Source: Ignavibacteriota bacterium
GTDB lineage: Bacteria; Bacteroidota; Ignavibacteria; UBA10030; SZUA-254
Assembly: GCA_016212665.1 (NCBI GenBank)
Contig: JACREZ010000032.1
Coordinates: forward strand, 65,566 to 129,565
Length of the DNA stretch: 64,000 bases
Direction: 5' to 3'
Part shown: piece after piece, positions 1-64,000 of the stretch
How the letters are laid out: every line of letters begins with the position of its first letter
Numbering within the stretch: the stretch's first letter is position 1
The notes under the pieces: model-generated
Seen by the model: the letters and a program-made list of their open reading frames with translations, nothing else
Databases searched by the model: none
Told to the model about the DNA's origin: nothing
Program-made: the position numbers and the translations under genes

Positions 1-733
1 TGTGTTCAACATAAATCCCTTCCCGCTCACACCGCTCGGAACATTGATGACATCATAATTTCCATCCATCTTCCAACTTCCACTGCTCATCCCGACATAA
101 CTCACACCAACACGCAATCCTACCCAACGAAGCAGAGCATACTCCACATTCAGCGATGGCTGATAGACGAAAAATGTTCCTTCTAACTGACGTGTATATT
201 CCTGTGTCGGTTGATTATTTCCGTATTCCGTCCACAAGTCGTCCCAAACTTTCGTATCAAGTTGATTTTTTGTCATCTTGATTCCCACTCCGCCACCTCC
301 AAGCGCTACACCGGCAACAACATCTAAACGAGGCACAACAGGAAATGTGTACTCGATAGTCACTGCGCCATAACCGACATTGTACTCAATGTCTCGTCGC
401 GTATTTGCATTGGGGTCGAGGGCTTTCGACTTACGTGTCCCGCTCAATCCCATTCCACCGATGCGGAGATTTTCCACTAACATGATGTAACCATATCCCT
501 GTCCGCCATTTAATAACATTGCATCATCATCAAGCGGAGCGGCATTTGCGTTCTTTAAGAATTGGTTAATCGGGTCAACATCAAGAAACAACAAACTCGG
601 AATAAAACCACCTGCGCCCCCGAGTTTACTGACTTTTGAGCGCTTTGGCGGAAGCAATTCTTCTTCCTCCTCCTGTTCCTGAGCGATGAGAAATGTTGTT
701 GTGAGTAGTAAATAAAAAGAGAGTAACAATAAT
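1..733 (-). CDS. hypothetical secreted protein, truncated at the window edge
   Basis: Translating the minus strand from the ATG at 733-731 gives MKRLLLLLSFYLLLTTTFLIAQEQEEEE..., a signal-peptide-like N-terminus. The frame stays open to position 1. It is absent from the ORF track, presumably because it is truncated. Confidence 0.45.
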
Positions 734-817
734 AAGCGTTTCATGAGTTGTCCTTTATTTGAGAGTTATGTTTTCGGTGAAAAATGTATGAAAATATGAG
801 GTGAGTTCAAAACGACA

Positions 818-1954
818 TCAGTAACGAGGAACAGAAGTATCAACCGTTCGGGACCATTCATCAATTCCTCCGGCAAGGTTGATGACGTTGTGAAAACCGT
901 TATTCTTCAAGAACTCAACTGCCCGCGCGCTTCGTATTCCATGATGACACATCACGACAATTGGTTTATCGTTCGGCAGTCCGTCAAGATGTTGAGGTAT
1001 AGTCGCCAGCGGCATCAAAACACCACCGATGTTGCAAATGCGATACTCGTATTGCTCACGGACATCAAGAAGAAAAATGTTGTTCTCTTTCTTCATCAGT
1101 TCATGGAGTTCTTTCGGTGTCAGTTCGTTCTTCTCTGTTAGGAAGCCAGTGGACGGATTACAAAATTCTTCGTAGTCAATCAGTTTTGTTATTGATGGAT
1201 GTTCACCGCACATAGGGCAGTCAGGATTCTTTTTTATTTTCAATTCCTGAAACTGAAGCATCAATCCATCAAACACAAGCAAACGACCGATAAGAGGTTC
1301 ACCGCATCCGAGAATCAACTTCATGGCTTCTAACGCCTGCAATGTACCGATAACTCCGGGTAGTGCGCCAAGCACTCCACCTTCCGCACAATTCGGAACC
1401 AACTCCGGCGGCGGCGGACTCGGATACAAGCAACGATAACACGGACCTCGTTCCGCATCAAATACACTCACCTGTCCATCAAACCGGAAAATACTTCCAT
1501 AGACATTCGGTTTCTTCAACATCACACACGCATCATTGACAAGATAGCGAGTTGGGAAGTTGTCCGTTCCATCTATCACAATATCAAAGCGGCGAATTAT
1601 TTCCAACGCGTTTTCCGAAGACAATCGAACAGGAAATGTTTCAACCTCGACATGTGGATTTATTTGTTTGATTCTCTCTTGTGCTGATTCAAGTTTCGAT
1701 GTGCCGATATTTTCCGTTGAGTGAAGCACCTGACGTTGTAAATTTGTAATGTCAACGACATCGAAATCAACAATGCCAAGCGTACCGATACCGGAGGCGG
1801 CTAAATACAACGCGAGAGGAGAACCCAATCCTCCCGCACCGATAATCAACACTCGTGCGGCTTTGAGTTTCTTCTGTCCCTCCTCCCCGATTTCCGGCAT
1901 GATGATATGTCTGCCGTACCGTCGGAGTTCATCCTGTGTGAGTGTTACTTCCAT
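818..1954 (-). CDS. moeB: ThiF/MoeB-family E1-like adenylyltransferase with C-terminal rhodanese domain (MoeZ/MoeB-type)
   Basis: Has the GAGGLGSP nucleotide-binding loop, paired CxxC motifs and a C-terminal rhodanese domain with the active-site CHHG. Confidence 0.85.
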   Translation of the reverse strand: MEVTLTQDELRRYGRHIIMPEIGEEGQKKLKAARVLIIGAGGLGSPLALYLAASGIGTLGIVDFDVVDITNLQRQVLHSTENIGTSKLESAQERIKQINPHVEVETFPVRLSSENALEIIRRFDIVIDGTDNFPTRYLVNDACVMLKKPNVYGSIFRFDGQVSVFDAERGPCYRCLYPSPPPPELVPNCAEGGVLGALPGVIGTLQALEAMKLILGCGEPLIGRLLVFDGLMLQFQELKIKKNPDCPMCGEHPSITKLIDYEEFCNPSTGFLTEKNELTPKELHELMKKENNIFLLDVREQYEYRICNIGGVLMPLATIPQHLDGLPNDKPIVVMCHHGIRSARAVEFLKNNGFHNVINLAGGIDEWSRTVDTSVPRY

Positions 1955-2003
1955 TGTGAAAACATTCTTTGTTTGGTATATTGGCTAACCGTTTTTTGAA
2001 TTT

Positions 2004-2879
2004 ATGAAACTGAACTTGTTTGTATTTTTCTTTTTGATTTTTCCCGCTGTATCATTCGCACAAGAAGATACGGAAAAAAATCATTGGGTGTTATTTCCTT
2101 CGGGATTGAACTTCGTGCCGTTCAAAGCAAACATCGCGGAGCCGCGTATCGGTGTTTTCAAATTCACCGATGCAGAGGAAATGAAGGTGGATATCGGAAA
2201 TTCCGTTGATGTATTCGGGTATGTGATTCCCTCATCGAACATCAACTTGCGTGTCAGCGCCGACTTCTTTGCGTACGCATTTGTCACCGGCGCGCAGGGC
2301 TTACGACTTCAAATTGATGCTGTGGATGGGTTCTTCGGCGGCAACATTTCACTCTCCCAAACATCGGATTCAAACTATTGGCAAAGTCGCTTACGAATAC
2401 TCCACCACAGCGCGCATCTTGTGGATGGTCATTACTCAACCGCAACTCATTCGTGGCTTGATAATCGTGAGCCGATTCCGTACACACAAGATTTCGGTGA
2501 ACTGACAATCGCCCGAATTCAAACTTCAAATTTCTTAAAGTTCAGGTATTATGGAGGCATTTCATACGCCACACTCGTCCGACCGAACGAAATAGCACGA
2601 CTATCATATTTTACAGGGGTTGAATCGTATTCAGAAAAGAGTCTGGGAGAAATTCTCAATCAACCAACCAACCTGTTTCTTGCTTACCAACTTTCATTGA
2701 CAGGCGAACCGACGTATCACGCAAGTCATAATGTACAAGCAGGTATCAAATTCGGAACGTGGTACGAGAAAGGTGTTACGATGTATCTTGGCTATTACAC
2801 CGGAACGCACATGTTTGCCGAATATTATAATCAGCGACTGACTACACTTGGCGTGGGGTTTACGATTGACTTTTACTAA
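2004..2879 (+). CDS. putative outer-membrane beta-barrel protein
   Basis: Signal peptide MKLNLFVFFFLIFPAVSFAQ. The C-terminus ends in an aromatic residue (TIDFY), typical of outer-membrane beta-barrels. Confidence 0.5.
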   Translation: MKLNLFVFFFLIFPAVSFAQEDTEKNHWVLFPSGLNFVPFKANIAEPRIGVFKFTDAEEMKVDIGNSVDVFGYVIPSSNINLRVSADFFAYAFVTGAQGLRLQIDAVDGFFGGNISLSQTSDSNYWQSRLRILHHSAHLVDGHYSTATHSWLDNREPIPYTQDFGELTIARIQTSNFLKFRYYGGISYATLVRPNEIARLSYFTGVESYSEKSLGEILNQPTNLFLAYQLSLTGEPTYHASHNVQAGIKFGTWYEKGVTMYLGYYTGTHMFAEYYNQRLTTLGVGFTIDFY

Positions 2880-2880
2880 A

Positions 2881-3010
2881 CGTGATGGAGTAAGGGATTT
2901 CTCTAAGTTTCCTGTTTCAGTTTCCTGTTTTCAGTTTTCTGTTCCCAGTTCCTGTTTACTGAGTACTGAATACTCCACCACTCCATCACTCCAATACTCC
3001 ATCACTCCAT
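2881..3010. repeat. low-complexity short tandem repeats (gtttcctgttt..., cactccat...) in a convergent intergenic spacer
   Basis: Repeated words are visible directly: gtttcctgtttcagtttcctgttttcagttttctgttcc, then ccaccactccatcactccaatactccatcactccatt. Confidence 0.6.
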
Positions 3011-3015
3011 TGAGT

Positions 3016-3750
3016 TCACGTTCCCTTAGCTGCCTTCTTTGCCGCACGCGTTGCCGCCGCTTTCTTCTTTCCTAAGCGTTGTGCTTTCGTCGGACCGGAT
3101 AATACTTTCTTCCCCAACTTCTCCAACAACTGCGGATGCGTGTACATCAATTGTGCTTCTGCTGTCTTCACAAATGCAGTAATCCATTTCGCCAAGTTCG
3201 CGAAGGCGGTCTTCTTATCTTTCGTTTGGCTTTGGGTCGTACCTACTGCACTGCTCTGTGCAGAACTGAGAGCGGCATAGACTTCCACTTCCGCTTGTTC
3301 AGCAACGAGCCGCTCCCCATTGTAGCCCCATTTTGCCAGTTCGGTTTTGATGGTGTCTGTCTCTAACGAATTTTTATAGGCGATACGTGCGGCGTTGAGA
3401 AACGTGGCTTCGGTCCTTGGCACTGCAGAATTAAACCCAAGTATTTCAATATCGGTGGGGGTAAGATGCGCGAGTGAAGTCTTCTTCAAACTCATATACT
3501 TTTTATGAATTTCCAACTGCTTGAAGTCCTCTGCTTTCGACGCTTCCTTCTGTTTTGCTTTCACCGACTTTTTCGTCGCTGTACTGGCAATTGCGATGTT
3601 GTATAACTCCCAACCTTCTCCCATCCGCTCATCGGTATAACCGCAGTTCACGAGTAAGGGGCGCAACTCGGCATCTTCGCTCCCGTTTTTCAGGACGACA
3701 TATGCCTTCGCTAATTGCTGTTGTTCTGATTGACTTGCATTTGTTTTCAT
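3016..3750 (-). CDS. hypothetical protein with Lys/Ala-rich C-terminal tail
   Basis: 244-aa ORF in a region of higher GC. The C-terminus is ...RLGKKKAAATRAAKKAAKGT. No recognisable catalytic motif. Confidence 0.5.
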   Translation of the reverse strand: MKTNASQSEQQQLAKAYVVLKNGSEDAELRPLLVNCGYTDERMGEGWELYNIAIASTATKKSVKAKQKEASKAEDFKQLEIHKKYMSLKKTSLAHLTPTDIEILGFNSAVPRTEATFLNAARIAYKNSLETDTIKTELAKWGYNGERLVAEQAEVEVYAALSSAQSSAVGTTQSQTKDKKTAFANLAKWITAFVKTAEAQLMYTHPQLLEKLGKKVLSGPTKAQRLGKKKAAATRAAKKAAKGT

Positions 3751-3787
3751 GTGTTTTCCCTTTGTTATTGTTTTGGTTATAATTGAT

Positions 3788-4035
3788 TTACATTTGAACT
3801 ATCTTACTTTCTGATTAAAAAAGCCAACATTGGACTATCTTTACGTTACAACACTGCGAATTGACATTACAATGCAACGAAACAACTCAACATTACGTTA
3901 TCTTTGACTTACATTACTTCATCTTCGAGTTACATCGCTTTATCTTGACATTACATTGCTCTATCTTCGAGTAACTTTGCTTTATCTTCACGTACCATTA
4001 CTTTATCTTTGATGAACATTAGAACATCTTCCGTC
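3788..4035. repeat. degenerate tandem array of about 12 units with about 21-bp period, consensus near TTACATTGCTTTATCTTSAS
   Basis: Units can be read off at 3909-3929, 3930-3949, 3950-3971, 3972-3992, 3993-4013 and 4014-4033, with degenerate copies to the left. Confidence 0.6.
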
Positions 4036-4211
4036 CGCATTGAGACATCGTACATCAACAATGGTTCATCTTCCCACTCCATCACATCACATGGGATGAA
4101 AGCGACCATGATGGTAAAAAGAACAGACGCAATGGAAACAAGTTTGCTTCCGTTGTTGAAAACATATTCTCCAATGCACGGAAATATAAACATGATGTCA
4201 AACAAAGAAGT

Positions 4212-7200
4212 TCACTTCAGCAAGAGCATTTTCTTCATGTCGGTGAACATTTCTCCTGAGTTTGACGAAGGAACATTCGAGCCGTTTGAAGCGGGCAATG
4301 CCGTGAGGCGATAGAAATAAATGCCGCTTGGTAAATTGCTTGCATCAAATTCGATTGACTTGTAGCCTGCATCCTGAACTTCATCTGCAAGCGTAGCAAT
4401 AACTCTTCCGAGCATATCATACACTTTGAGAGTAACCAAACTATTAACTGATAACTGATAACGTACAACCGTAGTCGGGTTAAAGGGGTTAGGGTAGTTC
4501 TGTTCAAGTGAATAGCAGTTCGGAACATTTTCCTTGCTGGTTACTTGCAGAACAATCTCGTTATTATCATGTTCGATTATATAATTTTTCTTTTGAATCA
4601 AATCAGCCACTTGCGAGCCAATCTGTAATTTGGCAGTTATGTTCTTCTTCTGTTGCAACCAGTTAACAGTAATCGGATAGCTCGTTGACGAGAGCAATAT
4701 CTTAAGGAATGTTGTGCCTCCATTTGAAATATTTTCAACTTGCTTTTGCGTGGCGAAACGTACATCAAAACATCCTTGCGGAGGTACGGGAGGAAATTCA
4801 AAATATGATTCCGGAATATTCATTGTTGTTCCTCCATCAATAAAGAGTCTTTGTTGATTTCCTTCAGTATCGGTAAACACTATTTGAGCGGCATCTTCAA
4901 GTTGCGCGTTAACCGAAACAGGTCTTTCTTTTTCAAATGCTCGGGATTCAGAAGATAGTATCAACTTCCCATCGGTCGAGACTTTTACCCAATATCCATG
5001 TAAAGGAAGTAGTGTTCCGGTCGTCTTATATAATTTTGTAAATTCATAATATTCAGAAACAACGATGTTGGAAGGGAACGTCGTTATCATCGAGGTCGAG
5101 AGTGTGTCTTGAACAGAACCGATGAGATTCCAACCTTCCCGTACGTCGATCGTATCGAATGTGTTTTTCTTTCCCAGTAAAGTTACCAATTGTGCGCTCG
5201 GAAATTTCAGCCAAAATCCTTTCCCATTTTCTAATGTATCTTGACGTTCATAATTGCCATCACTTGTGAATGTGAACACGTCAGAGGATGATGTGGGAAA
5301 TATGGCGCTCTTCCTCCAATCCGGAACTTGTAAGGGTAATGAGAGAAGATTCCACCGTTTCTCAACATTATAATGGTATTGAAAAAATGGCGTTGTTCGG
5401 AAACTCCATATTTCTGACCATTGACTAATTTTTGTGTCATTCAGACTTCGAACACGCCAATAATACTTCGTCCCTTCTGAAAGAAACGATGCTATGATAA
5501 ATGTCCGTGTAAGAATCGTGTCGAGAAGTACGTCCTCTTCGAATAATGAATCTTCAGAAACTTCCAGTTGATACCGTAAAGCATTATATGCTTGATTCCA
5601 TGCAATGACAGTAGCGTTTTTGTCTATCTCAGAATTGTTCGGAGGACGACTTAACATCGGTTGATACGGTAATAATGGTGACGACGCATTACGGGTAACG
5701 AGAATTGTTCCGCCATCGCCAACAGCGAACCCCGTATCAGCATCAACAAAGGTAATACCCCGTAAACTATTTCCGTTAGGACTTAGTTGAGCAAGCCAAT
5801 TTTTTCCGCCATTGGTTGTAGCGTATATATCGCCCCATCGCACGGCAGCATATCCAAATGTAGAATCAAGAAATGTCATCGCCCTGATACTTGAAGAAAG
5901 ACCTTCAGCAAAGAGCGACCAAGTATTTCCACCATCTATTGTTCTGTACAATCTTCCATTCCAATAGTATCCACCCCCTGCAAATCCCAGTAATGGACTA
6001 ACAAATTTTATTTCATAAATACTTTCATAGGAAATGGTTGTTTGTGTCCACGTACTTCCGCCATCGGTGGTTTTACTTATTATGCTCTGACCGATTTCGT
6101 AATTAATACCAGCGGTCCACCCCGTGTCGCGGTTAATGAAAAAAACCGAATACAATGTTGCGCCAAAATCGTGCGGTAATATTTGCCAATCCTGCCCGCC
6201 ATTATCTGTCTTCAAAATGACAGAAGTACTCAATTTCTCAGATGAACTTCGTTGAACAACTCTATTTCTTAAAGATGGGTATTTTTCTTCTTGTGATTCA
6301 ACCCAATCAATCTCTTGCCCTCCGACAGCGTATCCTCTTGATGTATCCATGAATTGAACCGAAAGTAAACTTAAAGATGTCCCGCTCGTTTGATAATGCC
6401 AAGTATTCCCCCTATCTGTTGTATGTACAATCTCGCCGAAGAGTCCAACAGCCCATCCCTTCTCCTCGGTAGGAAAAGAAAGTGATTGAAGCGGTGAACC
6501 AACAGTACTAACGGTATTCCAGTCGCGACCAAAATTCGTTGTTTTGAAAATAACACCTCCGCTCAGCGAATAGTTGTTCCCACCAACCGCCCAGCCAATT
6601 TTATCGGCGGTAAATACAATATCGGTTAAATCATCAGTCGTTCCATGTATTTTTGATCCCCATGTAAAACCTCCATCCGTCGTGATAAGAATTTTTCCTG
6701 CATTGCCAACGACACATCCGTTAAGCGTATCTAAAAAATACACCGTGTTTAACCTGTCTGTCGTTCCACTGTTTTGTTGTTGCCAATGAATGCCATCGGA
6801 CATTTTTAATATCTCTCCTCCTTCAGAAACAGCCCATCCATGCTTTTCGTCTTTTATGTGCATACCATATAACGATTGTCCTGTACCGCTTGTTTGCAAA
6901 TTCCATGACTCTCCTCCATCTGTCGTCATCATTATTTTGCCTTGTCCTCCACTCCACCATCCAACGCTACTATTTGCAAATTGAATATTGAATATTGGTC
7001 CTTCGTAAATGTTTTGTATTTCCCATGAATCCCCACCATTAGTTGTTTTCAAGATATGAGATATAATTGGTCCTGCAGGACCGGCATCAACCACTATCCA
7101 TCCAGTCATAGCATTTACAAAATACATACAAGTTGTTGCTATTCCATCAAGCCCAATCGGTATCGCAGACCACGACAGACCTCCATCGGTCGTTTTATAC

Positions 7201-7634
7201 ACTAAGGCATCTCCCGGCGGATTAGCCATACCCACCATCCAACCTGTGTATGAATCAATAAATTGAATTTTATATAATTGTTCATTCATGACCGATCGTA
7301 ATTTAATCCAAGTAATTCCAGCATCAACTGTCTTTAATACGATACCGTTTTCGCCAACCGCCCAACCTGTATCTTCAGTACTAAAAAATATATCAAACAA
7401 AAATTGTTTGGTGCCTGCGATGTTGTGTTGTATATCCCAAGTTTCTCCAAAATCTTTGGTCTTAATAATTGTACTTGCATTCCCAGCGATGATAACGTGT
7501 CCGGGTTCGAGAACATGAACGCCATAATTTGAATTTCCATGAGGTAGAGGGTTCTGCCAATACCATTTAGATTGCTGTGAATAGTTTGTGATGACGCAAC
7601 AAAACGTGAGTATAATAAATAATCTAATTTTCAT
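4212..7634 (-). CDS. T9SS C-terminal-sorting-domain protein with multiple BNR/Asp-box (sortilin/VPS10-like) beta-propeller repeats
   Basis: Signal peptide MKIRLFIILTFCCVITNYSQ. Many (S/T)TDGGxTW repeats. The C-terminal segment KVYDMLGRVIATLADE...GIYFYRLTA matches the T9SS (Por) sorting domain. It is a paralogue of 21090..24815. Confidence 0.85.
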   Translation of the reverse strand: MKIRLFIILTFCCVITNYSQQSKWYWQNPLPHGNSNYGVHVLEPGHVIIAGNASTIIKTKDFGETWDIQHNIAGTKQFLFDIFFSTEDTGWAVGENGIVLKTVDAGITWIKLRSVMNEQLYKIQFIDSYTGWMVGMANPPGDALVYKTTDGGLSWSAIPIGLDGIATTCMYFVNAMTGWIVVDAGPAGPIISHILKTTNGGDSWEIQNIYEGPIFNIQFANSSVGWWSGGQGKIMMTTDGGESWNLQTSGTGQSLYGMHIKDEKHGWAVSEGGEILKMSDGIHWQQQNSGTTDRLNTVYFLDTLNGCVVGNAGKILITTDGGFTWGSKIHGTTDDLTDIVFTADKIGWAVGGNNYSLSGGVIFKTTNFGRDWNTVSTVGSPLQSLSFPTEEKGWAVGLFGEIVHTTDRGNTWHYQTSGTSLSLLSVQFMDTSRGYAVGGQEIDWVESQEEKYPSLRNRVVQRSSSEKLSTSVILKTDNGGQDWQILPHDFGATLYSVFFINRDTGWTAGINYEIGQSIISKTTDGGSTWTQTTISYESIYEIKFVSPLLGFAGGGYYWNGRLYRTIDGGNTWSLFAEGLSSSIRAMTFLDSTFGYAAVRWGDIYATTNGGKNWLAQLSPNGNSLRGITFVDADTGFAVGDGGTILVTRNASSPLLPYQPMLSRPPNNSEIDKNATVIAWNQAYNALRYQLEVSEDSLFEEDVLLDTILTRTFIIASFLSEGTKYYWRVRSLNDTKISQWSEIWSFRTTPFFQYHYNVEKRWNLLSLPLQVPDWRKSAIFPTSSSDVFTFTSDGNYERQDTLENGKGFWLKFPSAQLVTLLGKKNTFDTIDVREGWNLIGSVQDTLSTSMITTFPSNIVVSEYYEFTKLYKTTGTLLPLHGYWVKVSTDGKLILSSESRAFEKERPVSVNAQLEDAAQIVFTDTEGNQQRLFIDGGTTMNIPESYFEFPPVPPQGCFDVRFATQKQVENISNGGTTFLKILLSSTSYPITVNWLQQKKNITAKLQIGSQVADLIQKKNYIIEHDNNEIVLQVTSKENVPNCYSLEQNYPNPFNPTTVVRYQLSVNSLVTLKVYDMLGRVIATLADEVQDAGYKSIEFDASNLPSGIYFYRLTALPASNGSNVPSSNSGEMFTDMKKMLLLK

Positions 7635-7976
7635 ACTATGTTCCTCGACAATTATTTTGAAAATGTAGTGTTGAATCAGGATAGTTACATAAACACAAAA
7701 CCCGTCCCAAGGGGATCGTTGACATCAGGGCGTAAATGTCCTTCAGCGGGTTTTTGTTAAACTCGTTTAACTGCGTATCCTCAGGTGGATAAAATATTTT
7801 GTGTAAATTTCCCATGCATCCTGTGTTGCTACGCCGTTATGATATGGAAAAAAAGAGAAAAAGTCAAGCATTTTCCAAAATATTTTTTTTCTCGTACTAA
7901 AATAAATAGAGAGTTGCTTTTTGCCTGACTTTTTCCTTAATTTGCACCACATTAATTTGAACAACAACGGGGATTT

Positions 7977-8345
7977 ATGTCAAACCAATTTCACATTTTA
8001 GTTGCCGATGATGAAGATTCATTACGGTCGGTGATTGTTACCGAATTACAAGAAAATAATTTTCATGTTCGAGAAGCATCGGACGGAGCGGAAGCAATTT
8101 CGTTACTGAAGCAACATACGTTCGACCTCGCATTGCTTGATATGAAAATGCCGAACAAAACCGGCTTGGAGGTTTTGCAATTCATTCACGACAATGAAAT
8201 CAAACTGAAAGTGTATATGCTGACTTCGATGGATGATTTACACATAGCTCTCGAAGCGCGTAAACTTGGAGCGGAAGGTTATTTATTGAAGCCCTTCAAT
8301 ATTGATGAAGTGAGAGAAAGAGTTGTTGATGCATTAAACCATTGA
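7977..8345 (+). CDS. single-domain CheY-like response-regulator receiver protein
   Basis: Has the DD...D phospho-acceptor pattern (ILVADDE, LLDMKMP) and a conserved K (YLLKPF). It is a paralogue of 13147..13515. Confidence 0.85.
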   Translation: MSNQFHILVADDEDSLRSVIVTELQENNFHVREASDGAEAISLLKQHTFDLALLDMKMPNKTGLEVLQFIHDNEIKLKVYMLTSMDDLHIALEARKLGAEGYLLKPFNIDEVRERVVDALNH

Positions 8346-8423
8346 CGATTGTATCATTGACGATTGAATCATTGAAACAAATGATACAATGACTCTCAAT
8401 GAGCCGTAGGCAATCGTAAATCG

Positions 8424-9191
8424 TCAATTGGCTTTTATCACAGAAATCATTTCATTGTGGACAACTCCGTTGCTTGCAAGAATTTCTTTCTGATACACAC
8501 TGAACTTCCCACCATGAAAATCTGTCACCGTCCCTCCTGCTTCCTGCACAAGTAACATTCCTGCCGCCATGTCCCAGGGATTGAGGGCGACTTCCCAGAA
8601 TCCATCGTATCTGCCGCACGCGACGTACGCCAAATCAATCGCCGCCGAACCCATACGACGAACTGCTTGTGCCTTCATCAGAAAATTTACAAATCGTTCC
8701 ACCGCATGATTAGGATTTTCAACTATGTTGTAGGGAAAACCGGTAACAAGTAAACTCTTACCAAGTGTTTGTGTTTGCGACACTTTCATTTTTCTTCCAT
8801 TCAAGTAAGCGCCTTTTCCTTTTTCTGCTGTGAACATTTCATCAAGGTTCGGGTCGTAAATCACTCCTGCAATTATTTCGCCATCGTGTTCAATGCCGAT
8901 GGAAACACAGAACACCGGAAGTCCGTGTGTAAAGTTGGTCGTTCCATCAAGCGGGTCAATAATCCATTTTGTTTTAGAGGACCCCTGACTTCCCCGTTCT
9001 TCGGCGAGAATCTCATGTGACGGAAAATGTTTCCTGATGATTTCGATAATCATCTCCTCCGAGCGTTTGTCAATCTCCGTAACGAGGTTCCGTTCGCTCC
9101 CATCTTTCTGTTCGATTGTTTTGATTTTGCCAACGCTTTGTTTGAGAAATTTCCCTGCGACCTTTGCCGCTTCAACTGCAACGTGTACCAT
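8424..9191 (-). CDS. suhB: inositol monophosphatase family protein (SuhB-like)
   Basis: Carries the IMPase motifs WIIDPLDGTTNF and GSAAIDLAYVACGRYDGFWE. It lies immediately downstream of hflX on the same strand. Confidence 0.8.
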   Translation of the reverse strand: MVHVAVEAAKVAGKFLKQSVGKIKTIEQKDGSERNLVTEIDKRSEEMIIEIIRKHFPSHEILAEERGSQGSSKTKWIIDPLDGTTNFTHGLPVFCVSIGIEHDGEIIAGVIYDPNLDEMFTAEKGKGAYLNGRKMKVSQTQTLGKSLLVTGFPYNIVENPNHAVERFVNFLMKAQAVRRMGSAAIDLAYVACGRYDGFWEVALNPWDMAAGMLLVQEAGGTVTDFHGGKFSVYQKEILASNGVVHNEMISVIKAN

Positions 9192-9209
9192 TATTTCAAA
9201 CTTTCTGGT

Positions 9210-10499
9210 CTACGAGTTAATAACGTTAATTCCACTTTTGCTGAGTAATTTTTTCAGCCGTCCGTCAAACTTCTTATCGAACCGAAAACGAATTTTCATC
9301 GTGTTATTTTCATCGTATTCCTTCTCAATGATTTCTGCAAACTCATGGAGTTTTGAGACGAGCCGGTAATCTGACGGCATGAGATGCAGAATCTGTTCTT
9401 TCAATTCGTGTTCAAGCACTTCAAGAATTTTTTCTTTCAGGCTTGAAATGTTAATACCGCGTGATGCGGAGATAAATACAGCGTTTTCGTATTCTTTGCC
9501 CAACGAAGTCACCAATCCCCGGTCTTGAAGTGCATCTATTTTGTTGAAAACAATGACTGTTGGCTTCTCTCCCGCGCCGAGTTCCTGAAGCGTTTCACGC
9601 ACAACACAGACATGTTCTTCAAATTGCGGATGACTGACATCTACAACATGCAGCACGACATCCGCTTCAACAACTTCAGCCAATGTACTTCTGAATGATG
9701 CAATCAAATGTGGCGGAAGTTTCCTGATAAATCCGACCGTATCTGATAAAAGAATTCTTTTTGTTTGCGAGATGGCAACTTGTCGAACTGTTGTATCGAG
9801 CGTTGCAAATAATCTATCTTCAATGAAAACATCAGCACCGGACATTTGTTTAAGCAATGTAGATTTTCCTGCGTTCGTATATCCAACCAATGCCACACGT
9901 GTCCACTCTTTTCTCCGGCTCCGTTGTACACTTCGCTCAACACTGATTCCTTCTAATTTCTCTTTCAGATTTCCGATGCGAGCGCGAACTGCACGACGGT
10001 CAACTTCCAACTGTGTTTCGCCGGGTCCTTTCGTTCCAACACCGCCGTATTGTTTCGATAAGTGCGTCCATGCTCTCGTTAATCTCGGCAACATGTACTG
10101 AAGTTGTGCAAGTTCTACTTGCGTCATCGCCTCTTTCGTCTTCGCTCTTGATGCGAAAATATCGAGAATTAATCCGCTTCGGTCAATAATTTTGCACTTC
10201 ATTACTTTCTCAAGATTTCTTACCTGCATAGCGGAAAGGTCATCATCAAAAATTACTGATTCTATTTTTTCTTGTTCGACAAGTTGAGCAATCTCATTAA
10301 TTTTGCCTTTACCAAGATACGTAGCCGGTTGGATTCCATCACGCTCTTGCGTAATTTTGTGAACAACTTCGACTCCCGCTGTATCGGCAAGTCTGATGAG
10401 TTCATCAAGATAATCGCGCACTTGGTAGCGACTGACTTTATTCGTCACTAAGCCGACAACAATTGCCCGTTCTGTTTTTTGTGTTGAGTGAAGTTCCAT
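9210..10499 (-). CDS. hflX: GTPase HflX
   Basis: G-domain motifs GYTNAGKSTL, DTVGF and NKID, plus the N-terminal HflX domain. Confidence 0.9.
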   Translation of the reverse strand: MELHSTQKTERAIVVGLVTNKVSRYQVRDYLDELIRLADTAGVEVVHKITQERDGIQPATYLGKGKINEIAQLVEQEKIESVIFDDDLSAMQVRNLEKVMKCKIIDRSGLILDIFASRAKTKEAMTQVELAQLQYMLPRLTRAWTHLSKQYGGVGTKGPGETQLEVDRRAVRARIGNLKEKLEGISVERSVQRSRRKEWTRVALVGYTNAGKSTLLKQMSGADVFIEDRLFATLDTTVRQVAISQTKRILLSDTVGFIRKLPPHLIASFRSTLAEVVEADVVLHVVDVSHPQFEEHVCVVRETLQELGAGEKPTVIVFNKIDALQDRGLVTSLGKEYENAVFISASRGINISSLKEKILEVLEHELKEQILHLMPSDYRLVSKLHEFAEIIEKEYDENNTMKIRFRFDKKFDGRLKKLLSKSGINVINS

Positions 10500-10501
10500 C
10501 T

Positions 10502-12712
10502 TTATCCTTGTTGCGCCGCCGCAAACATTTGTTGCGTTTCTTTCCTGCTATCGCGTGCGATGAACATTTCAAGTAATGCAAGCATCAGCGCAAGAGCGAG
10601 ACAATGCTTCCACAACTCGACACCGAAACGAGATTGAGTTACTGTTATTTGAACATCTTCCGGTTTATCAAGCGTTGTAATGGCTGCTGATTCTATGCCG
10701 AACTGCTTCCAGAATTTAGCCAGTGCATCCGATTCAATTTTTCTTCCATCCGATTCATTCTTGTTTGTATTGACTGCTATAATGGTTAGCAATTCGTTTT
10801 GATTATTGAGTTGATAAAATCCCGATTGTGTCAATTTTTTCAACCCGATTGATAACCCTGAACCTTGTCGTTGCGTACCTGACTGCTTTGTATTTTCACT
10901 CGATTGCGAAACCAATTCTTCCATTCCGTCGGGGGAATTCAACTTAAATGTTCCAGACATCAACGCGAGCGGAACGTTTTGCAGATTTACTACCGGTTCA
11001 TCACCGGTTGTAAACGAGTATTGAGTTTTTCCCCTCGATGAAGTATAAACAACCGAGCGATACATCAACGGCACAAAAATTCCCTTCACCGGAAAATCAG
11101 ACCAAGAGAGTGTTGGCGCGGCTGAGTAGAATAATATCTTTCCGCTTCCAAGATTATGTTCGGAGAAAAATGCTGAACCATCACTCAGAGAGATAATCAT
11201 GTGCGCTTCTTTTCCTACCGTACGAGCCAATGTTTTCAGAATCGAAGGAGATTCCACATTCAATTTATTTTGGGCTGATGTTGTTTGGTTCTTTTCAAAG
11301 ACTGTTGCAAACAACGGGTGGTCATAATCAATTTCCTTGAAAGAAAGCGACGAGGTTGACTGCTCGCTCCCTACAACTCGTTCAACCTGTGGAATCGAGA
11401 GCGAAGTAAGTAATGCTCTGCTTATTTCATCTTGCTGATAATTCGATGATGGGTAGAGTACTAATCCGCCGCCGCCTGAAACAAAGTTCTTTATTTTACC
11501 AACACTGCTCAACGTCAATCCATCAGGAAACGACACAACAAGAACATCGAACTTATTTATATCAAGAAATTGAAAATCTTTTGCTGTCGTTTGTTTGATG
11601 TCGAACAGCGCATGTCCTTCCTGATTATCTCCCGAACGAAGCGCGAGCATGGGGAACCTGCTTTCGTTTTGAGAATTGGAAACAACTGCGACAGATATTT
11701 TTTCAGGAACATGAATGGTGAAGTAACGGCGGTTGTCTTGTTCGACTGCATCAGTTTCTAACTCAACATATCCTTTAACAAAACCGGATTTTTTTGGTGT
11801 GAGTGAAAAATCAAGTGTTGCCGAACTCCATGGGTCAAGCCGCACGCTGTTTTGCGCCACACGTACTCCTTCAAGAAACACACTCACAACATAATTCTGC
11901 TGAACATTGCCGCTAAAGTTTCTGATGGAGGTAAATACATTCACCGGTTTATCTTTTTCGACAAGTGTGGTTTTCACTTCAACAGAATCAATCGCCACAT
12001 TTGCAGAAGCACTCGTTCCAAGATTGATAAGGAAGAATTTTACATTTACATCAAACAATGATTGTGAAGGTTGATTCTGAGGCGCAAGCATTTCTGTGAA
12101 CAGGGTCTGTTGCATGTCGCTGATGACATAAACTTCCTTGTTAGCATTCTTCGACTCGGACAGCAATTTCGAGGAGAGCCGAATTGCATCATTCAACGGA
12201 CGAGTTACGGATGAAATTGAAATGTCACTTACAATCTTTCTGAGCGAACGGAAATCGTGCGTGGCAGGTGAAATTGTAGCGTCCGGCAAATCGGAAAGTT
12301 TCAGGAGAAAGACCTCATCACCTTCAGTCAGTAAGTCAATCAACTTCAGGATATTCTCTTTTGATTGCTTGAGCAATTCGCCCCGTTCATCGGACGCACT
12401 CATGCTAAATGAATCATCAACAATAAATACTACTGAGGAATGAGCATTCCCTCCGATGGTTCCGAGCAATGTCCCCCGAAATGCAGGTCGTGCAAATGCC
12501 AATACCAACAACAAAACCAACAGCGTTCGAATAATCAGCAACAACAATTGCCGGATTTTCAGTTTTCGTATTTTCGTCTGTTGTAATTCCTTCAAAAACC
12601 GTAATGTGCTGAATTCGATGGTTCTGAGTTTCCGAAGGTTCAATAAATGGAGAATAACGGGAATTGCCGCAGCAAGTGTCCCAAAGAGAACAAGGGGATT
12701 AAGAAAAGTCAT
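10502..12712 (-). CDS. BatA-like N-terminal transmembrane domain + von Willebrand factor A domain membrane protein
   Basis: The N-terminus LNPLVLFGTLAAAIPVILHLLNLRKL matches the aerotolerance-regulator N-terminal double-TM domain. The MIDAS-type DxSxS motif is present (FIVDDSFSMSASDE). Confidence 0.7.
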   Translation of the reverse strand: MTFLNPLVLFGTLAAAIPVILHLLNLRKLRTIEFSTLRFLKELQQTKIRKLKIRQLLLLIIRTLLVLLLVLAFARPAFRGTLLGTIGGNAHSSVVFIVDDSFSMSASDERGELLKQSKENILKLIDLLTEGDEVFLLKLSDLPDATISPATHDFRSLRKIVSDISISSVTRPLNDAIRLSSKLLSESKNANKEVYVISDMQQTLFTEMLAPQNQPSQSLFDVNVKFFLINLGTSASANVAIDSVEVKTTLVEKDKPVNVFTSIRNFSGNVQQNYVVSVFLEGVRVAQNSVRLDPWSSATLDFSLTPKKSGFVKGYVELETDAVEQDNRRYFTIHVPEKISVAVVSNSQNESRFPMLALRSGDNQEGHALFDIKQTTAKDFQFLDINKFDVLVVSFPDGLTLSSVGKIKNFVSGGGGLVLYPSSNYQQDEISRALLTSLSIPQVERVVGSEQSTSSLSFKEIDYDHPLFATVFEKNQTTSAQNKLNVESPSILKTLARTVGKEAHMIISLSDGSAFFSEHNLGSGKILFYSAAPTLSWSDFPVKGIFVPLMYRSVVYTSSRGKTQYSFTTGDEPVVNLQNVPLALMSGTFKLNSPDGMEELVSQSSENTKQSGTQRQGSGLSIGLKKLTQSGFYQLNNQNELLTIIAVNTNKNESDGRKIESDALAKFWKQFGIESAAITTLDKPEDVQITVTQSRFGVELWKHCLALALMLALLEMFIARDSRKETQQMFAAAQQG

Positions 12713-12808
12713 CTACGAGAGAAAATTGCATTCAAAGTTAAACATAGCCTGCTCAAATGACAGAAAAATTTCAGTAAAAAACAACATTGCTTCGTGTAAT
12801 GAACTTTT

Positions 12809-12816
12809 GTATATTT
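12809..12816 (+). promoter_or_regulatory. putative Bacteroidetes-type -7 promoter box (TAnnTTTG) for tRNA-Pro
   Basis: TATATTTG lies 15 nt upstream of the tRNA 5' end. Confidence 0.35.
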
Positions 12817-12830
12817 GCCACGTTCGATTC

Positions 12831-12904
12831 GGGATGTAGCGCAGCTCGGCTAGCGCGCCTGCCTTGGGCGCAGGAGGTCCCGGGTTCAAATCCCGGCATC
12901 CCGA
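12831..12904 (+). tRNA. tRNA-Pro (anticodon TGG)
   Basis: Cloverleaf folds by hand. Acceptor stem GGGATGT pairs with GCATCCC. D-loop carries GG. Anticodon stem CCTGC/GCAGG with loop CTTGGGC (anticodon TGG). T-arm is CCGGG-TTCAAAT-CCCGG. Confidence 0.85.
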
Positions 12905-13146
12905 CTCTTACTTGTTGCGCCCATTTGATGTGGATTCTGAATATTACTTGTAGAACGGAATTCCTACATTAATTTTCTCCTTTGTCAACCCCGCTTCACC
13001 TGTTATTTTGAAAGATTTAACGCGGTGACAATATAAATCAGCAAAAGAACAAAATTTCTGTTGCTTTTTAGATTCAAATTCATTAATTTGCCAAACGAAA
13101 AATGCGTATGAGCATTTTTCAATAATATTTTTCAAAAGGATTTTTC

Positions 13147-13515
13147 ATGGATAATCAACATAAGGTCTTAGTAGTTGACGACGAAGAAGCTCTCCGTACA
13201 GTGTTGAGCGGTGAGTTAGTAAATGAAGGCTACAAAGTCGGTACCGCGGCGGACGGAGATGAAGCCATTGCAATCATCAAACAAGAACAGTTTGATATTG
13301 TTTTATTGGATATCAAAATGCCAAAAGTCGATGGCTTTGAAGTACTCAAATTTATTAAAAAGGATTATCCCGCAATCAAAGTTATTATGCTTACCGCCTT
13401 TGCAGATTTGAAAAATGCTATTGAATCAAAGAAACTTGGCGCAGAAGATTTTATCAGCAAGCCGTACGACCTTGTGGATTTACTCACCACAATCGAACGT
13501 GTGTTAGGGGAGTAA
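13147..13515 (+). CDS. single-domain CheY-like response-regulator receiver protein
   Basis: VLVVDDEE, LLDIKMPKVDG, ISKPY. It is a paralogue of 7977..8345. It is followed 31 nt later by a sigma54-activator gene. Confidence 0.85.
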   Translation: MDNQHKVLVVDDEEALRTVLSGELVNEGYKVGTAADGDEAIAIIKQEQFDIVLLDIKMPKVDGFEVLKFIKKDYPAIKVIMLTAFADLKNAIESKKLGAEDFISKPYDLVDLLTTIERVLGE

Positions 13516-13546
13516 CTTTCTCTTTCAATGATGCTGAAGAGTAACG

Positions 13547-14887
13547 TTGCCGCAACGGTTTAACATACTCATTGTCGATGATGAGGCATCATTAACGAAA
13601 CTTCTACGGGAGGAACTTCAGGAACGGGAAACCTTCGAGGTTGACCTCGCCTTCGATGGTGTTGAAGCCATCAACCTTATTCAAAAAAAATTATACGATG
13701 TTGTTCTTTTAGATTTCAAAATGCCCCGCGTTGATGGCAAGGAAGTCTTAAAATTTGTCCAGGAACATTCTCCCTCCTCCCAAACAATTATTATCTCCAA
13801 TTTTGCTGACATTCAATTAGCAGTCGAGATGACCAAACTCGGCGCTATTGATGTTTTGGGGAAACCATTCGATATCAATCAACTTGAACAAAAAATCGAA
13901 CGGGCAATCGAGCATAAAAAGCTTGCCATTGACAATAAACTTCTTCAGGAAGAACTCGAACGGAAAGCAGGGACATCTGAAATTATCGGTAATAGTAAAG
14001 CAGTGGTTGACATATTACTCTACGGTAAACGAGTTGCGGAAAGTGATTCTGTTGTGCTCATTTTGGGACCGAGCGGAACCGGGAAAGAACTAATTGCAAA
14101 TTTTATCCATAAGAACAGCCCGCGCGTTCATTATCCTTTTGTGCCGGTGAATTGTTCCTCCATTCCTGATTCGCTCCTTGAAAGCGAATTGTTCGGGCAT
14201 GAAAAAGGAGCGTTCACAAACGCGTATACAGCCAAGCCGGGACTTGTTGAAGTCGCCAATGGCGGAACGTTGTTTCTTGATGAAGTTGGTGACATCAGTC
14301 AGACGGTTCAACCGAAATTGCTTCGCTTTTTAGAAAATGGGACATTTCGCCGCGTTGGAGGAACGAATGAATTGAAAGCGAACGTCAGGGTTCTCTCGGC
14401 AACAAATAAAAACCTTCAGGAAGAAGCGCGTGCTGGAAGATTCAGGGAAGATTTATTGTACCGATTGAATGTTTTCACACTTCGTATGCCCGCATTAAAA
14501 GACCATGTCGAAGATATTCCCTTACTCGTGGATTTCTTTCTTCAAAAGAAATCAAAAACAAAACAACCGAAGCAACTCAGCAAGGAAGCATTAAACGCGA
14601 TGATGATGTATAATTGGCCCGGGAATGTTCGTGAACTTGAGCATGTCATCGAGCGGGCAATTATACTTTCGAGCGGAGAAATCATCGAACAACACGACCT
14701 CCATCTTACCGACCAACAACCGGAACAGGGAACCAAAACCTTTTCGCTCGATGATATGGAAAAGGAACACATCGAAAAAGTTTTAAAAATTTTCAAGGGC
14801 AATCGTGCGAAAGCATCGGAAGCCCTTGGTATTAGTCAGAAAACTTTATACACGAAAATAAAAGAGTACGAAATTTCTGTAGAATAA
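13547..14887 (+). CDS. sigma-54-dependent Fis-family response regulator (NtrC-like: receiver + AAA+ sigma54 activator + HTH)
   Basis: TTG start. Receiver domain, Walker A GPSGTGKE, the GAFTGA-like loop ESELFGHEKGAFTNA and a C-terminal Fis-type HTH (ASEALGISQKTLYTKIK). Confidence 0.85.
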   Translation: MPQRFNILIVDDEASLTKLLREELQERETFEVDLAFDGVEAINLIQKKLYDVVLLDFKMPRVDGKEVLKFVQEHSPSSQTIIISNFADIQLAVEMTKLGAIDVLGKPFDINQLEQKIERAIEHKKLAIDNKLLQEELERKAGTSEIIGNSKAVVDILLYGKRVAESDSVVLILGPSGTGKELIANFIHKNSPRVHYPFVPVNCSSIPDSLLESELFGHEKGAFTNAYTAKPGLVEVANGGTLFLDEVGDISQTVQPKLLRFLENGTFRRVGGTNELKANVRVLSATNKNLQEEARAGRFREDLLYRLNVFTLRMPALKDHVEDIPLLVDFFLQKKSKTKQPKQLSKEALNAMMMYNWPGNVRELEHVIERAIILSSGEIIEQHDLHLTDQQPEQGTKTFSLDDMEKEHIEKVLKIFKGNRAKASEALGISQKTLYTKIKEYEISVE

Positions 14888-14904
14888 TATTTTCCACAGT
14901 CCGC

Positions 14905-15198
14905 TCAAGCCGGAACTTGTTTCCGGTTGCGCCATATCGTTTGAAAATATAAAAACAAGATTTCAATAATAGTCACCAACGATAGGGCCATTGCATCTCT
15001 GTCGAACATCGGTCCAAGTCCGGGTTTCTCTATGACTAATTTCAACAGAGAATCAGCCAACGTCCAACCTACCGAAAAAACGAGTACGATTAAAATAACA
15101 GAGAGAAATCCCCAGATAAAATTTGTTTCTTGCCAGCGCTTCGTGAACGAATAGATTGCGGCAACAGTGTGGAGATAAAAAACGAAAAGAATTATCAT
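14905..15198 (-). CDS. small hypothetical membrane protein
   Basis: 97-aa ORF with three hydrophobic segments. Confidence 0.35.
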   Translation of the reverse strand: MIILFVFYLHTVAAIYSFTKRWQETNFIWGFLSVILIVLVFSVGWTLADSLLKLVIEKPGLGPMFDRDAMALSLVTIIEILFLYFQTIWRNRKQVPA

Positions 15199-15315
15199 TT
15201 GTGAGTGATAAGTTGTGAATTACGAGTAGCCCACAACTTCAGTTGTGGAGAAATCAAACAATAACAGCATCTAACCGCTTCAGCGGTCTCGAAAATAGTG
15301 GCTCTGGATAATCGT

Positions 15316-16731
15316 TCAATCACGATGAAAGATAACAGCCCCGACTGTCTTAAACAAAATTTTCAAATCCAAACCGAGCGACCAGTTTTCGATGTAAAAT
15401 AAATCGTATCGGATTCGTTCTTCAAGCGACGTATCGCCGCGCAATCCGTGAATCTGCGCCCAACCCGTCATTCCAGTTTTTACTCGGTGACGGTCAAGAT
15501 ATTTCGGAATAATATTCTTGAACTTCTCCACGTAAAATGTACGTTCCGGTCTCGGACCGACTAAACTCATCTCGCCTTTCAAAACATTGAACAATTGAGG
15601 AATTTCATCAAGACTTGTCTTGCGAAGAATTTTTCCGATTGTTGTCTGGCGCGGGTCGTCTTTTATTCCGAGACCTACTTGATTGTCAAACTTCTCAGCG
15701 CCAACGTTCATCGTTCTGAATTTTATCATCTCGAACGGTTCACCATCAAACCCAATTCGCTCTTGTCTAAAAAAAACCGGACCTTTCGATGTTAGTTTGA
15801 TAACAATTGCAATCACCCCAAACAACCACGAACCAGCGACCACGAGCCCTAAACCGACAACCACATCAAATCCCCGTTTCATGATTCTCCCCCACGTCGT
15901 AATCGGCACCCCTTTAATTTTGATGAAAGGAATTCCTTCGATTTCTTTCACCTTCATTCCGCCCGCCATCAACTCAAGAATATCCGGCACCATCATAAAC
16001 TCAACATTGATGCCTTCACACTCGCGGAGTAATTTGTAGAGCGAATCATGTTCATCGAGATTCATCGCAACTAACACAAGTTCAATCTTCTGCCTGCTTA
16101 GCGAATCGGATACTTCATCAAATGTTCCGAGATAGTGTTCTTTGGCAAGCGATTCATCCTCAGCGCATTTCGTTTGAGCAAAGTACCCGATGAACTTGTA
16201 GCCAAGTAAAGAGTGATTGTGAAGTGTCTCATAAATCCTGTTCGCTGTTTGATTGTTGCCGATGATGACCGCGTTGCGGAGTTCTTTTCCCTTCTTGTAT
16301 AAAGATTTTTCTATTTGGAATACAAGAACACGTCCGATGAAAAGAAACAAGGAGGAAAATATCCAAAGCAAACCGAATACAATTCGGGAATAAGAAAACG
16401 CTCGGTAGAAAAACGCCGCGCTCATCACGAGCAACATTCCCAAACTAACCAACTTCAACACATTGACAAATTCATCAGCAAGCGAAACATTTCGCCTCGC
16501 TCCGTACATCTCTCTCGAATTAAACAGAACCCACCAAACAGGTATCACAACCAATGAACCATAAACATATGCATCGAGGGGCGGCGTATCTTCACTTACA
16601 TTGAGGAAGGAAAGAAAGTCGGTTTGAAATCTCAGCCAGTAAGAAAACAGAAATGCGAGTTCAATTGCTATTCCATCGAACAGAACAGCAAGTGTGGGAA
16701 TGAGAAAGTCGTTACGGCGCGGACTACTCAT
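15316..16731 (-). CDS. undecaprenyl-phosphate sugar phosphotransferase (WbaP/exopolysaccharide-initiating bacterial sugar transferase family)
   Basis: C-terminal bacterial sugar-transferase domain: KRGFDVVVGLGLV...KGPVFFRQERIG...IKFRTM...SLVGPRPE. N-terminal multi-TM region. Confidence 0.85.
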   Translation of the reverse strand: MSSPRRNDFLIPTLAVLFDGIAIELAFLFSYWLRFQTDFLSFLNVSEDTPPLDAYVYGSLVVIPVWWVLFNSREMYGARRNVSLADEFVNVLKLVSLGMLLVMSAAFFYRAFSYSRIVFGLLWIFSSLFLFIGRVLVFQIEKSLYKKGKELRNAVIIGNNQTANRIYETLHNHSLLGYKFIGYFAQTKCAEDESLAKEHYLGTFDEVSDSLSRQKIELVLVAMNLDEHDSLYKLLRECEGINVEFMMVPDILELMAGGMKVKEIEGIPFIKIKGVPITTWGRIMKRGFDVVVGLGLVVAGSWLFGVIAIVIKLTSKGPVFFRQERIGFDGEPFEMIKFRTMNVGAEKFDNQVGLGIKDDPRQTTIGKILRKTSLDEIPQLFNVLKGEMSLVGPRPERTFYVEKFKNIIPKYLDRHRVKTGMTGWAQIHGLRGDTSLEERIRYDLFYIENWSLGLDLKILFKTVGAVIFHRD

Positions 16732-16908
16732 CGAACGATATTCGATACTTGCCCGCCTGAGGCGGGTGAAAGATGTGCGATATGCGCTTCAAGTTTCTTG
16801 TTTCAGATTTCAAGTAAACCTGTTCAGATACTGACAACTGAATAATAAAAAATACTCACAACTAACCACTCACCAATTAACTATTTAACCAATTAACCAT
16901 TCAACCAA

Positions 16909-17511
16909 TCACGAGAACATTTCATTCTCAACAATCCCACAGATAATGTGAGCAACCGTAATGTGTCCTTCCTGAATTCGTTGCGTGTCATTGGATGGGA
17001 TGATAATGGGAATATCAACTAACTCTTTTGATGAGCCGCCTCCTTTTCCGAGAAATCCTATAACAATCATCCCTTTTTTCTTTGCTTCATTGACTGCGCG
17101 ATTCACATTTTCCGATTTGCCGCTCGTACTTATTGCAATGAGAACATCACCGGCATTTCCCAACGCTTCAACCTGCCGACTAAAAATATTATCGAATCCG
17201 ATGTCATTGCCACCTGCGGTGAGACATGAAGTGTCGGTTGTCAGCGCAATAGCGGGAAGTGCCGGTCTGTCCGGCTTGCTCATGCGAATGACAAGTTCGG
17301 TTGCAATGTGTTGCGAGTCTGCCGCGCTTCCGCCGTTGCCGCACAACAACACTTTTTTCTTGTTGTTGAACGCACCGATAATTGCATCAACTGCCTTCAG
17401 AATATCTCCTGCACATGCTTCAAACATTTTCTTCTTTGTCTCAGCACTTGCATCGAGTTCGTCCTGAATATATTTTTGTCTGTACAAAAGTGTTAACGGT
17501 AAATGAGCCAT
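16909..17511 (-). CDS. gmhA: SIS-domain phosphoheptose isomerase (D-sedoheptulose-7-phosphate isomerase)
   Basis: SIS motifs VLLCGNGGSAADSQH and ISTSGKSENV. Size is about 200 aa. Confidence 0.8.
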   Translation of the reverse strand: MAHLPLTLLYRQKYIQDELDASAETKKKMFEACAGDILKAVDAIIGAFNNKKKVLLCGNGGSAADSQHIATELVIRMSKPDRPALPAIALTTDTSCLTAGGNDIGFDNIFSRQVEALGNAGDVLIAISTSGKSENVNRAVNEAKKKGMIVIGFLGKGGGSSKELVDIPIIIPSNDTQRIQEGHITVAHIICGIVENEMFS

Positions 17512-17588
17512 AAAATCAATTCAAAAGTAAAAATGCAAAAGGTAAAAAATAAGATATCGAATCAGTGTAAATCCGTGTTGTATCTGTG

Positions 17589-20441
17589 TTATCCGTGGTG
17601 AATAAAATTAGCAACATCCTTCAACACCTCATCCAACTTCCCGACATCCTTCCCGCCTGCAGTTGCGAGATGTGGTCGTCCGCCGCCGCCGCCGCCGAGT
17701 TTCTTCGCAATCTCTCCGACGATTTTCCCTGCCTGTAATTTTTTCTCTTTGATGAGGTCATCAGTAACAACACAAACAAGCGAGACTTTTTCATCAATCA
17801 CAGATGCAAGTACACCAACGCCGGAGCCAAGTTTCGAGCGAAGTGTATCTCCGATGTTTTTCAACTCGTCAGCGGTTGAAACTTCAATCTTCGCCGCAAC
17901 GACTTTGAACCCGGCAACTTCACTTCCACCGCTAACAAGTGCATCGATATTTGATGACGCTTCCTTCACACGCTGCTTACTTAGTTCTTTCTTCAGATCA
18001 TGAGTTGATTTTGTAACCTGCTCGATTGTATGTTCCCTCACTTTGATTGCATGTTCAACCAACTCAATATCTTTTGCAGTCGGTGATTCTGTCGAAAGTG
18101 AAACAGTACCCAATGTAGGTCGAGACGCTGTCTCGACTCGCGCATTACCAAGTTGCTTCTCAAGTTCTTCTTTCTCCTCAATCAACTTGGAAATCTGCTC
18201 ATCCATCTGCCCGACTTTCTCAATCTGCTTTTGGATGTGCTGTTTCAATCCATCTCCCGTTACCGCTTCGACACGACGAACTCCACTTGCAACACTTCCT
18301 TCTGAAATAATTTTGAACAAGCCAATCTCACGCGTGTTTTTCACGTGCGTTCCGCCGCACAGTTCGACCGAAAATTTCGGGTCAATTTCAACAACACGAA
18401 CTGTGTCTCCATATTTTTCACCGAAGAACATTTTTAATTTCGGGTAACGACGTTTCGCTTCTTCGATGGACAACCAATCCTTCGGGTCGTTCAGTGCGTT
18501 GACGGTGATGTTCTCAGCAATCTTCTCATTAACGATTTCTTCAATTGCTTTAATTTGGTCTGCTGTCAGTTTTTCAAAATGATTGAAATCGAACCGCAAA
18601 TAATCCGGTGCGACAAGCGAACCTTGTTGATGCGAATGTTCACCAATCACCTGACGCAATGCTTCATGGAAGATGTGTGTGGCTGTGTGGTTCTTCTCAA
18701 TATTTCGACGTCTATCAGAATCAATTTTTACCTTTACTTCAAGGTGGATTATTCTGTTATCATAGCCTTGTATAAATAGGTCTGGAGTCTGTATTTTATG
18801 GATATACTGTCCAATATCTTTAAATGTGTCAGTGACCAAATAAGTTCTTGTACTAACATCTTGTGACCTAATTTGAAACGGCTCCACGGGTACATTTGAT
18901 ATTTCTATTATTCCAGTATCACCAACTTGACCTCCTGATTCGGCATAAAAAGGGGTTTCATCTAGAAAAACTCCTATGAATTTTGCATCAACATCACGGG
19001 CAAAACCCGCTACCCTTGTTATTAATTCATCTTTAACATATCCTGAGAAACGAATAGGTTGAGTTGTAGTACCATGACCCATTAGGGAAGCAGTTTTATG
19101 TTTCGATGCCCTTCCACGTTCCTTCTGTTCCTCCATCAACTCTTCAAACTTTGCACTATCAACCTCCAACATATTTTCCCGCGCCATCATCTCCGTCATA
19201 TCAATCGGGAAACCAAACGTGTCATGCAATTTGAAAGCAACTTCACCGGAAAAAATATTCTCCCCTGCACTCTTGCATCTCTGCACTTCTGCACTATGTA
19301 ATTCTATTCCTCTATCCAACGTAACATTAAAACTTTCCTCTTCCCCTTTAATCACTCGTTCAATATGCGATTGCTTCTCCTTAATCTCAGGATACTGTTC
19401 ACCCATCGAATCAACAACTGCCTGAACTACTTTGTAAATAAACGGCTCCCGCATTCCAAGATTTCTACCAAAGCGCGCGGCACGGCGGAGAATTCTTCGC
19501 ATCACATATCCGCGCCCTTCATTCGATGGAATTCCACCGTCGGCAATCGAAAAGGATAACATGCGGACGTGGTCAGCAATCACTCTCATAGCAATATCTA
19601 TCTCTGTCTGATGAGAGTTTTGAGAATCACTGCTCACCGCTCCCTGCTCACCGCTGTAGGGTTTTCCTGTCAACTCAGCAATCCGAGCAATGATTGGAGA
19701 AAACACATCCGTATCATAATTCGATTTCTTCTTTTGAAGCACCGCACAAATGCGCTCGAAACCCATTCCCGTATCAACATGCTTTGCCGGAAGCGGCGTT
19801 AAGTTTCCACTTGAATCCCGGTTGTATTGGATGAAAACAAGATTCCAGATTTCCATCACACGCGGGTCGCCAGCATTCACCAAATGTCCGCCTGATAAAT
19901 CCTCTGTCAAATCAACATGGATTTCCGAGCAGGGACCGCATGGACCGGTTTCACCCATCTCCCAGAAATTATCCTTCTTTCCGCAACGATGAATGTGCGA
20001 GTGTTCAATGTCGGTAACGGACTTCCAAAGTTGTTCTGCTTCGTCATCAGTTTCAAATACCGTAGCATGAAGCCGCTTTTTATCAAGTCCCCAAACCTGC
20101 GTAAGTAACTCCCACGCCCATTCGATTGCTTCCTTCTTGTAGTAATCGCCGAACGACCAGTTGCCGAGCATTTCAAAAAACGTGTGATGATATGTGTCGC
20201 GTCCAACCTCTTCAAGGTCGTTGTGCTTGCCGCTGACGCGAATACACTTTTGAGAATCCGCTGACCGAACGTAGTCCCGTTTTCCCGTTCCGAGAAATAC
20301 GTCTTTGAACTGGTTCATGCCCGCATTGGTAAAAAGCAACGTCGGGTCGTCGTATGGAATAACTGATGCGCTCGGAACAATCGTATGTCCGCGCTGTTTA
20401 AAGAACTCTAAAAATTGTTGTCTGATTTCTTTGGATGTCAT
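17589..20441 (-). CDS. alaS: alanine--tRNA ligase
   Basis: Class-II catalytic core (FTNAGMNQFK, HHTFFEMLGNWSFGDYYK), editing-domain HxxxH (HTATHIFHEAL) and a C-terminal DHHA1-like tail with GGGGGGRP. Confidence 0.9.
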   Translation of the reverse strand: MTSKEIRQQFLEFFKQRGHTIVPSASVIPYDDPTLLFTNAGMNQFKDVFLGTGKRDYVRSADSQKCIRVSGKHNDLEEVGRDTYHHTFFEMLGNWSFGDYYKKEAIEWAWELLTQVWGLDKKRLHATVFETDDEAEQLWKSVTDIEHSHIHRCGKKDNFWEMGETGPCGPCSEIHVDLTEDLSGGHLVNAGDPRVMEIWNLVFIQYNRDSSGNLTPLPAKHVDTGMGFERICAVLQKKKSNYDTDVFSPIIARIAELTGKPYSGEQGAVSSDSQNSHQTEIDIAMRVIADHVRMLSFSIADGGIPSNEGRGYVMRRILRRAARFGRNLGMREPFIYKVVQAVVDSMGEQYPEIKEKQSHIERVIKGEEESFNVTLDRGIELHSAEVQRCKSAGENIFSGEVAFKLHDTFGFPIDMTEMMARENMLEVDSAKFEELMEEQKERGRASKHKTASLMGHGTTTQPIRFSGYVKDELITRVAGFARDVDAKFIGVFLDETPFYAESGGQVGDTGIIEISNVPVEPFQIRSQDVSTRTYLVTDTFKDIGQYIHKIQTPDLFIQGYDNRIIHLEVKVKIDSDRRRNIEKNHTATHIFHEALRQVIGEHSHQQGSLVAPDYLRFDFNHFEKLTADQIKAIEEIVNEKIAENITVNALNDPKDWLSIEEAKRRYPKLKMFFGEKYGDTVRVVEIDPKFSVELCGGTHVKNTREIGLFKIISEGSVASGVRRVEAVTGDGLKQHIQKQIEKVGQMDEQISKLIEEKEELEKQLGNARVETASRPTLGTVSLSTESPTAKDIELVEHAIKVREHTIEQVTKSTHDLKKELSKQRVKEASSNIDALVSGGSEVAGFKVVAAKIEVSTADELKNIGDTLRSKLGSGVGVLASVIDEKVSLVCVVTDDLIKEKKLQAGKIVGEIAKKLGGGGGGRPHLATAGGKDVGKLDEVLKDVANFIHHG

Positions 20442-20677
20442 TTTCTCATTAGTTTTGGATATTTCTTTGGGTCAAAATACTTTTTGCCGTCCTTACTCAT
20501 TGTCCAAACATCGCTTATCTCTCTCATTTCGGGTAACACCTGCCCCGCTTCGGATTTCAAAATCAAAGATGTTTTCATTCTTCTTCGAAATTTCTTATGA
20601 GCGATATGTTTATCCTTCTTTTCAGATTCGGCAGTCGTGATACCTCTTATTGGAGTTTTTCTCCTCGAACGACTCAT
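20438..20677 (-). CDS. small highly basic hypothetical protein, translationally coupled to alaS
   Basis: 79 aa, Lys/Arg-rich (MSRSRRKTPIRGITT...KKFRRRMK). Its stop overlaps the alaS start as ATGA. Confidence 0.45.
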   Translation of the reverse strand: MSRSRRKTPIRGITTAESEKKDKHIAHKKFRRRMKTSLILKSEAGQVLPEMREISDVWTMSKDGKKYFDPKKYPKLMRK

Positions 20678-20684
20678 AACATTC

Positions 20685-20987
20685 TTACACTTCTATCTGT
20701 GTATGCAAACCAATCTCTTCCAGCACACCGCTCACGCGGATACAATTCGGCATATCCCCTTCAAACACGGCTGATTTACCTCTTGAATGAACTTCCCATG
20801 CAATCGCGTTTGCACGTATGGAGTCGCAGTGAATCGCTTTGATAAGTTGTCCGATGACTTCATCGAATGAGTGAATATCATCATTAAAGAGTATTACCCG
20901 GGATGGCAAATCCATTCCGATTCCGATATCTTCTTCAAGTTCAGTATCGGTTTCGACTACGGAGTTATAAACGGCTGTGGTGTTCAT
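20685..20987 (-). CDS. clpS: ATP-dependent Clp protease adaptor ClpS
   Basis: ClpS core RVILFNDDIHSFDEVIGQLIKA...HSRGKSAVFEG, about 100 aa. Confidence 0.8.
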   Translation of the reverse strand: MNTTAVYNSVVETDTELEEDIGIGMDLPSRVILFNDDIHSFDEVIGQLIKAIHCDSIRANAIAWEVHSRGKSAVFEGDMPNCIRVSGVLEEIGLHTQIEV

Positions 20988-21089
20988 TGGTTAATCGTGT
21001 CCAATTTAATCAAACTTGAGTCACTTTTCCAAAATGACTTTTTCGTTCTTCTTTTAAAATGTCATGTCGCCTGACATTGTTTTTCTCTC

Positions 21090-24000
21090 ATGTTTGAAAT
21101 ATATTCTTGGCACATGAAACTATATCATCAAACAAAATTTTTGTTCAGCGTTGCATCCTCAATCGTATGCTTCGTACTTGCGTTCTTTATTATCATTCAA
21201 AACTCAAACTCATTCAAAAACGAACAGGAGGAAGAAGGTCACGCGCTTGACGCGTTCAACTGGTGGTATGGTCAACGGGAAAATTCAGATGGGATGATTG
21301 CATCGCAATCGCTATTGAAGGCTCATCGGTACGCATCAAGCAAAATGAAACGAGAGGAAACCAAACGACAACCGAATGGCAAAACAGTTCAATGGGAATC
21401 TATCGGACCGAACAACGTAGGCGGGCGGATTCTTTCGCTCGCAATTGACCCATCAAACACAAACATCCTTTGGGCAGGCTCTGCAAGCGGTGGATTATGG
21501 AAATCAACCACAAAAGGAATTGGCGCTGATGCATGGGAGTACGTCAACACTGGCTTCCCGACAATCTCCATCAGCGCAATCACGATTGACCCGGCAAATC
21601 CGAATGTCATGTACATCGGGACAGGTGAAATCAGTTATTATCATTTTCCGTTGATAGGAACTCCGGGAGCGAGAGCATCATACGGAATGGGAATTTTGAA
21701 ATCAACAGACGCAGGCGCAACATGGAACACAACTCCTCTCACATTTACTTTTTCTCAAATCACGGCAATTCAAAAAATTGTTCTCAACCCGCTCAACACA
21801 AACACCGTGTACGTTGCTACGAGTGAAGGTGTTTACAAAAGCGCCGATGCAGGACAAACATGGAGCGTTTCCAACTCAGTCGTGATGACAATGGATTTGG
21901 TGATGAGTCCTTCCGATACTTCGTTGTTGATTTCTTCTCACGGCAACTTAAACTCGTCCCCCAATCCGGGAATGTACCGAACTACCGATGCGGGTGCAAC
22001 GTGGACGCTCATTACAAATTATTCTCCGACATTCTCTGACTTTGGAAGAACTGCTCTCGCGTTCTCTCCATCAAATCCACAAATAGTGTACGCGGGAATC
22101 AGTAGTGGTTCAACACGTACGCTTCTCGGTTTATATAAATCATCAGATAGTGGAATTTCCTGGACGAAAGTTTCATCTACTAATTATGTCGGCTCGCAGG
22201 GCTGGTACAATAATGTTGTCGCCGTAAACCCACAAGATGAAAACGTTGTGTATTGCAGTGGAATTGATTTGTATGAATCAATCTCCGGCGGAGCGAACCT
22301 CACACGAAAAACAGATTGGACACATGGCTACATGTATTACATCGCGCCGGGTGGAATTGAAGGCGACTCACTCTATGCTCACGCAGACCATCATGCAATT
22401 GCCATTGACCCAACCGACCCGAATATCATTTATGCAGGAACTGATGGTGGCGTATTTCAATCAACGGATGGAGGCGAAACTTTCTCCGGAAGAAACGGCG
22501 GACTCGTCACGACACAGTTTTATCCCGGCTTTGCAAATTCTTTTTTGAATGAAAACATCGCGTTCGGTGGATTGCAGGATAACGGAGTGCTAAAATATCT
22601 CGGAACCACTGCATGGAACAAAGTTGACGGCGGCGATGGCGGTTGGTGCGCAGTTGACCCGCGAAGCGATAACATTGTCTTTGATGAATATGTCTATCTG
22701 ACAATTTCGAAATCAACAAATGGCGGCTTAACATTCCGAAGTATTTCTGCAAGTCTTCCAACCGGTTCGAGTAATGCAAACTTCATCGCGCCGTTTGTTA
22801 TTAGCCCTTCCAATCCTGATATTTTGTATGCAGGTACAAAGGTGGTGTATAAAACAACCAACGGCGGCGACTCATGGTTTGCAACCAATGGCGGAAACTG
22901 GTTTAACGGAACACAAGTCTCGGCAATCGGCGTTTCGTGGTTGAGTTCAGATACATTGATGGCGTCAACAGGAACAGGAAGTTACAACTCATCCCCTTTC
23001 TTTCAGATTTTCGTTTCAACCAACGGCGGACAAAATTGGTCGAACGTAACCGGCTCACTTCCCAATCGCTATCCGACCGATATTCATTTTGATTATTCAA
23101 ACAGCAAAACTGTTTTCCTGACATACTCCGGCTACGGAACTTCTCATGTTTTCAAGACGACAAACTTAGGACAAACGTGGCTCAACCTGACCTCAAACCT
23201 TCCCGATGTTCCGACGCAATCCATTGTCACCGACCCGGAAAACCCGGAAGATATTTTTGTAGGAACTGACCTTGGAATCTATCACTCTTCCGATGGCGGA
23301 GAATTCTGGAACGACTTCAATGCAGGAATGCCCCTCACGATGATAACTGATGTCACCATTTCAAACATCACCGGAATACTTCGGGCATCAACGTTCGGGA
23401 ACGGCTTGTACCAACGCTCGCTTCCGAGAGTTCCTGTTCTCAATCTCAAGTATCCAAAAAACGGTGAGACACTTATTGCCGGAAAAGAATATCAAATCAA
23501 ATGGACGCAAAGATATTGCTCGAATGTTGACATCGAATATTCATCCAACAACGGAACCGATTGGCAAACAATCGCATCAAATCTTCCTGCGAACACGGAC
23601 TCACTCAGTTGGACAGTTCCGTTTGATTCGACTGAGACTGCGAAACTCCGGTTCATTCATCTCAGCGATAGTTCCGTCATTGATTCAACTCAATATTTTT
23701 CGATTATCATCGCACCGCATGTGCTCAGCGATTGGAACTTGGTCTCCCTTCACCTCTCTGTAAATGATGCGTCGAAGTTGAACCTCTTCCCTACCGCCTT
23801 GAGCGAAGCATATCGTTTCGAACAAGGATATAAAATCAGTGACACACTGTACAATGGTTTCGGCTACTGGTTGAAATTTGAAAAACCGCAACATGTATTT
23901 ATTGCAGGCGATTCTATCTTCACAGATACCGTACAGGTTAATGCGCGATGGAATATTATCGGTTCGCTCTCCGTTCCGATTTCTGTCAACCAAATTACCG

Positions 24001-24815
24001 AGAGTGTTTCCGGATTGACAACGTCTGCTATCTTCGGTTATGAAGATGGTTACTACATTACCGACACCATTAAACCGATGCACGGATATTGGGTGAAAGC
24101 ATTACAGGCAGGAGAACTGATTCTTTCTCAATCGAACATAGTATTTCCAAAATCTTTGAGTGTGAAGGAACAATTAGAACAACTCAACTCACTCACATTT
24201 GAAGACGCACGGGGAAAGAAACAAACACTCTATTTCGGAACTACGTCATCAAAATTCAACAGTAATCAATTCGAGATGCCCCCCACTCCTCCCGGCGGCG
24301 CATTCGATGTCCGATACTCCACCAACAAGTTCGTCACATTGTTTGATAAAACACATCCGGCAGAAATTCCCATCCATATTTCTTCAGAACACTATCCAAT
24401 CAAAGTCTCATCAAAAATTATTGACGCTTCCCAAAACATCTCCGTAGTAATTGATGGATCAAAAACTCAATTAACATCAATAACCAATGTACAAATCGTC
24501 AATCGTCAATCGTCAATCTCAATCATCAATACTACTTCTCCCGATCTCCCTAAGCAAGTAGTTTTGAATCAGAACTATCCCAACCCCTTTAATCCATTGA
24601 CAATTATCAATTATCAATTATCAATTCACAATTATGTAACATTAAAGGTGTATGATATTCTTGGAAAAGAAATTGCAACCTTAGTTGATGGAAAACAAGA
24701 AGCAGGTTCTCACTCAATCAAATTCGATGCAAAGAATCTCGCATCCGGAATTTATTTGTACAAACTAACGGTCGGTTCGTTCACCGAAACAAGGCGGATG
24801 ATAGTATTAAAATAA
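21090..24815 (+). CDS. T9SS C-terminal-sorting-domain protein with multiple BNR/Asp-box beta-propeller repeats (paralogue of 4212..7634)
   Basis: N-terminal signal-anchor, many S/TxDxGxTW repeats, a shared middle module (WNLVSLH, GYWLKF, FEMPPTPPGGAFDVRY) and the C-terminal T9SS domain KVYDILGKEIATLVDG...GIYLYKLT. Confidence 0.85.
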   Translation: MFEIYSWHMKLYHQTKFLFSVASSIVCFVLAFFIIIQNSNSFKNEQEEEGHALDAFNWWYGQRENSDGMIASQSLLKAHRYASSKMKREETKRQPNGKTVQWESIGPNNVGGRILSLAIDPSNTNILWAGSASGGLWKSTTKGIGADAWEYVNTGFPTISISAITIDPANPNVMYIGTGEISYYHFPLIGTPGARASYGMGILKSTDAGATWNTTPLTFTFSQITAIQKIVLNPLNTNTVYVATSEGVYKSADAGQTWSVSNSVVMTMDLVMSPSDTSLLISSHGNLNSSPNPGMYRTTDAGATWTLITNYSPTFSDFGRTALAFSPSNPQIVYAGISSGSTRTLLGLYKSSDSGISWTKVSSTNYVGSQGWYNNVVAVNPQDENVVYCSGIDLYESISGGANLTRKTDWTHGYMYYIAPGGIEGDSLYAHADHHAIAIDPTDPNIIYAGTDGGVFQSTDGGETFSGRNGGLVTTQFYPGFANSFLNENIAFGGLQDNGVLKYLGTTAWNKVDGGDGGWCAVDPRSDNIVFDEYVYLTISKSTNGGLTFRSISASLPTGSSNANFIAPFVISPSNPDILYAGTKVVYKTTNGGDSWFATNGGNWFNGTQVSAIGVSWLSSDTLMASTGTGSYNSSPFFQIFVSTNGGQNWSNVTGSLPNRYPTDIHFDYSNSKTVFLTYSGYGTSHVFKTTNLGQTWLNLTSNLPDVPTQSIVTDPENPEDIFVGTDLGIYHSSDGGEFWNDFNAGMPLTMITDVTISNITGILRASTFGNGLYQRSLPRVPVLNLKYPKNGETLIAGKEYQIKWTQRYCSNVDIEYSSNNGTDWQTIASNLPANTDSLSWTVPFDSTETAKLRFIHLSDSSVIDSTQYFSIIIAPHVLSDWNLVSLHLSVNDASKLNLFPTALSEAYRFEQGYKISDTLYNGFGYWLKFEKPQHVFIAGDSIFTDTVQVNARWNIIGSLSVPISVNQITESVSGLTTSAIFGYEDGYYITDTIKPMHGYWVKALQAGELILSQSNIVFPKSLSVKEQLEQLNSLTFEDARGKKQTLYFGTTSSKFNSNQFEMPPTPPGGAFDVRYSTNKFVTLFDKTHPAEIPIHISSEHYPIKVSSKIIDASQNISVVIDGSKTQLTSITNVQIVNRQSSISIINTTSPDLPKQVVLNQNYPNPFNPLTIINYQLSIHNYVTLKVYDILGKEIATLVDGKQEAGSHSIKFDAKNLASGIYLYKLTVGSFTETRRMIVLK

Positions 24816-24995
24816 ATATTCCCCCTTTGAAGAGCCTGTCCCGAATTTATTTCGGGAGGGGCAGGTCTACGACTCGTAGAGGGGATGTCACACCAATGAA
24901 AAACAAAATTATTCCATCTCCGAATCTTGAAAATAGAATGGATATTTGTTATACTGTCACAGAACAACAAACATGTCTTCAAAAAAACATATTAC
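24745..24995. repeat. left copy of a 250-bp direct repeat (3' end of the T9SS sorting-domain ORF plus a nested palindromic element)
   Basis: About 95% identical to 26795..27045 over the core attccccctttgaagagcctgtcccgaattta...ggatatttgttatact. The 5' portion encodes ...GSFTETRRMIVLK*. Confidence 0.8.
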
Positions 24996-25084
24996 GTAAA
25001 TCATACTTGCGTAGTTAGCAGTCATACTAAAAGACATCACAGTTATAACAAAACACTACTTTTGAAACAACATTAATATTCTTT

Positions 25085-26281
25085 TTGTACCTTCGACATT
25101 CAATGGCAGACAAGGCATACATAACCCCAAACGTTTTTAAATGGGCAAGAGAATCGGCAAGAATGTCCGAAGAAACTGCTGCTGCAAAAGTTTCTGTATC
25201 TGTCGACAAACTGAAAGAATGGGAAACAGGAACTAACCAACCTACCATTAGACAAGCACAAACCTTGGCAAAAGCTTACAAAAGACCTTTTGCTTTATTC
25301 TTTTTACCGGAAATTCCAAAAGACTTTCAGCCTCTTCAAGACTTCAGAAAGAGTGGCTCAAAATCATTAAGCACTGCTTCAGTATTTATTATCCGTGAGA
25401 TTCAACAAAAACAATCATGGATAAGTGAACTGAATGAAGAAAATAATGAAAATAAAATTCCATTTGTCGGCAGATTTTCAATTAAAGACAATCCGGTAAA
25501 TGTTGCAAATGATATATTAAATACATTTGGCATTACCCCGGCTAACTACAAAACTGAAAATCCAATTAAAGAATGGATAGACAAAGCAGAGTCGAACGGA
25601 GTATTCATTTCACGTACAAGTTTTATTCACTCACGACTTAAATTAGATTCAGAAGAAATTCAAGGTTTTGCAATTGCAGATCCTTTTGCACCCTTTGTTT
25701 TTATTAACTCTGACGATTGGAATGCACCACAATTATTCACACTTGTACATGAACTTGCACATCTTTGGATAGCTGAAACTGGTATTTCAAACAACATTGA
25801 ACCGGAAATTAAAAATAAAGATAAGTTTCACCCCATTGAGTTGTTTTGCAATGAAGTTGCTGCGCATGCTTTAATACCGGAAAACTTCATGAACAACATA
25901 AATAAAAACACTTTTGATAATTCAATGGAAGTTTTTAAGGTTGCAAAAAAATTAGGGGTTAGTTCATTTGCTTTTTTAGTGAGAGCGTTAAACCTCAATC
26001 TTATTTCAATCAGTGTTTATCAAGCATTGAAGCGAGAAGCGGATGTTGAATACAACGCTTTTCTGAAAAGAGAAGCAGAAAATAAAGCAAAACAAAAGAA
26101 GAAAGAAAAACCCGGTGGTCCAAACTATTTTCTCTTACAACTTAATAGAAATAGTCGGCTATTTACTCAAACAGTTTTAGATGCGTTTCGTGGAGGTTTT
26201 ATTGAACCTACTCAAGCAAGTAATTTACTTAATGTTCGAGTCAATAAATTTCAAAAATTAGAGGCACAGTTATATAAATGA
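25085..26281 (+). CDS. XRE-type HTH fused to ImmA/IrrE-family Zn-metallopeptidase domain (COG2856-like)
   Basis: N-terminal HTH region followed by the HExxH motif VHELAHLW of the DUF955/ImmA peptidase fold. Confidence 0.75.
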   Translation: MYLRHSMADKAYITPNVFKWARESARMSEETAAAKVSVSVDKLKEWETGTNQPTIRQAQTLAKAYKRPFALFFLPEIPKDFQPLQDFRKSGSKSLSTASVFIIREIQQKQSWISELNEENNENKIPFVGRFSIKDNPVNVANDILNTFGITPANYKTENPIKEWIDKAESNGVFISRTSFIHSRLKLDSEEIQGFAIADPFAPFVFINSDDWNAPQLFTLVHELAHLWIAETGISNNIEPEIKNKDKFHPIELFCNEVAAHALIPENFMNNINKNTFDNSMEVFKVAKKLGVSSFAFLVRALNLNLISISVYQALKREADVEYNAFLKREAENKAKQKKKEKPGGPNYFLLQLNRNSRLFTQTVLDAFRGGFIEPTQASNLLNVRVNKFQKLEAQLYK

Positions 26282-26784
26282 GCACAAAGGCAGATTTATA
26301 TTGTTTAGATGCCAATGTACTTATTCAAGCTTGGCTAAAATACTATTCACCCAAATTTTGCTCCGAGTATTGGGATGTTCTTAATCAGTTGGGAATCCAA
26401 AAAAAGATTTTTCTCCCTGCGTTAGTTTATGAAGAAATAACTCGGACTGAAGATGACCTATCGCATTGGTTAAATAATAGTAACATCCCAATTCACAAAA
26501 TTGATGAACCTGTCACCAAATGTTTGCAATCCATATATTCTCAAAATCCTCTACACAAAAATTTAGTTGACAACACAAAGTCAAGGTCGTTAGCTGACCC
26601 TTGGTTGATAGCGCATGCAATGAATGAAAGTGCGACTGTTGTTACAAAAGAAGAAAAGGTTACTGCGCTTAATTCAAACAAAATAAAAATACCGAATGTA
26701 TGTGAAAACATGGCTGTAAGGTGCATTAACGACTTTGAATTTATAGACGAAATGAACATTAAGTTTTCATGTAAATTGCAGTGA
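26278..26784 (+). CDS. DUF4411-family PIN-like protein
   Basis: 168 aa starting MSTKADLYCLDANVLIQAW..., an acidic PIN-like core. It overlaps the upstream HTH-ImmA gene by 4 nt. This pairing is a known two-gene module. Confidence 0.6.
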   Translation: MSTKADLYCLDANVLIQAWLKYYSPKFCSEYWDVLNQLGIQKKIFLPALVYEEITRTEDDLSHWLNNSNIPIHKIDEPVTKCLQSIYSQNPLHKNLVDNTKSRSLADPWLIAHAMNESATVVTKEEKVTALNSNKIKIPNVCENMAVRCINDFEFIDEMNIKFSCKLQ

Positions 26785-26794
26785 TACGATACTC

Positions 26795-27045
26795 AGCAAA
26801 CCGCCAAACTCACATCCGGCTCGTTCACAGAAACAAAACGGATGTTGGTACTAAAATAAAAATTCCCCCTTTGAAGAGCCTGTCCCGAATTTAATCCGGG
26901 AGGGGCAGGTCTACGACTCGTAGAGGGGATGTCCCAACCATGAAAAACAAAATTATTCCATCTCCGAATCTTGAAAATAGAAAGGATATTTGTTATACTC
27001 ACACTCAATAATGAACACATTATTCAAAAACATATCACGTTTATC
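26795..27045. repeat. right copy of the 250-bp direct repeat, including a degenerate remnant of a sorting-domain 3' end (...GSFTETKRMLVLK*)
   Basis: See 24745..24995. Confidence 0.8.
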
Positions 27046-27115
27046 TTCCTTACTTTGAATAGATATACGGAATGCGTACTTACAGTAGTTATACGCCAGC
27101 ACGTGTCAGTGAGAA

Positions 27116-28300
27116 ATGAAAGCAGCTGTTGACTCCATATTAGATCTCTCGACTTGGGAACTACCAAATCCCAAAAATCCCGAGACGGCATATTTTCCTG
27201 CAAAGGACGGTGTTGGCAGGCAGATGGCACGTTGGATTCTTCCTGATAGTCTATCTCCACTCGACTTGTTCTGTTACATCCGGGCACGCTTCGGTCCGCC
27301 CAATGGTCCAACAATGTTGATCCGACAAAACTCAACCGACAATTTGATTCAATGGCATTACACCCTGCGAACAGGCACAATACCTATCGACATTGTTGGA
27401 TTGACATCACGCATTGAGGTCTCGTTTACTCACGTTCCTGAATTCTCTCGGGCTGATCAGGAGAAACTCGTCGAGAACATCAAGAAAGACATCTCCCATC
27501 GTGCACCAGAAATAAAGGCGGTGCGGCAACAGTTGGAGAAATACTCTCTTTTCATCAATCCATACAAACGTTTGTCTGACATCCTTGATGATTTGCAGAA
27601 CAGGCTGCAGGGTCTGAAACTCGACGAGATTCAATTGCCAAGGACACCTACCACTGCGGTTACAAAGAAAGAAGCGGAAGAATGGCAAGCCGAAGCCAAG
27701 CGTTGTCAAGTGGTATTCCGTGAAGGTGCTTTACTCGGCACCAGCATCAGGATGATTGCTCCCGTTCTTGGTGAGTCTTTCGTCAACCTGCTGATATTCA
27801 GTCTTGCCAAGCCAGAAATCAAGAACGATGAGCGACTATACAAGGATTTGATAAATAAGCAGATAGATATTAGAATCAAAAGTCTACATCTCTATTGCCA
27901 AGGGTTTGCAAAACCAATCGATGCGTCAAGCGACTCATTCAAGGACTTCCACACATTAATGAATCGTAGAAACGATATTCTCCACGGCAACATCGACCCG
28001 CTGAGGTTGAAGTATGACGAGGCGTACTTCTATGGAACAATTCCCCTTTTCACAACGCAAAAGGATTTTGCAACAAGAGGCATCAAGGAGTATCTGAGTG
28101 GTGTTGAGCCAGAGATTGCTCTTGCCGACATTCGCACTGTCACGAGGTTCGTGGAGTTTGTCTTGAATCATCTTTCGCCGGATTACATATCTTCGGTCGA
28201 AATGATAATGAATGATCCAAAGCCCGGATGGAGAGAGGACACCAAGCGAATCGGTATCCTTTTTTCCGGAGTTGCCGAAATGTTATTGATCAAGGAATGA
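27116..28300 (+). CDS. hypothetical protein (island gene)
   Basis: 394-aa ORF with GC higher than its neighbours and no recognisable motif. Confidence 0.5.
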   Translation: MKAAVDSILDLSTWELPNPKNPETAYFPAKDGVGRQMARWILPDSLSPLDLFCYIRARFGPPNGPTMLIRQNSTDNLIQWHYTLRTGTIPIDIVGLTSRIEVSFTHVPEFSRADQEKLVENIKKDISHRAPEIKAVRQQLEKYSLFINPYKRLSDILDDLQNRLQGLKLDEIQLPRTPTTAVTKKEAEEWQAEAKRCQVVFREGALLGTSIRMIAPVLGESFVNLLIFSLAKPEIKNDERLYKDLINKQIDIRIKSLHLYCQGFAKPIDASSDSFKDFHTLMNRRNDILHGNIDPLRLKYDEAYFYGTIPLFTTQKDFATRGIKEYLSGVEPEIALADIRTVTRFVEFVLNHLSPDYISSVEMIMNDPKPGWREDTKRIGILFSGVAEMLLIKE

Positions 28301-28373
28301 AGTGACACGTGCCGGCGTATAACAAGCAAAACACCGAACAAGGAATTAAGAGGAATATTTACTTAGGTGCCAA

Positions 28374-29033
28374 ATGCCAACGATAACTGAGACGGTTGAC
28401 AACCTTGACGAAGCCAAGATTCTCGGGTACTTCGAGGTTATTCGAGGAACTTTCCTGACAAAGATTCTTCAGTTCCTGATGATTCATGGTGAGAAAGACA
28501 GTCATCCAATCATTGCTCGATCCAAGATTCCCAACGATGTCATTGCGCAAGTCAAGCACGAATTTGGCAACGAAAAACTGTTCTTTCAGGCCCTTGAGCT
28601 CGAAAACGAAGAACTCTATCACAATCTGATGGAAGACATTCTCACATCGATACTGGTCGGGTCTTGGATTACTTTCGAACAGATCGCTAAAGACATTCCC
28701 AACCCCAATTATTCACACAATGCCGATGACCAGAGTCTAGACTATAAACGAGGAGATTTCGGATTTTCCAAGACAGAAAAGGATAACCTTGATCTGTTCT
28801 ACTACATTCGAAATTCAATTCAACATCACAACGGTGCTTACTTCGCTTCCAGAGAGGTAAACGCTAAGTACAATGAACAAGTCTTTCAATCCATCGGACA
28901 CATTGGAGAGAAGATGATTATCAGCCTTCAAACAGCATACAAAATTTGTCTCGACCTTGAACGACTTTCGTGTAAGGCTTGGTCAAATTATCAACGGCGC
29001 AAATACATCTCATTACAACCGTCTCCGTTGTAA
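28374..29033 (+). CDS. hypothetical protein (island gene)
   Basis: 219-aa ORF, 73 nt downstream of the previous gene on the same strand. Confidence 0.5.
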   Translation: MPTITETVDNLDEAKILGYFEVIRGTFLTKILQFLMIHGEKDSHPIIARSKIPNDVIAQVKHEFGNEKLFFQALELENEELYHNLMEDILTSILVGSWITFEQIAKDIPNPNYSHNADDQSLDYKRGDFGFSKTEKDNLDLFYYIRNSIQHHNGAYFASREVNAKYNEQVFQSIGHIGEKMIISLQTAYKICLDLERLSCKAWSNYQRRKYISLQPSPL

Positions 29034-29373
29034 CGTAAGTGCCTGACGCTCCAGCCTGCCTGCCGCAGGCATGGCGTCCATTATGAGGTATCGTGTACAT
29101 CTGCCTCTGCCACAAGAATACTCCATGATGCTACAAGTAAAATCAATTTTCATCCTTCCGCTTCTTATTTCTTTCATCCTATTTTCTATTTGTAACATCT
29201 TCATTTTGGTTTCTTCCTTCCTGTTTTTGATTAGTTTCAACACGTTTTCAATTTCTTTCATACTCATTTTTATTTGTTATTACCTATTTCGTATTAGTTA
29301 AATACTAATTTTTGTTTATTGCATACTATTTTCTATTTTTAGCATCCTCTATTCAAATTAATCAAACAACATT

Positions 29374-29727
29374 ATGCTAACTCTCGACCTAAAAGCAATT
29401 TGCAAACTTCGTGGCATTGATAGACCATACTCCTTTTTAGTAAAAGCGGGAATTTCTCCACAATCTGCAACAAAGTTAATAAACAGCAATACCCGCATTT
29501 TCCGCTTAGACCACATCGAAATCATTTGCGACAAACTTAACTGCACTCCCAATGACCTCCTTCGTTGGAAACCGGATAATGGTTCCACCCTCACCGACAA
29601 TCATTCTCTGACAAAATTATTACGGGATGAGAATTCATTCCAATTGCTCGAAACGTTAAAGGCTATACCATTAGAACAGTTAAACCAAATCGCAACACTC
29701 ATTAATCAACAAAAAACAGGCAAGTAA
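29374..29727 (+). CDS. XRE-family helix-turn-helix transcriptional regulator
   Basis: Cro/C1-type HTH: ICKLRGIDRPYSFLVKAGISPQSATKLINSNTRIFRLDHIEIICDKLNCTPNDLL. Confidence 0.65.
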   Translation: MLTLDLKAICKLRGIDRPYSFLVKAGISPQSATKLINSNTRIFRLDHIEIICDKLNCTPNDLLRWKPDNGSTLTDNHSLTKLLRDENSFQLLETLKAIPLEQLNQIATLINQQKTGK

Positions 29728-30032
29728 AAACCAAATCTCCAAATAATCAAAATTGAAATTAGCAAAGATATTCGTTATACTGTTACCGAACGATGAACAT
29801 GTCTGAAACAAATATCTTACGTTAGTCCTTCTTACGTTGCTCGGTCAACGACCTGTCGGGAAATACGCATCCGTATTTCAACAACTTAACGGTGAAGTTC
29901 TCACAATTTTGGAGCTAATCGGACAGAGAAACTCATCTTGAATCATTCTCAATATTCTTCGACCTCAATCATCTCAACGCCGGATAGAAATCTATTTTTC
30001 TACCGGAATTTCTACAATAATTTTACCTCGTA

Positions 30033-31850
30033 ATGTCTCCTTCTTCTTTTCATTCTTTCCATATTCCGGTCATGGGCTTGGCGTATACCGTGGACACGCC
30101 GCTCAAAGTAGCACGCTTCGGAATTAACTCTGTCGTTTCCATTATTGAAGATAACCTGCTGGAGGAGATGCGAAAATTTCATTGCATGCAGGCAAACGAA
30201 CAGTACATCCCCATCGGGAAGTACGAGTTCGATTGCCGTTCCCGCCGCGTGACTGAGTATTTGAATTTGTTAGAAAGAATCCTCCTCAGACAAATGGAAA
30301 AAATTAAGTCTGAACAATTTGAAGACGGGACAGATATTGTAAAGTATTTTGAACTGCTTCCCTCTTCTTCTCCACTACGCTATCTCTTCGACCAAATGAT
30401 GAACTTGGATGCAGGAGAAGAGAAATTGTTACTTCAGGAATCGCTCCGTGAAATCATTACCGCCGGTGCTATTGATGTAAACATTATGACCAAATGCGAC
30501 AGAACAAATTATTCTCAGTCGGGAGATGCATTACCCGTTGAGTATTCGGATGCGATGGCAGCCCTTCGCGGATTTGCAAACAGTCAACTTCGTTCTTCGG
30601 TTGTCTTCTCTGCGGGAATGAATCCACGCCTGTTCACCTACTGTGAAACATTCAAAGATTTTTTCCCGGATGAACATCAAAACCTGAATAAGAAAATCAC
30701 TCTGAAGGTAAGTGATTTCAGGTCAGCATTTATTCAGGGTAAATTTCTGGCAAAAAAAGGATTATGGGTTTCCGAATACAGAATCGAATCGGGTTTGAAT
30801 TGCGGCGGCCATGCATTTGCGACCGATGGTTATCTGCTCGCTCCGATATTGGACGAGTTCAAACATAAAAAAGAAGAATTAACCGCCGAACTGTTGGAGA
30901 TGTGTAACCATTCACTTCTCCAAAAAGAGATGAGAACGTTTTCGCACAAGCCAAATGTGAAAATCTCCGTTCAAGGCGGCATTGGTACAGCAAATGAACA
31001 TAATTTTCTGTTGGAACATTTTCAAGTTGACAGCGCGGGCTGGGGAAGCCCGTTTTTACTTGTGCCGGAAGTAACAAATGTTGATGAAGAAACCCTGCAC
31101 AATCTTGCTTCAGCAAAACAAGAGGATTACTACTTAAGTAACACTTCGCCTCTCGGTGTGCTGTTTAATAATTTTAGAAAGAGTTCTGCCGAACAGGAAA
31201 AAAAGAAAAGAATTGAAAACGGAAATCCCGGAAGCGCATGCTTCAATAAATATTTATCGTTCAATACTGAATTTACTGAAAAGCCCATTTGTGTTGCTTC
31301 ACGGGAATATCAGAATTTGAAAATCAATCAACTTACAGAACAACAACTTCCACCCGATGTTCTTGCAAAGCAAATAGAAAAAGTGACTGAAAAGGAATGT
31401 ATCTGCCAATACCTCGGTACATCTGCATATCTGAAAAACGAAATTCCTCCACCGCATAAAATTCAGGAAGTTACAATTTGCCCCGGACCCAATCTTGCAT
31501 ATTTCTCCAATACATTTTCATTGCGAGAAATGATTGACCACATTTACGGAAGAAAGAATATTCTCAACTCATTGCACCGACCAAATATGTTCATCAACGA
31601 GTTGAAGTTGTATGTTGATTATCTGGAAAAAGAAATTACCGATAGCATCGGTTCCGTGACGGAGAAAAAGAATAAATATTTGAAAACCTTTAAGGACAAT
31701 CTCCTTTCAGGAATTGAATATTATAAAACATTAGCGCAATCCATGATTCGGGAAACGGAACACTACCGTCAACATTTTGATGAAGCGTTAGGTAACCTCG
31801 AACAGTATTTAATGAATCTGGAAGTACCGGAGGCGTTTGTTCTAGAATAA
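30033..31850 (+). CDS. large hypothetical protein (island gene)
   Basis: 605-aa ORF with no recognisable domain. Convergent with the SIR2-like gene. Confidence 0.5.
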   Translation: MSPSSFHSFHIPVMGLAYTVDTPLKVARFGINSVVSIIEDNLLEEMRKFHCMQANEQYIPIGKYEFDCRSRRVTEYLNLLERILLRQMEKIKSEQFEDGTDIVKYFELLPSSSPLRYLFDQMMNLDAGEEKLLLQESLREIITAGAIDVNIMTKCDRTNYSQSGDALPVEYSDAMAALRGFANSQLRSSVVFSAGMNPRLFTYCETFKDFFPDEHQNLNKKITLKVSDFRSAFIQGKFLAKKGLWVSEYRIESGLNCGGHAFATDGYLLAPILDEFKHKKEELTAELLEMCNHSLLQKEMRTFSHKPNVKISVQGGIGTANEHNFLLEHFQVDSAGWGSPFLLVPEVTNVDEETLHNLASAKQEDYYLSNTSPLGVLFNNFRKSSAEQEKKKRIENGNPGSACFNKYLSFNTEFTEKPICVASREYQNLKINQLTEQQLPPDVLAKQIEKVTEKECICQYLGTSAYLKNEIPPPHKIQEVTICPGPNLAYFSNTFSLREMIDHIYGRKNILNSLHRPNMFINELKLYVDYLEKEITDSIGSVTEKKNKYLKTFKDNLLSGIEYYKTLAQSMIRETEHYRQHFDEALGNLEQYLMNLEVPEAFVLE

Positions 31851-32413
31851 ACTAACTCAAGTTGGCCGTTTAATAATAATTGCTAAGATAACTCAATATT
31901 GCCACATGACCATAAACAGTCACGCCAGTAAAATCAAGTCCAATAAAATCGGACGACATAAAACAGTCCCGTTTACGAGGCTTACTAATCATTTATGGTA
32001 ATACTACAGAAAATCGGAATAAACTAATCCTCTTTAAAGCGTCACGTTCCCCTTTCTGAGGAAACAAACATTGGAACACTATTGTTACCTTAGGGATTAT
32101 TACCAACTCATCTCGAAAGCATAACTATTCATTCTCATTAGGAACGATGGACTTCAAGAACACATGAGGGTAAGCTCAACTAAATCCTTCCGACAAATCC
32201 CTCCAGACCATCTGAATAATATTCGCACTTTGGAAAGAGAAGCCGATATCGTAATTCAGCTTCGTGACCATGTTGCACAACTATTACTTTTGGTTTTAAT
32301 TCCCGAGCCTGATAGGCTCGGATAAACAAAGAACGAATCCCGATATCTTCCTGTGGTAAAGAATAACCAATTATTACCCATGTGTTTGAAGACCGAAGAA
32401 ATTCGAGGGAATG

Positions 32414-33301
32414 TTACCACACTTCTACAATATTTGGATTATGATTTTCCCGGACAAACGACGGGGCAATGAGAGTTGAGCGAAGTTGGCGATTGGAACA
32501 ATGGCATGTACTAAAATAATCATCGTCCTTTTTATATGCCTGATGAACAATTGATCCTTCAAAATTAATATACATATGATCACACACGTCGCAATATAAC
32601 CAGTTGATGGAGCCATGCAGTTTGTAAAATCGAACTTTTGCACTGACTGCTCTGTCATGAATTGTCCCTGGCTCCACATCTCGCCATGCAAAACCAAAAT
32701 CAAACTCGTTACTTATTTTTAGAATATTGCTTTGATAATATTCATACAATTTACTTTCAATTCCAATATCATAATTCGTTGTAATTACACCCAAGGAATT
32801 TTCTTGCAGTTGTTTTATTATCCATTGGATAAATTTTCCTGTCACGGATTTATTAGCAGGGAATAGTTTTTCATATCGTTCTTGATAAACCTGAACGATT
32901 AAAAATGATATTGCCTGGTCGAGCAATTGGCGAAATTCTGTCAATTGATATCCAGACAACCGGGATGTGAGCGATTTTTCTTCCGAAAGAGAAAAATCAA
33001 GCATGGAAAGAACTTCTGTAATTAAAGGTAAATTCTTCTCTACGTCGGACATACAAAATATTCCATCGCCGGTATATTCCTTCGATTGGTTGATTGATTC
33101 TTGAAGATATTCTAACCCCGATAACATTTCATTTAAATATCCGGAAAGGATTTCCCTTCGCCGTTGATTTTCAGTTTCTGTGTTGAATTTATTATAAAGA
33201 TTATTCTTTGATAATTCCCGTAAAATTAAAGGGAAGATTTGTGGCGTCGTCATATACCCAAATGGTACCGATGCTCCCGCGCCTAAAAATAATGCTGTCA
33301 T
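32414..33301 (-). CDS. SIR2_2-family (SIR2-like, defence-associated) protein, N-terminal portion upstream of an in-frame TAA
   Basis: The N-terminus MTALFLGAGASVPFG is the characteristic SIR2_2 start motif. The same frame continues past the TAA at 32414-32416 for 77 more codons (32183..32413) that contain VIIGYSLPQEDIGIRSLF, the SIR2_2 C-terminal motif. Confidence 0.7.
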   Translation of the reverse strand: MTALFLGAGASVPFGYMTTPQIFPLILRELSKNNLYNKFNTETENQRRREILSGYLNEMLSGLEYLQESINQSKEYTGDGIFCMSDVEKNLPLITEVLSMLDFSLSEEKSLTSRLSGYQLTEFRQLLDQAISFLIVQVYQERYEKLFPANKSVTGKFIQWIIKQLQENSLGVITTNYDIGIESKLYEYYQSNILKISNEFDFGFAWRDVEPGTIHDRAVSAKVRFYKLHGSINWLYCDVCDHMYINFEGSIVHQAYKKDDDYFSTCHCSNRQLRSTLIAPSFVRENHNPNIVEVW

Positions 33302-33421
33302 GTTGTTCCTTTTATGAATTGAGTATGATGAAATCTGTCATTTCTTGTACCGTCAAGATCTTCCGTGACGGATGATTACCCTGAAAGTTCGTGTCAAGTC
33401 GTTATACAACTCCATAATAAT

Positions 33422-34666
33422 TCAATGGTAGACACTCTCTTTATTATCATATTTCTTTAGGGTCGTTAGTAACATCATTTTTACCTCAAGCGAGGTTTCG
33501 TTTTGGTAGAATAAGTTTAACTGTCTTTTTACTCTATCGCGTACATTCTCATCGCTGTTGTTTGCAAATGAACCGAGCACGTAAACACATAATCCCTTTG
33601 CTTCGAGATCGTTCGTCCTCAAAAACTTATTATATAATGGTTTTATGGAACGAGAATCCTGTATTCGGTACAGAAACGATGCGATTTTTTTTCTTTCGAT
33701 CGCGCTTCCGGAATCGAGCAAACTCACTGCTTTGAAATAAAAATCCTGTGACAAAATATCTTTACGTGTCCCTGCCGATGTCAGTGTTCCGACCGAATCA
33801 TGTTCTGTGAGCGCCATAAGATACAATGACAATTCTTCAAAACTCTCTGAGGCAATACTATCTCTCACCGTCACTGCGATTTCTTGTAAAAAGGGAGTCT
33901 CAACATTTGAAAGTTTTGATTGTAGTTTCAGTTGTTCGAACGGGTTTTTTTTGACTTTTATATTGTCTAAGATTTTTTTCGCTTCTTCGGAAGATATGGT
34001 TTTTTCTTGTAGAAATGGTTGTGCATACGCTATATTGAAAACATCGATCGGAAAAAAACGATGCGATGTCAGTTTATTCGTTTTTTCCCGAAATAATATC
34101 TTCATCGGTATCGAACCTGCATATTCAATGAACATTGTTACACGATCGTTTTCGACATGATGTAACAAATCTTCAGCGCTAAAACGAAGTTCACCGTATG
34201 TCTCCCATCCTCCTTGACTATTGCCAAAATATTTTGCAAGAACTAACGTTTGCATCTGATTCATATCGGATTTAGGAATATGAAGTATCCATTCATAGAC
34301 AAAGACACTTCCTTTTATTTTTTTCTTGATAAACATTCCGTCACCCATCGCCTCATACTGTAATAATCCTATCGGCAACGACCTTTCATCACTCCCAATT
34401 ATTTCTCCTCTAATAACTAAATCGTCTGTTTCTGTAATTACAGGATACACGACTAAAAACAGCATGACACCAATAATCAAACCTAACAAAATAAACATGC
34501 CTTTATACACAAAGACCTTTACTTTCATCGGCATGGAAGGGAAATACTTGTCAAGAAAATTGTAAATTTTCGTTGCGTGAACATCCAACGCTTCTGTTTT
34601 ATTTTTTGCCATAACTATCCTTTCATTATTGTATGTGAATATGATGTAATATTGTTTTTTTTTCAA
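33422..34666 (-). CDS. hypothetical membrane-anchored protein, upstream partner of the SIR2-like gene
   Basis: 414 aa with a TM segment GMFILLGLIIGVMLFLVVYPVI and a soluble C-terminal region. Same strand, 120 nt upstream of the SIR2-like gene. Confidence 0.55.
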   Translation of the reverse strand: MKKKQYYIIFTYNNERIVMAKNKTEALDVHATKIYNFLDKYFPSMPMKVKVFVYKGMFILLGLIIGVMLFLVVYPVITETDDLVIRGEIIGSDERSLPIGLLQYEAMGDGMFIKKKIKGSVFVYEWILHIPKSDMNQMQTLVLAKYFGNSQGGWETYGELRFSAEDLLHHVENDRVTMFIEYAGSIPMKILFREKTNKLTSHRFFPIDVFNIAYAQPFLQEKTISSEEAKKILDNIKVKKNPFEQLKLQSKLSNVETPFLQEIAVTVRDSIASESFEELSLYLMALTEHDSVGTLTSAGTRKDILSQDFYFKAVSLLDSGSAIERKKIASFLYRIQDSRSIKPLYNKFLRTNDLEAKGLCVYVLGSFANNSDENVRDRVKRQLNLFYQNETSLEVKMMLLTTLKKYDNKESVYH

Positions 34667-34769
34667 CAGTGGTTACTGTTCGTCCCAACATTCATATTCG
34701 ATGATGTTCAAGTCTGATCACGAATTGAACTTTCTTTTGTTAGACAAATTCTGACCGCGAATGTGTTCA

Positions 34770-35276
34770 TTAGCTCAATGCATGGAGAATGAATTTTATT
34801 TTCTCTCCTCTCGACCGCAATTTCCTCAGCGACTCATCAAGCAGTTCCCCGCATTTATAGATTGCATTGTTCTTCTTTCTAATATACCGGAAAAGAAGCC
34901 CGACGGAGAGAAACATCATGGCAACCAAAAAGACAGTTAGCCGCAGGACAAAAAAGAGCGTATCAACTGCTTCAATTTGTACAGTCGTTGTTGTTGTCAC
35001 TCCACTGCCGAGGTCTTGGGTAAAGGCAGGCAGACTGAGTGTAAGGGAAAATATCCATCCTGTAAACGCAAGGACAAACAGTGCATAAAAGAAAAACTCA
35101 ATCACGATGCCGAGACTTTTCATGAGTATCCTACCAAACGCATTCTGTTTGATTGACTGATAATACTTGTCAAACGATTGAATCATTGCATCCGTCTCCG
35201 ATAATTGATTTGTGTAATCAAGCCGGATATCGGGTGGAAGTATTGTGTTATTATTTTGTTCGGGTTGTTGGGTCAT
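34770..35276 (-). CDS. hypothetical membrane protein
   Basis: 168 aa with two or three TM segments. Overlaps the upstream gene by 4 nt. Confidence 0.45.
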   Translation of the reverse strand: MTQQPEQNNNTILPPDIRLDYTNQLSETDAMIQSFDKYYQSIKQNAFGRILMKSLGIVIEFFFYALFVLAFTGWIFSLTLSLPAFTQDLGSGVTTTTTVQIEAVDTLFFVLRLTVFLVAMMFLSVGLLFRYIRKKNNAIYKCGELLDESLRKLRSRGEKIKFILHALS

Positions 35277-36481
35277 GGTTGTGTTCCTTTGATTTGATAT
35301 TCATCATCAAAAACTTTCAAAACAAATTCTGTTGCAAACTCTTTCCCTTTAGGGGTTAAGATAAATAAACCACCCTGATCCTGCATGAGACCAAGTGTTT
35401 GAAAATACTGTATAGCTGTTGCTGGAATTGCAGTTCTTGGTAAGAATGGGGGATTAGAATTTTGAAGTTCTATAATTGTTTCGAAATGTTTTCTCAATTG
35501 TTGATTTGAAATAATTGTTCTAAGTTCCTTAGATAATTGTGAAGGTGTATTTTCATCTTTAATGCTTAATAATTCTTTTTCAAGTTGTATAATTTTTTCA
35601 GTAAGCTGATTATTATCGTGTTTTAATTCATGAATTTGATTAATCAATTCTTCTCTTTGGTTTTTTATGTCATTAAGTTTCAAACTCAATTCACTCTCGT
35701 TATTTAACACACGTCGAAATTCTCTATCCAATTCTTTGTACAAAGGAGATTCTTTAATATGATTATCAATATTGTTTATTCTATTACTTAAACCATTGAC
35801 TTCTTTCTTCAATGTTTCATTTTCAAAAGTAATGTTTTTGTCATGCTCAAGAAGTTGCTCATATGTTTCTTTTATTTTTTCAAATGCTGTAATCCTATCT
35901 TTTAACAAGACTATTTCTACATCTTTTGTATCAATTTCTTTTGAAAACTCTTCTTTTTGTTTTTGTAATGAAGTTTTAATCTCTAAAGTCTGCTCTAAAG
36001 TCAACAGCTTTTCTTTTTCATTCTTTAACTCTGTTATTTGATTTTCTAATACTACGATTTCTTTTTCTTTCGCATCGACAACTTTATTAAACTCTTCTTC
36101 CTGTTTTTGAATTGACTTTCTAATATCTATTGATTGTTCCAATGTCAGCAGTTGATTCTTTTCAATTTCGTTCTTAATATCCATTTGTCGTTTCTTGTGT
36201 ATTAACCAAATTTTCAAAAAGACTGTTGAGGCAAAAGGATATACCGAAACAATCAACATTGCAGAGAGTAACGGAAACAAAATTGTATTTGATATATCAA
36301 GATAATTTGCTTCAATAAACTGCAACCTATCAATGATTCTCAAACTCATATCATCATTAAACAGGTAATAAATAATTTTCCAGTTCCATGCAAACCATGA
36401 TAACACAAGAGCGCCCGAAAGGGGGCTGGATATTCTTTCGTAAAGTGTCAGTTGTATAGATTTTTTTATGTCGTCGAGCAT
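35273..36481 (-). CDS. hypothetical membrane + coiled-coil protein with internal sequence duplication
   Basis: N-terminal TM segments, then a long coiled coil containing a duplicated segment of about 45 aa (LLTLEQSIDIRKSIQKQEEEFNK... and LLTLEQTLEIKTSLQKQKEEFSK...). Confidence 0.5.
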   Translation of the reverse strand: MLDDIKKSIQLTLYERISSPLSGALVLSWFAWNWKIIYYLFNDDMSLRIIDRLQFIEANYLDISNTILFPLLSAMLIVSVYPFASTVFLKIWLIHKKRQMDIKNEIEKNQLLTLEQSIDIRKSIQKQEEEFNKVVDAKEKEIVVLENQITELKNEKEKLLTLEQTLEIKTSLQKQKEEFSKEIDTKDVEIVLLKDRITAFEKIKETYEQLLEHDKNITFENETLKKEVNGLSNRINNIDNHIKESPLYKELDREFRRVLNNESELSLKLNDIKNQREELINQIHELKHDNNQLTEKIIQLEKELLSIKDENTPSQLSKELRTIISNQQLRKHFETIIELQNSNPPFLPRTAIPATAIQYFQTLGLMQDQGGLFILTPKGKEFATEFVLKVFDDEYQIKGTQP

Positions 36482-36709
36482 AATGCTGTTCTTTCAATTA
36501 GTTTTGCATTCGTGTCAGGGGACCCTTCCCCCTCCCACCCCAGTCCTTTCCCTACTTTCCGCCAAAGTGGACAGGTGTATGGAAGGGGAGAGATTCATAT
36601 TATTTTTCAATTCTTGTTTCATACCATTTCATTGAGAAAATATTCAAAAGTATGTCACTCCCTTCCCTTCGGAGAATGGAAGTGCCGGGATGGGTTACTT
36701 CATATCACC

Positions 36710-37582
36710 TCACACCTTCACCACCGCCTCAACTCCGAAGTGATCTGAAAGCCGTGTGGTAGGTGTCGTGGCAAATGGCTGCACAGATACTTTTGTACAG
36801 GAAATGTTGCGTAACAGAGTTCCTTGCCCGTTGTCCGTTGGAAAACGATTGAAGGCGAACATGTAATCGAGTCGAAGTCGGTCACCATCATCATCCGGTA
36901 TCATGTTGCTGTTCTCTTTACAATCCCACGTGTAACCCGGAATTGTAATTTTGCTTTTCTCTCTGAATAAATCTCTTGGAAATCCCAAACTTCCCTTCAT
37001 GGAATTATATTCCTGGTCTACATCACCTATGACATTCATATCTCCACAGAGCATCACCGCAATATCATTTCTCGGTTTGTCATTCTCGTTCGCATGTACA
37101 TCAAGTTGAGTCAGAGCATGTCCGATGAACCGTCGTAGTTGCCGTAGCTGTGAGACGCGTGTCTGCTGGTACTGAACCTCTGACTGAAGATGAGTATTAA
37201 ACAAGAGGAACGTGAATGGCTTTTTACCATCGGTGAATGATAGCCGTGCGCCAAAGATTCCTTTATCAGCCCAGCAATCGGTAAATGAACATTCATTGAA
37301 TTCCTTGTATCCCCAACTTTCGATTGGATGCTTTGATGCAAAGAACAACCCGCTATCTTCATTAAATAGATCATTATCATGGCATTTCGGAACTTGGTGC
37401 TTCAAGGTTCGCCCAAACCCTTCAACAAACATTTCCCTGATGTCTTCATCAAAAACTTCTTGCAAACAAATAATATCGTATTTGTTCGCATTGATGGCTT
37501 TGATAATTTTCGCGGCACGTTCTTCACCGCCGGGACCGGGAAGCATTTTAACATTGAACGTGAGAATTTTAAGTGTCGGCAT
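36710..37582 (-). CDS. endonuclease/exonuclease/phosphatase (EEP) family protein, sphingomyelinase-like
   Basis: Starts LKILTFNVKML...DIICLQEV and ends ...SDHFGVEA, the EEP catalytic pattern. Confidence 0.7.
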   Translation of the reverse strand: MPTLKILTFNVKMLPGPGGEERAAKIIKAINANKYDIICLQEVFDEDIREMFVEGFGRTLKHQVPKCHDNDLFNEDSGLFFASKHPIESWGYKEFNECSFTDCWADKGIFGARLSFTDGKKPFTFLLFNTHLQSEVQYQQTRVSQLRQLRRFIGHALTQLDVHANENDKPRNDIAVMLCGDMNVIGDVDQEYNSMKGSLGFPRDLFREKSKITIPGYTWDCKENSNMIPDDDGDRLRLDYMFAFNRFPTDNGQGTLLRNISCTKVSVQPFATTPTTRLSDHFGVEAVVKV

Positions 37583-37630
37583 AATTGTTCCTTTTGTTTA
37601 AATGAGAGAGAAAGATAAATAGATGAGGAA

Positions 37631-38431
37631 TTAACTTTTGATACATTGACGAAGTTTACGTTCATTTATTGTTGGACTCTTCCAAATCATTTCCAACTTT
37701 GACCGTAGGAACGCATCAGGTTCGAGTAATGTTTTTTCGAAGAGGAATAACACCCGCTTTTTCACTGTTCTTATATCCAGATGTGAACCAAAACTTTTTA
37801 TACAATAATAAATAAGTTCTGAACATGATAACGAATGAAAATTCTCAAAATCAAACTTAAAGTCATATTCTTTGCCCAGACATCCTAACGCAATTCGTTT
37901 GACGATGGGAAAAACATCTTGGAACGGCACACTAACTCCCGACTTGAGTTTTGTTACAATGTCTATTTCTTCGTTTGAAAATTCCTTTTGAGGGACGAGC
38001 GGGAGAGTTATTCTTGCATCGGGTTTGATATAATCAGGGAATCTCATAATTGCCATATAATCACACCGGCAGAAATTCAAAACATCTTCTACGAATACGC
38101 CTTCAGCCATCGAATGGATAACCATTTGCTCTCCTGCCTGAAAGACCTGTTCCCCTTTTTCATTCGTTACATGTCGGGCGTCTTCAGGAAGAATCCTCCC
38201 CACATATAATCCCGCGTGACTAAAATAGCCGGGAATAAAATAACCATCGAGATAATTCTTAAATCCTCGAAGGAGGATATCGCCGGGTTTCACTAAATTG
38301 ATGACACACCTGATATCTTTTCCCTTGATAAGATAACCTCCGGGATCGTATAAAAGAAAAAGGGGCCATTTGAAAATTTTTATATCTCCAAATACAGTCA
38401 AAAATTTTTCAAATAATGTTTTTTTATTCAT
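37631..38431 (-). CDS. YiiX/DUF830-like permuted papain-fold hydrolase (tentative)
   Basis: Pattern GDILLRG....YFSHAGLYVG and a later Cys-containing segment. The assignment is tentative. Confidence 0.4.
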   Translation of the reverse strand: MNKKTLFEKFLTVFGDIKIFKWPLFLLYDPGGYLIKGKDIRCVINLVKPGDILLRGFKNYLDGYFIPGYFSHAGLYVGRILPEDARHVTNEKGEQVFQAGEQMVIHSMAEGVFVEDVLNFCRCDYMAIMRFPDYIKPDARITLPLVPQKEFSNEEIDIVTKLKSGVSVPFQDVFPIVKRIALGCLGKEYDFKFDFENFHSLSCSELIYYCIKSFGSHLDIRTVKKRVLFLFEKTLLEPDAFLRSKLEMIWKSPTINERKLRQCIKS

Positions 38432-38446
38432 CGTGGTTCCTTTTTC

Positions 38447-39859
38447 CTACGCTTGATCATGTACTATGTGCAACTCGTTTCGGATTGAATCCGGAAGTAA
38501 TGATGGATCAACCCAGCGTGTTCTTTCATCCAATGGACGGAGGAATGGATCATGCTTTGAAGAAACAACCTTAGCGTTCTCAATTGTGATCTCCCGACAA
38601 TCATGCAAATCAATTTCAAACTGACGTCGTACGTGTTCTGCAAATTCTTGATTATAGATAATGACATTACTCTCTGTATGATAAAACGTTGAACCAGATG
38701 CGATATTGTAAGAACCGACAGAAGCAACAACATCATCAATCACCAAATTCTTTGAATGAAACGCTCCCGGTTTCTGCCATTCAAACACTTTGACGCCATT
38801 TTGAATCAGGCGACGAAAATGATTGCTGCTTTCCCAGTACATCCATCCCATCAACCCGTTGAGCATCAATGTACGTGATGCTTTCCGGGAATTTGTGATG
38901 AGCCTGACTTCAACGCCCCGTTGTACTGCATCGGCAAGTGCTTCGGCAATAATCCGTGGCGGACGAATACCATGACATCCCCAAAAAATGTAATGCCGTG
39001 CAGCGCGAAACATCTGCAAATACGCATTCGTGATTGGCAATCGTTGTTCATCGTATGGTTTGTGAGAGATGTAACGTACACGATACGGACCAGTAGAATT
39101 CAACATCGGAAATAGCACCGTTGATTGTTTGTTGATGAATTCGGATTCCATGTTACGAACGTTCTCGTAGAGTTTTTCAAGTGACGTATCACACTTGTAC
39201 TTTCCTTGCGCCATGGCACGGTAAAGAAAAAAGTCTTTGATGAATCGTCGTTGAATATCTGACACGATTGGTCCGGCGAGGTAAACGTCTGTATCCCTCC
39301 ATGCTTTTACCTCGATTCCACCATACGCATATTTGTTTCCCCAGTTGATGCCACCGAGTATCGCTTCCCGCCCATCTATCACCATATACTTTTCATGAAA
39401 ATGTCTTCGAAGCTTTGTTTTTAGATTTTTTTTAAATTGAAGAAAAGGATGAGAAGATTTCAAATCCGGCATAAGGTTGCGAAACATGCTATGGTAACGG
39501 ATTGATTCTGCACCTCCTTTCACCATGGAACGGAGGATTCCACCGCTAAAGGTACTGTACATCACTCCATCATCGAAGATGAGTCGCGCATTAACAGATT
39601 CCTTTTCTTTTTTTACTATCATATCCCGAAGACGATAACTTGTTTCATCTCGCATCAGAGAAAAGGCAACGATGTGAATGGTATTTGTTGCATTCTCAAT
39701 AAGTTCCCATCTTTTTTGATATGATTCTACACCGCTCGGCAACAATGTAACAGCATTTCCTTCTCGAATAACAGTATGTGTCAACCTGTCTGTTTCTCTT
39801 TCGAACTCAGGACTGAGGATTGGATGACCTCTGCTGATATGCAATGCGATGTCGTACAT
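38447..39859 (-). CDS. phospholipase D / cardiolipin-synthase family protein (two HKD motifs)
   Basis: HKD motif 1 is HEKYMVIDG. HKD motif 2 is HSKNLVIDD. Confidence 0.8.
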   Translation of the reverse strand: MYDIALHISRGHPILSPEFERETDRLTHTVIREGNAVTLLPSGVESYQKRWELIENATNTIHIVAFSLMRDETSYRLRDMIVKKEKESVNARLIFDDGVMYSTFSGGILRSMVKGGAESIRYHSMFRNLMPDLKSSHPFLQFKKNLKTKLRRHFHEKYMVIDGREAILGGINWGNKYAYGGIEVKAWRDTDVYLAGPIVSDIQRRFIKDFFLYRAMAQGKYKCDTSLEKLYENVRNMESEFINKQSTVLFPMLNSTGPYRVRYISHKPYDEQRLPITNAYLQMFRAARHYIFWGCHGIRPPRIIAEALADAVQRGVEVRLITNSRKASRTLMLNGLMGWMYWESSNHFRRLIQNGVKVFEWQKPGAFHSKNLVIDDVVASVGSYNIASGSTFYHTESNVIIYNQEFAEHVRRQFEIDLHDCREITIENAKVVSSKHDPFLRPLDERTRWVDPSLLPDSIRNELHIVHDQA

Positions 39860-39861
39860 GG

Positions 39862-40632
39862 TTAAATAACACCCCGATTACTGAGTATAAGAAGATCTAA
39901 AAATACATTGAGAAGCCAATGCGCAAGAAACACGTACCAAAGTGAATTCACTCGAAGCGCTACAGCAGCAACTGCAATTCCCCACACAGGAGTCCCGACA
40001 AGTTCTGTCGCGGGTTTCGGGAGATGCCATGCGGTGTACGATAACATCTGAATAAGAATGGCATACCGACCGAATCGTTCTTTCAATCCGAACAGGAGAT
40101 ACCCGCGAAAGGTAAACTCGATAATAAAAAAGAACGAGGCATAGAGTAGTTCATACATAAGAAATACGTTCCATCGGAAATGTTGTTTGATCTGGTCCGT
40201 GTTCAATCCGCGATAGATGAGCGGATATTCTTTCCACATGTCCTGCTTCATCGATCCGAAGTAAAACAACGGAAGAGAAATTCCCACGATTACGAGAAAC
40301 GTCATCCAACCCCATCGCGTATCACCAATTCCTAAACCGTAATCAACGAAACGCCCATGGAACCTGAAGTGGATGAGAAGAAAAGGAATGAGAACTAACA
40401 AGAGTAAACCGATGCTGTAGGAAACAAGTTGAAGTTGAAATGCTCTATCGGCTTGATCGGGCATTAACCACTGGTTGAACAATGGTAACAGGATGGTATC
40501 GCCTTTCGGACCCCAAACCACCAACAGTAGAAAACTACTTAACAGAATAATCCCTTCTTTTGTTTTGAAATGTTTTAGAGTATCACCAATTATTTGAAAT
40601 ACTTTTTCCACATCAGGTTCTTGTGAAGTCAT
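39862..40632 (-). CDS. CPBP-family (CAAX/Rce1-like) intramembrane metalloprotease
   Basis: EExxxR-like motif IIEFTFRG, FxxxH (YTAWHL) and HxxxN (AHWLLN) on a polytopic membrane protein. Confidence 0.75.
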   Translation of the reverse strand: MTSQEPDVEKVFQIIGDTLKHFKTKEGIILLSSFLLLVVWGPKGDTILLPLFNQWLMPDQADRAFQLQLVSYSIGLLLLVLIPFLLIHFRFHGRFVDYGLGIGDTRWGWMTFLVIVGISLPLFYFGSMKQDMWKEYPLIYRGLNTDQIKQHFRWNVFLMYELLYASFFFIIEFTFRGYLLFGLKERFGRYAILIQMLSYTAWHLPKPATELVGTPVWGIAVAAVALRVNSLWYVFLAHWLLNVFLDLLILSNRGVI

Positions 40633-40667
40633 AATATTTATTCCTTTTTAGATTTACATTCTTCTCG

Positions 40668-41777
40668 TTACCAAATTCTTTTCCCTGCTAATTTATTTAT
40701 GAGCCAACGAATACTGTTAAGTAGGCGCATGAAAATCAAGCCGATTCTCCATGATAAATTTCTAGGAGGAAATAAATGAAAATCTATATAATCAACCGCA
40801 TTCACGTTTAGCACTCCACTGACAACGAGCGATTCTTCCGTGAAATTCTGAAGTTGAACGATTTCATCGGAGATGTTTTGCCAGTGAGGAATAATATCTG
40901 TAAACATTGTTGATTGATCACCGACAACTTCATACTCCGGATATTTTCCATCTCGCGCCCATTCAAGATACTTTCTGATGATATTCAATTTTGTCCCATG
41001 AATACCTGCCCTCTTGGTACACTCCAAGTCAGCACATACTGCATCAGAACTTCCAAACATCATTTTTAATTCTTTCGGATATTTTTGAGTTTTATACCCT
41101 TGATACCCATCGCTTGCGACGAACGCATCAATCAACCCGAAATGAATTGGAAAAGTCCAAACCGATGAAGCCGTTACATCAGGGACTTCCCGTTGCATGT
41201 GATATTGCTGATGTTTATCGCGGGCAGGAAAACATCCATACACATTCTTCACAGTAAGTGTCATGTAATCAGATTCGTGGCTTTTACATTTTGCAAATGA
41301 AATCCTGAAATCCGCGTCACGCCAGCTTTTCCCAACCGGATGTTTCCAAACCGTCTCTTTACCCTTCGCATCGCGCCACCGGTAGTTTGTGTCGACTGAT
41401 TCTTCCGTGAGATCAACAACCTCGTATCCATTATTACTGTAACCGCTCAACTTCGCAACCCGCTTTACGGTATGTCCATTGAGCCACAATGCCAGAACAT
41501 TTTGCGCTTCGACAACTTTGATATTTGTAAAACCTAATGAGCGAATATGTTGCATTAAACATTCCATCAACTCGACGTCAGTCGTTACAGTCCGGTATTC
41601 AGTTAAATTAGAGAATACCATCATATTGGGTTTAATAACAATCGAAAATGCCGACTTATCCGTTTTACCGGATTTTTCAAAAACACTTTGAAGCGTAGTA
41701 TCAAATTGACTTTTTTCAAGAACATCATTAAGCGCTTCAACTTTATGCTCTTTTCTTGCAACTGCTACTTTGACCAT
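40668..41777 (-). CDS. DUF362-domain protein
   Basis: N-terminus MVKVAVARKEH...VIKPNMM matches the DUF362 start pattern (kvaiv...KPNll). Confidence 0.45.
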   Translation of the reverse strand: MVKVAVARKEHKVEALNDVLEKSQFDTTLQSVFEKSGKTDKSAFSIVIKPNMMVFSNLTEYRTVTTDVELMECLMQHIRSLGFTNIKVVEAQNVLALWLNGHTVKRVAKLSGYSNNGYEVVDLTEESVDTNYRWRDAKGKETVWKHPVGKSWRDADFRISFAKCKSHESDYMTLTVKNVYGCFPARDKHQQYHMQREVPDVTASSVWTFPIHFGLIDAFVASDGYQGYKTQKYPKELKMMFGSSDAVCADLECTKRAGIHGTKLNIIRKYLEWARDGKYPEYEVVGDQSTMFTDIIPHWQNISDEIVQLQNFTEESLVVSGVLNVNAVDYIDFHLFPPRNLSWRIGLIFMRLLNSIRWLINKLAGKRIW

Positions 41778-41870
41778 GTTTATTCTCCTATTTTAATTTT
41801 GAAAAAAAAAGTAAACGTATTTTGCATTATCTTCATTCAAATGTTATCAACTTCAAACACAATCAGGTAA

Positions 41871-42416
41871 CTAAAATGGAAGACCGTATCGTACTCCTAG
41901 AAGAATACCTTTATACCCTGAACCGAAACTATATTGCCCGAACCAATTCCCGATTCCCGCGCCGAGTGAAAGAACCGGGCGGTAATCGTCGGAAGGAAGT
42001 TGAACAATTCCTCCTCCGAGGAACAACGAAAAATTCTCTCCTGTTATCAATTTCTTTGCATCTTCATACAGCCCTTTGTATCCTCTGTATAGTACGTTCA
42101 GCGTATCAAGTATTCGATTGTTCAACACATGAAGTGAATCCGACTTCCTCTCAAACGCATCACATTTCTCAATCACTTTTTCTTGTGCTGTGAGTTTCGT
42201 CGTCAATAACGTTATGGTTGCTTCGAGACTGTCAATAATAAAACCGAATGAATCGAGAGAATTCTTTTTCAAGAGAACATAGTCCGTACTATCCATTGTA
42301 ACGAGCCACATTCCCTGTTGTTGTTTACCCGGGTATTCTCTATTCCCCTTTTTTATAAGGATATCCTGAGCATGTATGGTGGTTGATAATAAAATGAACA
42401 AGAAGATGTACCGCAT
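41871..42416 (-). CDS. hypothetical secreted protein
   Basis: Signal peptide MRYIFLFILLSTTIHAQ. Last gene of a 4-gene minus-strand operon. Confidence 0.5.
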   Translation of the reverse strand: MRYIFLFILLSTTIHAQDILIKKGNREYPGKQQQGMWLVTMDSTDYVLLKKNSLDSFGFIIDSLEATITLLTTKLTAQEKVIEKCDAFERKSDSLHVLNNRILDTLNVLYRGYKGLYEDAKKLITGENFSLFLGGGIVQLPSDDYRPVLSLGAGIGNWFGQYSFGSGYKGILLGVRYGLPF

Positions 42417-42418
42417 AG

Positions 42419-42874
42419 TTATTCCTTTCCGTATTGTTCTAAAATTTTGATTGCATTATTAACTGACTCTTCCGGAGTCATATTCGAATATTTGTTTCTG
42501 ATTTCTTCCATCTTCTCTGCATACTCTTTTTCTGCTTGAGTTACCGCGTTAACCATGTGAACTCGTTCCGCATCTAATTCTGATTTTGCCTGTTGATAAT
42601 CCTGCTCAGCGAACTTTTTCTGCTCTAACAATTCCTGAAGATTCTTCTCTGTTTCTTTCAGTGCATCTTCACGCTCCTTGAGCTCTTCAAGAAGGCGTTT
42701 CCGTTTCCATGCTCGCCATCCTACATATCCACCAATGGAAGTGAGTGTGAGCAAAATAAATATCCCCTCCTTGCTCGTTACTTTGAAATCCTTAATAAAC
42801 CAAACGATTAACCCCAAACCGATGAGAATAAAGAAAAAATCAAATACTTCGAGAGAGCGCAACACAGAAATCAT
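42419..42874 (-). CDS. hypothetical membrane-anchored coiled-coil protein
   Basis: N-terminal TM segments followed by a charged coiled coil. Overlaps the upstream gene by 4 nt. Confidence 0.5.
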   Translation of the reverse strand: MISVLRSLEVFDFFFILIGLGLIVWFIKDFKVTSKEGIFILLTLTSIGGYVGWRAWKRKRLLEELKEREDALKETEKNLQELLEQKKFAEQDYQQAKSELDAERVHMVNAVTQAEKEYAEKMEEIRNKYSNMTPEESVNNAIKILEQYGKE

Positions 42875-43488
42875 TGTTGACCTCCTTTCACCGGTTCTAG
42901 TTTGTTGGTAACTGACTTTTCAATTCTGCTGATAATATCATGGAGTGGTTCGACACCGATTGACAACGCTATAGATGTCAGGGCAATTCGAACCCATTCA
43001 TGTTCTATCAGGTTCTTTAACATTCTACTGAAAATATCTGCAGAACCGTTCGGGAATTGTGTGCTTTGTGTAAATTGATAAAAGAACCTAAGAAAATCCA
43101 AATACCTCCAAAGCGAGGTAACTAAAAGGAACGAAATGAGAAGCGCCGCAATACGTGAACAAATTCTCACATAATTAAATCGAATCATTTCTGCACTAAT
43201 ACAATCGCGCCCGCCCGGATTTGATTTCTCAACCACGACTTTCCACAAAAGCCAATCAAGTATTTGTTTTGATTTTTCATTCACTCCATGTAATCCATAG
43301 AGTGCATCGAGCCGTATGCGATAACTCTCTGCAAGATCATTCCAAAATTTCTGAAAACCTTTCGATTGTAGTTCGATAAAAGAAATAAATGAAATCAATA
43401 CTTCAATAATTCTTTCAATGAAAATACTAATAATGAGATACAAGAATGCCAGGTACGTAACGGTAGTGACGACATCGGTATATTCCAT
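42871..43488 (-). CDS. hypothetical membrane protein
   Basis: Multi-TM protein whose first TM helix (LIISIFIERIIEVL) resembles the N-terminal TM of the upstream amidase protein (LSLSLFIERLMAVF). Confidence 0.5.
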   Translation of the reverse strand: MEYTDVVTTVTYLAFLYLIISIFIERIIEVLISFISFIELQSKGFQKFWNDLAESYRIRLDALYGLHGVNEKSKQILDWLLWKVVVEKSNPGGRDCISAEMIRFNYVRICSRIAALLISFLLVTSLWRYLDFLRFFYQFTQSTQFPNGSADIFSRMLKNLIEHEWVRIALTSIALSIGVEPLHDIISRIEKSVTNKLEPVKGGQQ

Positions 43489-43496
43489 AATTACTC

Positions 43497-44912
43497 CTAT
43501 GCAAAAGTTGTTTGAGTCTGGAAACGGAGCTTGAATGTTTCTAATGCTGTTTGAAATGATTGGTCATTCTTCCATCTCCCATGATAACTACGTACTTTGT
43601 TTTGAAATTCTTCGTATGGAAAATTACTTCCAGGACAAGATTTATTTGCTAAGGCTTTGTGTGGAAGTATTCCTACAGGATGCACGGCTGTTGCAACACG
43701 TTCAAACACGAGAGGAACTTGATACATCAGAGACCAGAGCGTAGTAATCTTCGCCATGCTCTCTATCTGCAACGGTGTTGGGTGAAGTATTCCCTTCGCA
43801 CCCTTCACGTTAGAAAATGGTACAGCAGGATTTGTTTCAAAGTTACCTTGTAACGCGATTCCCAGCGAACGTTGATTGTAACCCAGTGCATGATTTCCAA
43901 ACCTATCCCATCGGCACAGAATGTGAATCGTTCCATCTTTCATCACAACACAATGATACCCTGTAAGCCAATTTTTTCTGTCAAACTCTTTTACAAGTTC
44001 TGCAAACGATGCATCCGAGTGCATAGTTGTATGATGATACACGATGAGATCTATGTTCACTCCCTGTTGCCACTTGTGCGTATGTTCCAAGCGCCATGGC
44101 CTGTCTCCTCCATCATACGTAAATCCAACTATTTCTTCAACTGTTGAGGGTGTAACGACGCTGGTAGGTTGGAAGAAAACCGATGTCCCTTCTTTTTTCT
44201 CCTCCTTTGAAACGTTTGTTCTCTCCTCTTCTCTCTCGGATGACGGTTCTGTTTTTACTCTTGAAAGTACTATTTTCCGGTTGATAAGAAACTTAATTAA
44301 AAAGTTTACAGGTTTACTCCCCGCGCCAATAATAATTCCCGTAAATATATATTCAAAAATATTCTCTCCTGTAGGTCGTAGTGAAACGCTATTTGTGAAC
44401 TCTGCAACTGACCATTGCAGTAATCCCCAAACAGATATTTTCGAATAATAACAAACACCAACGGCAATGAAAGAGCCGACAAATTGTATCCAAAATTCCT
44501 TCGTCTTTTTAATCTTATTGACCGGCTCATCAGGTGTAAAATATTTTATATCAAACCGTGATTTCCCCTCCGGATAATCCGGATGAATCATGATTTCATC
44601 TTCATCTTTTGTAGAGAAATCTAATGTTTTGGTAAGAAGAGCTGCTTCTTTTTTCGCTTTCTCACTTGCGTTCTTTCTTTCATCTTTGTCAGATTGACGT
44701 TCAAAATGACTTGAGGTTTGGGCAATAAATAATTTTTCCATTATCCAACTAAAGACCGCCATCAATCGTTCAATAAATAAGGAGAGCGAAAGTAATATCC
44801 CCAGAGCCGTAAGCAGAGGAGTTAATGGAACATACGATGAATCTCCCTGTGAAACAGTCGTCGTATGTAGAGTATCAACTATTTGTTTGATAGTATCAAA
44901 AGAAGTTTCCAT
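43497..44912 (-). CDS. membrane-anchored N-acetylmuramoyl-L-alanine amidase (Amidase_2/PGRP domain) protein
   Basis: C-terminal Amidase_2 pattern IVYHHTTMHS...GYHCVVMKDGTIH...GNHALGYNQRSLGIALQGNF. N-terminal TM segments. Confidence 0.65.
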   Translation of the reverse strand: METSFDTIKQIVDTLHTTTVSQGDSSYVPLTPLLTALGILLSLSLFIERLMAVFSWIMEKLFIAQTSSHFERQSDKDERKNASEKAKKEAALLTKTLDFSTKDEDEIMIHPDYPEGKSRFDIKYFTPDEPVNKIKKTKEFWIQFVGSFIAVGVCYYSKISVWGLLQWSVAEFTNSVSLRPTGENIFEYIFTGIIIGAGSKPVNFLIKFLINRKIVLSRVKTEPSSEREEERTNVSKEEKKEGTSVFFQPTSVVTPSTVEEIVGFTYDGGDRPWRLEHTHKWQQGVNIDLIVYHHTTMHSDASFAELVKEFDRKNWLTGYHCVVMKDGTIHILCRWDRFGNHALGYNQRSLGIALQGNFETNPAVPFSNVKGAKGILHPTPLQIESMAKITTLWSLMYQVPLVFERVATAVHPVGILPHKALANKSCPGSNFPYEEFQNKVRSYHGRWKNDQSFQTALETFKLRFQTQTTFA

Positions 44913-44961
44913 AAGAACATTGCAATGAGTTAATAACTAATGAAATCAAAAAACGAACTTT

Positions 44962-45015
44962 GTTATCTCGTTCCCATGCTCCGTCTACGACCGTAGAGCG
45001 TGGGAACAAGATAAC
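44962..45015. repeat. nested palindromic element (15-bp outer stem + core TCTACGACCGTAGA), REP-like
   Basis: gttatctcgttccca ...tctacgaccgtaga... tgggaacaagataac. The outer arms are reverse complements with one mismatch. Confidence 0.7.
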
Positions 45016-45103
45016 TTCACATCAAAAAGAATTGTCAATAGCCAATTACGAATTATCAATTGTCAATTCACCATTCACCATTCACCATTTTCTTTCCACT
45101 ATT

Positions 45104-45721
45104 TTACTGCACTCTGCTCACCGCCGGTGAAACGGTTCCCTTCCCTTTATTATTCACCGCCTGCACACGGTAGAAATATCGAACACCCGGAGTTACATCA
45201 TCATCAATAATTGCAATAGTTGTAGATTCCGTCAGATACTCCCATTTATCGGGAGCAATTGCCTTCGGGTTTTCAGATACTCCCCGCTCCCACTTATAGA
45301 GTTCTGCATTATCGTCCGCTTCGACAAGACGGATTTTAAATCCGATTCCATCCGAATCATCTCTAATAGTGAGCAGAAGCGGCTTTGCCGGCTTTTCTAA
45401 TGAAACACGAGGTCGTTCCCACTGCAAACCATATTCAGTCCACTTTACTTTCTCAGCCGCATGGATTCCCCTGATTCGATTATCCGTTTCATCTGCTTTT
45501 GCGTTTATTTGAGCAGCAAGTTCACGCCCTTCTTGAACTGTTTGACGATAAAGTCGTTTATATTCGGCAGCTTGACTATCCTTTGCTTGCAAAGCATCCA
45601 TATCTGCTTGAAGAGATTCGAGCGTATCAGGCTGTCCATTCCATTTGTCCTGATTCGCTTCGATTCCTTTTTTCTGTTTTTCTCTTCTTTCGTATGCTAC
45701 TCGAAGATATTTTAATTCCAT
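45104..45721 (-). CDS. hypothetical protein with C-terminal fibronectin type-III-like domain
   Basis: 205 aa, GC-rich. The C-terminus ...VTPGVRYFYRVQAVNNKGKGTVSPAV is an FN3 signature. Confidence 0.55.
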   Translation of the reverse strand: MELKYLRVAYERREKQKKGIEANQDKWNGQPDTLESLQADMDALQAKDSQAAEYKRLYRQTVQEGRELAAQINAKADETDNRIRGIHAAEKVKWTEYGLQWERPRVSLEKPAKPLLLTIRDDSDGIGFKIRLVEADDNAELYKWERGVSENPKAIAPDKWEYLTESTTIAIIDDDVTPGVRYFYRVQAVNNKGKGTVSPAVSRVQ

Positions 45722-45825
45722 AGTTTCTCCTTTTTTATATAGTTGTCGTTTTTAGATTTATTTGAAGAATTATTAGAAAATATTTAGCAATTTTACATCT
45801 ATTATTCAAAATTTCACTACTATTT

Positions 45826-46077
45826 TTGGGAATTTCACTCGTGAAGTTCCCAACTTCACGCCTGATCTTGGGAACTTTACTCGTGAAGTTCCCAACTTTA
45901 CCACTGTTCTTGGGAACTTTACTTCTGAAGTTCCCAACTTTACCACTGTTCTTGGGAACTTTACTTCTGAAGTTCCCAACTTTACCACTGTTCTTGGGAA
46001 CTTTACTTCTGAAGTTCCCAACTTCATCGCTGTTTTAGGGAACTTTGCGCTTGAAGTTCCCTACATCATTCCTGTAT
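45826..46077. repeat. tandem array of six 42-bp units (plus a degenerate 7th), each containing the palindrome GGGAACTT-N8-AAGTTCCC
   Basis: Units begin at 45826, 45868, 45910, 45952, 45994 and 46036. Units 3-4 are identical and unit 2 differs from them by one base. Confidence 0.9.
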
Positions 46078-46370
46078 TTGATAACTTAACCACCGATTTT
46101 CCCTATTTCATTATTGGAGTGGGAAATTCCATAGCCGTTGTTTCTCACTGCGCTGTTCTTTTCAGAACGACATTTCTTATGTTTCCTTTTTACAGACAAC
46201 TCCGGTAAATATTTCATAAAAAAATGTTACTGTTTCCATGATTTGTTGGAAAACTGCAGGAAACTCAGGGAGAGTTTGAATACTCTTTCTGAAATATCTT
46301 TACAAAATAATTGGTGCGAAGTACAACATTTCATTGACTTTGTGAAGGTAGGAAAAAAAACAATACGGCG

Positions 46371-46396
46371 AATCACCCCTGAGGGTGATTTTTTCT
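46371..46396 (+). terminator. rho-independent terminator-like hairpin (AATCACCC-CTGA-GGGTGATT + T6)
   Basis: Perfect 8-bp stem followed by TTTTTT. Confidence 0.6.
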
Positions 46397-46774
46397 CACA
46401 ATGATAGAAAATTGTTAACTCTTTTTCATACTCCTTAGTGGGAATGACAATCTTGGGGCTCCTCGTTATTACAATTCGTCATACACACGTTGTGTTTATT
46501 TCAAGTATACTGTTACTCAAGTTGACCGTTAACAAACAATTGTCAATAATAACTCAACTTTGCCGCATGACCGTAAACAATCGCGCTCTATATGTCAAAA
46601 GGCTGTCCAAAAAGTCCAAACAATGGTAGGACAGACATTCCCCTCTGTCGAAATCAATTGATATTCAAAGACATGACAGGCACGTCACATGGTGATGCCG
46701 TTGGCAAATGCCTGTCCTACTTACTTTCTGGACAACCTCTCCCTGAAACAGTCCCACTTAGGGGCTTGTGAGAT

Positions 46775-46819
46775 GTAGCGTTATCATTTATGGTCTACGA
46801 CTCGTAGAGTAACGCTACA
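46775..46819. repeat. nested palindromic element (outer stem GTAGCGTTA/TAACGCTAC, core TCTACGACTCGTAGA)
   Basis: Same core palindrome as at 24866, 26910 and 44984. Confidence 0.7.
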
Positions 46820-46853
46820 GAAAAGCGGTCAACTTGAGTACTTTTAATACAAG

Positions 46854-46888
46854 AAAAAAGCCCTCAACCTTTCACAAGATTGAGGGCT
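46854..46888 (-). terminator. rho-independent terminator of groEL
   Basis: Minus-strand reading gives GCCCTCAA...TTGAGGGC followed by TTTTTT. A second small hairpin (cccgcc-tttg-gcggg) lies at 46926-46946. Confidence 0.7.
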
Positions 46889-46961
46889 TTCAAATATACT
46901 GAGTACTCAAATACTTTGTACTTTCACCCGCCTTTGGCGGGCAAGATACTCCTGTACTACC

Positions 46962-48907
<1,946 letters not shown>

Positions 48908-48979
48908 AGTTTCCTTTGTATAATTGATTATTGAAATATTGCTGAATTTTTAAAGATTTGACAAGAAAGCACTTAAAAC

Positions 48980-49006
48980 TTAGCACTCTCTTGTTTAGAC
49001 TGCCAA
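48980..49006. promoter_or_regulatory. degenerate CIRCE-like inverted repeat upstream of groES
   Basis: TTAGCACTC-N9-GACTGCCAA against the consensus TTAGCACTC-N9-GAGTGCTAA. The left half is exact, the right half matches 7 of 9. Confidence 0.45.
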
Positions 49007-49247
49007 GAATATACGCGGAGAGTTGTTCTTAAACAAATGTGGAAAGTTAATTATTCTAGTCCATCTTACTAGGAGGTTATGAACCAATTCGTAACCTTGT
49101 TGTAAGAGTATTCTGTCATGGTGGGACCATGACAGCCGAGTATATACAAAAGCGTAATGTGCGACTTATCCATTTCCCTTAAGCCACTTCCTCCTGTTAA
49201 TATGTGTCTTTTTGCTGAGATTTGTTATTTTAGTCTTTCAGATTTGT

Positions 49248-49934
49248 TTAATTATTCCTCGATTGGTCGAAGAACTTTATCCCCCATTCAAAACCAACCT
49301 TCAAATCTTTCTGAAATTGTTCATACACGATGTCGTAATTAAAAGGCACTTGAAACTCAGCAAGCAATGCTTCGATTGCAGGTTTCGGATTGACTCCCGT
49401 TCCGTTGCAAAAATGTAAAAACAACACACTCCCCTCGCCAACTCGCCTATCTAATTGTCGTAATTGTTCCGGTGTAAATTGAAACTGGGCAACATTTTCC
49501 TGATCGGTTTCTGTAATGATTGTCTTATCGCTCGAAAGCATTGCCCCGACCACAGAAATAAATCGTTGCTCTGGAGTGCGGAGGAAATACATCGAAAACG
49601 GAACAGTCATTCCAAGGTTCCGTAGCCACGATTGAATATCAGGATTGCGTTGCCACTCCCCTTCTTTATATGGTTGTGTCAGTTCGGCATCTTTATGAAA
49701 TGTAAATTGACAATTCAGCATCAACGCTTCAAGCCATTCCCTCTTATGTTGTGAAAGCGCTATGAGCGATGACCATTTTGAGTTATCCAACGATATAATT
49801 ACTTCAGGAGTTATTCTCAATTCGACAACACTATTCTTCTGTTGAGTTATAACATCAAACGCCGGACGAAACCTTGTAAGATACTCTTGAAATCGTGGAT
49901 GAGTTGACGGAAAAATGTAGTTGATAGTTGACAT
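49248..49934 (-). CDS. hypothetical protein
   Basis: 228-aa ORF with a coherent reading frame and no recognised motif. Confidence 0.45.
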   Translation of the reverse strand: MSTINYIFPSTHPRFQEYLTRFRPAFDVITQQKNSVVELRITPEVIISLDNSKWSSLIALSQHKREWLEALMLNCQFTFHKDAELTQPYKEGEWQRNPDIQSWLRNLGMTVPFSMYFLRTPEQRFISVVGAMLSSDKTIITETDQENVAQFQFTPEQLRQLDRRVGEGSVLFLHFCNGTGVNPKPAIEALLAEFQVPFNYDIVYEQFQKDLKVGFEWGIKFFDQSRNN

Positions 49935-49987
49935 AGTTTTGATTGATGATTTACGATTGCAGATTTGTGATGTAGTGGGACTCTCTG

Positions 49988-50446
49988 TTATCGTCTTTCT
50001 CTTTCCAATAACGCTATCCGATAGAGTCTGTTCGACCAGTTACTGATAAAGGGAATAACAAACTTCATCTTACCGTTTTTCAAATAAATAACCTGTACGG
50101 GGATGTATGAACTATCGGAAAATGCTAAACCAAGTGATGAATTGTTGTAAGTCCAATTGAGCGGAACTACTTTGTCATCTATGTTGCCGTACAAATATTT
50201 TTCATTCTTTACAAAACCTGTCTGATCGAAATTGAGCCGTAACTCTCCGCTACTCTCAATTGTATCGTATTGGGTTGTCTTTATCCCTTCATTCACCAAC
50301 ACAATGTTTGTAATTTTCCAGTTTCCGATGATTGGTGAATCCGGCGATGGATTTTCGGTCAACGTTGGTTCATCTTCTGAGCAACCGGAGAGCAGAAGAA
50401 CAGCCAATGCGATGATACAAATTGTTTGTTTGAGTTTGATATTCAT
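49988..50446 (-). CDS. hypothetical lipoprotein
   Basis: Signal peptide with lipobox: MNIKLKQTICIIALAVLLLSGC. Confidence 0.55.
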   Translation of the reverse strand: MNIKLKQTICIIALAVLLLSGCSEDEPTLTENPSPDSPIIGNWKITNIVLVNEGIKTTQYDTIESSGELRLNFDQTGFVKNEKYLYGNIDDKVVPLNWTYNNSSLGLAFSDSSYIPVQVIYLKNGKMKFVIPFISNWSNRLYRIALLERERR

Positions 50447-50461
50447 AGTCGTGCCCTTGTG

Positions 50462-51001
50462 TTAAAAATGATAGTTGACATTCTGAACAGCTACAGTTGT
50501 TGCTTGCGGTTCATAGATATTAAGCAATAAATTTCCCGTCGGTCGTGAATACATCTGTTTATACAATACTCTCAGTGGAGATAAATTGAAACGCAGTGTA
50601 TCGGTAATGAATTGTCGGCAACGATCGTTTTGGGAATTATGGGACAATACAACTTCTGCTTGCGGCGGATTTGATTCAGCAAAATAATTTAATGCATATA
50701 ACTGGAACGTATGTTCTTTGCATCCACCGCTATAACCCACTCTCATGTAAATAGTATCAACAACTATCCATGCAGTATCTATGGATACGTCGTGTCTCAT
50801 AACATCAGAACTATATAAATCGTTAGTGATTTTTACAAGTGGAGTCTGCGTATCAATTGGAATAATCTGTACATCACTTGAATCTTCACAGTTTAAATTG
50901 AGAAGAAGAATAATAATGATAAAAATATTTAACCGTTTCATATTTTTTCCTTTGAGATAAAGTTTACAAGTATTCAAAATATCAATGTTACTAATGGTCA
51001 A
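50462..51001 (-). CDS. hypothetical secreted protein/lipoprotein
   Basis: Signal peptide MKRLNIFIIIILLLNLNC. Confidence 0.5.
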   Translation of the reverse strand: MTISNIDILNTCKLYLKGKNMKRLNIFIIIILLLNLNCEDSSDVQIIPIDTQTPLVKITNDLYSSDVMRHDVSIDTAWIVVDTIYMRVGYSGGCKEHTFQLYALNYFAESNPPQAEVVLSHNSQNDRCRQFITDTLRFNLSPLRVLYKQMYSRPTGNLLLNIYEPQATTVAVQNVNYHF

Positions 51002-51754
51002 TGGTGAACGGTGAATTATGAATTGTCAATTAACAATTCACCATTGACAATGAATATCAATCAGGCAAATACCATAAAACACAAAAACCTCCATCATCCC
51101 TTTTGCACCGGGACAATAGAGGTCTAACTCTAAATCTATATCCAACACGAGACCCCATTTTGTCTCAATGCCGGGTGATGGAAAACATCTGCGCATCGCC
51201 CAACCCGCTTTACGATGAATTGCTTCCGTACTTTCCCAATTCATCGCAAGCATTTTCAAAGAACAATAACTACGTCTTAAAAACCTATCATAATTTGCAA
51301 AATATTTTTCTCAATGTCAAGCATAAAATGGAAAAAGTTTACTGTTTACTGAGTCAAATCTCATATCCCACATCTCACATCCCAAATCATTTCACTCCAC
51401 AACCCCTTCCTCATCCCTCACCTCCCACATCCCCGAAACAATTATTAAAATATTTTCATCAGACTTTTACAGACTTTTGTTTAGTCCATTCAAGTAACTT
51501 TTAAGACCTGCTGACTATATCCAATTTCATTGAGTCGCTACACTTTTTTTGAGGCATTCAGTATCTCGATAGAAACAAGTGAGCCCTCTTTATCGAAATC
51601 TGCTATCACACCTGGACGTATTTCATCCGAATCATCAATTGTGTTGTCTAATAAAACAATGGAAAGGCTATGTTCCTATTGTTTAACTCTATCGAAAATT
51701 ATCATTTGCGACACACAATTGCCTAAATTACTTTAAATTCGAATATTTTTTCTC

Positions 51755-52060
51755 AGAATTCAGACATTTTTTCAGAAAATACGCGTATAAAATTATTTTA
51801 TTCGCGTATTTTCTGAATTTATGTCCAAAATAAATTATTTTCTTTCCATATTTTCTGAATTATTTCGGGTATAAATTCCTTTTTTTTAGGAATAAATTTA
51901 TTTTATTCCCAAGTTTTCTCCTTTTATTCCGGAAATAAATAATTTTTCTTCCGTGTTTTCCCATTTATTTCAGGCATAAATTCCTTTTTTTCAGGAATAA
52001 AATCCTTTTCTTTCAGAATATATTTATTTTATTATCTTGTTTTCAGTTCTTTTTTCAGAA
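51755..52060. repeat. AT-rich block dense in TTTCAGRAAT-type motifs (at least 10 copies in both orientations) with several perfect hairpins
   Basis: For example TTCAGAAAATACGCG-N17-CGCGTATTTTCTGAA is a 15-bp perfect stem. Other hairpins: GGAATAAA-TTTA-TTTATTCC, TTATTCCGGAAATAA, CAGTTCT-TTTTTC-AGAACT. Confidence 0.8.
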
Positions 52061-52123
52061 CTAGTCAGCCAACTGATAACTGTTAACTGAAAACATCTCA
52101 CCACTCATATCCCAAATCCCATA

Positions 52124-54229
52124 TCATTTCACCTCAACCACCACTTCCTCATCCTTCACCTCCCACGTTCCGGAAACAATTTCTTCTTTCCCGCGAACGA
52201 GAATCCATGAATGGTCGTAGGGCATCAACTCCGGTTCGGCTTTGTGACTGAGCGGCGCAATCCAACACATGATGCCGTTTACGATGTATGGATTTTCTAT
52301 TGCCTGAATAAACGTGAGCGAACTATCAAACGTCGCTTCATGGTTGATGACAATCGAATCGCCATTGAATTGATGTGGAAACTTTTGCATCTGTTCGGCG
52401 ACAACACTATTCTCGTTCGGTTTGCCGTAGAGAAACACTCTGTCGTTTTGCAAATCTGCAAGAGAAATTGCCGTGTCCGCTTTGATAGTGAACGACCAAC
52501 CGGCGATATCCATTTCCGTTGAATCATGCTGCGCGCGTTGCATCAGATATTCTGTATTACTCAACGTCCCGACAATCATCACTCCATCGGAAGGCTCGCG
52601 CAAATCTCCGAGACGGACGGGAAGTTTTCTGAACTTGAGCACATCGCCGTTCGGGTCGAGCCGTGCGAACGTTGGCTTTTCGTTCGTGAGCGTTTCAAAG
52701 CCGACATCGTTCTTGTAATTCCCCCCGCTATCTGCGCCAAGCCAGACACGAGTCTTCACTGTTTCAGATGGCGTTTCAATTCCAACATCAACAAAGGTCG
52801 TAAACTTATCATACCCGACGATTCGTACACGTCCTTTTGTCTGCCACTTGTTCTCTTTCTGTGTTGCCTTCGCGTTGTAGATTTTCATTCGGGGAATTCC
52901 TTTCCCCTTCACCCACTGTTCAAAAAACCAATCGAACTTTTTGCCCGATAATTCTTCAACAAGGTTTTGAAACTCTTCCATCGTCACAGTCTTTTCTGAA
53001 AATCGTTTCGCATACTGATGCAACATTTCAACAAATAATGAATCACCCAAAAGATTCCTCAGCATGTTATGGACGAACGATGCTTTGAGATAATGCGTCG
53101 GCATTGCGCGTAAATCCGCGCGTTGCTGAAGCGGAATATCCAATCCTTTGAGCGAGCGGGTGATAAGCGAACGAAGCAGAGGATGATTCACCAACGAATC
53201 GCGCACGGTCATCTTCCCGCACGACTCGCTGAAGAGCCGCGCTGAGTATTCACACATTCCCTCCGAAAGAAACGCGGCATCTTTATCTTCGATGAAGACG
53301 GTGATGGGCCACCACTGATGAGCAACTTCATGCGGCAAAATCATCGGATACTTGTTGAATTCGTCTTCCGTTTCAAACGCGAGTTTCTTTACAAGAATCA
53401 TTGAAGGAGTCGCGATTGCAAGCACCGCTTTTCCCGCGACCCAATTCTCCACTTCAACGATGGATAATTTGGGAAACCTGTACGGAGAGAAAATCCTGTT
53501 GTAATACTTCAGCACAGAGTCGGTCAGCGAAAGTATTCGTGCCGCATGTGCTGAATCTTCTTCAAACAAAAATGTGGAAATCGGAGCGACGCTTCCTTCC
53601 TTCTTTTCCTGTTTGAATTTTCCCGCGCAAATCCAACCGAGCATCGGAACAGGTTGATTCAATTCCCACACAAATACATTCACGCCACCGACAGAATCTT
53701 GACTCATTAACTTCCCCGGCGCAACCGCTTGCCAATCTGATGGAACTTCGATGGTGAATCGGGCATTCTTCACGTTGCGGTTACCGCGCGGAAGAATCTC
53801 CTCATCTCTCAACACTGCCCGCTCCGAACCGAGGTTTGAATATTCCGTCCGGAAATTCATCCGCGCTTCATAATCGAACACAACATCAAACACTGTGTCG
53901 GGAATATCTTCTACCTTGACTTCACCTTTCGTTCGTTCGTAATCAGCATCTTCACCGTTAAGCCATACTTCTTTCAGTTTGAAAAACGGTGCGAGACCGA
54001 ATTCAATACTCTCTGCTTTCCGGTTAAGAATTCTAACTGTGACAGTATCCGAACAAATTATTTCCTGAGAAGAAGGAAAGAGTTGAATACGAACCTTATG
54101 AGAAGTTATTTCAAAATCTTTCTTCTCAACTTCCTGAGCGAACGAAGTGAATAAAAACAGGAAAGAGGTTGCCAACAATTGTGACAACCTCTTGAGCAAT
54201 TCGAAATTCACTCTACGAGCCGTTGGCAA
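52124..54229 (-). CDS. M1-family zinc aminopeptidase (aminopeptidase N-like)
   Basis: HEVAHQWW followed 18 residues later by LSEGMCEY (HExxH-x18-E). N-terminal signal sequence. Confidence 0.8.
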   Translation of the reverse strand: MPTARRVNFELLKRLSQLLATSFLFLFTSFAQEVEKKDFEITSHKVRIQLFPSSQEIICSDTVTVRILNRKAESIEFGLAPFFKLKEVWLNGEDADYERTKGEVKVEDIPDTVFDVVFDYEARMNFRTEYSNLGSERAVLRDEEILPRGNRNVKNARFTIEVPSDWQAVAPGKLMSQDSVGGVNVFVWELNQPVPMLGWICAGKFKQEKKEGSVAPISTFLFEEDSAHAARILSLTDSVLKYYNRIFSPYRFPKLSIVEVENWVAGKAVLAIATPSMILVKKLAFETEDEFNKYPMILPHEVAHQWWPITVFIEDKDAAFLSEGMCEYSARLFSESCGKMTVRDSLVNHPLLRSLITRSLKGLDIPLQQRADLRAMPTHYLKASFVHNMLRNLLGDSLFVEMLHQYAKRFSEKTVTMEEFQNLVEELSGKKFDWFFEQWVKGKGIPRMKIYNAKATQKENKWQTKGRVRIVGYDKFTTFVDVGIETPSETVKTRVWLGADSGGNYKNDVGFETLTNEKPTFARLDPNGDVLKFRKLPVRLGDLREPSDGVMIVGTLSNTEYLMQRAQHDSTEMDIAGWSFTIKADTAISLADLQNDRVFLYGKPNENSVVAEQMQKFPHQFNGDSIVINHEATFDSSLTFIQAIENPYIVNGIMCWIAPLSHKAEPELMPYDHSWILVRGKEEIVSGTWEVKDEEVVVEVK

Positions 54230-54243
54230 TTCGAAATTCGAAA

Positions 54244-54777
54244 TTAAGCATTCATGATGGGCGGCTGAGTCATTGGCGGCGGCGGCATGTATTGATGTTT
54301 CGGTTTGAAAATACTGTAGCCGATCAATCCGCCAAGCAAACCGAACAACGGGTCAATTATTAATGAGATAAAGAGACTCATGAAAAATTGTCCGATGGAA
54401 GCAGATTCGCGAAACCCTTCTTCCATTCCTTCCCATGCTTCTTCCGGTATGTTTAAATCCATGTTCTGCAATGTTTGCATGATGAACTCGCCCATAATAT
54501 TTCCGAAAATGACGAGGAAAAATGTTCCAAGAACTGAACCGATGATTGCTCCGAACACACCGGAAAGAGCGCCGACCGCCATACAATCGCCGGAGGTAAA
54601 CGGTGCTGTGTCGGGAGTAAAATTATTTTTGTAAAACATCACGGCAAGCATCCCGCCAAGCATCACGCCGGCACAACAAATACAATTGATGATGCTGAGA
54701 AATGGTACTGCCGAAATAACTCCCATGATGATTCCACCATAGAGAGCGGGAATAGTTTTGTCAGGTTTGGGATTCAT
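54244..54777 (-). CDS. hypothetical polytopic membrane protein (DUF4199-like)
   Basis: Multi-TM protein. The ORF-track start at 54831 overlaps the upstream gene by 71 nt, so an internal Met (MNPKPDKT) start at 54777 is preferred. Confidence 0.45.
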   Translation of the reverse strand: MNPKPDKTIPALYGGIIMGVISAVPFLSIINCICCAGVMLGGMLAVMFYKNNFTPDTAPFTSGDCMAVGALSGVFGAIIGSVLGTFFLVIFGNIMGEFIMQTLQNMDLNIPEEAWEGMEEGFRESASIGQFFMSLFISLIIDPLFGLLGGLIGYSIFKPKHQYMPPPPMTQPPIMNA

Positions 54778-55255
54778 AGTAAGTTTTTTTGTTGTGAATA
54801 TATTTTGTTGAGAGTTCGACACATCCTTCAATGAAATACGGAGTCAGAATTATTCCGGTTGCAACTCCGAAGAGCGAGCCGGTGATACTTCTTGTCACGA
54901 GCGTACTATCATGCACGCCAAGCCAACTACCGACGACATCGAGCAACATCGGGAGAAGTGCAACTAAAAGCCATCGGGAATTCCATGAAAACTTTTTTGA
55001 GATGAGCGGAGAAAGCAAGACGCCAAAGAAAAATCCGAAATAAATTGTCGAGCATCGCGCACACACTGCCAATTTTTCTCCAAACAAGTGAAGCGAGTGT
55101 GAATCGTATTGGTGACAAATTCTTGAATAGATTTTGTACGATTGAGTTGCAAAGAGCGATGCATCAAATAACACCGCAAGCGGCGGCAAGAAAAGAAGCA
55201 AACACCAGACAAACGCTCCTCCGAGCAAAAAGTAATATGCAGTTGTATGCTTCAT
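54761..55255 (-). CDS. DUF2085-family membrane protein
   Basis: Conserved CHQ...CARC pattern in a 4-TM protein (ICHQYDSHSLHLFGEKLAVCARCSTIYFG). Confidence 0.5.
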   Translation of the reverse strand: MKHTTAYYFLLGGAFVWCLLLFLPPLAVLFDASLFATQSYKIYSRICHQYDSHSLHLFGEKLAVCARCSTIYFGFFFGVLLSPLISKKFSWNSRWLLVALLPMLLDVVGSWLGVHDSTLVTRSITGSLFGVATGIILTPYFIEGCVELSTKYIHNKKTYYESQT

Positions 55256-55491
55256 AAGTTCGGTGTGAAGTTAGGAGAAAATCCACTCATAAACAATTTT
55301 CATTACGGTTATTTGTTCGTGTTTGAGAATGATACTCAGAATGTCATTGGTCATTTGTCAATGGTCATTACTCAATATGTCGTGTGTACAAATGACAAAT
55401 GACTAATGACCAATTACAAATGACCAGAAGTTTTGAAACTTGCATCAAATCATGTTATATTCAGCCGCTTAAAATTCAGACCCGAACTTCC

Positions 55492-56391
55492 ATGTTTAAC
55501 ACGCTTGATATTTCCAAAAACTTCCTCGCTATCGAAGAAGAATATTCCTCATTTGATTCATCAAAAATTGTCGTCGTCCCCGCACCGTATGAGAAAACTG
55601 TCAGTTACGGCGGCGGAACCGTTGATGGTCCGGACGCAATTCTCGAAGCCTCTCATTTTGTAGAATTTTATGATGAAGAAACCCAACGTGAAGTGTTCAG
55701 GGAACTCGGCATTGCAACGCTTCAACCGCTTAACTTTGACGGAATGAGTGACGTCGAAGCGTTAGAAACTTTGTACCGAACAACGAAATCATTGATTGGA
55801 AAAGGAAAGTTTGTTGTAACGCTCGGAGGCGAACACACAATTTCACAAGCAACAATAGCGGCGTATGCCGAAGCCTATCCCGATTTATCCGTCCTGCAAA
55901 TTGATGCTCACTCAGACTTGCGAATGGAATATCAGGGAAATAAATTCAGTCACGCATCGGTGATGGCTCGTGTGTGCGAGTTTCTTGACCCGCGCCGGGT
56001 TGTTCAAGTCGGCATTCGCGCACAGTGTAAAGAAGAAGCGGAGTTCATCAAAGAAAAAGGTGTAACAACTCTTTACGCTCATGAAATCCGCGAGGGAAAA
56101 TACACCAAAGTTTTAAAGACGTGGGATGAATATGTTCTCGAACATCTTACCGACCATGTTTATGTTACGTTCGATGTTGACGGACTCGACCCTTCCATCA
56201 TGCCATCAACCGGAACACCGGAACCAAACGGTTTATTTTGGTGGGAGACAATGCAACTACTGAGAAAAATCGGCAAGAGAAAAACTGTCGTTGCATGTGA
56301 TGTAGTTGAACTTGCACCGGTGGAAGGTGTCCACCATCCCGACCTTACTACTGCCAAGTTGGTCTCGAAGATGATGAACTATTTCGCCTGA
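55492..56391 (+). CDS. speB: arginase/agmatinase-family ureohydrolase (agmatinase-like)
   Basis: Mn-binding motifs GGEHTIS, DAHSDLR and DVDGLDPS. The start is taken at the internal Met (55492). The ORF-track start at 55399 overlaps a large palindrome. Confidence 0.75.
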   Translation: MFNTLDISKNFLAIEEEYSSFDSSKIVVVPAPYEKTVSYGGGTVDGPDAILEASHFVEFYDEETQREVFRELGIATLQPLNFDGMSDVEALETLYRTTKSLIGKGKFVVTLGGEHTISQATIAAYAEAYPDLSVLQIDAHSDLRMEYQGNKFSHASVMARVCEFLDPRRVVQVGIRAQCKEEAEFIKEKGVTTLYAHEIREGKYTKVLKTWDEYVLEHLTDHVYVTFDVDGLDPSIMPSTGTPEPNGLFWWETMQLLRKIGKRKTVVACDVVELAPVEGVHHPDLTTAKLVSKMMNYFA

Positions 56392-56716
56392 TATGCAATA
56401 TGTGTTGCTGAGATATGAGATATGGGATTCTTGCCCGACTTCTAACAATGAACGTTTGGGTTTAAGAAATTGAGAATACATTACACTCGCACATCACATA
56501 TCACATATCTCACATCTCTTCTCAAAACATTCTCCCACGCACCCTGCACCCCGCTCCCCTGCATTCATAAAATGAGATGAAAATCCAACTACGAGAACGC
56601 GCGTAGATATTTTTTATTCCCGTCTGATTTTCTTAATTTTGCACCACAAAATTTACCGCGCCCTCGACTGATTTGTCAGGGCGTTTATTGTATCTGAAAA
56701 CAACGAAAGACCTCCC

Positions 56717-57886
56717 ATGACGAAATTTCAAGGCTTAGATTATTATCAAATGGATGACCTTCTTTCCGAAGAGGAAATCCTTGTCCGAAATACCATCCGC
56801 GAATTTGTTGATGATAACATCATTCCCATCATTGAGAAACACTATCGTGCCGGAACGTTCCCAGCCGAACTTGTCGGCAAGATGGCTGAACTTGGTTTGT
56901 TCGGCGCAACGCTTCCGGCAAAATATGGTTGCGCTGAAATGAACAATGTCGCTTACGGATTAGTGATGCAGGAACTCGAACGCGGCGATAGCGGCGTGCG
57001 AAGTTTCTGTTCGGTGCAAAGTGCTCTCGTGATGTACCCGATTTTCACCTTCGGGTCCGAAGCGCAAAAAGATTACTGGCTTCCGAAACTTGCGCGTGGA
57101 GAAAAAATCGGTTGCTTCGGTTTAACAGAGCCTGACTTCGGTTCCAACCCCGGCGGAATGATTACGCGCGCAGAAGACAAAGGCGACCACTATCTTCTCA
57201 ATGGTGCGAAGATGTGGATTACCAACGGAACAATTGCCGATGTAGCAGTCGTCTGGGCAAAACTTGATGGCGTTGTTCGAGGCTTCTTAGTTGAAAAAGG
57301 AACGCCCGGTTACACCGCTCCTGAAATGGTTGGCAAACATTCTCTCCGCGCATCCATCACGTCTGAATTAATTTTTCAGGATTGTAAAATCCCAAAAGAA
57401 AACATCTTCCCCGCAACCGATGGATTGAGAATGCCGTTGATGTGTCTCTCACAAGCGCGCTATGGAATTGCATGGGGAGCGATTGGCGCGGCAATGTCAT
57501 GTTATGATTCTTCTTTGAATTATGCTAAATCCCGAATTCAATTTGGAAAACCGATTGCCGGTTTCCAACTGATTCAGGATAAACTTGTTCACATGGTAAC
57601 GGAGATTACCAAAGCACAACTCCTCTGTCTCCAACTTGGTCGCTTGAAAGATAAAGGCAAAGCAAAATTCCAACACATCTCACTTGCAAAACGAAATAAC
57701 GTTTACCACGCACTTGAAATCGCCCGCATTGCACGTGAGATTCACGGCGCGAACGGAATCCTCGATGAATATCCAATCATGCGCCACAGTGCAAACCTCG
57801 AATCAGTAAAGACGTATGAAGGGACGCACGAGATGCACACGCTGATTGTTGGAGAGAATATTACCGGGTTAGCGGCATTTGAGTAA
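56717..57886 (+). CDS. gcdH: acyl-CoA dehydrogenase family protein (glutaryl-CoA dehydrogenase-like)
   Basis: 389 aa with the ACAD N/M/C domains: GCFGLTEPDFGSNPGGM...YEGTHEMHTLIVG. Confidence 0.75.
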   Translation: MTKFQGLDYYQMDDLLSEEEILVRNTIREFVDDNIIPIIEKHYRAGTFPAELVGKMAELGLFGATLPAKYGCAEMNNVAYGLVMQELERGDSGVRSFCSVQSALVMYPIFTFGSEAQKDYWLPKLARGEKIGCFGLTEPDFGSNPGGMITRAEDKGDHYLLNGAKMWITNGTIADVAVVWAKLDGVVRGFLVEKGTPGYTAPEMVGKHSLRASITSELIFQDCKIPKENIFPATDGLRMPLMCLSQARYGIAWGAIGAAMSCYDSSLNYAKSRIQFGKPIAGFQLIQDKLVHMVTEITKAQLLCLQLGRLKDKGKAKFQHISLAKRNNVYHALEIARIAREIHGANGILDEYPIMRHSANLESVKTYEGTHEMHTLIVGENITGLAAFE

Positions 57887-57930
57887 TTGGTTTAAAGTTT
57901 TTTGTTTTTAGAAATATTATAGGTTGAATC

Positions 57931-58227
57931 ATGCAAACAGCTACGTTAGAGACATTACAACAAAAAGCGATTCATGTGCTTGATGTTAGTCAGGAAGATT
58001 TCTTGAAAAACAGCATTCGTTCGTTGCTTCAAGAGAAATTGAGAAGCATTAACATTAAACGAATTGCTACATGTCGGAAGTATAATGTTTCTTCAATCTA
58101 AGAATTAGATGAACTTATTCGTGAAGGAAAAGTGAACGAACTATTGGTTGATGGAGACATTCAGCATGATGATTATTTAACATGGAAAGCAAATGAAATT
58201 CAGACTGTTTTATTTCAACGTGATTAG
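57931..58227 (+). pseudogene. small ORF interrupted by an in-frame TAA at 58099-58101 (56 + 41 codons in one frame)
   Basis: MQTATLETLQQKAIHVLDVSQEDFL...RKYNVSSI-TAA-ELDELIREGKVNELLVDGDIQHDDYLTWKANEIQTVLFQRD-TAG. The frame is continuous across the TAA. Confidence 0.35.
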
Positions 58228-58235
58228 TTTGTATA

Positions 58236-58850
58236 GTGTTATTGGAAAGACTACCATCTATGAAAACATCCAACAATAATTCTGAAAAAGGAAAAAATAA
58301 ATTTGATAGTAAGTCACTTATTATTTTATCAATTGCTTCATTATTTATTATTTTGTTAGTTTATCTTTATTTAAATAATGCAGATAAAGATAATTCTTGG
58401 TCAGAAGAAGAAAAAATTGCTTTAGCAAATTACATCGATTCATTATATCCAACGAATGATGTATCTGATTTGCCTCTTGAAAAAGAAAATTTTCTTTCTG
58501 AAAACCCATTTACAAAATTCAGTCTTTTAGCGGAAGGGGGTCGAACCATCCATGCTTCTGTTTTCAAAACGCATAAATACGGAAGTGGTAGATTATTAAT
58601 CATTTTTGCACCGTTCTTAAGTTATTCAGACGGCAATTTTTATATAGCTTCCCTTTCAGCCTTACACAATATTTATGGAAAACAAAGGGGTCTTTTTCTG
58701 CTGGAAGAAGCAAGAAAGAAATATGATGAGACAATACAATCAAAAGTAATCTATTGGAGTATTTCAAATCCAAATCAATCTTTTTACTCTTTCCCTATTG
58801 TAGACACTGACACCGAAACTATATCTTCAATCGTTGTCTGGACAGAATAA
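58236..58850 (+). CDS. hypothetical membrane-anchored protein (AT-rich insert)
   Basis: 204 aa with one N-terminal TM segment in a low-GC block. Confidence 0.45.
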   Translation: MLLERLPSMKTSNNNSEKGKNKFDSKSLIILSIASLFIILLVYLYLNNADKDNSWSEEEKIALANYIDSLYPTNDVSDLPLEKENFLSENPFTKFSLLAEGGRTIHASVFKTHKYGSGRLLIIFAPFLSYSDGNFYIASLSALHNIYGKQRGLFLLEEARKKYDETIQSKVIYWSISNPNQSFYSFPIVDTDTETISSIVVWTE

Positions 58851-58889
58851 TTTTTATGAACTCAATACCAATAAAACAAAGGAAAAATA

Positions 58890-59309
58890 ATGCAAGCATC
58901 AAAGATATCAGACATTAGATATTTATATGCAAATTATATTGACAACGATCTCACAGATAATATTATCCTTTTCTTAGATATTACCGATAAACATTATAGT
59001 AATAGAATTGAGATAAAAACACGAAGCGAAAAATCCGGAGAGCCACTTGGCTATTTTTCTCTTTTTATGAGTCCGACTGATAATACAGTAAGGTTTGCCG
59101 GTGGAATAGAAAATAAATTACCCGTGATAAGATTTACGTTTAGTAATCCATTTCTTAAATATGTACCGAACCAATTAAAAATTCCTTACAGAAAAAATAA
59201 ACCTACAAATTCTGATGACCAAAATTGGATGTATGTTATAATTTCAAAAGAATCAATACTAATGTTTCTTAGTTTAATGGTAATGCAACTTGAATTAGAT
59301 ATTAAATGA
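58890..59309 (+). CDS. hypothetical protein (AT-rich insert), stop overlapping guaB start
   Basis: 139 aa. ATGA overlap with guaB. Confidence 0.45.
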
Positions 59310-60796
59310 AATCTAAAACGAATAAATCTTACTTCGATGAGAAATTTATTGGTAATGCTTTTACCTTCGATGATGTTCTCCTCGTTCCACGAAAATCTTC
59401 AGTGCTTCCAAGAGAGACGGATGTTTCTACACAACTTACGCGTAACATCAAACTGAATATTCCGCTCATCTCCGCCGCGATGGATACGGTTACGGAAGCA
59501 CGGCTTGCAATTGCACTTGCTCGTGAAGGAGGAATTGGAATCTTGCATAAAAACATGAGTATCGAAGCGCATGCAGAGCAGGTTGATAAAGTGAAACGCT
59601 CCGAAAGCGGAATGATTACCGACCCGATTACGATGCAACCCAATCAGACAGTTGCTGAAGCGTTGGCGTTGATGAGTAAATATCAGATTTCCGGTATTCC
59701 GATTATTAATGGAAACGGAATGTTGATTGGTATCCTGACGAACCGTGATTTACGTTTCGAGCCGAATCGCGATTTGCGCGTTGAAAAATTAATGACGAAA
59801 GAAAATCTCATCACCGCTTCGGTAGGAACGACGCTTGAGAAAGCAGAACAAATTTTGCAAAAGCATCGCATCGAAAAATTACCGATTGTTGATAAATACG
59901 GAAAACTTCGCGGGCTTCTCACGTTCAAAGATATTCAAAAGAAGAAGAGTTTCCCCAAAGCTTGCAAGGATTCTCTCGGACGATTGCGTGTGGGTGCGGC
60001 GGTTGGAATTAAAGCCGATACTCTCGAAAGAGTTGATGAACTCATCAAATCAGCAGTTGATGTTATTATTGTGGACACGGCACATGGTCATTCTCAAGGT
60101 GTGTTGGAAATGATTACGCGAGTGAAACGAAAATATCCTAACTGCGATGTCATTGGTGGTAATGTGGGAACTGCTGAAGCCACCCGTGACATCATCAAAG
60201 CAGGCGCGGATGGTGTGAAAGTCGGCATCGGTCCCGGTTCGATTTGCACGACAAGAATTATTGCCGGCGTTGGTGTTCCGCAAGTAACCGCAATCAATGA
60301 ATGTGCGAAGGAAGCAAGTAAAGCGCGTGTTCCACTTATTGCCGATGGAGGCATCAAACAAACAGGCGATATTGCCAAAGCAATTGCTGCCGGTGCAGAT
60401 ACAATTATGATTGGAAATCTCTTCGCTGGAGTTGAAGAAAGTCCGGGTGAAAAAGTTCTGCTCGAAGGACGCGCATACAAAAGTTATCGCGGCATGGGTT
60501 CGATTGATGCGATGAAGCAAGGAAGCAGCGACAGATATTTTCAAGATGTCGAAGATGATTTGCCGAAACTTGTTCCCGAAGGAATCGAAGGACTTGTTCA
60601 TTTCAAAGGTCCGCTTGCTGATACGGTGTTTCAGATGGTAGGTGGCTTGCGTGCGGCGATGGGTTACTGCGGTTGTAGAACAATCAAAGAAATGAAAACA
60701 AAAACTCAGTTCGTGCGAATGACACAAGCGGGCTTGAAAGAAAGTCATCCGCATGACATTCGTATTTCTAAAGAAGCGCCGAATTATCACTGGTAA
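59306..60796 (+). CDS. guaB: IMP dehydrogenase
   Basis: Two CBS domains inserted in a TIM barrel, with the catalytic loop [11 protein letters not shown] and GGNVGT. Confidence 0.95.
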
Positions 60797-60883
60797 AACT
60801 CATCGGTTACAAGTTACAGGTTACACGTTACTGTTACCCAATCATCAATCGGCAATCGAAAATCATCAATCATAAATCTTTAT

Positions 60884-61960
60884 ATGAATAAATCCCGACT
60901 AACTACACTTCGAAATACTTTCGATTCACTCAACATAGACGCGTTCTTAGTAACATTCATGCCGCATCTTCGATGGGCAAGCGGCTTCACCGGTTCAAAT
61001 GGTGTTGGATTGGTAACAAAGAGAAACGCATATTTCGTAACTGACGGGCGATACGAGGAACAAGTAAAACGGGAAGTGCATGGATGGACAACTGCCATCG
61101 CACGGGATTATAATTTGTATGAACTCATGCTCAAACGAAAATGGTTTCGCTCCGGCACAAGAATCGGGTTTGACGGCAATACGGTTTCGCTAACACAGTT
61201 TCAGGATTGGAAAAAGAAATTCCCGAAAGTATTTTTCCGTCCGCGTGCGGAAGTGATGGAGAAACTTATCGTTAGTAAAGATGAAAACGAAATTGCCAAC
61301 ATCAGAAAAGCAGTGGAAATCACCGACAAAGTTTTTGCCGACATCCTTCCGCTTCTCAAACCCGGAGTTGTCGAAGCGGACATCGCTGCCGAGATTACCT
61401 ATCGTCAACGGAAATATGGCGCGGCATCGGATGCGTTTGAATCCATTGTTGCAAGTGGCGCGAACAGCGCACTGCCGCACGCACGTGCTTCATCAAAGAA
61501 AATTAAAAAGGGGGACATGGTCACGCTCGATTTCGGTTGCGTCTATCATGGCTACCATTCCGACATGACAAGAACTGTTGCTGTCGGGAAGCCACTGTAT
61601 GAAATGTTGAAAATCTATCAAGTAGTTCTTGACGCGCAAAAGAAAGCAATCGAAGCAGCGCACGCTGAGATGAAAGTGTTTGATTTGGATGCAGTCGCAC
61701 GTGACCATATCAAAGAAAAGGGATATGGAAAATTTTACAATCATTCGCTCGGGCACGGAATCGGTTTGCAAATACATGAACCACCGAAAATTTCATGGAC
61801 AAATAAAACTGCTGTCCTGAAAGAAGGTTGCGTCGTTACCATCGAACCGGGAATTTATCTTCCCGAACTCGGCGGCGTTCGGATTGAAGACGATATTGTC
61901 ATTCGAAATTCCGACTGTGAAATTCTCACTCAATCACCAAAGGAATTAATCGTCCTCTAA
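60884..61960 (+). CDS. M24-family Xaa-Pro aminopeptidase
   Basis: HGLGHGIGLQIHEPP with the ...TIEPGIY...EDD metal ligands. N-terminal creatinase-like domain. Confidence 0.8.
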   Translation: MNKSRLTTLRNTFDSLNIDAFLVTFMPHLRWASGFTGSNGVGLVTKRNAYFVTDGRYEEQVKREVHGWTTAIARDYNLYELMLKRKWFRSGTRIGFDGNTVSLTQFQDWKKKFPKVFFRPRAEVMEKLIVSKDENEIANIRKAVEITDKVFADILPLLKPGVVEADIAAEITYRQRKYGAASDAFESIVASGANSALPHARASSKKIKKGDMVTLDFGCVYHGYHSDMTRTVAVGKPLYEMLKIYQVVLDAQKKAIEAAHAEMKVFDLDAVARDHIKEKGYGKFYNHSLGHGIGLQIHEPPKISWTNKTAVLKEGCVVTIEPGIYLPELGGVRIEDDIVIRNSDCEILTQSPKELIVL

Positions 61961-61963
61961 TCA

Positions 61964-63247
61964 ATGAGTTCTGAAATAACGCGTAAGCGACCTGTTCTTG
62001 TCATCGCATATTATTTTCCTCCTCTCGGATTGAGTGGCGTACAGCGCACACTTAAATTTGTAAAATACCTTCCACAGTTCGGGTATCAACCGACAGTGCT
62101 CACAGTAACACCGACCGGTTACTTTGCGCAGGATGAATCGTTGCTCGAGGAACTCAACGGACTCGACATCGAAATCTTTCGAGTCGGCTCGCTTGATGCA
62201 AATCGTCTTTTCAAGAAAAAAGGCGTGGTTAAAATGCCTTCTGAGAGAATGAGAAAGTTCCTCACGTTTCTCAGCGACTCGTTTTTCATTCCCGATAACA
62301 AAATCGGTTGGAAAAATAAAGCGCTCAAAGCCGCAATCGAGTTGCATCAGAAACATAAGTTCAACCTTGTCTTTGCAACCGCTCCCCCCTTCACCGATTT
62401 TTTAATTGGAGCGGAACTGCGAAAGCGGTTCAATCTTCCCTTGGTGATTGATTACCGTGACCCGTGGCTTGAATATCCGTTGAAATATTATCCGACACCA
62501 CTTCATCGTTGGTTGAATTATCGAATGGAAAAAGCGGTGCTTCGACTTTCATCGAGAATCATTGTCACCAACCGTCGTGTGAAGGAGTTGATGATTAAGA
62601 AATATCGCTTCTTAGAATACAACGACATCACGATTCTCTCACAGGGATTCGACCCGACAGATTTTGAAGCCGTTAGCGAATCCGCTTCACCACAGAAAAT
62701 GAGAATTACTCACGCAGGAGTTTTTTACGGAGATAGAACGCCAAAGTATTTTCTTCAGGCATTGAAAAGAATCTTTGTCGAGCGACCGAGTCTGAAAGAA
62801 AAAATCGAAGCGTGTTTTGTCGGCGTGCTTCAGGATGAACATACAAAACTCATAAAGCAGTTGGGACTTGAATCCAACATCATCACGACCGGCTACCTGA
62901 ATCATGAATCCTGTATCCGACAAATCATGTCCTCCGATATTCTTTGGTTGACGGTGAACAACGACCGGCAGTCACCCGGCAAGTTGTACGAATATATCGG
63001 CGCAAGAAAGCCTGTCCTCGCTTGCGTACCGGATGGATTCATCCGGCAAACATTGCAGGAAACCGGCGCGAGTATTTTCGCCAAGCCGGATAATGTCGAA
63101 GAAATTGCGCAGGCAATTCTTAAATTTTATCAGCTGTACGAGCAGAAGAAACTTCCGAAACCGAATGAAGAAATCGTTCAAAAGTATGACCGAGTGAAGT
63201 TGACAGAAGAACTTTCCCGCATGTTTGGGTTTTTGGTGAGTGAATGA
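61964..63247 (+). CDS. glycosyltransferase (GT4-like)
   Basis: N-terminus PVLVIAYYFPPLGLSGVQRTLKFVKYL and a C-terminal Rossmann half typical of GT-B glycosyltransferases. Confidence 0.55.
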   Translation: MSSEITRKRPVLVIAYYFPPLGLSGVQRTLKFVKYLPQFGYQPTVLTVTPTGYFAQDESLLEELNGLDIEIFRVGSLDANRLFKKKGVVKMPSERMRKFLTFLSDSFFIPDNKIGWKNKALKAAIELHQKHKFNLVFATAPPFTDFLIGAELRKRFNLPLVIDYRDPWLEYPLKYYPTPLHRWLNYRMEKAVLRLSSRIIVTNRRVKELMIKKYRFLEYNDITILSQGFDPTDFEAVSESASPQKMRITHAGVFYGDRTPKYFLQALKRIFVERPSLKEKIEACFVGVLQDEHTKLIKQLGLESNIITTGYLNHESCIRQIMSSDILWLTVNNDRQSPGKLYEYIGARKPVLACVPDGFIRQTLQETGASIFAKPDNVEEIAQAILKFYQLYEQKKLPKPNEEIVQKYDRVKLTEELSRMFGFLVSE

Positions 63248-63369
63248 TGCTAACGATTTTTGATTCTTCCACGCCAATCTCACACTGTCACCCCGAACTT
63301 GTTTCGGGGTCTATCCACGAGTATTTACAGATGCTGAAACAAGTTCAGCATGACGATAGAATGAAAATA

Positions 63370-64000
63370 TGAAAATCTTAGTCATCGGAAGCGGCGGACG
63401 GGAACATGCTTTGGTGTGGAAACTCAAACAGAGCAAACAAGTCCAGAAACTTTTCTGCGGTCCCGGAAATCCCGGAATTGCAGAACATGCTGAGTGCGTT
63501 CCAATCAAAGCAAATGATATTGAAGCGTTAAAAAAATTTGCTCTTGAACAGAACGTTGACCTGACCATCGTCGGACCCGAGCAGCCTCTTGTTGACGGAA
63601 TTGTTGATGAGTTTGAATCTGCCGGATTGAAAATCTTCGGGCCTTCAAAGTTTGCAGCACAGTTGGAAGGGAGTAAAATCTTCGCCAAGCAGTTCATGAG
63701 GCGGCACAACATTCCGACTGCGAAGTTTGAAACGTTTGAAAGCCATCAAATAACAGAAGCAAAAGATTTCATTTCGAACTGCTCACTTCCCATCGTTATC
63801 AAAGCAGACGGACTTGCGGCAGGAAAAGGAGTTGCAATTTGTTTGACTAAAAACGAAGCAACCGAAATCCTCCATCAATACTTTGAAGAGCGAGTATTTG
63901 CCGATGCTGGAACACGAATCGTCATCGAAGAATTTATGGAAGGTGAAGAAGCATCCATCTTCGCGTTGACAGATGGAAAGAATTTCGTCACGCTCTCCCC
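63370..64000 (+). CDS. purD: phosphoribosylamine--glycine ligase, 3'-truncated by the window edge
   Basis: MKILVIGSGGREHALVWKL... with the ATP-grasp region. The frame is open to the window end. Confidence 0.9.

Follow-up and report, generated by a model that had tools for sequence, protein, structure and literature searches.

In the 64,000-nt stretch of DNA analysed here (the window), two overlapping genes that appear to encode a toxin-antitoxin pair lie between two direct repeats of about 250 nt, each of which begins with the 3′ end of a T9SS-substrate gene. The locus raises the question of whether these repeats are att-like sites belonging to a mobile cassette, as their layout invites one to think, or whether they are a by-product of how the pair came to lie here. 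All positions below refer to the window, and all features lie on the + strand.

The gene pair

The first gene (25103..26281) encodes a 392-aa protein that combines an HTH_3 domain (Pfam 9e-07, residues 13-65) with a Peptidase_M78 (ImmA/IrrE) domain (3.5e-11, residues 179-294) and contains HELAHLW, with the HELAH motif of the peptidase. PHROG 2439 matches the protein at 4e-59, and 17 PADLOC families do so as well, 13 of them RmrA models (best 5.3e-20 over residues 5-326); it is a predicted RmrA-like antitoxin or regulator. The second gene (26278..26784) overlaps the first by ATGA and encodes a 168-aa PIN-like protein, a putative nuclease toxin, that matches Pfam DUF4411 over its full length at 3e-40, with a PIN match (6e-4) under the Pfam cut-off. 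Residues D11, E53, D107 and D152 are invariant in a 5-sequence alignment. No PADLOC family matches the second protein at E <= 0.01, and hence there is no RmrT match.

The original prediction had named two overlapping genes between the repeats, an XRE-HTH protein fused to ImmA/IrrE and a PIN-like DUF4411 protein, and all three points are borne out. Its description of COG2856/DUF4411 as a known toxin-antitoxin or defence-type module agrees with the literature: DUF4411.1 is found downstream of HTH-DUF955 fusions, giving a COG2856-HTH + DUF4411.1 PIN-like module (Matelska et al. 2017, PMC5499597), and the RosmerTA defence system has a Zn-peptidase antitoxin (Millman et al. 2022, bioRxiv 10.1101/2022.05.11.491447). 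Judged by its families, the pair is the known COG2856-HTH/DUF4411, RosmerTA-like, type-II-like toxin-antitoxin/abortive-infection module. By the same family-based reasoning the PIN-like DUF4411 nuclease would be the toxin, and the HTH-Zn-peptidase protein would repress and neutralise it, with a phage or stress signal leading to release.

Structure of the flanking repeats

A direct-repeat search pairs 24761-24986 with 26805-27030 (226 nt, 86% identical ungapped, spacing 2044), and gapped alignment shows the homology to reach about 24765-25012 against 26809-27057, the copies being 2044 nt apart. The predicted outline of the repeats holds: they measure about 250 bp, they begin with the T9SS ends GSFTETRRMIVLK and GSFTETKRMLVLK (each followed by a stop), both contain the palindrome TCTACGACTCGTAGA, and the core (24816-24955) is about 95% identical (133/140). 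The identity is strongly mosaic, with sharp change points, and ranges by segment from 61 to 98%: the T9SS 3′ end (24765-24815) agrees at 40/51 positions (78%; p = 0.0013 against the core), the tail past the -10 box (24956-25016) at 61% (p = 4e-9 against the core), and the exact runs common to both copies are 32-43 nt long. A third, partial copy consisting of the promoter part alone lies at 29753-29839; this copy and the mosaic identity had been missed. A 32-nt palindrome-bearing motif occurs in two copies and a 29-nt promoter motif in three copies in the 64 kb, where 100 shuffles give an expectation of 0 for each.

The repeat can be divided into three parts, A, B and C. Part A of the left copy (24765..24815) holds the last 17 T9SS codons and the stop, KLTVGSFTETRRMIVLK; its counterpart A′ (26805..26859), KLTSGSFTETKRMLVLK with frame and stop kept, appears to be a displaced T9SS 3′-end remnant, and differs from A by 5 synonymous and 3 non-synonymous codon changes. 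The K and L states of A′ agree with the T9SS orthologs in loci L003 and L004, and A, A′ and the L003 T9SS end are about equidistant over the mere 51 nt of A′. An old in situ duplication followed by divergence and the import of a foreign allele would both fit A′, and the two cannot be separated.

Part B (24816..24889) is a palindromic, terminator-like stem-loop element of about 80 nt, in which the hairpins TCCCGAA/TTCGGGA and TCTACGA/TCGTAGA are nested within a CCCC/GGGG stem and whose RNA folds at -34 kcal/mol (z = -3.7). Its right copy, B′ (26860..26933), is the only other one in the window, and among the other fetched loci B is found only in L001, the window's own Logan fragment. Since it is present just twice, B is unlikely, within the 64 kb, to be a genome-wide REP/MITE. 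An Rfam scan of the whole window returned one tRNA only and no RNA family for B or C, and an nhmmer profile search with B and C over the window and all loci added no further window copies.

Part C, roughly 90 nt, carries a TTGAAA-17-TATACT promoter plus leader. The left copy (24922..25012; -35 TTGAAA 24927-24932, -10 TATACT 24950-24955) now precedes the HTH-M78 gene by 148 nt, and the right copy (26966..27057; -35 26971-26976, -10 26994-26999) lies upstream of a 394-aa ORF. Both are probably extra copies of the promoter and leader of a conserved 605-aa hypothetical gene (30033..31850), the right anchor of the locus. The third copy, C″ with its leader (29753..30032), has a 263-nt orthologous counterpart, L023:3710-3972, that precedes a 90%-identical ortholog of the 605-aa gene, and is taken as the native promoter and 5′ leader of this gene because the same arrangement is found in L023, which has no inserts. 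The 605-aa protein has no Pfam or NCBIfam family; all 8000 scored candidates in its search lie at E <= 1e-20, and the 120 matches listed, from Ignavibacteria/Bacteroidota MAGs, show 58-100% identity. The C leader folds as RNA or DNA no better than shuffles, and C was rejected as an sRNA, riboswitch or attC site. The exact C motif has 0 matches in the genome contig collection and 1 in the metagenome contig collection, namely L003, and neither the C nor the B motif has an exact match in the viral contig collection.

Because insert-free L023 has the C″ ortholog as promoter and leader of its 605-aa gene, and A and A′ are T9SS 3′ ends, the repeat is best explained as the whole ancestral intergenic region from the T9SS-substrate gene to the 605-aa gene, that is, as a duplication of the locus and not as an att site. 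The original prediction of capture at a repeated element therefore survives in that recombination would have involved a repeated segment, but not in its view of that segment as a dedicated or att-like element of the cassette.

Anchor genes and related loci

The left anchor is the resident T9SS-substrate gene (21090..24815; Sortilin/BNR repeats and Por_Secre_tail in Pfam), for which orthologs were found only in L004 (77% identity) and, in part, in L003; an exact look-up of its protein with two alternative start codons returned no record. Between the second and third copies of C lies a second block that appears to have been inserted (27058..29745), comprising the 394-aa ORF (27116-28300; Rx4H motif, weak matches to HEPN, 21-nt inverted repeats on either side), a 219-aa ORF (28374-29033) and an HTH_26 gene (29374-29727).

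In L003 the order is T9SS ortholog, C, a 297-aa membrane protein gene, C and a HipA_2 kinase gene; in L015/L016 it is prfC, C, the pair and finally the 605-aa ortholog, which has a single C. Based on these arrangements, the short T9SS-to-605-aa intergenic region is best explained as an insertion hot spot. Repeats of this kind around unrelated content had been named beforehand as evidence against a discrete insertion, and the loci come close to this, with the promoter part C preceding the 394-aa, 605-aa, 297-aa and HipA_2 genes. The anticipated empty site, a relative with the T9SS gene followed by a single repeat copy, did not materialise: a search via the T9SS orthologs yielded L004 only, where 17 nt separate the T9SS gene from a convergent lptB-like ABC-ATPase gene (named from its ORF translation), and which is not a true empty site since the synteny differs. 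The closest sequenced relative, and the only one with both anchor genes, has each of them on a contig of its own (L004 and L023) and in its own neighbourhood.

The module in other contexts

The pair is highly mobile, as had been supposed. Its HTH-M78 protein returns >120 protein clusters at 77-91% identity, and in biogas-fermenter contigs the same module, with a protein about 79% identical, is an integron-type cassette in arrays with attC-like sites; plasmid and phage collections gave only homologs at 40% identity or less. The homologs in L005-L014 show the attC-site feature, and the biogas cassettes have sharp G|TT boundaries, R″/R′ complementarity (ATCGCCAAC / GTTGGCGAT) and an attC-like hairpin of roughly 130 nt. 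A direct-repeat search around the module in these 10 contexts found no flanking direct repeats, and inspection of the flanks in L015, L017 and L028 found no long ones, making 13 other contexts overall.

The module in the window opens with GTTAGCAGTCATACTAAAAG, similar to the cassette starts of L005 and L028, and its stop codon is followed by an R″-like CGCCAAAC. Similarity between the window and the L005 cassette-start DNA is not detectable by blastn, and the likeness is no more than suggestive; a cassette-start and R″ remnant possibly survives in the window.

Proposed origin

Based on these observations, we propose, with a probability of roughly 55%, that a known mobile toxin-antitoxin/defence module was placed at a hot spot by homologous and illegitimate recombination in a displacement-type event. 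The incoming DNA would have had the order T9SS 3′ part-A-B-C-module, and the recipient locus the order T9SS′-A′-B′-C′-block 2-C″-605aa. Two joins would suffice: a homologous exchange and, at a 7-8-nt microhomology, AAACTCAC (26805..26812), an illegitimate join. The older 3′ end, stem-loop and promoter would thereby be shifted downstream, and the central 140 nt would be homogenised, then or concurrently, by gene conversion or crossover. A copy of the resident promoter would stay ahead of each inserted block, the 605-aa gene would keep its own, and at least two such rounds would yield the three promoter copies, with no dedicated recombinase or att site involved.

C-left and the pair are homologous as a single unit to L015 (window 24923-26795, 87%). 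At the junction, position 26812 is the last at which the module 3′ flank matches L016, and the homology to T9SS ends has begun by 26805. The 7-8 nt of AAACTCAC occur both in the module 3′ flank of L016 and in the T9SS 3′ ends of L003 and the window, with one comparator per side. A candidate T9SS remnant after the pair in L016 was rejected as no better than shuffles. Displacement arrays formed by homology-facilitated illegitimate recombination have precedent (Kirchberger et al. 2017, PMC5361080). No genome with the predicted single-copy arrangement of donor or recipient (T9SS-ABC-pair or T9SS′-A′B′C′-394aa) was found, and the order and polarity of the events are thus those we infer. The near-identity of the core needs the extra gene-conversion step, or fits equally well the single crossover of a circle, to which we now turn.

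Alternative explanations

The strongest alternative, possible though clearly less probable than displacement, is a Campbell-type integration, in which a 2,044-bp circle holding the pair and one repeat copy (A′-core-C tail) would have entered by a single RecA-dependent crossover in the 140-nt core, and could loop out by the reverse reaction as a recombinase-free excisable cassette. The layout is the exact product of such a crossover, the jumps in identity at the core edges (78%, 95%, 61%) are those expected for exchange inside the core, and the exact shared runs of 32-43 nt are in keeping with it. In the Logan assembly a 1,983-nt contig of its own holds the cassette and ends inside both repeats, which fits a circle or an integrated copy. 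However, the circle must carry a remnant of the T9SS gene and so presupposes an earlier duplicated state; moreover, no circular junction was seen, the 140-nt core is a short substrate, and the 13 other contexts of the module have no long flanking direct repeats.

A bolder and rather improbable reading is that C itself (~90 nt) is a portable recombination and expression module in this Ignavibacteria clade, which would assemble accessory genes (TA, HEPN-like, HipA-like) into arrays of cassettes, each led by a promoter, downstream of a housekeeping gene; some of these would come from integron cassettes that had lost their attC. If true, this would amount to a cassette-capture system that is independent of recombinases or uses an unknown one.

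An assembly artefact, with repeat copies from two co-existing strains of differing downstream content chained by the assembler, would be conceivable, as the window comes from a metagenome-assembled genome, and an independent k=31 assembly of run SRR12113407 does break at the repeats. We nevertheless regard it as very unlikely: on Logan contig L001 the C-left tail is joined to the pair, and A′-B′ with the right-copy variants follows the DUF4411 stop; contig L002 begins in the right repeat copy and runs into the 394-aa gene; and every link but the one across the 43-nt exact run is confirmed. Since positions that distinguish the copies recur at intervals of at most 43 nt, ordinary reads can phase them.

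Least probable of these readings is site-specific capture, in which a recombinase, integron-like or of another kind, encoded at another place in the genome would use B or C as an att-like site, making the locus a non-canonical cassette array. The integron-type cassettes of the biogas metagenomes, the cassette-start-like GTTAGCAGTCATACTAAAAG and R″-like CGCCAAAC, and the separation of unrelated gene blocks by C copies speak for it; the blastn result at the 5′ cassette start, the role of C as native promoter of a core gene in a cassette-free relative, and the 3′ ends of the C copies, which differ by up to 36 nt, speak against it. So do the tests for site-specific machinery: no integrase, recombinase or transposase Pfam domain was found in the ORFs >= 120 aa scanned across the 64 kb, no attC-like inverted repeats or palindromes occur in 24.7-30.1 kb, and neither C (z = -0.4) nor window 26785-26860 (z = -1.3) folds better than shuffles. 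A transposon or IS insertion was rejected, there being no transposase and no target-site duplication in the window, and the flanking repeats being 250 nt, direct and diverged.

Comparison with known systems

Ordinary recombination at a hot spot is the best explanation of the locus, which calls for no new mechanism, family or kind of mobile element. It offers a natural example of a small defence or toxin-antitoxin module that travels in dissimilar genetic vehicles: as an integron-type cassette that bears an attC-like site in some communities, and here as an attC-less form between copies of host DNA. It also suggests that hot spots can grow serially by displacement, each new block inheriting a copy of the resident promoter, which should be useful in annotating defence islets in uncultured FCB-group bacteria, and it warns against taking every pair of long direct repeats around a cassette for att sites.

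Like the COG2856-HTH/DUF4411.1 module and RosmerTA, the pair joins HTH_3 to M78 (with HExxH) in its first gene and has a translationally coupled DUF4411 gene as its second. Unlike in RosmerTA, the DUF4411 partner is without a PADLOC RmrT match, and on these family matches the pair is RosmerTA-like rather than an established member of that system; unlike in the known COG2856-HTH/DUF4411 modules, the operon stands behind a borrowed copy of a neighbouring gene's predicted promoter. The 79%-identical proteins encoded in discrete attC-like cassettes in biogas-fermenter contigs recall integron cassettes that carry toxin-antitoxin or defence genes, whereas the window copy has no attC, integrase or attC array, and its flanks are duplicated host intergenic DNA. 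As in integrative elements with attL/attR at tRNA or protein genes, the direct repeats include the 3′ end of a gene and the target stays intact, but there is no integrase, the repeats are 250-nt mosaics rather than a short identical core, and the element measures only 2 kb.

There are also parallels in architecture with Rhs/CDI C-terminal displacement and the T6SS effector-immunity arrays of V. cholerae (PMC5361080). In contrast to those arrays, the displaced unit here is a 3′ end plus a terminator-like element plus the promoter of the next gene, the TA/Abi-like cargo genes have no relation to the anchor gene, and the mechanism is one that we infer. As in those arrays, a conserved upstream gene would serve as the homologous anchor, an incoming block would push away the older 3′ end together with the genes behind it, an orphan 3′ fragment of that gene (A′) is kept downstream, and a serial array would result, with a putative join at a microhomology.

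Architecture of the direct repeat

A repeat scan identified a 226-nt direct repeat (24761–24986 and 26805–27030) with 86% ungapped identity and a spacing of 2044 nt, which extends in gapped alignment to approximately 24765–25012 versus 26809–27057. The original prediction of two repeats of about 250 bp with a core of about 95% identity thus holds, with slightly shifted coordinates: the core (24816–24955) is identical at 133/140 positions (95%), and its last 60 nt at 59/60. As predicted, either copy opens with the last codons of a T9SS gene, 17 codons of the sorting domain in each (A on the left, A' on the right), the domain ending in KLTVGSFTETRRMIVLK and KLTSGSFTETKRMLVLK, respectively, before the stop codon. 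The same palindrome follows in both copies, within a stem-loop element containing TCTACGACTCGTAGA (B and B'); its motif occurs twice in the 64 kb against 0 expected, and the left stem-loop folds as RNA at −34 kcal/mol (z = −3.7).

Identity between the copies is significantly heterogeneous, since A and A' agree at 40/51 positions (78%; p = 0.0013 against the core) and the tail 3' of the −10 box is 61% identical (p = 4e-9 against the core). The frame and stop codon of A' are intact, its codons differ from those of A by five synonymous and three non-synonymous changes, and its K and L residues are those of the orthologs in two comparison loci, L003 and L004. Given this pattern, A' resembles the terminus of a functional allele more than a copy that has decayed freely; over a length of just 51 nt, it might also be an old in-situ duplicate.

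The 3' part of the repeat carries an element (C) that the original account lacks, a sigma-70-like promoter, TTGAAA-17-TATACT, with a conserved leader of ~55 nt. It is present in three copies, not two (24927, 26971 and 29753; 0 expected by chance), and a profile search detected no further copy in the window. Every copy begins at the −35 hexamer, and the 3' ends differ (native positions 29820–29856). The resulting order is T9SS gene – A – B – C – [HTH-M78, DUF4411] – A' – B' – C' – [394-aa ORF, 219-aa ORF, HTH_26 gene] – C'' – leader – 605-aa gene.

The last of these genes (30033–31850) encodes a hypothetical protein widely conserved in Ignavibacteria and Bacteroidota. All 8000 of 8000 scored candidates match at E ≤ 1e-20, the best 120 of these being 58–100% identical (MAGs), and no Pfam or NCBIfam family is matched; the protein thus represents a large conserved family. 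Among sequenced relatives, the closest (MAG GCA_016191715.1) has C and the leader in front of a 90% identical ortholog; they align with the window copy over 263 nt, no genes are inserted, and the upstream neighbor is a different, divergent one. Comparison with this insert-free locus therefore identifies C'' as the predicted promoter region native to the 605-aa gene, and the C copies in the left and right repeats as extra. Since C'' is native to this gene, A is the T9SS 3' end and B is terminator-like, the 250-nt repeat is the entire ancestral T9SS-to-605-aa intergenic region (A + B + C), present twice. The repeated element of the original account is accordingly duplicated host intergenic DNA and not an att-like mobile repeat.

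The same locus in relatives

The T9SS-to-605-aa locus is an insertion hot spot. In metagenome contig L003, the T9SS ortholog is followed by C, a gene for a 297-aa membrane protein, a second C and a HipA_2 kinase gene, and the same promoter element hence separates unrelated content in a relative. This comes close to the situation that was originally taken to argue against a discrete insertion, namely the same repeats around unrelated genes. One promoter element recurring before unrelated accessory genes in this clade is, to us, the most interesting residue of the analysis.

When L003:615–760 is aligned with window positions 24800–24960, C directly abuts the T9SS stop codon (ATGAAATAAGAGAGAATATTTGTTATAGT) and B is absent. 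B would therefore have been inserted in the lineage of the window or, alternatively, lost by deletion between TTAAAATAAA and TTGAAAATAGA, two similar motifs.

In L015/L016, the module proteins are 91% identical to those of the window and the DNA is 87% identical over 24923–26795. The order there is prfC, a single C, the pair and the 605-aa ortholog. The pair thereby occupies the 605-aa gene's own 5' leader, without any duplication. No true empty site was found via the T9SS ortholog in L004 (77% identity; same MAG as the insert-free locus) because synteny there is not conserved: the next gene, 17 nt on, is convergent and was recognized from its translated ORF as an lptB-like ABC-ATPase gene.

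Origin of the arrangement

Homology with the 3' flank of the module in L016 extends to 26812 in the window, and that between A' and the 3' ends of T9SS genes begins at or before 26805, the overlap being AAACTCAC. Past this point, L016 continues as native leader-like sequence that does not resemble a T9SS end. Together, these alignments make the module/A' junction look like an illegitimate join at a microhomology of 7–8 nt.

We favor, at a probability of roughly 55%, recombinational insertion at the hot spot by one homologous exchange and one illegitimate microhomology join. Such homology-facilitated illegitimate recombination ("displacement") would bring the module to the T9SS-to-605-aa locus and shift the 3' end, stem-loop and promoter already present there further downstream; gene conversion or a crossover would have homogenized the core of 140 nt. 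Entry of a 2,044-bp circle through a single crossover inside the core seems unlikely. An assembly chimera is improbable, as independent Logan contigs connect the pair with A'-B' on one side and with the C-left tail on the other. A cryptic site-specific system is the least probable explanation: large ORFs of the 64 kb contain no integrase, transposase or recombinase domains, C folds no better than background (z = −0.4), and neither attC-like palindromes (24.7–30.1 kb) nor a short target-site duplication was found. The finding is real and was well described: a known module, placed through ordinary recombination. What stands of the proposed mobile defence-like module captured at a repeat is the module and its insertion by recombination, and not the repeat as a dedicated element.

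Mobility of the module elsewhere

For the 392-aa HTH-M78 protein, clusters formed at 90% identity and matching it at 77–91% number over 120, from MAGs labelled Ignavibacteriae, Bacteroidota and Clostridia; among the 120 clusters listed, ~110 are exactly 392 aa and the remainder 390–419 aa. For one identical 392-aa variant, 92 contigs are listed, with many neighborhoods. There, the pair has sharp common boundaries, with a 5' end of ...CCGTT/GGCGATCAAGC and, at its 3' end, an imperfect hairpin of ~130 nt, its R'' (ATCGCCAAC) complementing the start of the cassette; each neighboring gene boundary has an equivalent palindrome. Judged from these boundaries and palindromes, the contigs are predicted to be integron-type cassette arrays. 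The window retains a cassette-start-like GTTAGCAG... and an R''-like CGCCAAAC, with weak similarity.

In L005–L014, contigs from biogas fermenters and other metagenomes, attC-like palindromes mark every boundary of integron-like arrays, and the cassette has as neighbors GmrSD type IV restriction genes and components of a diversity-generating retroelement (bAvd, RVT_1). In L017 and L026–L028, the pair stands alone amid housekeeping genes. In the L017 region 5703–9682, on a 273-kb contig, the module (82% identical) directly follows a hipBA-like TA (HTH_19, Couple_hipA, HipA_C), and a ctpB-like S41 peptidase gene lies 42 nt beyond it; this is another small TA islet between housekeeping genes. A repeat scan found no long direct repeats flanking the pair in ten other contexts (L005–L014).

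Other features of the window

A 21-nt inverted repeat (27088–27108/28303–28323; GTTATACGCCAGCACGTGTCA/TGACACGTGCCGGCGTATAAC; 95% complementary) exactly brackets the 394-aa ORF (27116–28300), which carries an Rx4H motif and matches HEPN only below threshold. The inverted repeat could mark the ends of a cassette, form a long-range stem in the mRNA or be left over from a transposon. The repeat scan also revealed ~7 copies of a ~21-nt T-rich periodic repeat (29162–29349) that separate the 219-aa ORF from the HTH_26 gene and overlap an 84-aa ORF (29013–29267, minus strand); they might be similar to iterons or operators, or encode a heptad repeat. A SIR2-like ORF (32414–33301, minus strand; PADLOC SIR2, 1.5e-13) lies between the 605-aa gene and groEL in a ~14-kb block (32–46 kb) of mostly unannotated genes (PLD, Exo_endo_phos, CPBP/Rce1-like, Amidase_2). 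The block may represent an accessory or defence island of larger size.

The gene pair and known systems

Pfam searches agree with the predicted domains of the two genes between the repeats, which overlap by ATGA: the first (25103–26281) matches HTH_3 and Peptidase_M78 and contains HELAHLW, and the second (26278–26784) matches DUF4411 (3e-40) and, weakly, PIN, its PIN-like acidic residues being invariant in a homolog alignment. The pair is indeed a known module: the arrangement of a DUF4411.1 gene after an HTH-M78 fusion is on record as a putative TA-like system of three components (PMC5499597). DUF4411 would act as a nuclease toxin restrained by the DNA-binding Zn-peptidase protein and freed on a trigger. 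RosmerTA is a phage-defence TA whose antitoxin is a Zn-peptidase (bioRxiv 10.1101/2022.05.11.491447); the HTH-M78 protein resembles it in matching PADLOC RmrA profiles (5e-20), whereas the DUF4411 protein matches no PADLOC RmrT profile. The displacement proposed here would, in turn, be of the kind suggested for Rhs and T6SS effector-immunity arrays (PMC5361080).

Follow-up and report, generated by a model that had tools for sequence, protein, structure and literature searches.

Toxin- and defence-type modules around a native gene in an Ignavibacteriae chromosome: a probable accessory patchwork with a HEPN-like gene of integron cassette origin

Described relatives and how the locus compares

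The genes considered here lie between positions 24816 and 36481 of a 64,000-nucleotide stretch of DNA (the window), and several of them resemble described systems. The arrangement of a DUF4411 gene with a gene encoding HTH-DUF955 was reported by Matelska et al. 2017 (PMC5499597), and exactly this arrangement is present in the window, where a fused HTH-DUF955 gene is followed directly by the DUF4411 gene. As in the three-component HTH-DUF955(ImmA)/PIN-like toxin-antitoxin modules and in RosmerTA, a fused XRE-HTH/M78 zinc-peptidase gene lies upstream of a small toxin gene that overlaps it. Rosmer is defined by an antitoxin that is a zinc peptidase and by a toxin whose function is not known. Compared with RosmerTA (RmrA/RmrT), an antitoxin of RmrA type (HTH plus zinc peptidase) is present in the window, whereas the putative toxin is DUF4411 (PIN-like) and not RmrT. 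No RmrT homologue was found beside the RmrA-like gene, and PADLOC gave no match to the DUF4411 protein.

Cassettes encoding HEPN proteins were previously known from integrons (PMC3710099; bioRxiv 10.1101/2024.07.02.601686; 10.64898/2026.03.17.712381), and integron arrays have been reported to be rich in defence genes (bioRxiv 10.1101/2024.07.02.601686). The HEPN proteins of abortive infection and toxin systems (AbiD/F Abi_2, AbiU2, ApeA, RiboL-PSP-HEPN, MAE_28990-like) and the 'integron cassette HEPN' (PDB 3jrt) share with proteins of the window an invariant R-N-x3-H, which in the AF2 models closes a long helix, within what may be a helical bundle, and an occurrence as single-gene modules in defence-island, integron and prophage contexts alike. 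However, the conserved N-terminal domain of our 394-aa family is unassigned, and no solved structure gave a significant sequence or fold match.

Loss of attC and insertion of cassettes at secondary sites have both been described (PMC4670013; PMC4889954). Like integron cassettes found outside integrons or with a lost attC (SALIN, CALIN, fused), the 394-aa gene is a promoterless single ORF closely framed by GTTRRRY upstream and RYYYAAC at the stop. It differs from them in that only R'' and 14 nt of L'' remain, that its core, GTTATAC, is one step from GTTRRRY, and that a duplicated host promoter takes the place of the integron promoter Pc. The host, moreover, is an Ignavibacteriae MAG, and no IntI (Phage_integrase-type domain) was found among 35 ORFs of 180-500 aa in this 64-kb window of a 258-kb contig.

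Modules of the two variable regions

We consider that this part of an Ignavibacteriae chromosome is probably an accessory patchwork prone to recombination, with two variable regions, 24816-29720 on the left and 31851-36709 on the right, either side of a native 605-aa gene; we infer where the right region ends and in which order the insertions took place. On the left the stretch is flanked by a T9SS cargo gene, and on the right by Exo_endo_phos, Peptidase_C92 and PLD genes. The ORFs named in the original prediction are present in the ORF listing where it had placed them, and the uneven composition that it described was borne out by GC (0.458 at 27116-28300 versus 0.338 at 29040-29370) and by per-gene z-scores (GC -2.5 for the ImmA gene, -2.4 for DUF4411 and -3.9 for the 402-aa gene; codon usage -4.3 for the 394-aa gene). 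Profile matches also confirmed the domains of its HTH-ImmA/DUF4411 cassette and HTH regulator. The modules are as follows.

25085..26281, plus strand: HTH_3 and Peptidase_M78 (ImmA/IrrE) protein (PF06114 3.6e-11, PF01381 9e-7)
26278..26784, plus strand: DUF4411 PIN-like nuclease, putative toxin (PF14367 3e-40; PIN 6e-4)
27116..28300, plus strand: 394-aa protein of an uncharacterised family, N-terminal alpha/beta domain and C-terminal helical domain with R285-N286-x3-H290
28374..29033, plus strand: 219-aa protein of a small family, motif FYYIRNxxxHxNGAY (Rx4H)
29166..29345, no strand: AT-rich 21-nt tandem array, about 8 copies, GC 0.245 (TRF period 21, 8.2 copies)
29374..29727, plus strand: HTH_26 (Cro/C1-type) regulator, 117 aa (PF13443 2.3e-12)
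32177..33301, minus strand: SIR2_2-type gene of 374 codons, in-frame TAA at 32414-32416, after codon 295
33422..34666, minus strand: 414-aa protein, one N-terminal hydrophobic segment (residues 47-85), possible HEAT-like C-terminus
34770..35276, minus strand: 168-aa protein, two hydrophobic segments, overlapping the 402-aa gene by 4 nt
35273..36481, minus strand: 402-aa protein, membrane-associated N-terminal domain and long coiled coil

The content appears from the sequence to be accessory and mosaic, with many genes of toxin or defence type, namely the PIN-like protein with its ImmA-HTH partner, two HEPN-motif proteins and SIR2. This part of the original prediction is supported by these domains, by 394-aa homologues that lie beside defence genes, and by the T9SS stop codon, the exact point where synteny breaks with the sole related genome compared, which is rearranged on both sides.

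The ImmA-HTH translation contains the zinc motif HELAH and matches both RmrA in PADLOC (PDLC03952, 3.2e-20, residues 8-332) and phrog_2439 (4e-59). Because it resembles RmrA, it is a putative antitoxin or regulator. The DUF4411 gene overlaps the ImmA gene by 4 nt and both ORFs are intact; the pair has a known architecture of toxin-antitoxin type, Rosmer-like, in which the HTH-protease partner would hold the PIN-like nuclease in check.

The 394-aa family comprises 134 homologues and has no Pfam domain. R285, N286 and H290 are invariant across 44 aligned sequences, in agreement with the Rx4-6H pattern, and in the AF2 model (pLDDT 91.3) the motif closes helix 273-289. Sub-threshold matches to HEPN_MAE_28990 (best 0.0027) and RiboL-PSP-HEPN (0.007) fall on this motif, and together with it suggest that the protein is HEPN-like. 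Homologues adjoin restriction-modification, CHAT and nSTAND genes, and are found also in integron arrays and proviral contigs. One family member carries the UniRef name 'ApeA N-terminal domain-containing'; the Pfam matches returned for the 44 members in the alignment include no ApeA model.

A second, unrelated HEPN-like module is suggested by the 219-aa protein, whose family (44 representatives) showed no relationship to the 394-aa family on comparison. Across 22 sequences R146 is invariant and N147 and H151 are retained in at least 90%, and in the AF2 model (pLDDT 92.9) helix 133-152 ends with the motif. Weak matches to Abi_2 (0.002) and HEPN_Cthe2314 (0.038) came from single family members only. 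Neither Pfam nor NCBIfam nor PADLOC has a model that passes its threshold for these HEPN-like proteins: there was no significant match to a curated HEPN profile, since the window protein itself scores under the curated cut-offs and the highest scores belong to single members. Foldseek against the PDB matched neither model significantly, and searching PDB sequences with profiles gave no significant match for either family. Downstream of the 219-aa gene the HTH_26 gene stands behind its own 21-nt repeat array, which lies directly upstream of it and is probably regulatory DNA.

SIR2_2-type proteins act as NADase in defence systems. The gene in the right region shares with the short SIR2_2 defence proteins (such as the ~380-aa chain 8w9l, its closest solved chain, SIR2-like, E 4.5e-4) a length of ~374 codons, intact motifs (GAGAS, TTNYD, KLHGS) and a PADLOC SIR2 match (1.5e-13 for the called ORF, 32414-33301), but it differs from them in its in-frame TAA and in the varying neighbours of its homologues. 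These are mostly 340-460 aa long, and tblastn aligned the gene in a single frame, from 33298 to 32192, through the stop. It is probably a recent pseudogene, and the TAA could be an assembly error. The SIR2-like gene of the original prediction is real as far as its weak SIR2_2 match goes, but it is interrupted, and the neighbours of its homologues are not conserved. In comparison with Thoeris, DSR, SIR2-HerA and pAgo-SIR2, no SIR2 defence partner (TIR, HerA, pAgo; long C-terminal sensor) was found among its neighbours.

For the 414-aa protein, profile and homologue searches found no family match and no relatives; its C-terminus gave an alphaRep match (E 0.036). The N-terminal domain of the 402-aa protein is common to phage 'hypothetical' proteins (phrog_4780 6e-13), and its relative in Klebsiella phage KO-TP1 stands alone on the opposite strand within the nin region. 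Its PADLOC matches to LmuB and JetC cover the coiled-coil region only (residues ~90-335) and were treated as coiled-coil similarity.

Perhaps, although we find it doubtful, the modules play no part in phage defence and are instead selfish addiction (toxin-antitoxin) genes, or cargo in decay, in a dumping ground beside a promoter. The broken SIR2 gene, the truncated cassette and the architecture of toxin-antitoxin type are consistent with this, as are the HicAB pair that relatives have at the same spot and the PADLOC result, which gave no complete known defence system and whose matches were limited to the ImmA-HTH, SIR2 and 402-aa (coiled-coil) proteins. However, the 394-aa, 219-aa, ImmA and DUF4411 ORFs are intact with conserved key motifs, and homologues cluster with defence-type genes and lie in integron arrays. 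Such an origin would be compatible with an accessory patchwork and does not exclude it.

A native gene and copies of its promoter

The block is divided by a conserved gene, and the repeat copies and promoter-like sites of the left region are related to the DNA in front of it.

24761..25008, plus strand: repeat copy R1, with the final 55 nt of the T9SS gene, hairpins clustered at 24834-24880, and site P1
24927-24955, plus strand: promoter-like site P1, TTGAAA-17-TATACT, TG-extended (promoter scan 10/12)
26805..27051, plus strand: repeat copy R2, with a degenerate remnant of the T9SS C-terminal tail (26805-26859), the hairpins of R1 and site P2
26971-26999, plus strand: promoter-like site P2, within R2
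29721..29837, plus strand: repeat copy R3, partial, comprising the native promoter P3 (29753-29781) of the 605-aa gene and the beginning of its conserved leader
30033..31850, plus strand: 605-aa protein, function not assigned, native and not island cargo

The 605-aa family has at least 8000 homologues, and the 120 best listed are 58-90% identical and ~605 aa long. The composition of the gene is native (z-scores of -0.6 for GC, 0.0 for GC3 and +0.7 for codon usage). Over its promoter, leader and ORF (29749-31843) the gene shares 83% identity with a related MAG locus, L087, whose flanks differ from those of the window, the conservation running from 29749 onward. A HicAB toxin-antitoxin pair adjoins the 605-aa homologue in two further loci, L088 and L089.

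Since this gene is conserved and compositionally native, the block is not one island, and the gene is not the hypothetical cargo for which it had been taken. It is improbable that the whole of 24816-36481 was acquired horizontally as a single defence island of ~12 kb, possibly with a new multi-gene system (SIR2 together with a membrane protein, or the adjacent hypotheticals acting as a pair), despite its low average GC (0.377 versus 0.412 for the window), its defence-type domains and the loss of synteny after the T9SS gene. The 394-aa and 219-aa genes each have other neighbours elsewhere, and neither an integrase, among the 35 ORFs scanned, nor att-type ends were found. The modules are mobile: homologues of the 394-aa, 219-aa and SIR2 genes, each traced separately, have neighbours that differ from locus to locus, and no conserved multi-gene partnership was found in the related contexts of these three. 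These results, and the nonsense interruption of the SIR2 candidate, do not favour an undescribed multi-gene defence system.

R1 and R2 are 85.5% identical across 249 nt and were copied from the 3' end of the T9SS gene; with R3, the direct repeats measure 249 nt and ~115 nt. R1 has a predicted fold of -34 kcal/mol (z -2.5). Using a promoter scan, we found that the best sigma-70-like sites in the region fall in the repeat copies, one in each (3/3), and an operon follows each of the three. The repeats appear to be copies of the promoter of the 605-aa gene, with TTGAAA-17-TATACT. Repeats duplicated from the T9SS gene had been thought to mark the left border; they are real, but they are not simple border marks, as they bracket a cassette and hold promoter copies. 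The left region would consist of independent small modules stacked downstream of host-promoter copies.

Cassette origin of the 394-aa gene

Three short elements surround the 394-aa ORF.

27088..27108, plus strand: cassette left arm, R' core GTTATAC with a 14-nt extension
28303..28323, plus strand: cassette right arm, 14-nt extension with R'' core GTATAAC (28317-28323)
28324..28337, plus strand: attC L'' remnant, AAGCAAAACACCGA, at the end of homology to the complete attC of locus L002

Nucleotide homology between the window and L002, a metagenome locus and the closest relative, is confined to 27088-28337 (85.8% identity) and begins at exactly the G of GTTATAC (27088), which is the G|TT crossover point; this core matches 6/7 positions of the GTTRRRY consensus. 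The R'' core just past the stop is complementary to the cassette's own R', as is found in cassettes. In L002 a complete attC follows the gene (fold -52.4 kcal/mol, z -6.8), and the locus stands among clustered attC sites, while the 10 kb around it contain no integrase. In the window the L'/R' half of attC is absent and the 14 nt of L'' find no partner (duplex -8.5 versus a control mean of -8.9 kcal/mol); without a complete attC, the window copy would be a relic rather than a mobile cassette. Brackets of the form GTTRRRY/RYYYAAC were found in at least 20 of 79 related loci, those ending in GTT…AAC occurring in 20/79 compared with at most 4 for other trinucleotides, and left ends across the family include GTTAGGC, GTTAGAC, GTTATGC and GTTGGGC. 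R''/L''-L'/R' pairing is present in ~20 of the 29 bracketed loci and absent from the window. On this comparison of sequences, the 394-aa gene is best described as a fossil integron cassette, stranded outside any integron, with its distal attC half lost. The -10 box of P2 lies 89 nt ahead of the cassette; given this position and the lost attC half, it would be immobilised and transcribed from P2.

We think it very unlikely that the 21-nt inverted repeat (GTTATAC…/…GTATAAC) is functional in place and not a passive attC relic, be it as a long-range 5'/3' mRNA stem that serves RNase III processing or controls how a toxic gene is translated, as the two arms of an inverton, or as a non-autonomous transposon's terminal repeats. 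The arms do fall inside the predicted transcript, one 7 nt ahead of the ATG and the other 2 nt past the stop, and are more complementary in the window (20/21) than in L002 (18/21); many loci have arms exceeding the 7-nt cores, and those of locus L003 are still recognisable at 61% protein identity. However, the arms are explained as the ends of a cassette by the conserved GTTRRRY/RYYYAAC termini and by the attC partners that lie downstream in most bracketed loci. Where the window and L002 differ, the substitutions do not compensate one another, and family members in proviral contigs are without the bracket. No transposase or invertase was found nearby, and arms such as GTTGGGCGG/CCGCCCAAC have no common terminal direct repeat, and thus no target-site duplication.

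The HEPN-like product of the 394-aa gene, like that of the 219-aa gene, the PIN-like protein and (formerly) the SIR2 protein, may be a growth-arresting effector of toxin-antitoxin or abortive-infection type. The content of the stretch is mostly of known kinds, and what is new in it is modest, namely an uncharacterised HEPN-like family that is widespread and carried on cassettes.

A native gene between two variable regions

The original prediction placed a single accessory, probably defence-related island of about 12 kb at 24816-36481, between a T9SS gene and a lipid-enzyme operon. All of the open reading frames named there are present, and domain searches agreed with most of the domains guessed for them (HTH_3/Peptidase_M78, DUF4411, HTH_26 and a weak SIR2_2). 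The features are listed below, several genes being named by the length of their product.

Features of the block and its flanks
left flank: BNR/Sortilin T9SS cargo gene (domain search)
24761-25008: repeat copy R1, 85.5% identical to R2 over 249 nt
25085-26281: HTH_3 plus Peptidase_M78 (ImmA) gene, PADLOC RmrA 3e-20, HELAH motif
26278-26784: DUF4411 gene, PIN-like domain (3e-40)
26805-27051: repeat copy R2, 85.5% identical to R1 over 249 nt
27116-28300: 394-aa gene
28374-29033: 219-aa gene
29374-29727: HTH_26 gene (domain search)
29721-29837: R3, a partial third copy and the 605-aa gene's own native upstream region
30033-31850: 605-aa gene
32414-33301: SIR2 gene, weak SIR2_2 match, PADLOC SIR2 1.5e-13
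33422-34666: 414-aa gene
34770-35276: 168-aa gene
35273-36481: 402-aa gene
right flank: Exo_endo_phos, Peptidase_C92 and PLD genes (domain search)

The predicted unevenness of composition was borne out by windowed GC and by per-gene GC and codon z-scores. GC is 0.377 in the region versus 0.412 in the window, with 0.458 at 27116-28300 and 0.338 at 29040-29370; the ImmA, DUF4411, 414-aa and 402-aa genes are AT-rich (GC z -2.0 to -3.9), and codon usage is strongly atypical in the 394-aa gene (z -4.3). The 605-aa gene is native in composition (z -0.6, 0.0 and +0.7). It belongs to a family of constant length with at least 8000 homologues, from Ignavibacteria and Bacteroidota, and identities among the 120 best listed are 58-90%. 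Its product found no sequence match in Pfam, NCBIfam or the PDB, and it is a conserved gene without assigned function.

The sole related genome found, the groundwater Ignavibacteriae MAG GCA_016191715.1, shows 83% nucleotide homology to the window over 29749-31843, which spans the promoter, a leader of about 250 nt and the 605-aa ORF; the flanks are unrelated between the two. Because the 605-aa gene is native and conserved and its flanks are unrelated in the MAG, two variable regions can be distinguished, 24816-29720 and 31851-36709. The accessory patchwork stands but the single island does not, since the native gene splits the block. The anatomy is that of a native gene between two insertion hot spots, and this replaces a plausible defence-island call. 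Insertions seem to have landed repeatedly beside the 605-aa gene, and in two relatives a HicA/HicB toxin-antitoxin pair lies immediately 3' of the homologue (L088 11929-12371; L089 4802-5244).

On the left, homology of the T9SS gene to its orthologue in the MAG stops exactly at the stop codon. Delimiting the borders by synteny was abandoned, as this one related genome is rearranged on both sides. An Rfam search over 20-40 kb gave nothing but a chance RAGATH-8 match (E 0.28), and the single tRNA gene of the window lies at 12830, far from the region. The right-border intergenic stretch (36482-36709) holds many G/C-run palindromes (…CCCATCCCGG…GGGAAGGGAG…, …GGGGTGGGAGGGGGAAGGGTCCCC…), much in the manner of the hairpin cluster of R1 and R2. 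Elsewhere in the window, a 204-aa ORF at 58236-58850 (GC 0.304, z -3.6; GC3 0.215), which has no Pfam match and sits in a 1-kb trough of GC 0.299, is possibly another foreign gene.

In the right-hand region, homologues of the SIR2 gene are mostly 340-460 aa long, and their alignment stays in a single frame between 33298 and 32192, running across a TAA at 32414-32416. This single in-frame stop replaces an explanation by frameshifts for the lost C-terminus. The catalytic-type motifs are intact, so either a nonsense mutation has recently made the gene a pseudogene or the stop is an error of assembly. The proposed partnership of the SIR2 gene with a membrane protein, as a conserved pair with the 414-aa gene, found no support, as the neighbours of SIR2 homologues are not conserved. 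The 414-aa, 168-aa and 402-aa proteins all contain hydrophobic segments. The N-terminal domain of the 402-aa protein matches phage "hypothetical" proteins, including the product of a gene that stands alone on the opposite strand within a Klebsiella prophage nin region; the PADLOC matches of the 402-aa protein to LmuB/JetC were set aside as similarity confined to the coiled-coil region.

Copies of the 605-aa gene promoter

The repeats thought to mark the left border are real; R1 and R2 bracket the ImmA/DUF4411 pair and hold promoter copies. Each opens with the last 55 nt of the T9SS C-terminal domain, present in R2 as a diverged remnant only, followed by a hairpin cluster. A promoter scan placed the best sigma-70-like site of the region, TTGAAA-17-TATACT, within the part shared by R1, R2 and R3, and the site is conserved in the related MAG locus L087. 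One promoter, in three copies, thus stands ahead of the ImmA/DUF4411 operon, the 394-aa gene and the 605-aa gene, with one copy upstream of each. The GTTATAC of the three repeats was considered as an attC or attI integron core and ruled out, being the -10 box of this conserved site.

As candidate origins of the duplications, circles bearing the target region may have integrated in Campbell fashion, or strains with different inserts may have recombined. R1 contains, at 25031-25050, CACAGTTATAACAAAACAC, which resembles both junctions of the cassette described below joined together (ACAGTA|GTTATAC … GTATAAC|AAGCAAAACAC); this hints that R1/R2 were duplicated after the cassette had been inserted.

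The leader between the third promoter copy and the 605-aa ATG (29782-30032; L087 3743-3993) is closely aligned with the related MAG, mean column identity to L087 over 29700-30040 being 85% versus 83% for the full 29749-31843. Its first 55 nt or so are the portion duplicated in R1 and R2. It matched no Rfam family and may be an unrecognised cis-regulatory leader.

The HTH-DUF955/DUF4411 architecture of the first pair has been described previously (PMC5499597); the likeness to RosmerTA is on the antitoxin side only. Directly 5' of the HTH_26 gene, about eight tandem 21-nt AT-rich units (29166-29345, GC 0.245), phased at two helical turns, may form an operator or curved-DNA array. A minus-strand ORF of 84 codons that covers just part of this array is probably spurious.

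The 394-aa gene as a stranded integron cassette

The 394-aa ORF lies between the arms of a 21-nt inverted repeat (27088-27108 and 28303-28323; 20 of 21 positions complementary), which stand 7 nt before its ATG and 2 nt after its stop. The metagenome locus L002 encodes a protein 88% identical to the 394-aa product, and nucleotide homology with the window is limited to 27088-28337, its first base being the G of GTTATAC. A complete attC-like site (R'' GTATAAC, L'' AAGCAAAACACCG, L' CGGTGTTTTGCT, R' GTTATAC) follows the gene in L002, and the bottom strand of this site folds at -52.4 kcal/mol (z -6.8); another such site precedes the gene and a further one lies downstream at 14072-14228. No integrase was found within 10 kb in L002. 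This locus (1-21185) has at least three attC-like sites and adjoins a type I/IIG restriction-modification pair and CHAT and sigma-70 genes.

The bracket was tested in 79 testable homologue loci; the set behind them comprised 80 metagenome loci together with L002, L003 and the copy in the window. In 20 of the 79 the ORF was surrounded by inverted repeats with GTT…AAC ends (score at least 9), against at most four for each other trinucleotide end. The ends GTTAGGC, GTTAGAC, GTTATGC and GTTGGGC agree with the cassette core consensus GTTRRRY/RYYYAAC. About 20 of 29 bracketed loci have the downstream R''/L''-L'/R' partner, and nine partner-bearing loci outdo all shuffled controls by 3 kcal/mol or more. 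An IS or MITE origin of the 21-nt arms, with a TA or TATA target duplication, was ruled out by the attC partners in most bracketed loci; arms such as GTTGGGCGG/CCGCCCAAC also leave no space in which a target duplication could be shared.

In the window, homology to the L002 attC ends 14 nt into L'', no attC partner was found for this copy, and no tyrosine recombinase occurs among the 35 scanned window ORFs of 180-500 aa. On these sequence features, the 394-aa gene is a stranded, truncated integron cassette. It lies 89 nt 3' of the -10 box of P2, the promoter copy in R2. Secondary-site insertion and attC loss are known cassette fates (PMC4889954, PMC4670013).

A crude pattern scan for a complete attC in the window returned nothing but noise inside coding regions. 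On the minus strand, R''-like heptamers, GTATAAC (33401-33407) and GTCTAAC (34741-34747), follow the 414-aa and 168-aa genes some 15-25 nt beyond their stops. Since both lack an attC partner, they could have arisen by chance or be the ends of cassettes that have decayed further. R''-like heptamers occur after the 219-aa, 414-aa and 168-aa genes alike, and attC remnants there were ruled out for want of a partner. In the window and in L014, L020, L035, L045, L068, L073 and L083, complementarity between a copy's own R' and R'' reaches 4-15 nt past the 7-nt cores, extending to 22 nt in L020; in a circular cassette this would give a longer attC stem base.

HEPN-like families and their carriage

The 394-aa family has at least 134 homologues in many phyla by word-index search and no Pfam domain, and occurs in 286 confirmed metagenome stretches and in 11 proviral contigs; the GTT…AAC bracket is absent from the proviral copies. 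R285, N286 and H290 are invariant (RNDxLHGN). The only matches, to HEPN_MAE_28990 and RiboL-PSP-HEPN, are sub-threshold and both fall at this motif, which the confident AF2 model places at the end of a long helix. The 219-aa family is small (44 representatives), with a conserved FYYIRNxxxHxNGAY, weak Abi_2 and HEPN_Cthe2314 matches and a model of four long helices. Profile comparison shows these families to be unrelated, and their genes have different neighbours elsewhere, so they are independent single-gene modules; this ruled out a two-gene HEPN pair.

Neither protein gave a significant PDB match by Foldseek or profile search, and we therefore infer from motif, helix position and genomic context that both are HEPN-like RNases. 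Among these contexts are restriction-modification, CHAT, nSTAND and integrase genes, as well as integron arrays and the 11 proviral contigs. Tentatively, the family of about 390 aa, with an N-terminal alpha/beta and a C-terminal RNxxxH helical domain, could be an undescribed single-gene HEPN-type abortive-infection nuclease, spread across many phyla by integron cassettes and prophages.

The region is a real accessory patchwork, and it is thus one of known kinds, given that the ImmA/DUF4411 architecture has already been described, as have integron cassettes with HEPN genes and integron arrays that serve as defence-gene stores (PMC3710099; bioRxiv 10.1101/2024.07.02.601686). An anti-phage function is plausible. 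Current ideas are not overturned by the region. Two things are new: a cassette-borne family of HEPN-like proteins, as yet uncharacterised, and a clear example of a stranded cassette in an Ignavibacteriae chromosome, seemingly driven by a copied host promoter. The 394-aa family is widespread, lacks a curated model, keeps its HEPN-type motif invariant and is often cassette-borne; its spread, motif and carriage recommend it as a concrete candidate when integron cassettes are screened for defence genes, a line of work in which HEPN-type hits are already reported. If the HEPN-type nuclease reading is true, the window would show a promoterless cassette domesticated outside an integron, behind a duplicated host promoter.

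Follow-up and report, generated by a model that had tools for sequence, protein, structure and literature searches.

Gene organization of the locus

On the minus strand of the window, i.e. the whole 64-kb stretch of DNA that was analysed, a SIR2-like gene is interrupted by an in-frame TAA. The open reading frame upstream of this stop codon encodes a product of 295 aa with the N-terminus MTALFLGAGASVPFG, and the same frame continues beyond the stop for exactly 77 sense codons, which begin with HSLEFLRSSNTWVIIGYSLPQEDIGIRSLFIRA and end at a TAG. This layout, already reported in a preliminary description of the locus, was confirmed by a check of open reading frames and reading frame. The features of the locus and of the genes upstream are the following:

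31938..31954, minus strand: terminator-like hairpin, approximately 225 nt downstream of the TAG that ends the full-length frame (consensus match only)
32180..32413, minus strand: 3' remnant of the SIR2-like gene, 77 sense codons and the TAG (32180-32182)
32414..32416, minus strand: in-frame TAA, codon 296, with its first base at position 32416 of the plus strand
32417..33301, minus strand: 5' part of the SIR2-like gene, codons 1-295 (ORF 32414..33301 including the stop codon, 295 aa)
33302..33421, minus strand: spacer of 120 nt between the membrane-protein gene and the SIR2-like gene
33422..34612, minus strand: membrane-protein gene outside the SIR2 unit, 396 aa, start codon ATG at 34612
36710-37582, minus strand: EEP (sphingomyelinase-like) gene, by profile matches
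37631-38431, minus strand: C92 peptidase gene, by profile matches
38447-39859, minus strand: PLD/cardiolipin-synthase-like gene, by profile matches

With the stop codon skipped, the joined SIR2-like translation comprises 373 aa. Its 295-aa part carries the GAGAS NAD-binding loop (residues 7-11) and the TNYD motif (N176, D178) as well as the catalytic His229, embedded in KLHGS, and a cysteine tetrad (C237, C240, C266 and C268). The TAA is located immediately 3' of the invariant Trp295, and the 3' remnant encodes the invariant residues W308, G312-Y313-S314, P316, E318-D319 and R323. The spacer towards the upstream gene is indeed 120 nt long, with no terminator-like site predicted on its minus strand, and the hairpin at 31938..31954 might possibly mark the end of the original transcription unit. 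A scan for sigma-70 promoters, a method unsuited to this phylum, gave sites no more frequent than in shuffled sequence. The GC content of the region is low (0.34-0.37).

The upstream neighbour, previously described as a membrane-anchored protein of 414 aa, had been over-extended, its start having been placed at a TTG (34666). In the database entry as well as in the family alignment, the protein begins with the ATG at 34612 and measures 396 aa. Its membrane anchorage is borne out by one predicted N-terminal transmembrane helix (residues 29-60), which is followed by a beta-sandwich (64-174), a disordered linker and an ARM/HEAT-like helical repeat (208-394). Farther upstream, a 402-aa protein (35273-36481) matches LmuB, JetC and SMC models with E-values of 5.6e-6 or weaker; as these matches are confined to a coiled coil and no ATPase domain was found by profile search, its assignment to a Lamassu system was rejected.

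One gene across the in-frame stop codon

The joined translation matches the SIR2_2 family PF13289 over residues 172-344, thus across the stop codon, with 26.0 bits (E 1.1e-5), a marginal pass of the gathering cut-off of 24.5 bits, while the 295-aa product on its own scores 19.3 bits and remains below it. A precomputed PF13289 match is present in about half of the listed homologues. In total, 507 homologues of the joined sequence, approximately 350 aa in length and aligned with 99% of it, were found, and the best approximately 120 mostly cover 98-100% of it; among the 120 best, coverage below 97% is restricted to P0028 (94%), P0090 (76%) and the product of the window itself. The proposal of a SIR2_2-type gene interrupted by a TAA is thereby upheld, including both outcomes that might have spoken against it: the joined translation does have a SIR2_2 match, and instead of terminating where the stop lies, the homologues read through it.

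In the alignment column of the stop codon, 20 homologues have lysine (10), arginine (8) or glutamine (2), directly after the invariant tryptophan, and a stop at this column was found in none of the aligned homologues. These residues point to a change of one base, from AAA or CAA to TAA. That the 77 downstream codons constitute the true C-terminus follows from homologues that align throughout and from the retention of 24 of the 25 positions with at least 90% conservation, including the invariant GYS-P-ED motif; in fact, mean identity to the homologues is 52% after the stop codon vs 36% before it. No second lesion was found within the 77 post-stop codons, and the intactness of the conserved positions in this tail indicates that the lesion is recent. 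A perfectly preserved tail is, however, equally expected if the gene is still somehow expressed in full. Furthermore, the closest relative is only approximately 41-45% identical, too distant to date the mutation or to gauge relaxed selection. A split gene with a separately translated C-terminal part was rejected because the conserved C-terminal motif has no start codon ahead of it: reading on from the stop in frame, the first ATG, GTG or TTG encountered is the TTG of codon 29, past the GYS-P-ED motif.

Nature and consequence of the stop codon

The preliminary description had left the choice between a pseudogene, a sequencing error and dependence on readthrough. Of these three options, a nonsense pseudogene in which codon 296, originally AAA-Lys or CAA-Gln, has become TAA is best supported, by the sense codon in the homologues, the normal usage of TAA and the agreement of a second assembly. 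TAA is the commonest stop codon in the window, where it ends 23 of the 43 large ORFs, a usage on the basis of which an alternative genetic code with reassignment of TAA was rejected. The second assembly, produced by a different assembler from the same reads, agrees in every base across 2.1 kb (Logan contig, SRR12113407), TAA included. An artefact of sequencing or of the consensus, or a variant in a mixed population with the gene intact and functional in most cells, is unlikely, although it deserves consideration as the source is a metagenome-assembled genome, both assemblies derive from the one read set and the tail after the stop lacks any decay. Against it stand the identical base obtained by two different assemblers and the rarity of substitution errors in short-read consensus sequences. 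Equally, a scan of the 64-kb window for in-frame stops, with inspection of the flagged places, revealed no other interrupted gene, and a search of the JGI metagenome contigs with a 36-mer that allowed any base at the mutated position gave no match, so that no intact allele is on record there. A frameshift suspected at 54244-55255 was resolved into a DUF4199 gene and a distinct DUF2085 gene.

Low-level production of the full-length SIR2 protein by readthrough or a suppressor tRNA, with the TAA keeping a toxic enzyme in check, would agree with the perfectly preserved C-terminal tail and with the C that follows the stop codon, TAA-C being a somewhat weaker termination context in Escherichia coli. 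However, alaS and several other genes of the window terminate in the same context, TAA is preferred over the other stops, the homologues all have a sense codon in this column and the sole tRNA in the window is a tRNA-Pro; programmed UAA readthrough is not known to be established in bacteria, and we regard such a mechanism as highly improbable. A function of the 295-aa protein in its own right, such as that of a regulator or of a dominant-negative subunit, is barely conceivable. The protein would retain the N-terminal NAD loop, the catalytic histidine and the module of four cysteines, but the invariant GYS-P-ED motif and three core strands are gone, and among the 120 best homologues, reduced coverage is limited to the two named above. 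When mapped onto the predicted structure of the intact homologue P0002 (pLDDT 93.9), the stop falls on K271 within the helix 264-279. The segments of the P0002 model that match the 3' remnant comprise the strands 282-286, 313-317 and 337-339 with the helices between them, such that the part lost after the stop amounts to three strands plus three to four helices. As the predicted fold is a seven-stranded Rossmann sheet from which the truncation takes the last three strands, the 295-aa product is most likely dead; it would be unable to fold or to hold NAD+.

A widespread SIR2 family with an invariant cysteine tetrad

The SIR2-like protein belongs to a family of at least 500 proteins from Acidobacteriota, Gemmatimonadota, Bacteroidota, Nitrospirota, Verrucomicrobiota and further bacteria of soil and groundwater; its full-length members are single-domain proteins of approximately 340-470 aa. 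The family is uncharacterised and unnamed, without an NCBIfam model, is common in soil bacteria and is often encoded beside defence genes. By alignment, the GAGAS loop, N176-Y-D178 and H229 are invariant, and the catalytic histidine as well as C237, C240, C266 and C268 are unchanged in 117-118 of the 118 members compared. Sirims, on the other hand, are described as systematically lacking the cysteine tetrad and zinc site of sirtuins (bioRxiv 10.1101/2024.09.18.613514; PMC12700824), a defining absence from which this family departs.

No named SIR2 system is matched by the gene, as had been stated before, since the defining features of SIR2-HerA, Thoeris, DSR1/DSR2, Avs5, SPARSA and Lamassu are all missing. 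The closest fold is that of the SIR2 subunit of SIR2-HerA (Nezha; PDB 8w9l, 8j4u, 8yhx, 8sub), the GY(G/S)-P-(D/E)E motif of which aligns with GYS-P-ED of the window family. However, identity is only approximately 15-19%, 8yhx is without the CxxC that follows the catalytic histidine in the window family, NCBIfam SIR2_antiphage NF042942 scores 18.9 bits vs a cut-off of 500, and a HerA/DUF87 match is absent from the neighbours in the window, as is HerA from the PADLOC families listed beside the homologues. The distance to canonical sirtuins (CobB, Sir2Af, Sir2Tm, SIRT5) is reflected by the lack of a PF02146 match at E<=1, a score of 18 bits with the CobB-type model NF001753 vs a cut-off of 243, a modelled sheet of seven strands with a larger helical insert, as in SIR2_2 proteins, and a second cysteine pair arranged as CxC instead of CxxC. 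Thoeris differs by the SLOG/Macro fusion of ThsA, which the SIR2-only protein of 373 aa does not have, and by the TIR protein ThsB, of which there is none among the window neighbours. DSR1/DSR2 and Avs5 measure at least approximately 800-1000 aa and possess a C-terminal sensor domain or a STAND NTPase, in contrast to the short single-domain family. SPARSA is distinguished by an APAZ domain and a nearby pAgo, both missing here, whereby Aga_SIR2 models match weakly and partially (7e-8 and 2e-6, approximately 80 residues). Equally, the SMC-like LmuB with head domains of Lamassu is absent beside the gene.

The neighbours of the homologues are very varied (58 loci), as assessed by clustering of all ORFs and lists of nearest ORFs. 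Immediate neighbours include gasdermin-type subtilases (6), bSEFIR (2), TIR, CHAT, PDC-S11, PDC-S15 and PD-T4-6. At five to six loci, a Peptidase_S8 gene for approximately 750-800 aa directly precedes or overlaps the SIR2 gene, and its product finds its best PADLOC match (1e-60 to 1e-68) in the 'subtilase' model, which we take to belong to the gasdermin system; further loci have CHAT or trypsin-like neighbours. Gasdermin-protease operons thus provide an analogy for some homologues only, as no protease is encoded beside the window gene; while the effector of these operons is a pore former, it would here be the SIR2 protein, and its proteolytic activation is conjectured purely from the analogy. 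In the published work on gasdermins, caspase-like and CHAT proteases are the reported partners of the bacterial proteins, and subtilases those of the fungal ones. Neither a 'SIR2 + subtilase' system nor a SIR2_2 clade bearing the four cysteines was found in the literature.

The neighbouring membrane protein

The 396-aa membrane protein and the SIR2 protein had been suggested as a possible undescribed or decaying defence module; in such a two-gene module, now in decay, the membrane protein would serve as sensor or anchor, with the SIR2 protein as effector. Such an arrangement would be in line with the common strand, the short spacer without a predicted terminator, the low GC content of the region and the observation that SIR2 homologues usually have a close upstream gene on the same strand, the family tending to be the second gene. 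However, the membrane-protein family is rare, with 29 representatives in 1.84 billion proteins, and an alignment-based protein search gave just two proteins. A SIR2 gene adjoins none of the five members with readable genomic context, next to which are instead CorA and NQR, DUF900, PLD and C92, an SLT-domain protein (lytic transglycosylase) or an EEP-like protein. In reverse, none of the 58 SIR2-homologue loci contains a relative of the membrane protein, and PADLOC gave no match for it. Among the loci compared, the adjacency is seen at this locus only. The missing co-occurrence largely refutes the proposed pairing, as judged from gene neighbourhoods, and we consider the module improbable.

On the other hand, the upstream same-strand block (36710..39859) consists of genes of the kind that accompany the membrane-protein family elsewhere. 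At locus L067, orthologues of the PLD (63% identity) and C92 (55% identity) genes of the window are followed by the membrane-protein homologue. The 396-aa protein would thus have no SIR2 partner; it would be a chance neighbour and belong with the upstream genes for lipid enzymes (PLD, C92, EEP).

Interpretation and implications

Taken as a whole, 32180..33301 on the minus strand quite probably represents one gene for a SIR2-type NAD+-consuming enzyme of approximately 373 aa, recently inactivated by a nonsense mutation, to which the membrane protein is not a partner. In this Ignavibacteria lineage, a single-base mutation at codon 296 would have recently abolished the function of the gene. NADase activity and a role in defence are suggested by relatives with approximately 15-19% identity; the intact ancestor would have been an NAD+-depleting anti-phage effector of the 'sirim' kind, probably carried as a mobile single gene that landed beside varied partners. 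The loss of a potentially self-toxic effector is a common fate of such genes. Overall, the locus is most probably an ordinary pseudogene, and its family is mildly interesting. The appropriate annotation is a SIR2-family pseudogene interrupted by a nonsense mutation rather than a hypothetical protein of 295 aa, and a 'membrane protein + SIR2' system should stay out of catalogues of defence systems.

Tentatively, and with more doubt than confidence, the family might represent an undescribed, widespread SIR2 clade of approximately 350 aa that combines a seven-stranded fold similar to sirims and SIR2-HerA with a putative zinc module, the invariant His-CxxC...CxC, known from canonical sirtuins. In that case, the clade would occupy an intermediate structural position between immune SIR2 proteins that deplete NAD and the deacylating sirtuins, and could also constitute a new family of defence effectors, either stand-alone or coupled to proteases (S8, CHAT, trypsin). 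A family bearing the four cysteines offers a way to test how sirtuin deacylases are related to immune NADases.

The interrupted SIR2 gene

The SIR2 gene is laid out as the preliminary description had it, with a reading frame closed by TAA, continued in the same frame to a TAG, and separated by 120 nt from the upstream open reading frame.

32414..33301 (-): first part of the SIR2 reading frame, N-terminus MTALFLGAGASVPFG, stop TAA at 32414-32416
to TAG at 32180-32182 (-): 3' continuation in the same frame, 77 sense codons

In the databases the 295-aa product appears unchanged as 'hypothetical protein HY960_10995', from a metagenome-assembled Ignavibacteriae bacterium (258-kb contig). Alone it scores 19.3 bits against Pfam SIR2_2, under the gathering threshold of 24.5 bits, whereas the joined 373-aa translation passes with 26.0 bits and a match that crosses the stop. 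Among 5.8 billion proteins searched there were 507 homologues, the best ~120 of which are 340-470 aa long with 35-45% identity and 98-100% coverage of the joined sequence; no close orthologue was found there, the best non-self match being ~41-45% identical. An invariant Trp immediately precedes the stop in both alignments (21 and 118 sequences), and of 20 homologues 10 have Lys in the stop column, 8 Arg and 2 Gln, so that one AAA-to-TAA or CAA-to-TAA change accounts for the stop. With homologues reading on in this way, the downstream codons, earlier proposed to encode the SIR2_2 C-terminus, are on alignment evidence a real part of the gene. The part behind the stop keeps 24 of 25 positions conserved to at least 90%, including W308, G312-Y313-S314, P316 and E318-D319, and its mean identity to homologues is 52% versus 36% before the stop; the gene thus carries one recent lesion only, or readthrough persists.

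Nature of the stop codon

Ordinary genes of the window end most often in TAA (23 of 43 large reading frames), among them alaS, with the same TAA-C context; reassignment of TAA is thereby excluded. Equally, a separate polypeptide made from the tail is ruled out because no in-frame start precedes the conserved motif, the first one, a TTG, lying 29 codons downstream of the stop and past that motif. A scan of the window for paired long open stretches with one stop between them flagged 13 places, all but the SIR2 gene at or just upstream of ordinary reading-frame boundaries. An independent assembly of SRR12113407, a Logan contig, agrees with the window at every position over 2.1 kb, TAA included; the base is therefore present in the reads, though both assemblies rest on one read set. 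The 36-mer that contains the mutated position, with that one base left free, had no match among JGI metagenome contigs.

Predicted consequence of the truncation

The stop was mapped onto an AlphaFold2 model of P0002, an intact homologue (44% identical; 118-sequence alignment), which is confident (pLDDT 93.9, pTM 0.92) and consistent with a profile-to-PDB sequence search. Invariant in the family are the NAD-loop GAGAS, the N176/D178 motif and His229. The stop corresponds to K271, within the modelled helix 264-279, and the truncated product would lack strands 282-286, 313-317 and 337-339 with the helices between them, that is, almost half of the Rossmann sheet and the GYS-P-ED motif, invariant in the family and aligned with its equivalent in a SIR2-HerA SIR2. 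From this model we infer that the 295-aa product would be non-functional.

The membrane-protein neighbour

The upstream reading frame starts at ATG 34612 and encodes 396 aa, not the 414 first assigned to it. Its product begins with a transmembrane (TM) helix and a beta-sandwich, which a disordered linker joins to an ARM/HEAT-like repeat domain at the C-terminus (model pLDDT 81), with weak and generic PDB matches only (importin-alpha, TOG repeats). The family is very small: a word-indexed search gave one homologue, and HMMER, run exhaustively over 1.84 billion proteins, gave 29 representatives. Genomic context was obtained for five members.

P0122: between CorA and the NQR operon
P0142: downstream of DUF900 and a gene of no assigned function
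P0124: downstream of PLD, C92 and a small reading frame
P0125: downstream of an SLT-domain (lytic transglycosylase) gene
P0127: downstream of an EEP-like gene

None of the five adjoins a SIR2 gene, the partial downstream genes at loci L068 and L069 are not SIR2-like, and clustering of all reading frames within 5 kb of the SIR2 gene in 58 homologue loci recovered no relative of the membrane protein. The pairing once put forward as a possible module is unique to this genome and does not speak for a system. Two genes upstream in the window have counterparts at locus L067, 63% (PLD) and 55% (C92) identical.

38447-39859 (-): PLD, cardiolipin-synthase-like
37631-38431 (-): C92 amidase/peptidase

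If the membrane protein has an association at all, it is therefore with the lipid-enzyme genes upstream, PLD, C92 and the sphingomyelinase-like EEP. The rare TM/beta-sandwich/ARM-repeat protein shares its neighbourhood with PLD and C92 at 33422-39859 (-) and again, on an unrelated metagenome contig, at L067 400-4198; the three may form a conserved set of unassigned function, related to the envelope or to lipids. At L069 an EEP-like gene lies upstream of another family member. Two genes that overlap by 4 nt lie between the EEP and membrane-protein genes (34770-36481 (-)). One encodes a 402-aa protein (N-terminal TM region, long coiled coil), the other a two-TM protein of 168 aa; L067 lacks both at the equivalent position, which points to an insertion.

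Genomic setting of the SIR2 family

As previously noted, the SIR2 gene fits no named system. HerA, TIR, pAgo, STAND and SLOG/Macro are found neither in its product nor among the window neighbours, the NCBIfam models score 18-19 bits where 500 (SIR2_antiphage) and 243 (CobB-type) are required, and PADLOC returns partial matches to generic SIR2 models only (best 3e-13). Weak LmuB, JetC and SMC matches of the 402-aa protein, two genes upstream, are confined to its coiled coil.

Neighbours of SIR2 homologues are very heterogeneous and include housekeeping genes (GatB, adenylosuccinate lyase), suggesting that SIR2 is a mobile single gene; about three quarters of the loci have a same-strand upstream gene, often less than 150 nt away or overlapping. 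Peptidase_S8 proteins of ~750-800 aa recur in 5-6 loci, in L006, L007 and L018 with the gene overlapping the SIR2 start or ending a few nt away.

L006 5587-9062: Peptidase_S8-SIR2
L007 16-3290: Peptidase_S8-SIR2
L018 4735-8070: Peptidase_S8-SIR2
L013, L028, L059: Peptidase_S8-SIR2

At these loci the SIR2 homologue comes straight after the Peptidase_S8 protein or is coupled to it in translation. The Peptidase_S8 protein, seen in several phyla, has an alpha/beta-hydrolase-like N-terminal region and a C-terminal Peptidase_S8 domain, and its best PADLOC match is 'subtilase' (1e-60 to 1e-68), a model which we take to be part of the PADLOC gasdermin system. SIR2 with S8, or with CHAT or trypsin-like proteins in other loci, may represent a protease-coupled arrangement. 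Other recurring neighbours are CHAT (2-3 loci), cNMP-binding (2), PhoD-like (2) and a ~310-370-aa family without assigned function (8), besides bSEFIR (2), TIR, RelA/SpoT, a trypsin-like protease, PDC-S11, PDC-S15 and PD-T4-6. As raw lists, these neighbours have the flavour of defence islands. The PhoD-like phosphatase gene lies directly 3' of the SIR2 homologue in L001 (7204-8535, Ignavibacteriae MAG) and L004 (7282-8688, Nitrospira), the two proteins being 25% identical (E 1.5e-7).

Within the window, the SIR2 gene lies in the lowest-GC stretch (0.34-0.37), near an HTH-M78/DUF4411 pair and an HTH_26 gene. Where this stretch begins (25085-26784 (+)), the HTH + Peptidase_M78 (ImmA/IrrE-like) gene overlaps the DUF4411 (PIN-like) gene; the pair looks toxin-antitoxin or defence-associated. 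Proteins of 605 aa (30033-31850 (+), convergent with SIR2) and 394 aa (27116-28300 (+)) had no match in Pfam, NCBIfam or PADLOC. In L001, from a second Ignavibacteriae MAG of the same sample (HY962), the setting of the SIR2 homologue looks like a defence island, with two features near it.

L001 1342-3311 and 11990-13113: AAA_21/RloB pair, within a few kb, and a second, 690-aa SIR2_2-TPR protein, also nearby

Fragmented or truncated SIR2 copies, with frameshifts, stops or a missing N-terminus, occur in 5 of 58 homologue loci (L021, L030, L055, L056, L060) and may reflect decay or artefact; some are presumably long-read MAGs, in which homopolymer errors could mimic frameshifts.

A cysteine tetrad in the SIR2 family

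Downstream of His229, C237-x-x-C240 and C266-x-C268 are invariant in 117-118 of 118 members, spaced His-(7)-CxxC...(25)...CxC, where canonical sirtuins have their Zn module (alignments A4, A5, A7; window 32180-33301 (-)). In alignment with canonical sirtuins (1ma3, SIRT5), the segment 'YKLHGSLNWLRCxLC' corresponds residue for residue to their catalytic His and first CxxC, at a sub-significant E of 0.15-0.25, and the NCBIfam CobB-type model aligns weakly to exactly this His-CxxC region. On the other hand, the overall fold is nearest the immune SIR2 of SIR2-HerA, whose protein 8yhx is without cysteines at the CxxC place. According to two recent papers, SIR2_2 proteins lack the Cys tetrad or Zn module, or it is 'systematically absent' in the immune SIR2 proteins called sirims. 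The clade therefore seems to join an immune-type seven-stranded fold with a predicted metal module of sirtuin type.

Interpretation

Probably, this is a stand-alone SIR2 NADase gene of an uncharacterised kind, itself likely to be defence-related, in a copy that a nonsense change has recently inactivated; its place downstream of the unrelated membrane-protein gene would be a matter of chance. That the TAA is a consensus artefact or a polymorphism is unlikely given the same TAA in the Logan contig, and a true two-gene module, its pairing confined to this genome, is quite improbable. Stop-codon readthrough would equally preserve the tail and is very improbable; a functional truncated product, deprived of three strands, the intervening helices and the GYS-P-ED motif, is barely credible. 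As an inactivated gene the finding at this locus is ordinary; the SIR2 family to which it belongs is worth a note.

Follow-up and report, generated by a model that had tools for sequence, protein, structure and literature searches.

Long upstream arrays with a 21-bp quantum beside a small FN3-type gene family in Ignavibacteria and Bacteroidota

To our knowledge, regulator sites placed two helical turns apart are known only as a handful per promoter. The LytTR-type sites recognised by AgrA, ComE and PlnC are paired 9-bp direct repeats with a 12-bp spacer, and so have a 21-bp period. Repeat arrays also occur in partition systems, where centromeres such as parC sit upstream of the gene for the binding protein, and in parC-parMR and tubC-tubRZ the upstream array is both the operator and an assembly platform. 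At the Bordetella ptx promoter, six dimers of BvgA occupy one DNA face at 22-bp intervals, the last of them abutting the -35 region, and in BvgA rows weak individual sites act together (PMC7250471). BrickBuilt of Porphyromonas gingivalis is a 23-nt minisatellite or MITE, found at 19 genomic sites, that is promoter-active and bounded by a leader and a tail with inverted ends (PMC4596501). In type III toxin-antitoxin loci, repeats of 31-62 nt in 1.9-5.6 copies are separated by a terminator from the gene, whose toxin product is an endoribonuclease (PMC3401426). Our search of the literature found nothing on 21-bp arrays in Ignavibacteria and Bacteroidota, and no account of conserved, long promoter-associated arrays (8-18 units) in which a 21-bp quantum is the sole invariant across two phyla and which recur before two unrelated protein families.

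We analysed a stretch of 64,000 nucleotides (hereafter the window) from an Ignavibacteriota bacterium, in which a tandem array with a 42-bp period adjoins the gene for a small FN3-type protein (Table 1). Tandem Repeats Finder assigned 45813-46068 a period of 42 bp (score 337; 6.1 copies with 88% matches) and also reported rows of 21 and 126 bp there. The motif GGGAACTT-N8-AAGTTCCC is present in six copies at an exact spacing of 42 bp (45828, 45870, 45912, 45954, 45996 and 46038), against a chance expectation of 0.28 and with none of 100 shuffles reaching six copies, and AACTTTAC repeats at 21-bp intervals. A preliminary description of this DNA had reported six near-identical 42-bp units with degenerate copies, an inverted repeat and an internal direct repeat in each unit, and an array end about 105 bp upstream of the gene; all of this is confirmed, the first full unit beginning at 45826 and the ATG lying 105 bp away at 45721. 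No further copy of the motif was found elsewhere in the 64-kb window, with up to three mismatches permitted. The interval of 45826-46130 given for the array holds as described, but in a 21-bp register on the gene strand the array is longer, comprising 18 units from ~46140 to ~45763, with degenerate 21-bp units flanking the six near-identical units on both sides.

On the gene strand, the 21-bp consensus of the window array is ...CAg..gTaAAgTT...AA, and the columns CAG..GTAAAGTT...AA are kept even in the degenerate end units. A GGG/CCC triplet alternates between successive 21-bp units, which accounts for both the 42-bp period and the palindrome. The third and fourth 42-bp units are identical, and the second is nearly so. 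A weak AT-rich inverted repeat of 17 nt (82% complementary) lies either side of the array, at 45770-45786 and 46206-46222. The array is contiguous, and the segments between the palindromes are themselves repeated; as had been stated previously, it is not a CRISPR array, having no unique spacers between its units, and its neighbours are groEL, groES, an amidase gene and genes of unknown function, with no PADLOC match.

Table 1. Features of the array and the adjoining FN3-family gene in the window
Feature	Coordinates	Strand	Remarks
Gene for 205-aa protein (N-terminal helical hairpin and C-terminal FN3)	45104..45721	-	adjoins array
Shine-Dalgarno AAGGAG	45727..45732	-	5 nt ahead of ATG, read from sequence
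Three promoter-proximal degenerate 21-bp units aaatagtagtgaaattttgaa, taatagatgtaaaattgctaa, atattttctaataattcttca	45763..45825	-	in register; overlap promoter-like site
Candidate sigma-70-like promoter GTGAAA-16-TAAAAT	45790..45817	-	9/12 consensus match; prediction only
Core array, six 42-bp units	45826..46077	-	each of two 21-bp sub-units, GTAAAGTTGGGAACTTCAGAA and GTAAAGTTCCCAAGAACAGTG (gene strand)
Three promoter-distal degenerate 21-bp units	46078..46140	-	21-bp register; conserved columns kept

Both hexamers of the predicted promoter coincide with the GTRAAR core of successive proximal 21-bp units; this promoter is a consensus match only, in phyla whose promoter types are poorly known. 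By eye, no sigma-54 promoter was seen. The array context is chromosomal, between groES-groEL (46962-48907, minus strand) and an amidase gene. The groEL terminator is followed by ~730 bp without a convincing gene and then by the array, and 3' of the FN3 gene come an Amidase_2 gene and others of the same orientation.

Among described systems, the arrays can be set beside the rows bound by BvgA, a member of the NarL/FixJ family, at Pptx and Pfha, in which the units likewise stand two turns apart; the BvgA rows extend upstream from the -35 region. The BvgA rows consist of 3-6 sites at 22 bp that are not tandem duplications of each other and whose binder is known, whereas the window array has up to 18 near-identical 21-bp units and no LuxR-type gene nearby. 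With LytTR sites, the arrays share direct repeats, a 21-bp period and the lack of an internal sub-repeat; LytTR sites however come in pairs, and the arrays described here in rows of 10-18. No LytTR gene was found among the genes scanned around the arrays of the window.

The FN3 protein matches the Pfam fn3 family below threshold (E 3e-5). Its AlphaFold model, built with 19 homologues (mean pLDDT 92), consists of a long helical hairpin (residues 4-27 and 34-86) and an FN3 sandwich (117-204), and Foldseek searches of PDB and BFVD with this model returned generic FN3 domains only. No signal peptide was seen by eye. The family is compact, at ~204 aa, with two invariant motifs, DDxDGxGF and, at the C-terminus, RYFY...VSRVQ; about 45 full-length members were counted among the best 150 representatives (50% clustering). 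The protein has no match in PADLOC and only a marginal, uninformative one in PHROG, to a single family of unknown function, and no relatives of the family were found in IMG/VR. No partner gene is conserved with the FN3 module across ~40 loci. The gene had been characterised as GC-rich and foreign in appearance, and neither point stands: its GC content is 0.439, compared with 0.41 for the window overall (range 0.30-0.48) and 0.474 for the adjacent groEL, and it has a paralogue on the same contig and homologues across the same phylum.

We compared the window array with the upstream DNA of 40 FN3-homologue loci from GTDB species genomes (Ignavibacteria, Chitinophagaceae, Flavobacteriales and Cytophagales; all MAGs) and of 41 further loci from JGI metagenomes. 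Several of the GTDB genomes hold 2-4 paralogues of the family, and many loci sit at contig ends. Among 55 loci with at least 300 bp upstream, a strong self-similar segment precedes the gene in 38, and the best lag is 21, 42, 63, 84, 105 or 126 bp in 36 of these 38; all lags from 8 to 130 were tried, so that about 5% would be expected to be multiples of 21 by chance. The 224 control stretches, each 900 bp long and taken from these loci, included eight with repeats and none with a multiple-of-21 period, and multiple-of-21 arrays were not seen in ~400 kb of DNA flanking the loci. No sub-period of 7, 10 or 11 bp was found within the arrays, indicating that the repeat unit is 21 bp. About half of the arrays end 60-135 bp before the ATG, and the others 150-530 bp away. 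The quantum is constant across loci at 21 bp, and the sequence of the array varies from locus to locus. Dyad symmetry at the 21-bp level (p<=0.05) was detected in just one of 36 related arrays; thus, the common element is a 21-bp direct repeat, and the palindrome is particular to the window array and its close relative. Arrays with an exact multiple-of-21 period, placed before one small FN3-type family in Ignavibacteria and Bacteroidota, apparently form an undescribed class.

The same quantum was found elsewhere in the window. All of its long-period repeats have periods that are multiples of 21, including three more arrays at 3787-4088, 29105-29362 and 51718-52034. The first of these, with ~14 units of 21 bp (consensus ...g.aaTGt.a....aagat), precedes a gene at 3016-3750 on the minus strand for a 244-aa protein that matches no Pfam family and has a tail rich in Lys and Ala at its C-terminus; its family is unrelated to the FN3 family. 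Homologues of this protein were preceded by 21-bp-period arrays in all four loci that we examined (contigs L044, L046, L048 and L049); these arrays end ~75-135 bp before the start codon and have their own sequences, some in GC-rich DNA. The occurrence of one quantum before unrelated protein families points to DNA geometry or to a common machinery, and not to an RNA partner specific to one protein. The regularity of the 21-bp quantum is unexpectedly strong and extends across phyla.

We investigated the divergence of the arrays between related loci. The closest relative of the window locus, L002, encodes a protein that is 79.5% identical (75% in coding DNA) and also has a 42-bp array; its consensus and the 42-mer of the window array agree at only 23 of 42 positions, for which comparison with shuffles gives p=0.006. 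A BLAST comparison of the two loci found no similarity 5' of the gene, the 730-bp gene-free stretch included. Two paralogues from a single MAG (L008 and L009), which are 86% identical and have similar leaders, share ~12 of 21 array positions in the same register, as counted by eye. To judge from these sequences, the arrays outpace their genes in divergence and are homogenised internally, with period and register kept. The unit number varies among orthologous arrays. The near identity of inner units, together with the fast divergence of orthologues, indicates turnover by unequal recombination or slippage in steps of 21 or 42 bp.

Sequence constraint can nonetheless be traced within groups of arrays. 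With up to two mismatches, AAATAGNNCTATTT occurs at 2.9 copies per kb upstream of the genes and at 0.145 per kb elsewhere across the loci; its copies are spaced by multiples of 21, and the copy nearest the gene is found at ~-73 to -97 in at least nine loci, which come from different genomes. Profile alignment placed this 14-bp motif in ~13 arrays, in register 15-20 modulo 21 relative to the ATG. The window array is without the AAATAG motif (z=0.7) and belongs to a separate sequence group, as do others, such as a TTCTGCA group. In a clade that includes L034 and L040, the arrays end more than 330 bp from the ATG; these two loci carry conserved leader blocks between -130 and -1 (for example ttctttccac...ccgctgta...aaatttgcgaa), and the long leader may hold a conserved element.

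We tentatively propose, as the most likely explanation, that the array is a set of phased sites for an oligomerising DNA-binding regulator, which would cooperatively set the activity of the FN3-gene promoter, and we give this reading somewhat less than an even chance. Approximately 18 sites, one for every 21 bp or two turns of B-DNA, would all lie on one face of the helix; a sequence-specific regulator would bind each unit and oligomerise along the DNA; and the row of sites, beginning ~420 bp before the start codon and extending into the -35 region, would set promoter activity in a cooperative manner. To hold more than ten sites on one face, a period of 2 x 10.5 bp is needed. The proposal draws on the period of two turns, the conserved columns, the shared 14-bp motif, the run-in to a promoter-like site, the precedent of BvgA, the retention of organisation in homologous arrays that diverge in sequence, the equivalent layout before the unrelated 244-aa family, the LuxR-type genes beside some related arrays, and the negative results for curvature, coding and terminators given below. 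We infer from these features that a protein binds, that it oligomerises and that the predicted promoter is the real one, with the row acting in either activation or repression. Of the three readings previously offered for this array, an operator array is thus the best-fitting, although the emphasis then placed on the palindrome, with dyad symmetry in one of 36 arrays, does not carry over.

Candidate binders are found at some of the related loci. Genes for LuxR/NarL-type HTH proteins lie directly beside the arrays in six of them (L009, L014, which has two such genes, L017, L019, L032 and L035), and we regard the proteins as candidate binders there. Those of L014, L017 and L019 are ~0.6-1.6 kb upstream of the FN3 gene, and those of L032 and L014 are downstream. 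The proteins of L014, L017, L019 and L032 are atypical LuxR-type proteins that combine a receiver-like N-terminus with a GerE-type HTH, and in one clade their genes keep synteny with the module of array and FN3 gene. The regulators beside all six arrays belong to the same family as BvgA. No LuxR-type gene was found in the window, only receiver domains elsewhere, and no DNA-binding gene adjoins its array among the genes scanned.

Several findings stand against phased regulator sites. Arrays of 12-18 sites far exceed known operator or activator rows in length; identical adjacent units resemble recent amplification, as in a neutral minisatellite; and about half of the arrays stop 180-530 bp short of the ATG. 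Moreover, as there are several unrelated motif groups, one conserved regulator cannot serve all of them, and binding specificity would need to co-evolve with the sites. A wider form of the same idea, which we consider rather doubtful, is that members of the FCB group, and possibly of Acidobacteriota, inherit long two-turn-quantised minisatellites with particular small-protein genes as autonomous modules, and that these arrays bear a protein filament. In one version, the product of the downstream gene may itself form the filament, so that every module would recognise the array that it carries, with array and protein co-evolving. Were a filament-forming regulator to bind, the arrays would provide a natural system in which cooperative assembly on one face of DNA is translated into promoter output, and in which the co-evolution of site arrays and their binders could be followed.

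Most of the remaining weight goes first to a tuning of expression by copy number, which is compatible with phased sites, then to a repeat RNA, and then to a sequence-independent structure. In the first, the array would be a tuning or contingency minisatellite, in which slippage alters the copy number among members of a population and FN3-gene expression is set by how many units there are; phased sites could be what is counted. The identity of the third and fourth units, with the second nearly matching them, the differing unit numbers of orthologous arrays, and the only other assembly of the window locus, a Logan contig that ends inside the array, would all suit such a process. Against it, four related loci, each assembled independently 2-6 times from different samples (three as pairs, one as a set of six), do not differ in length and have 0-1 mismatches over 1.0-1.25 kb. 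The preliminary suggestion of a slippage-prone contingency locus has thus found no support so far, and we regard tuning as unlikely. As steps of 21 bp preserve the helical phase, an on/off switch through spacing is not possible.

An improbable alternative is that the array is transcribed as a repeat RNA, either a row of leader hairpins or an RNA partner of the downstream protein akin to those of type III toxin-antitoxin systems. Like toxIN, cptIN and tenpIN, the arrays are tandem repeats before a small gene, autonomous and locus-specific (PMC3401426), and modules of repeats and small gene in shifting neighbourhoods, with several paralogues per genome that each have their own repeat sequences, resemble ToxIN-type loci. 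The window array also folds strongly as RNA (-97 kcal/mol, z=-9.9), which is due to its palindromes; as most arrays are without dyad symmetry, they would form no hairpins. Type III systems have a terminator between repeats and gene, whereas a terminator-like site was found in five of 36 loci here, which is about background, and none between the window array and the FN3 gene. The units are shorter and far more numerous, with up to 18 copies of 21 nt (in the window array, counted otherwise, six of 42 nt plus degenerate ones). The protein, a helical hairpin with FN3, does not have the fold of a ToxN/AbiQ-like endoribonuclease. Nor would protein-specific RNA assemblies predict one 21-nt quantum before two unrelated protein families, and the array had no match in an Rfam scan, in which a tRNA alone was matched.

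A similarly small chance attaches to a structural element that acts independently of sequence, such as bent or unusual DNA or a landing pad for nucleoid proteins, which would boost or insulate the promoter. The conservation of the period with a sequence free to vary is what such an element would show, and a 21-bp repeat sums any intrinsic bend in phase. We estimated curvature with a wedge model, using parameters after Bolshoy et al. 1991, which performed as expected on its controls, at 0.30 for phased A-tracts, 0.996 for out-of-phase tracts and 0.96 for random DNA. By this measure, however, the arrays show no excess of curvature over shuffled units that were repeated in the same manner (median percentile 0.495), and the window array is essentially straight, with an end-to-end to contour ratio of 0.93 compared with 0.91 for shuffles. 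The conservation of specific columns and of a specific motif also argues against sequence independence.

We consider it very unlikely that the arrays are selfish or neutral repeats, MITE-like minisatellites without a dedicated function. They are intergenic, evolve fast and are homogenised within each array, and the window array is flanked by the weak 17-nt inverted repeat described above. BrickBuilt, a minisatellite of the same superphylum with promoter activity (PMC4596501), shares with them an intergenic, tandem and spacer-free arrangement in a related phylum. However, BrickBuilt is one sequence at 19 sites, whereas the arrays combine a 21-bp quantum with a locus-specific sequence and a link to a gene family. 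Each array has its own sequence, the 64-kb window has no second copy of the motif, and a metagenome collection gave no exact match to two of the palindromes spaced 42 bp apart. Across two phyla, the arrays accompany one gene family and are absent from the ~400 kb of flanking DNA, and a neutral repeat would not have kept to multiples of 21 bp in 36 of 38 arrays.

Iterons of a replication origin, one of the readings previously suggested, or a partition centromere are scarcely credible, for although the unit size falls within the iteron range, the context is chromosomal beside groES-groEL, no Rep, ParA, ParM or ParB-like gene or other replication or partition gene was found among the flanking genes scanned, a 6-kb query around the array matches plasmid records over groEL only, the family is absent from IMG/VR, and the array differs from parC and tubC in having no NTPase partner and a unit of 21 bp compared with 11-12 bp.

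Two further candidates were rejected. The first was a coding sequence of heptad repeats: open frames are equally frequent on the two strands (40 and 40), ORFs are called on either strand, and codon periodicity is absent from the substitutions in the window array (chi-square 1.4). The second was an invertible promoter, for which the flanking inverted repeat is only weak and AT-rich, and no recombinase was found among the genes scanned.

We additionally noted several other repeats in the window. The array at 29105-29362 is a weak 21/42-bp array (~61% matches) that stops 11 bp short of the start of a Cro/C1-type HTH gene (29374-29727, Pfam HTH_26). That at 51718-52034, with periods of 21, 42 and 105 bp, is an orphan: on neither strand does a gene follow it directly. 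Two copies of a 104-bp direct repeat (80% identical; 51341-51443 and 52079-52181) stand on either side of it, one of them overlapping the 3' end of an M1 peptidase gene, in what looks like an insertion or a local duplication. The window also contains many short tandem repeats with units of 7 or 14 bp and a different heptamer in each (for example 2907-2961, 24494-24635, 45043-45089, 55343-55426, 56478-56516 and 60805-60878); several of those checked are intergenic, and the repeats resemble the STRR repeats of cyanobacteria.

The gene-free stretch at 46140-46860 contains a canonical terminator-like hairpin on the plus strand (aatcacccctgagggtgatttttt, ~46365-46392). Two of its segments resemble other DNA: one of 72 bp (46515-46586) matches 31855-31925 at 79% identity, and one of 52 bp (46743-46794) matches L039:1788-1840 at 87%. 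A small RNA or a short repeat element may lie within the stretch. Finally, the arrays leave traces in assemblies and annotations. Short-read assemblies tend to stop inside them (for example L001:1-192), and automated gene calling yields spurious ORFs of 100-180 aa with heptad repeats across them, as at L003:39-341, L044:2383-2889 and L046:2561-3058.
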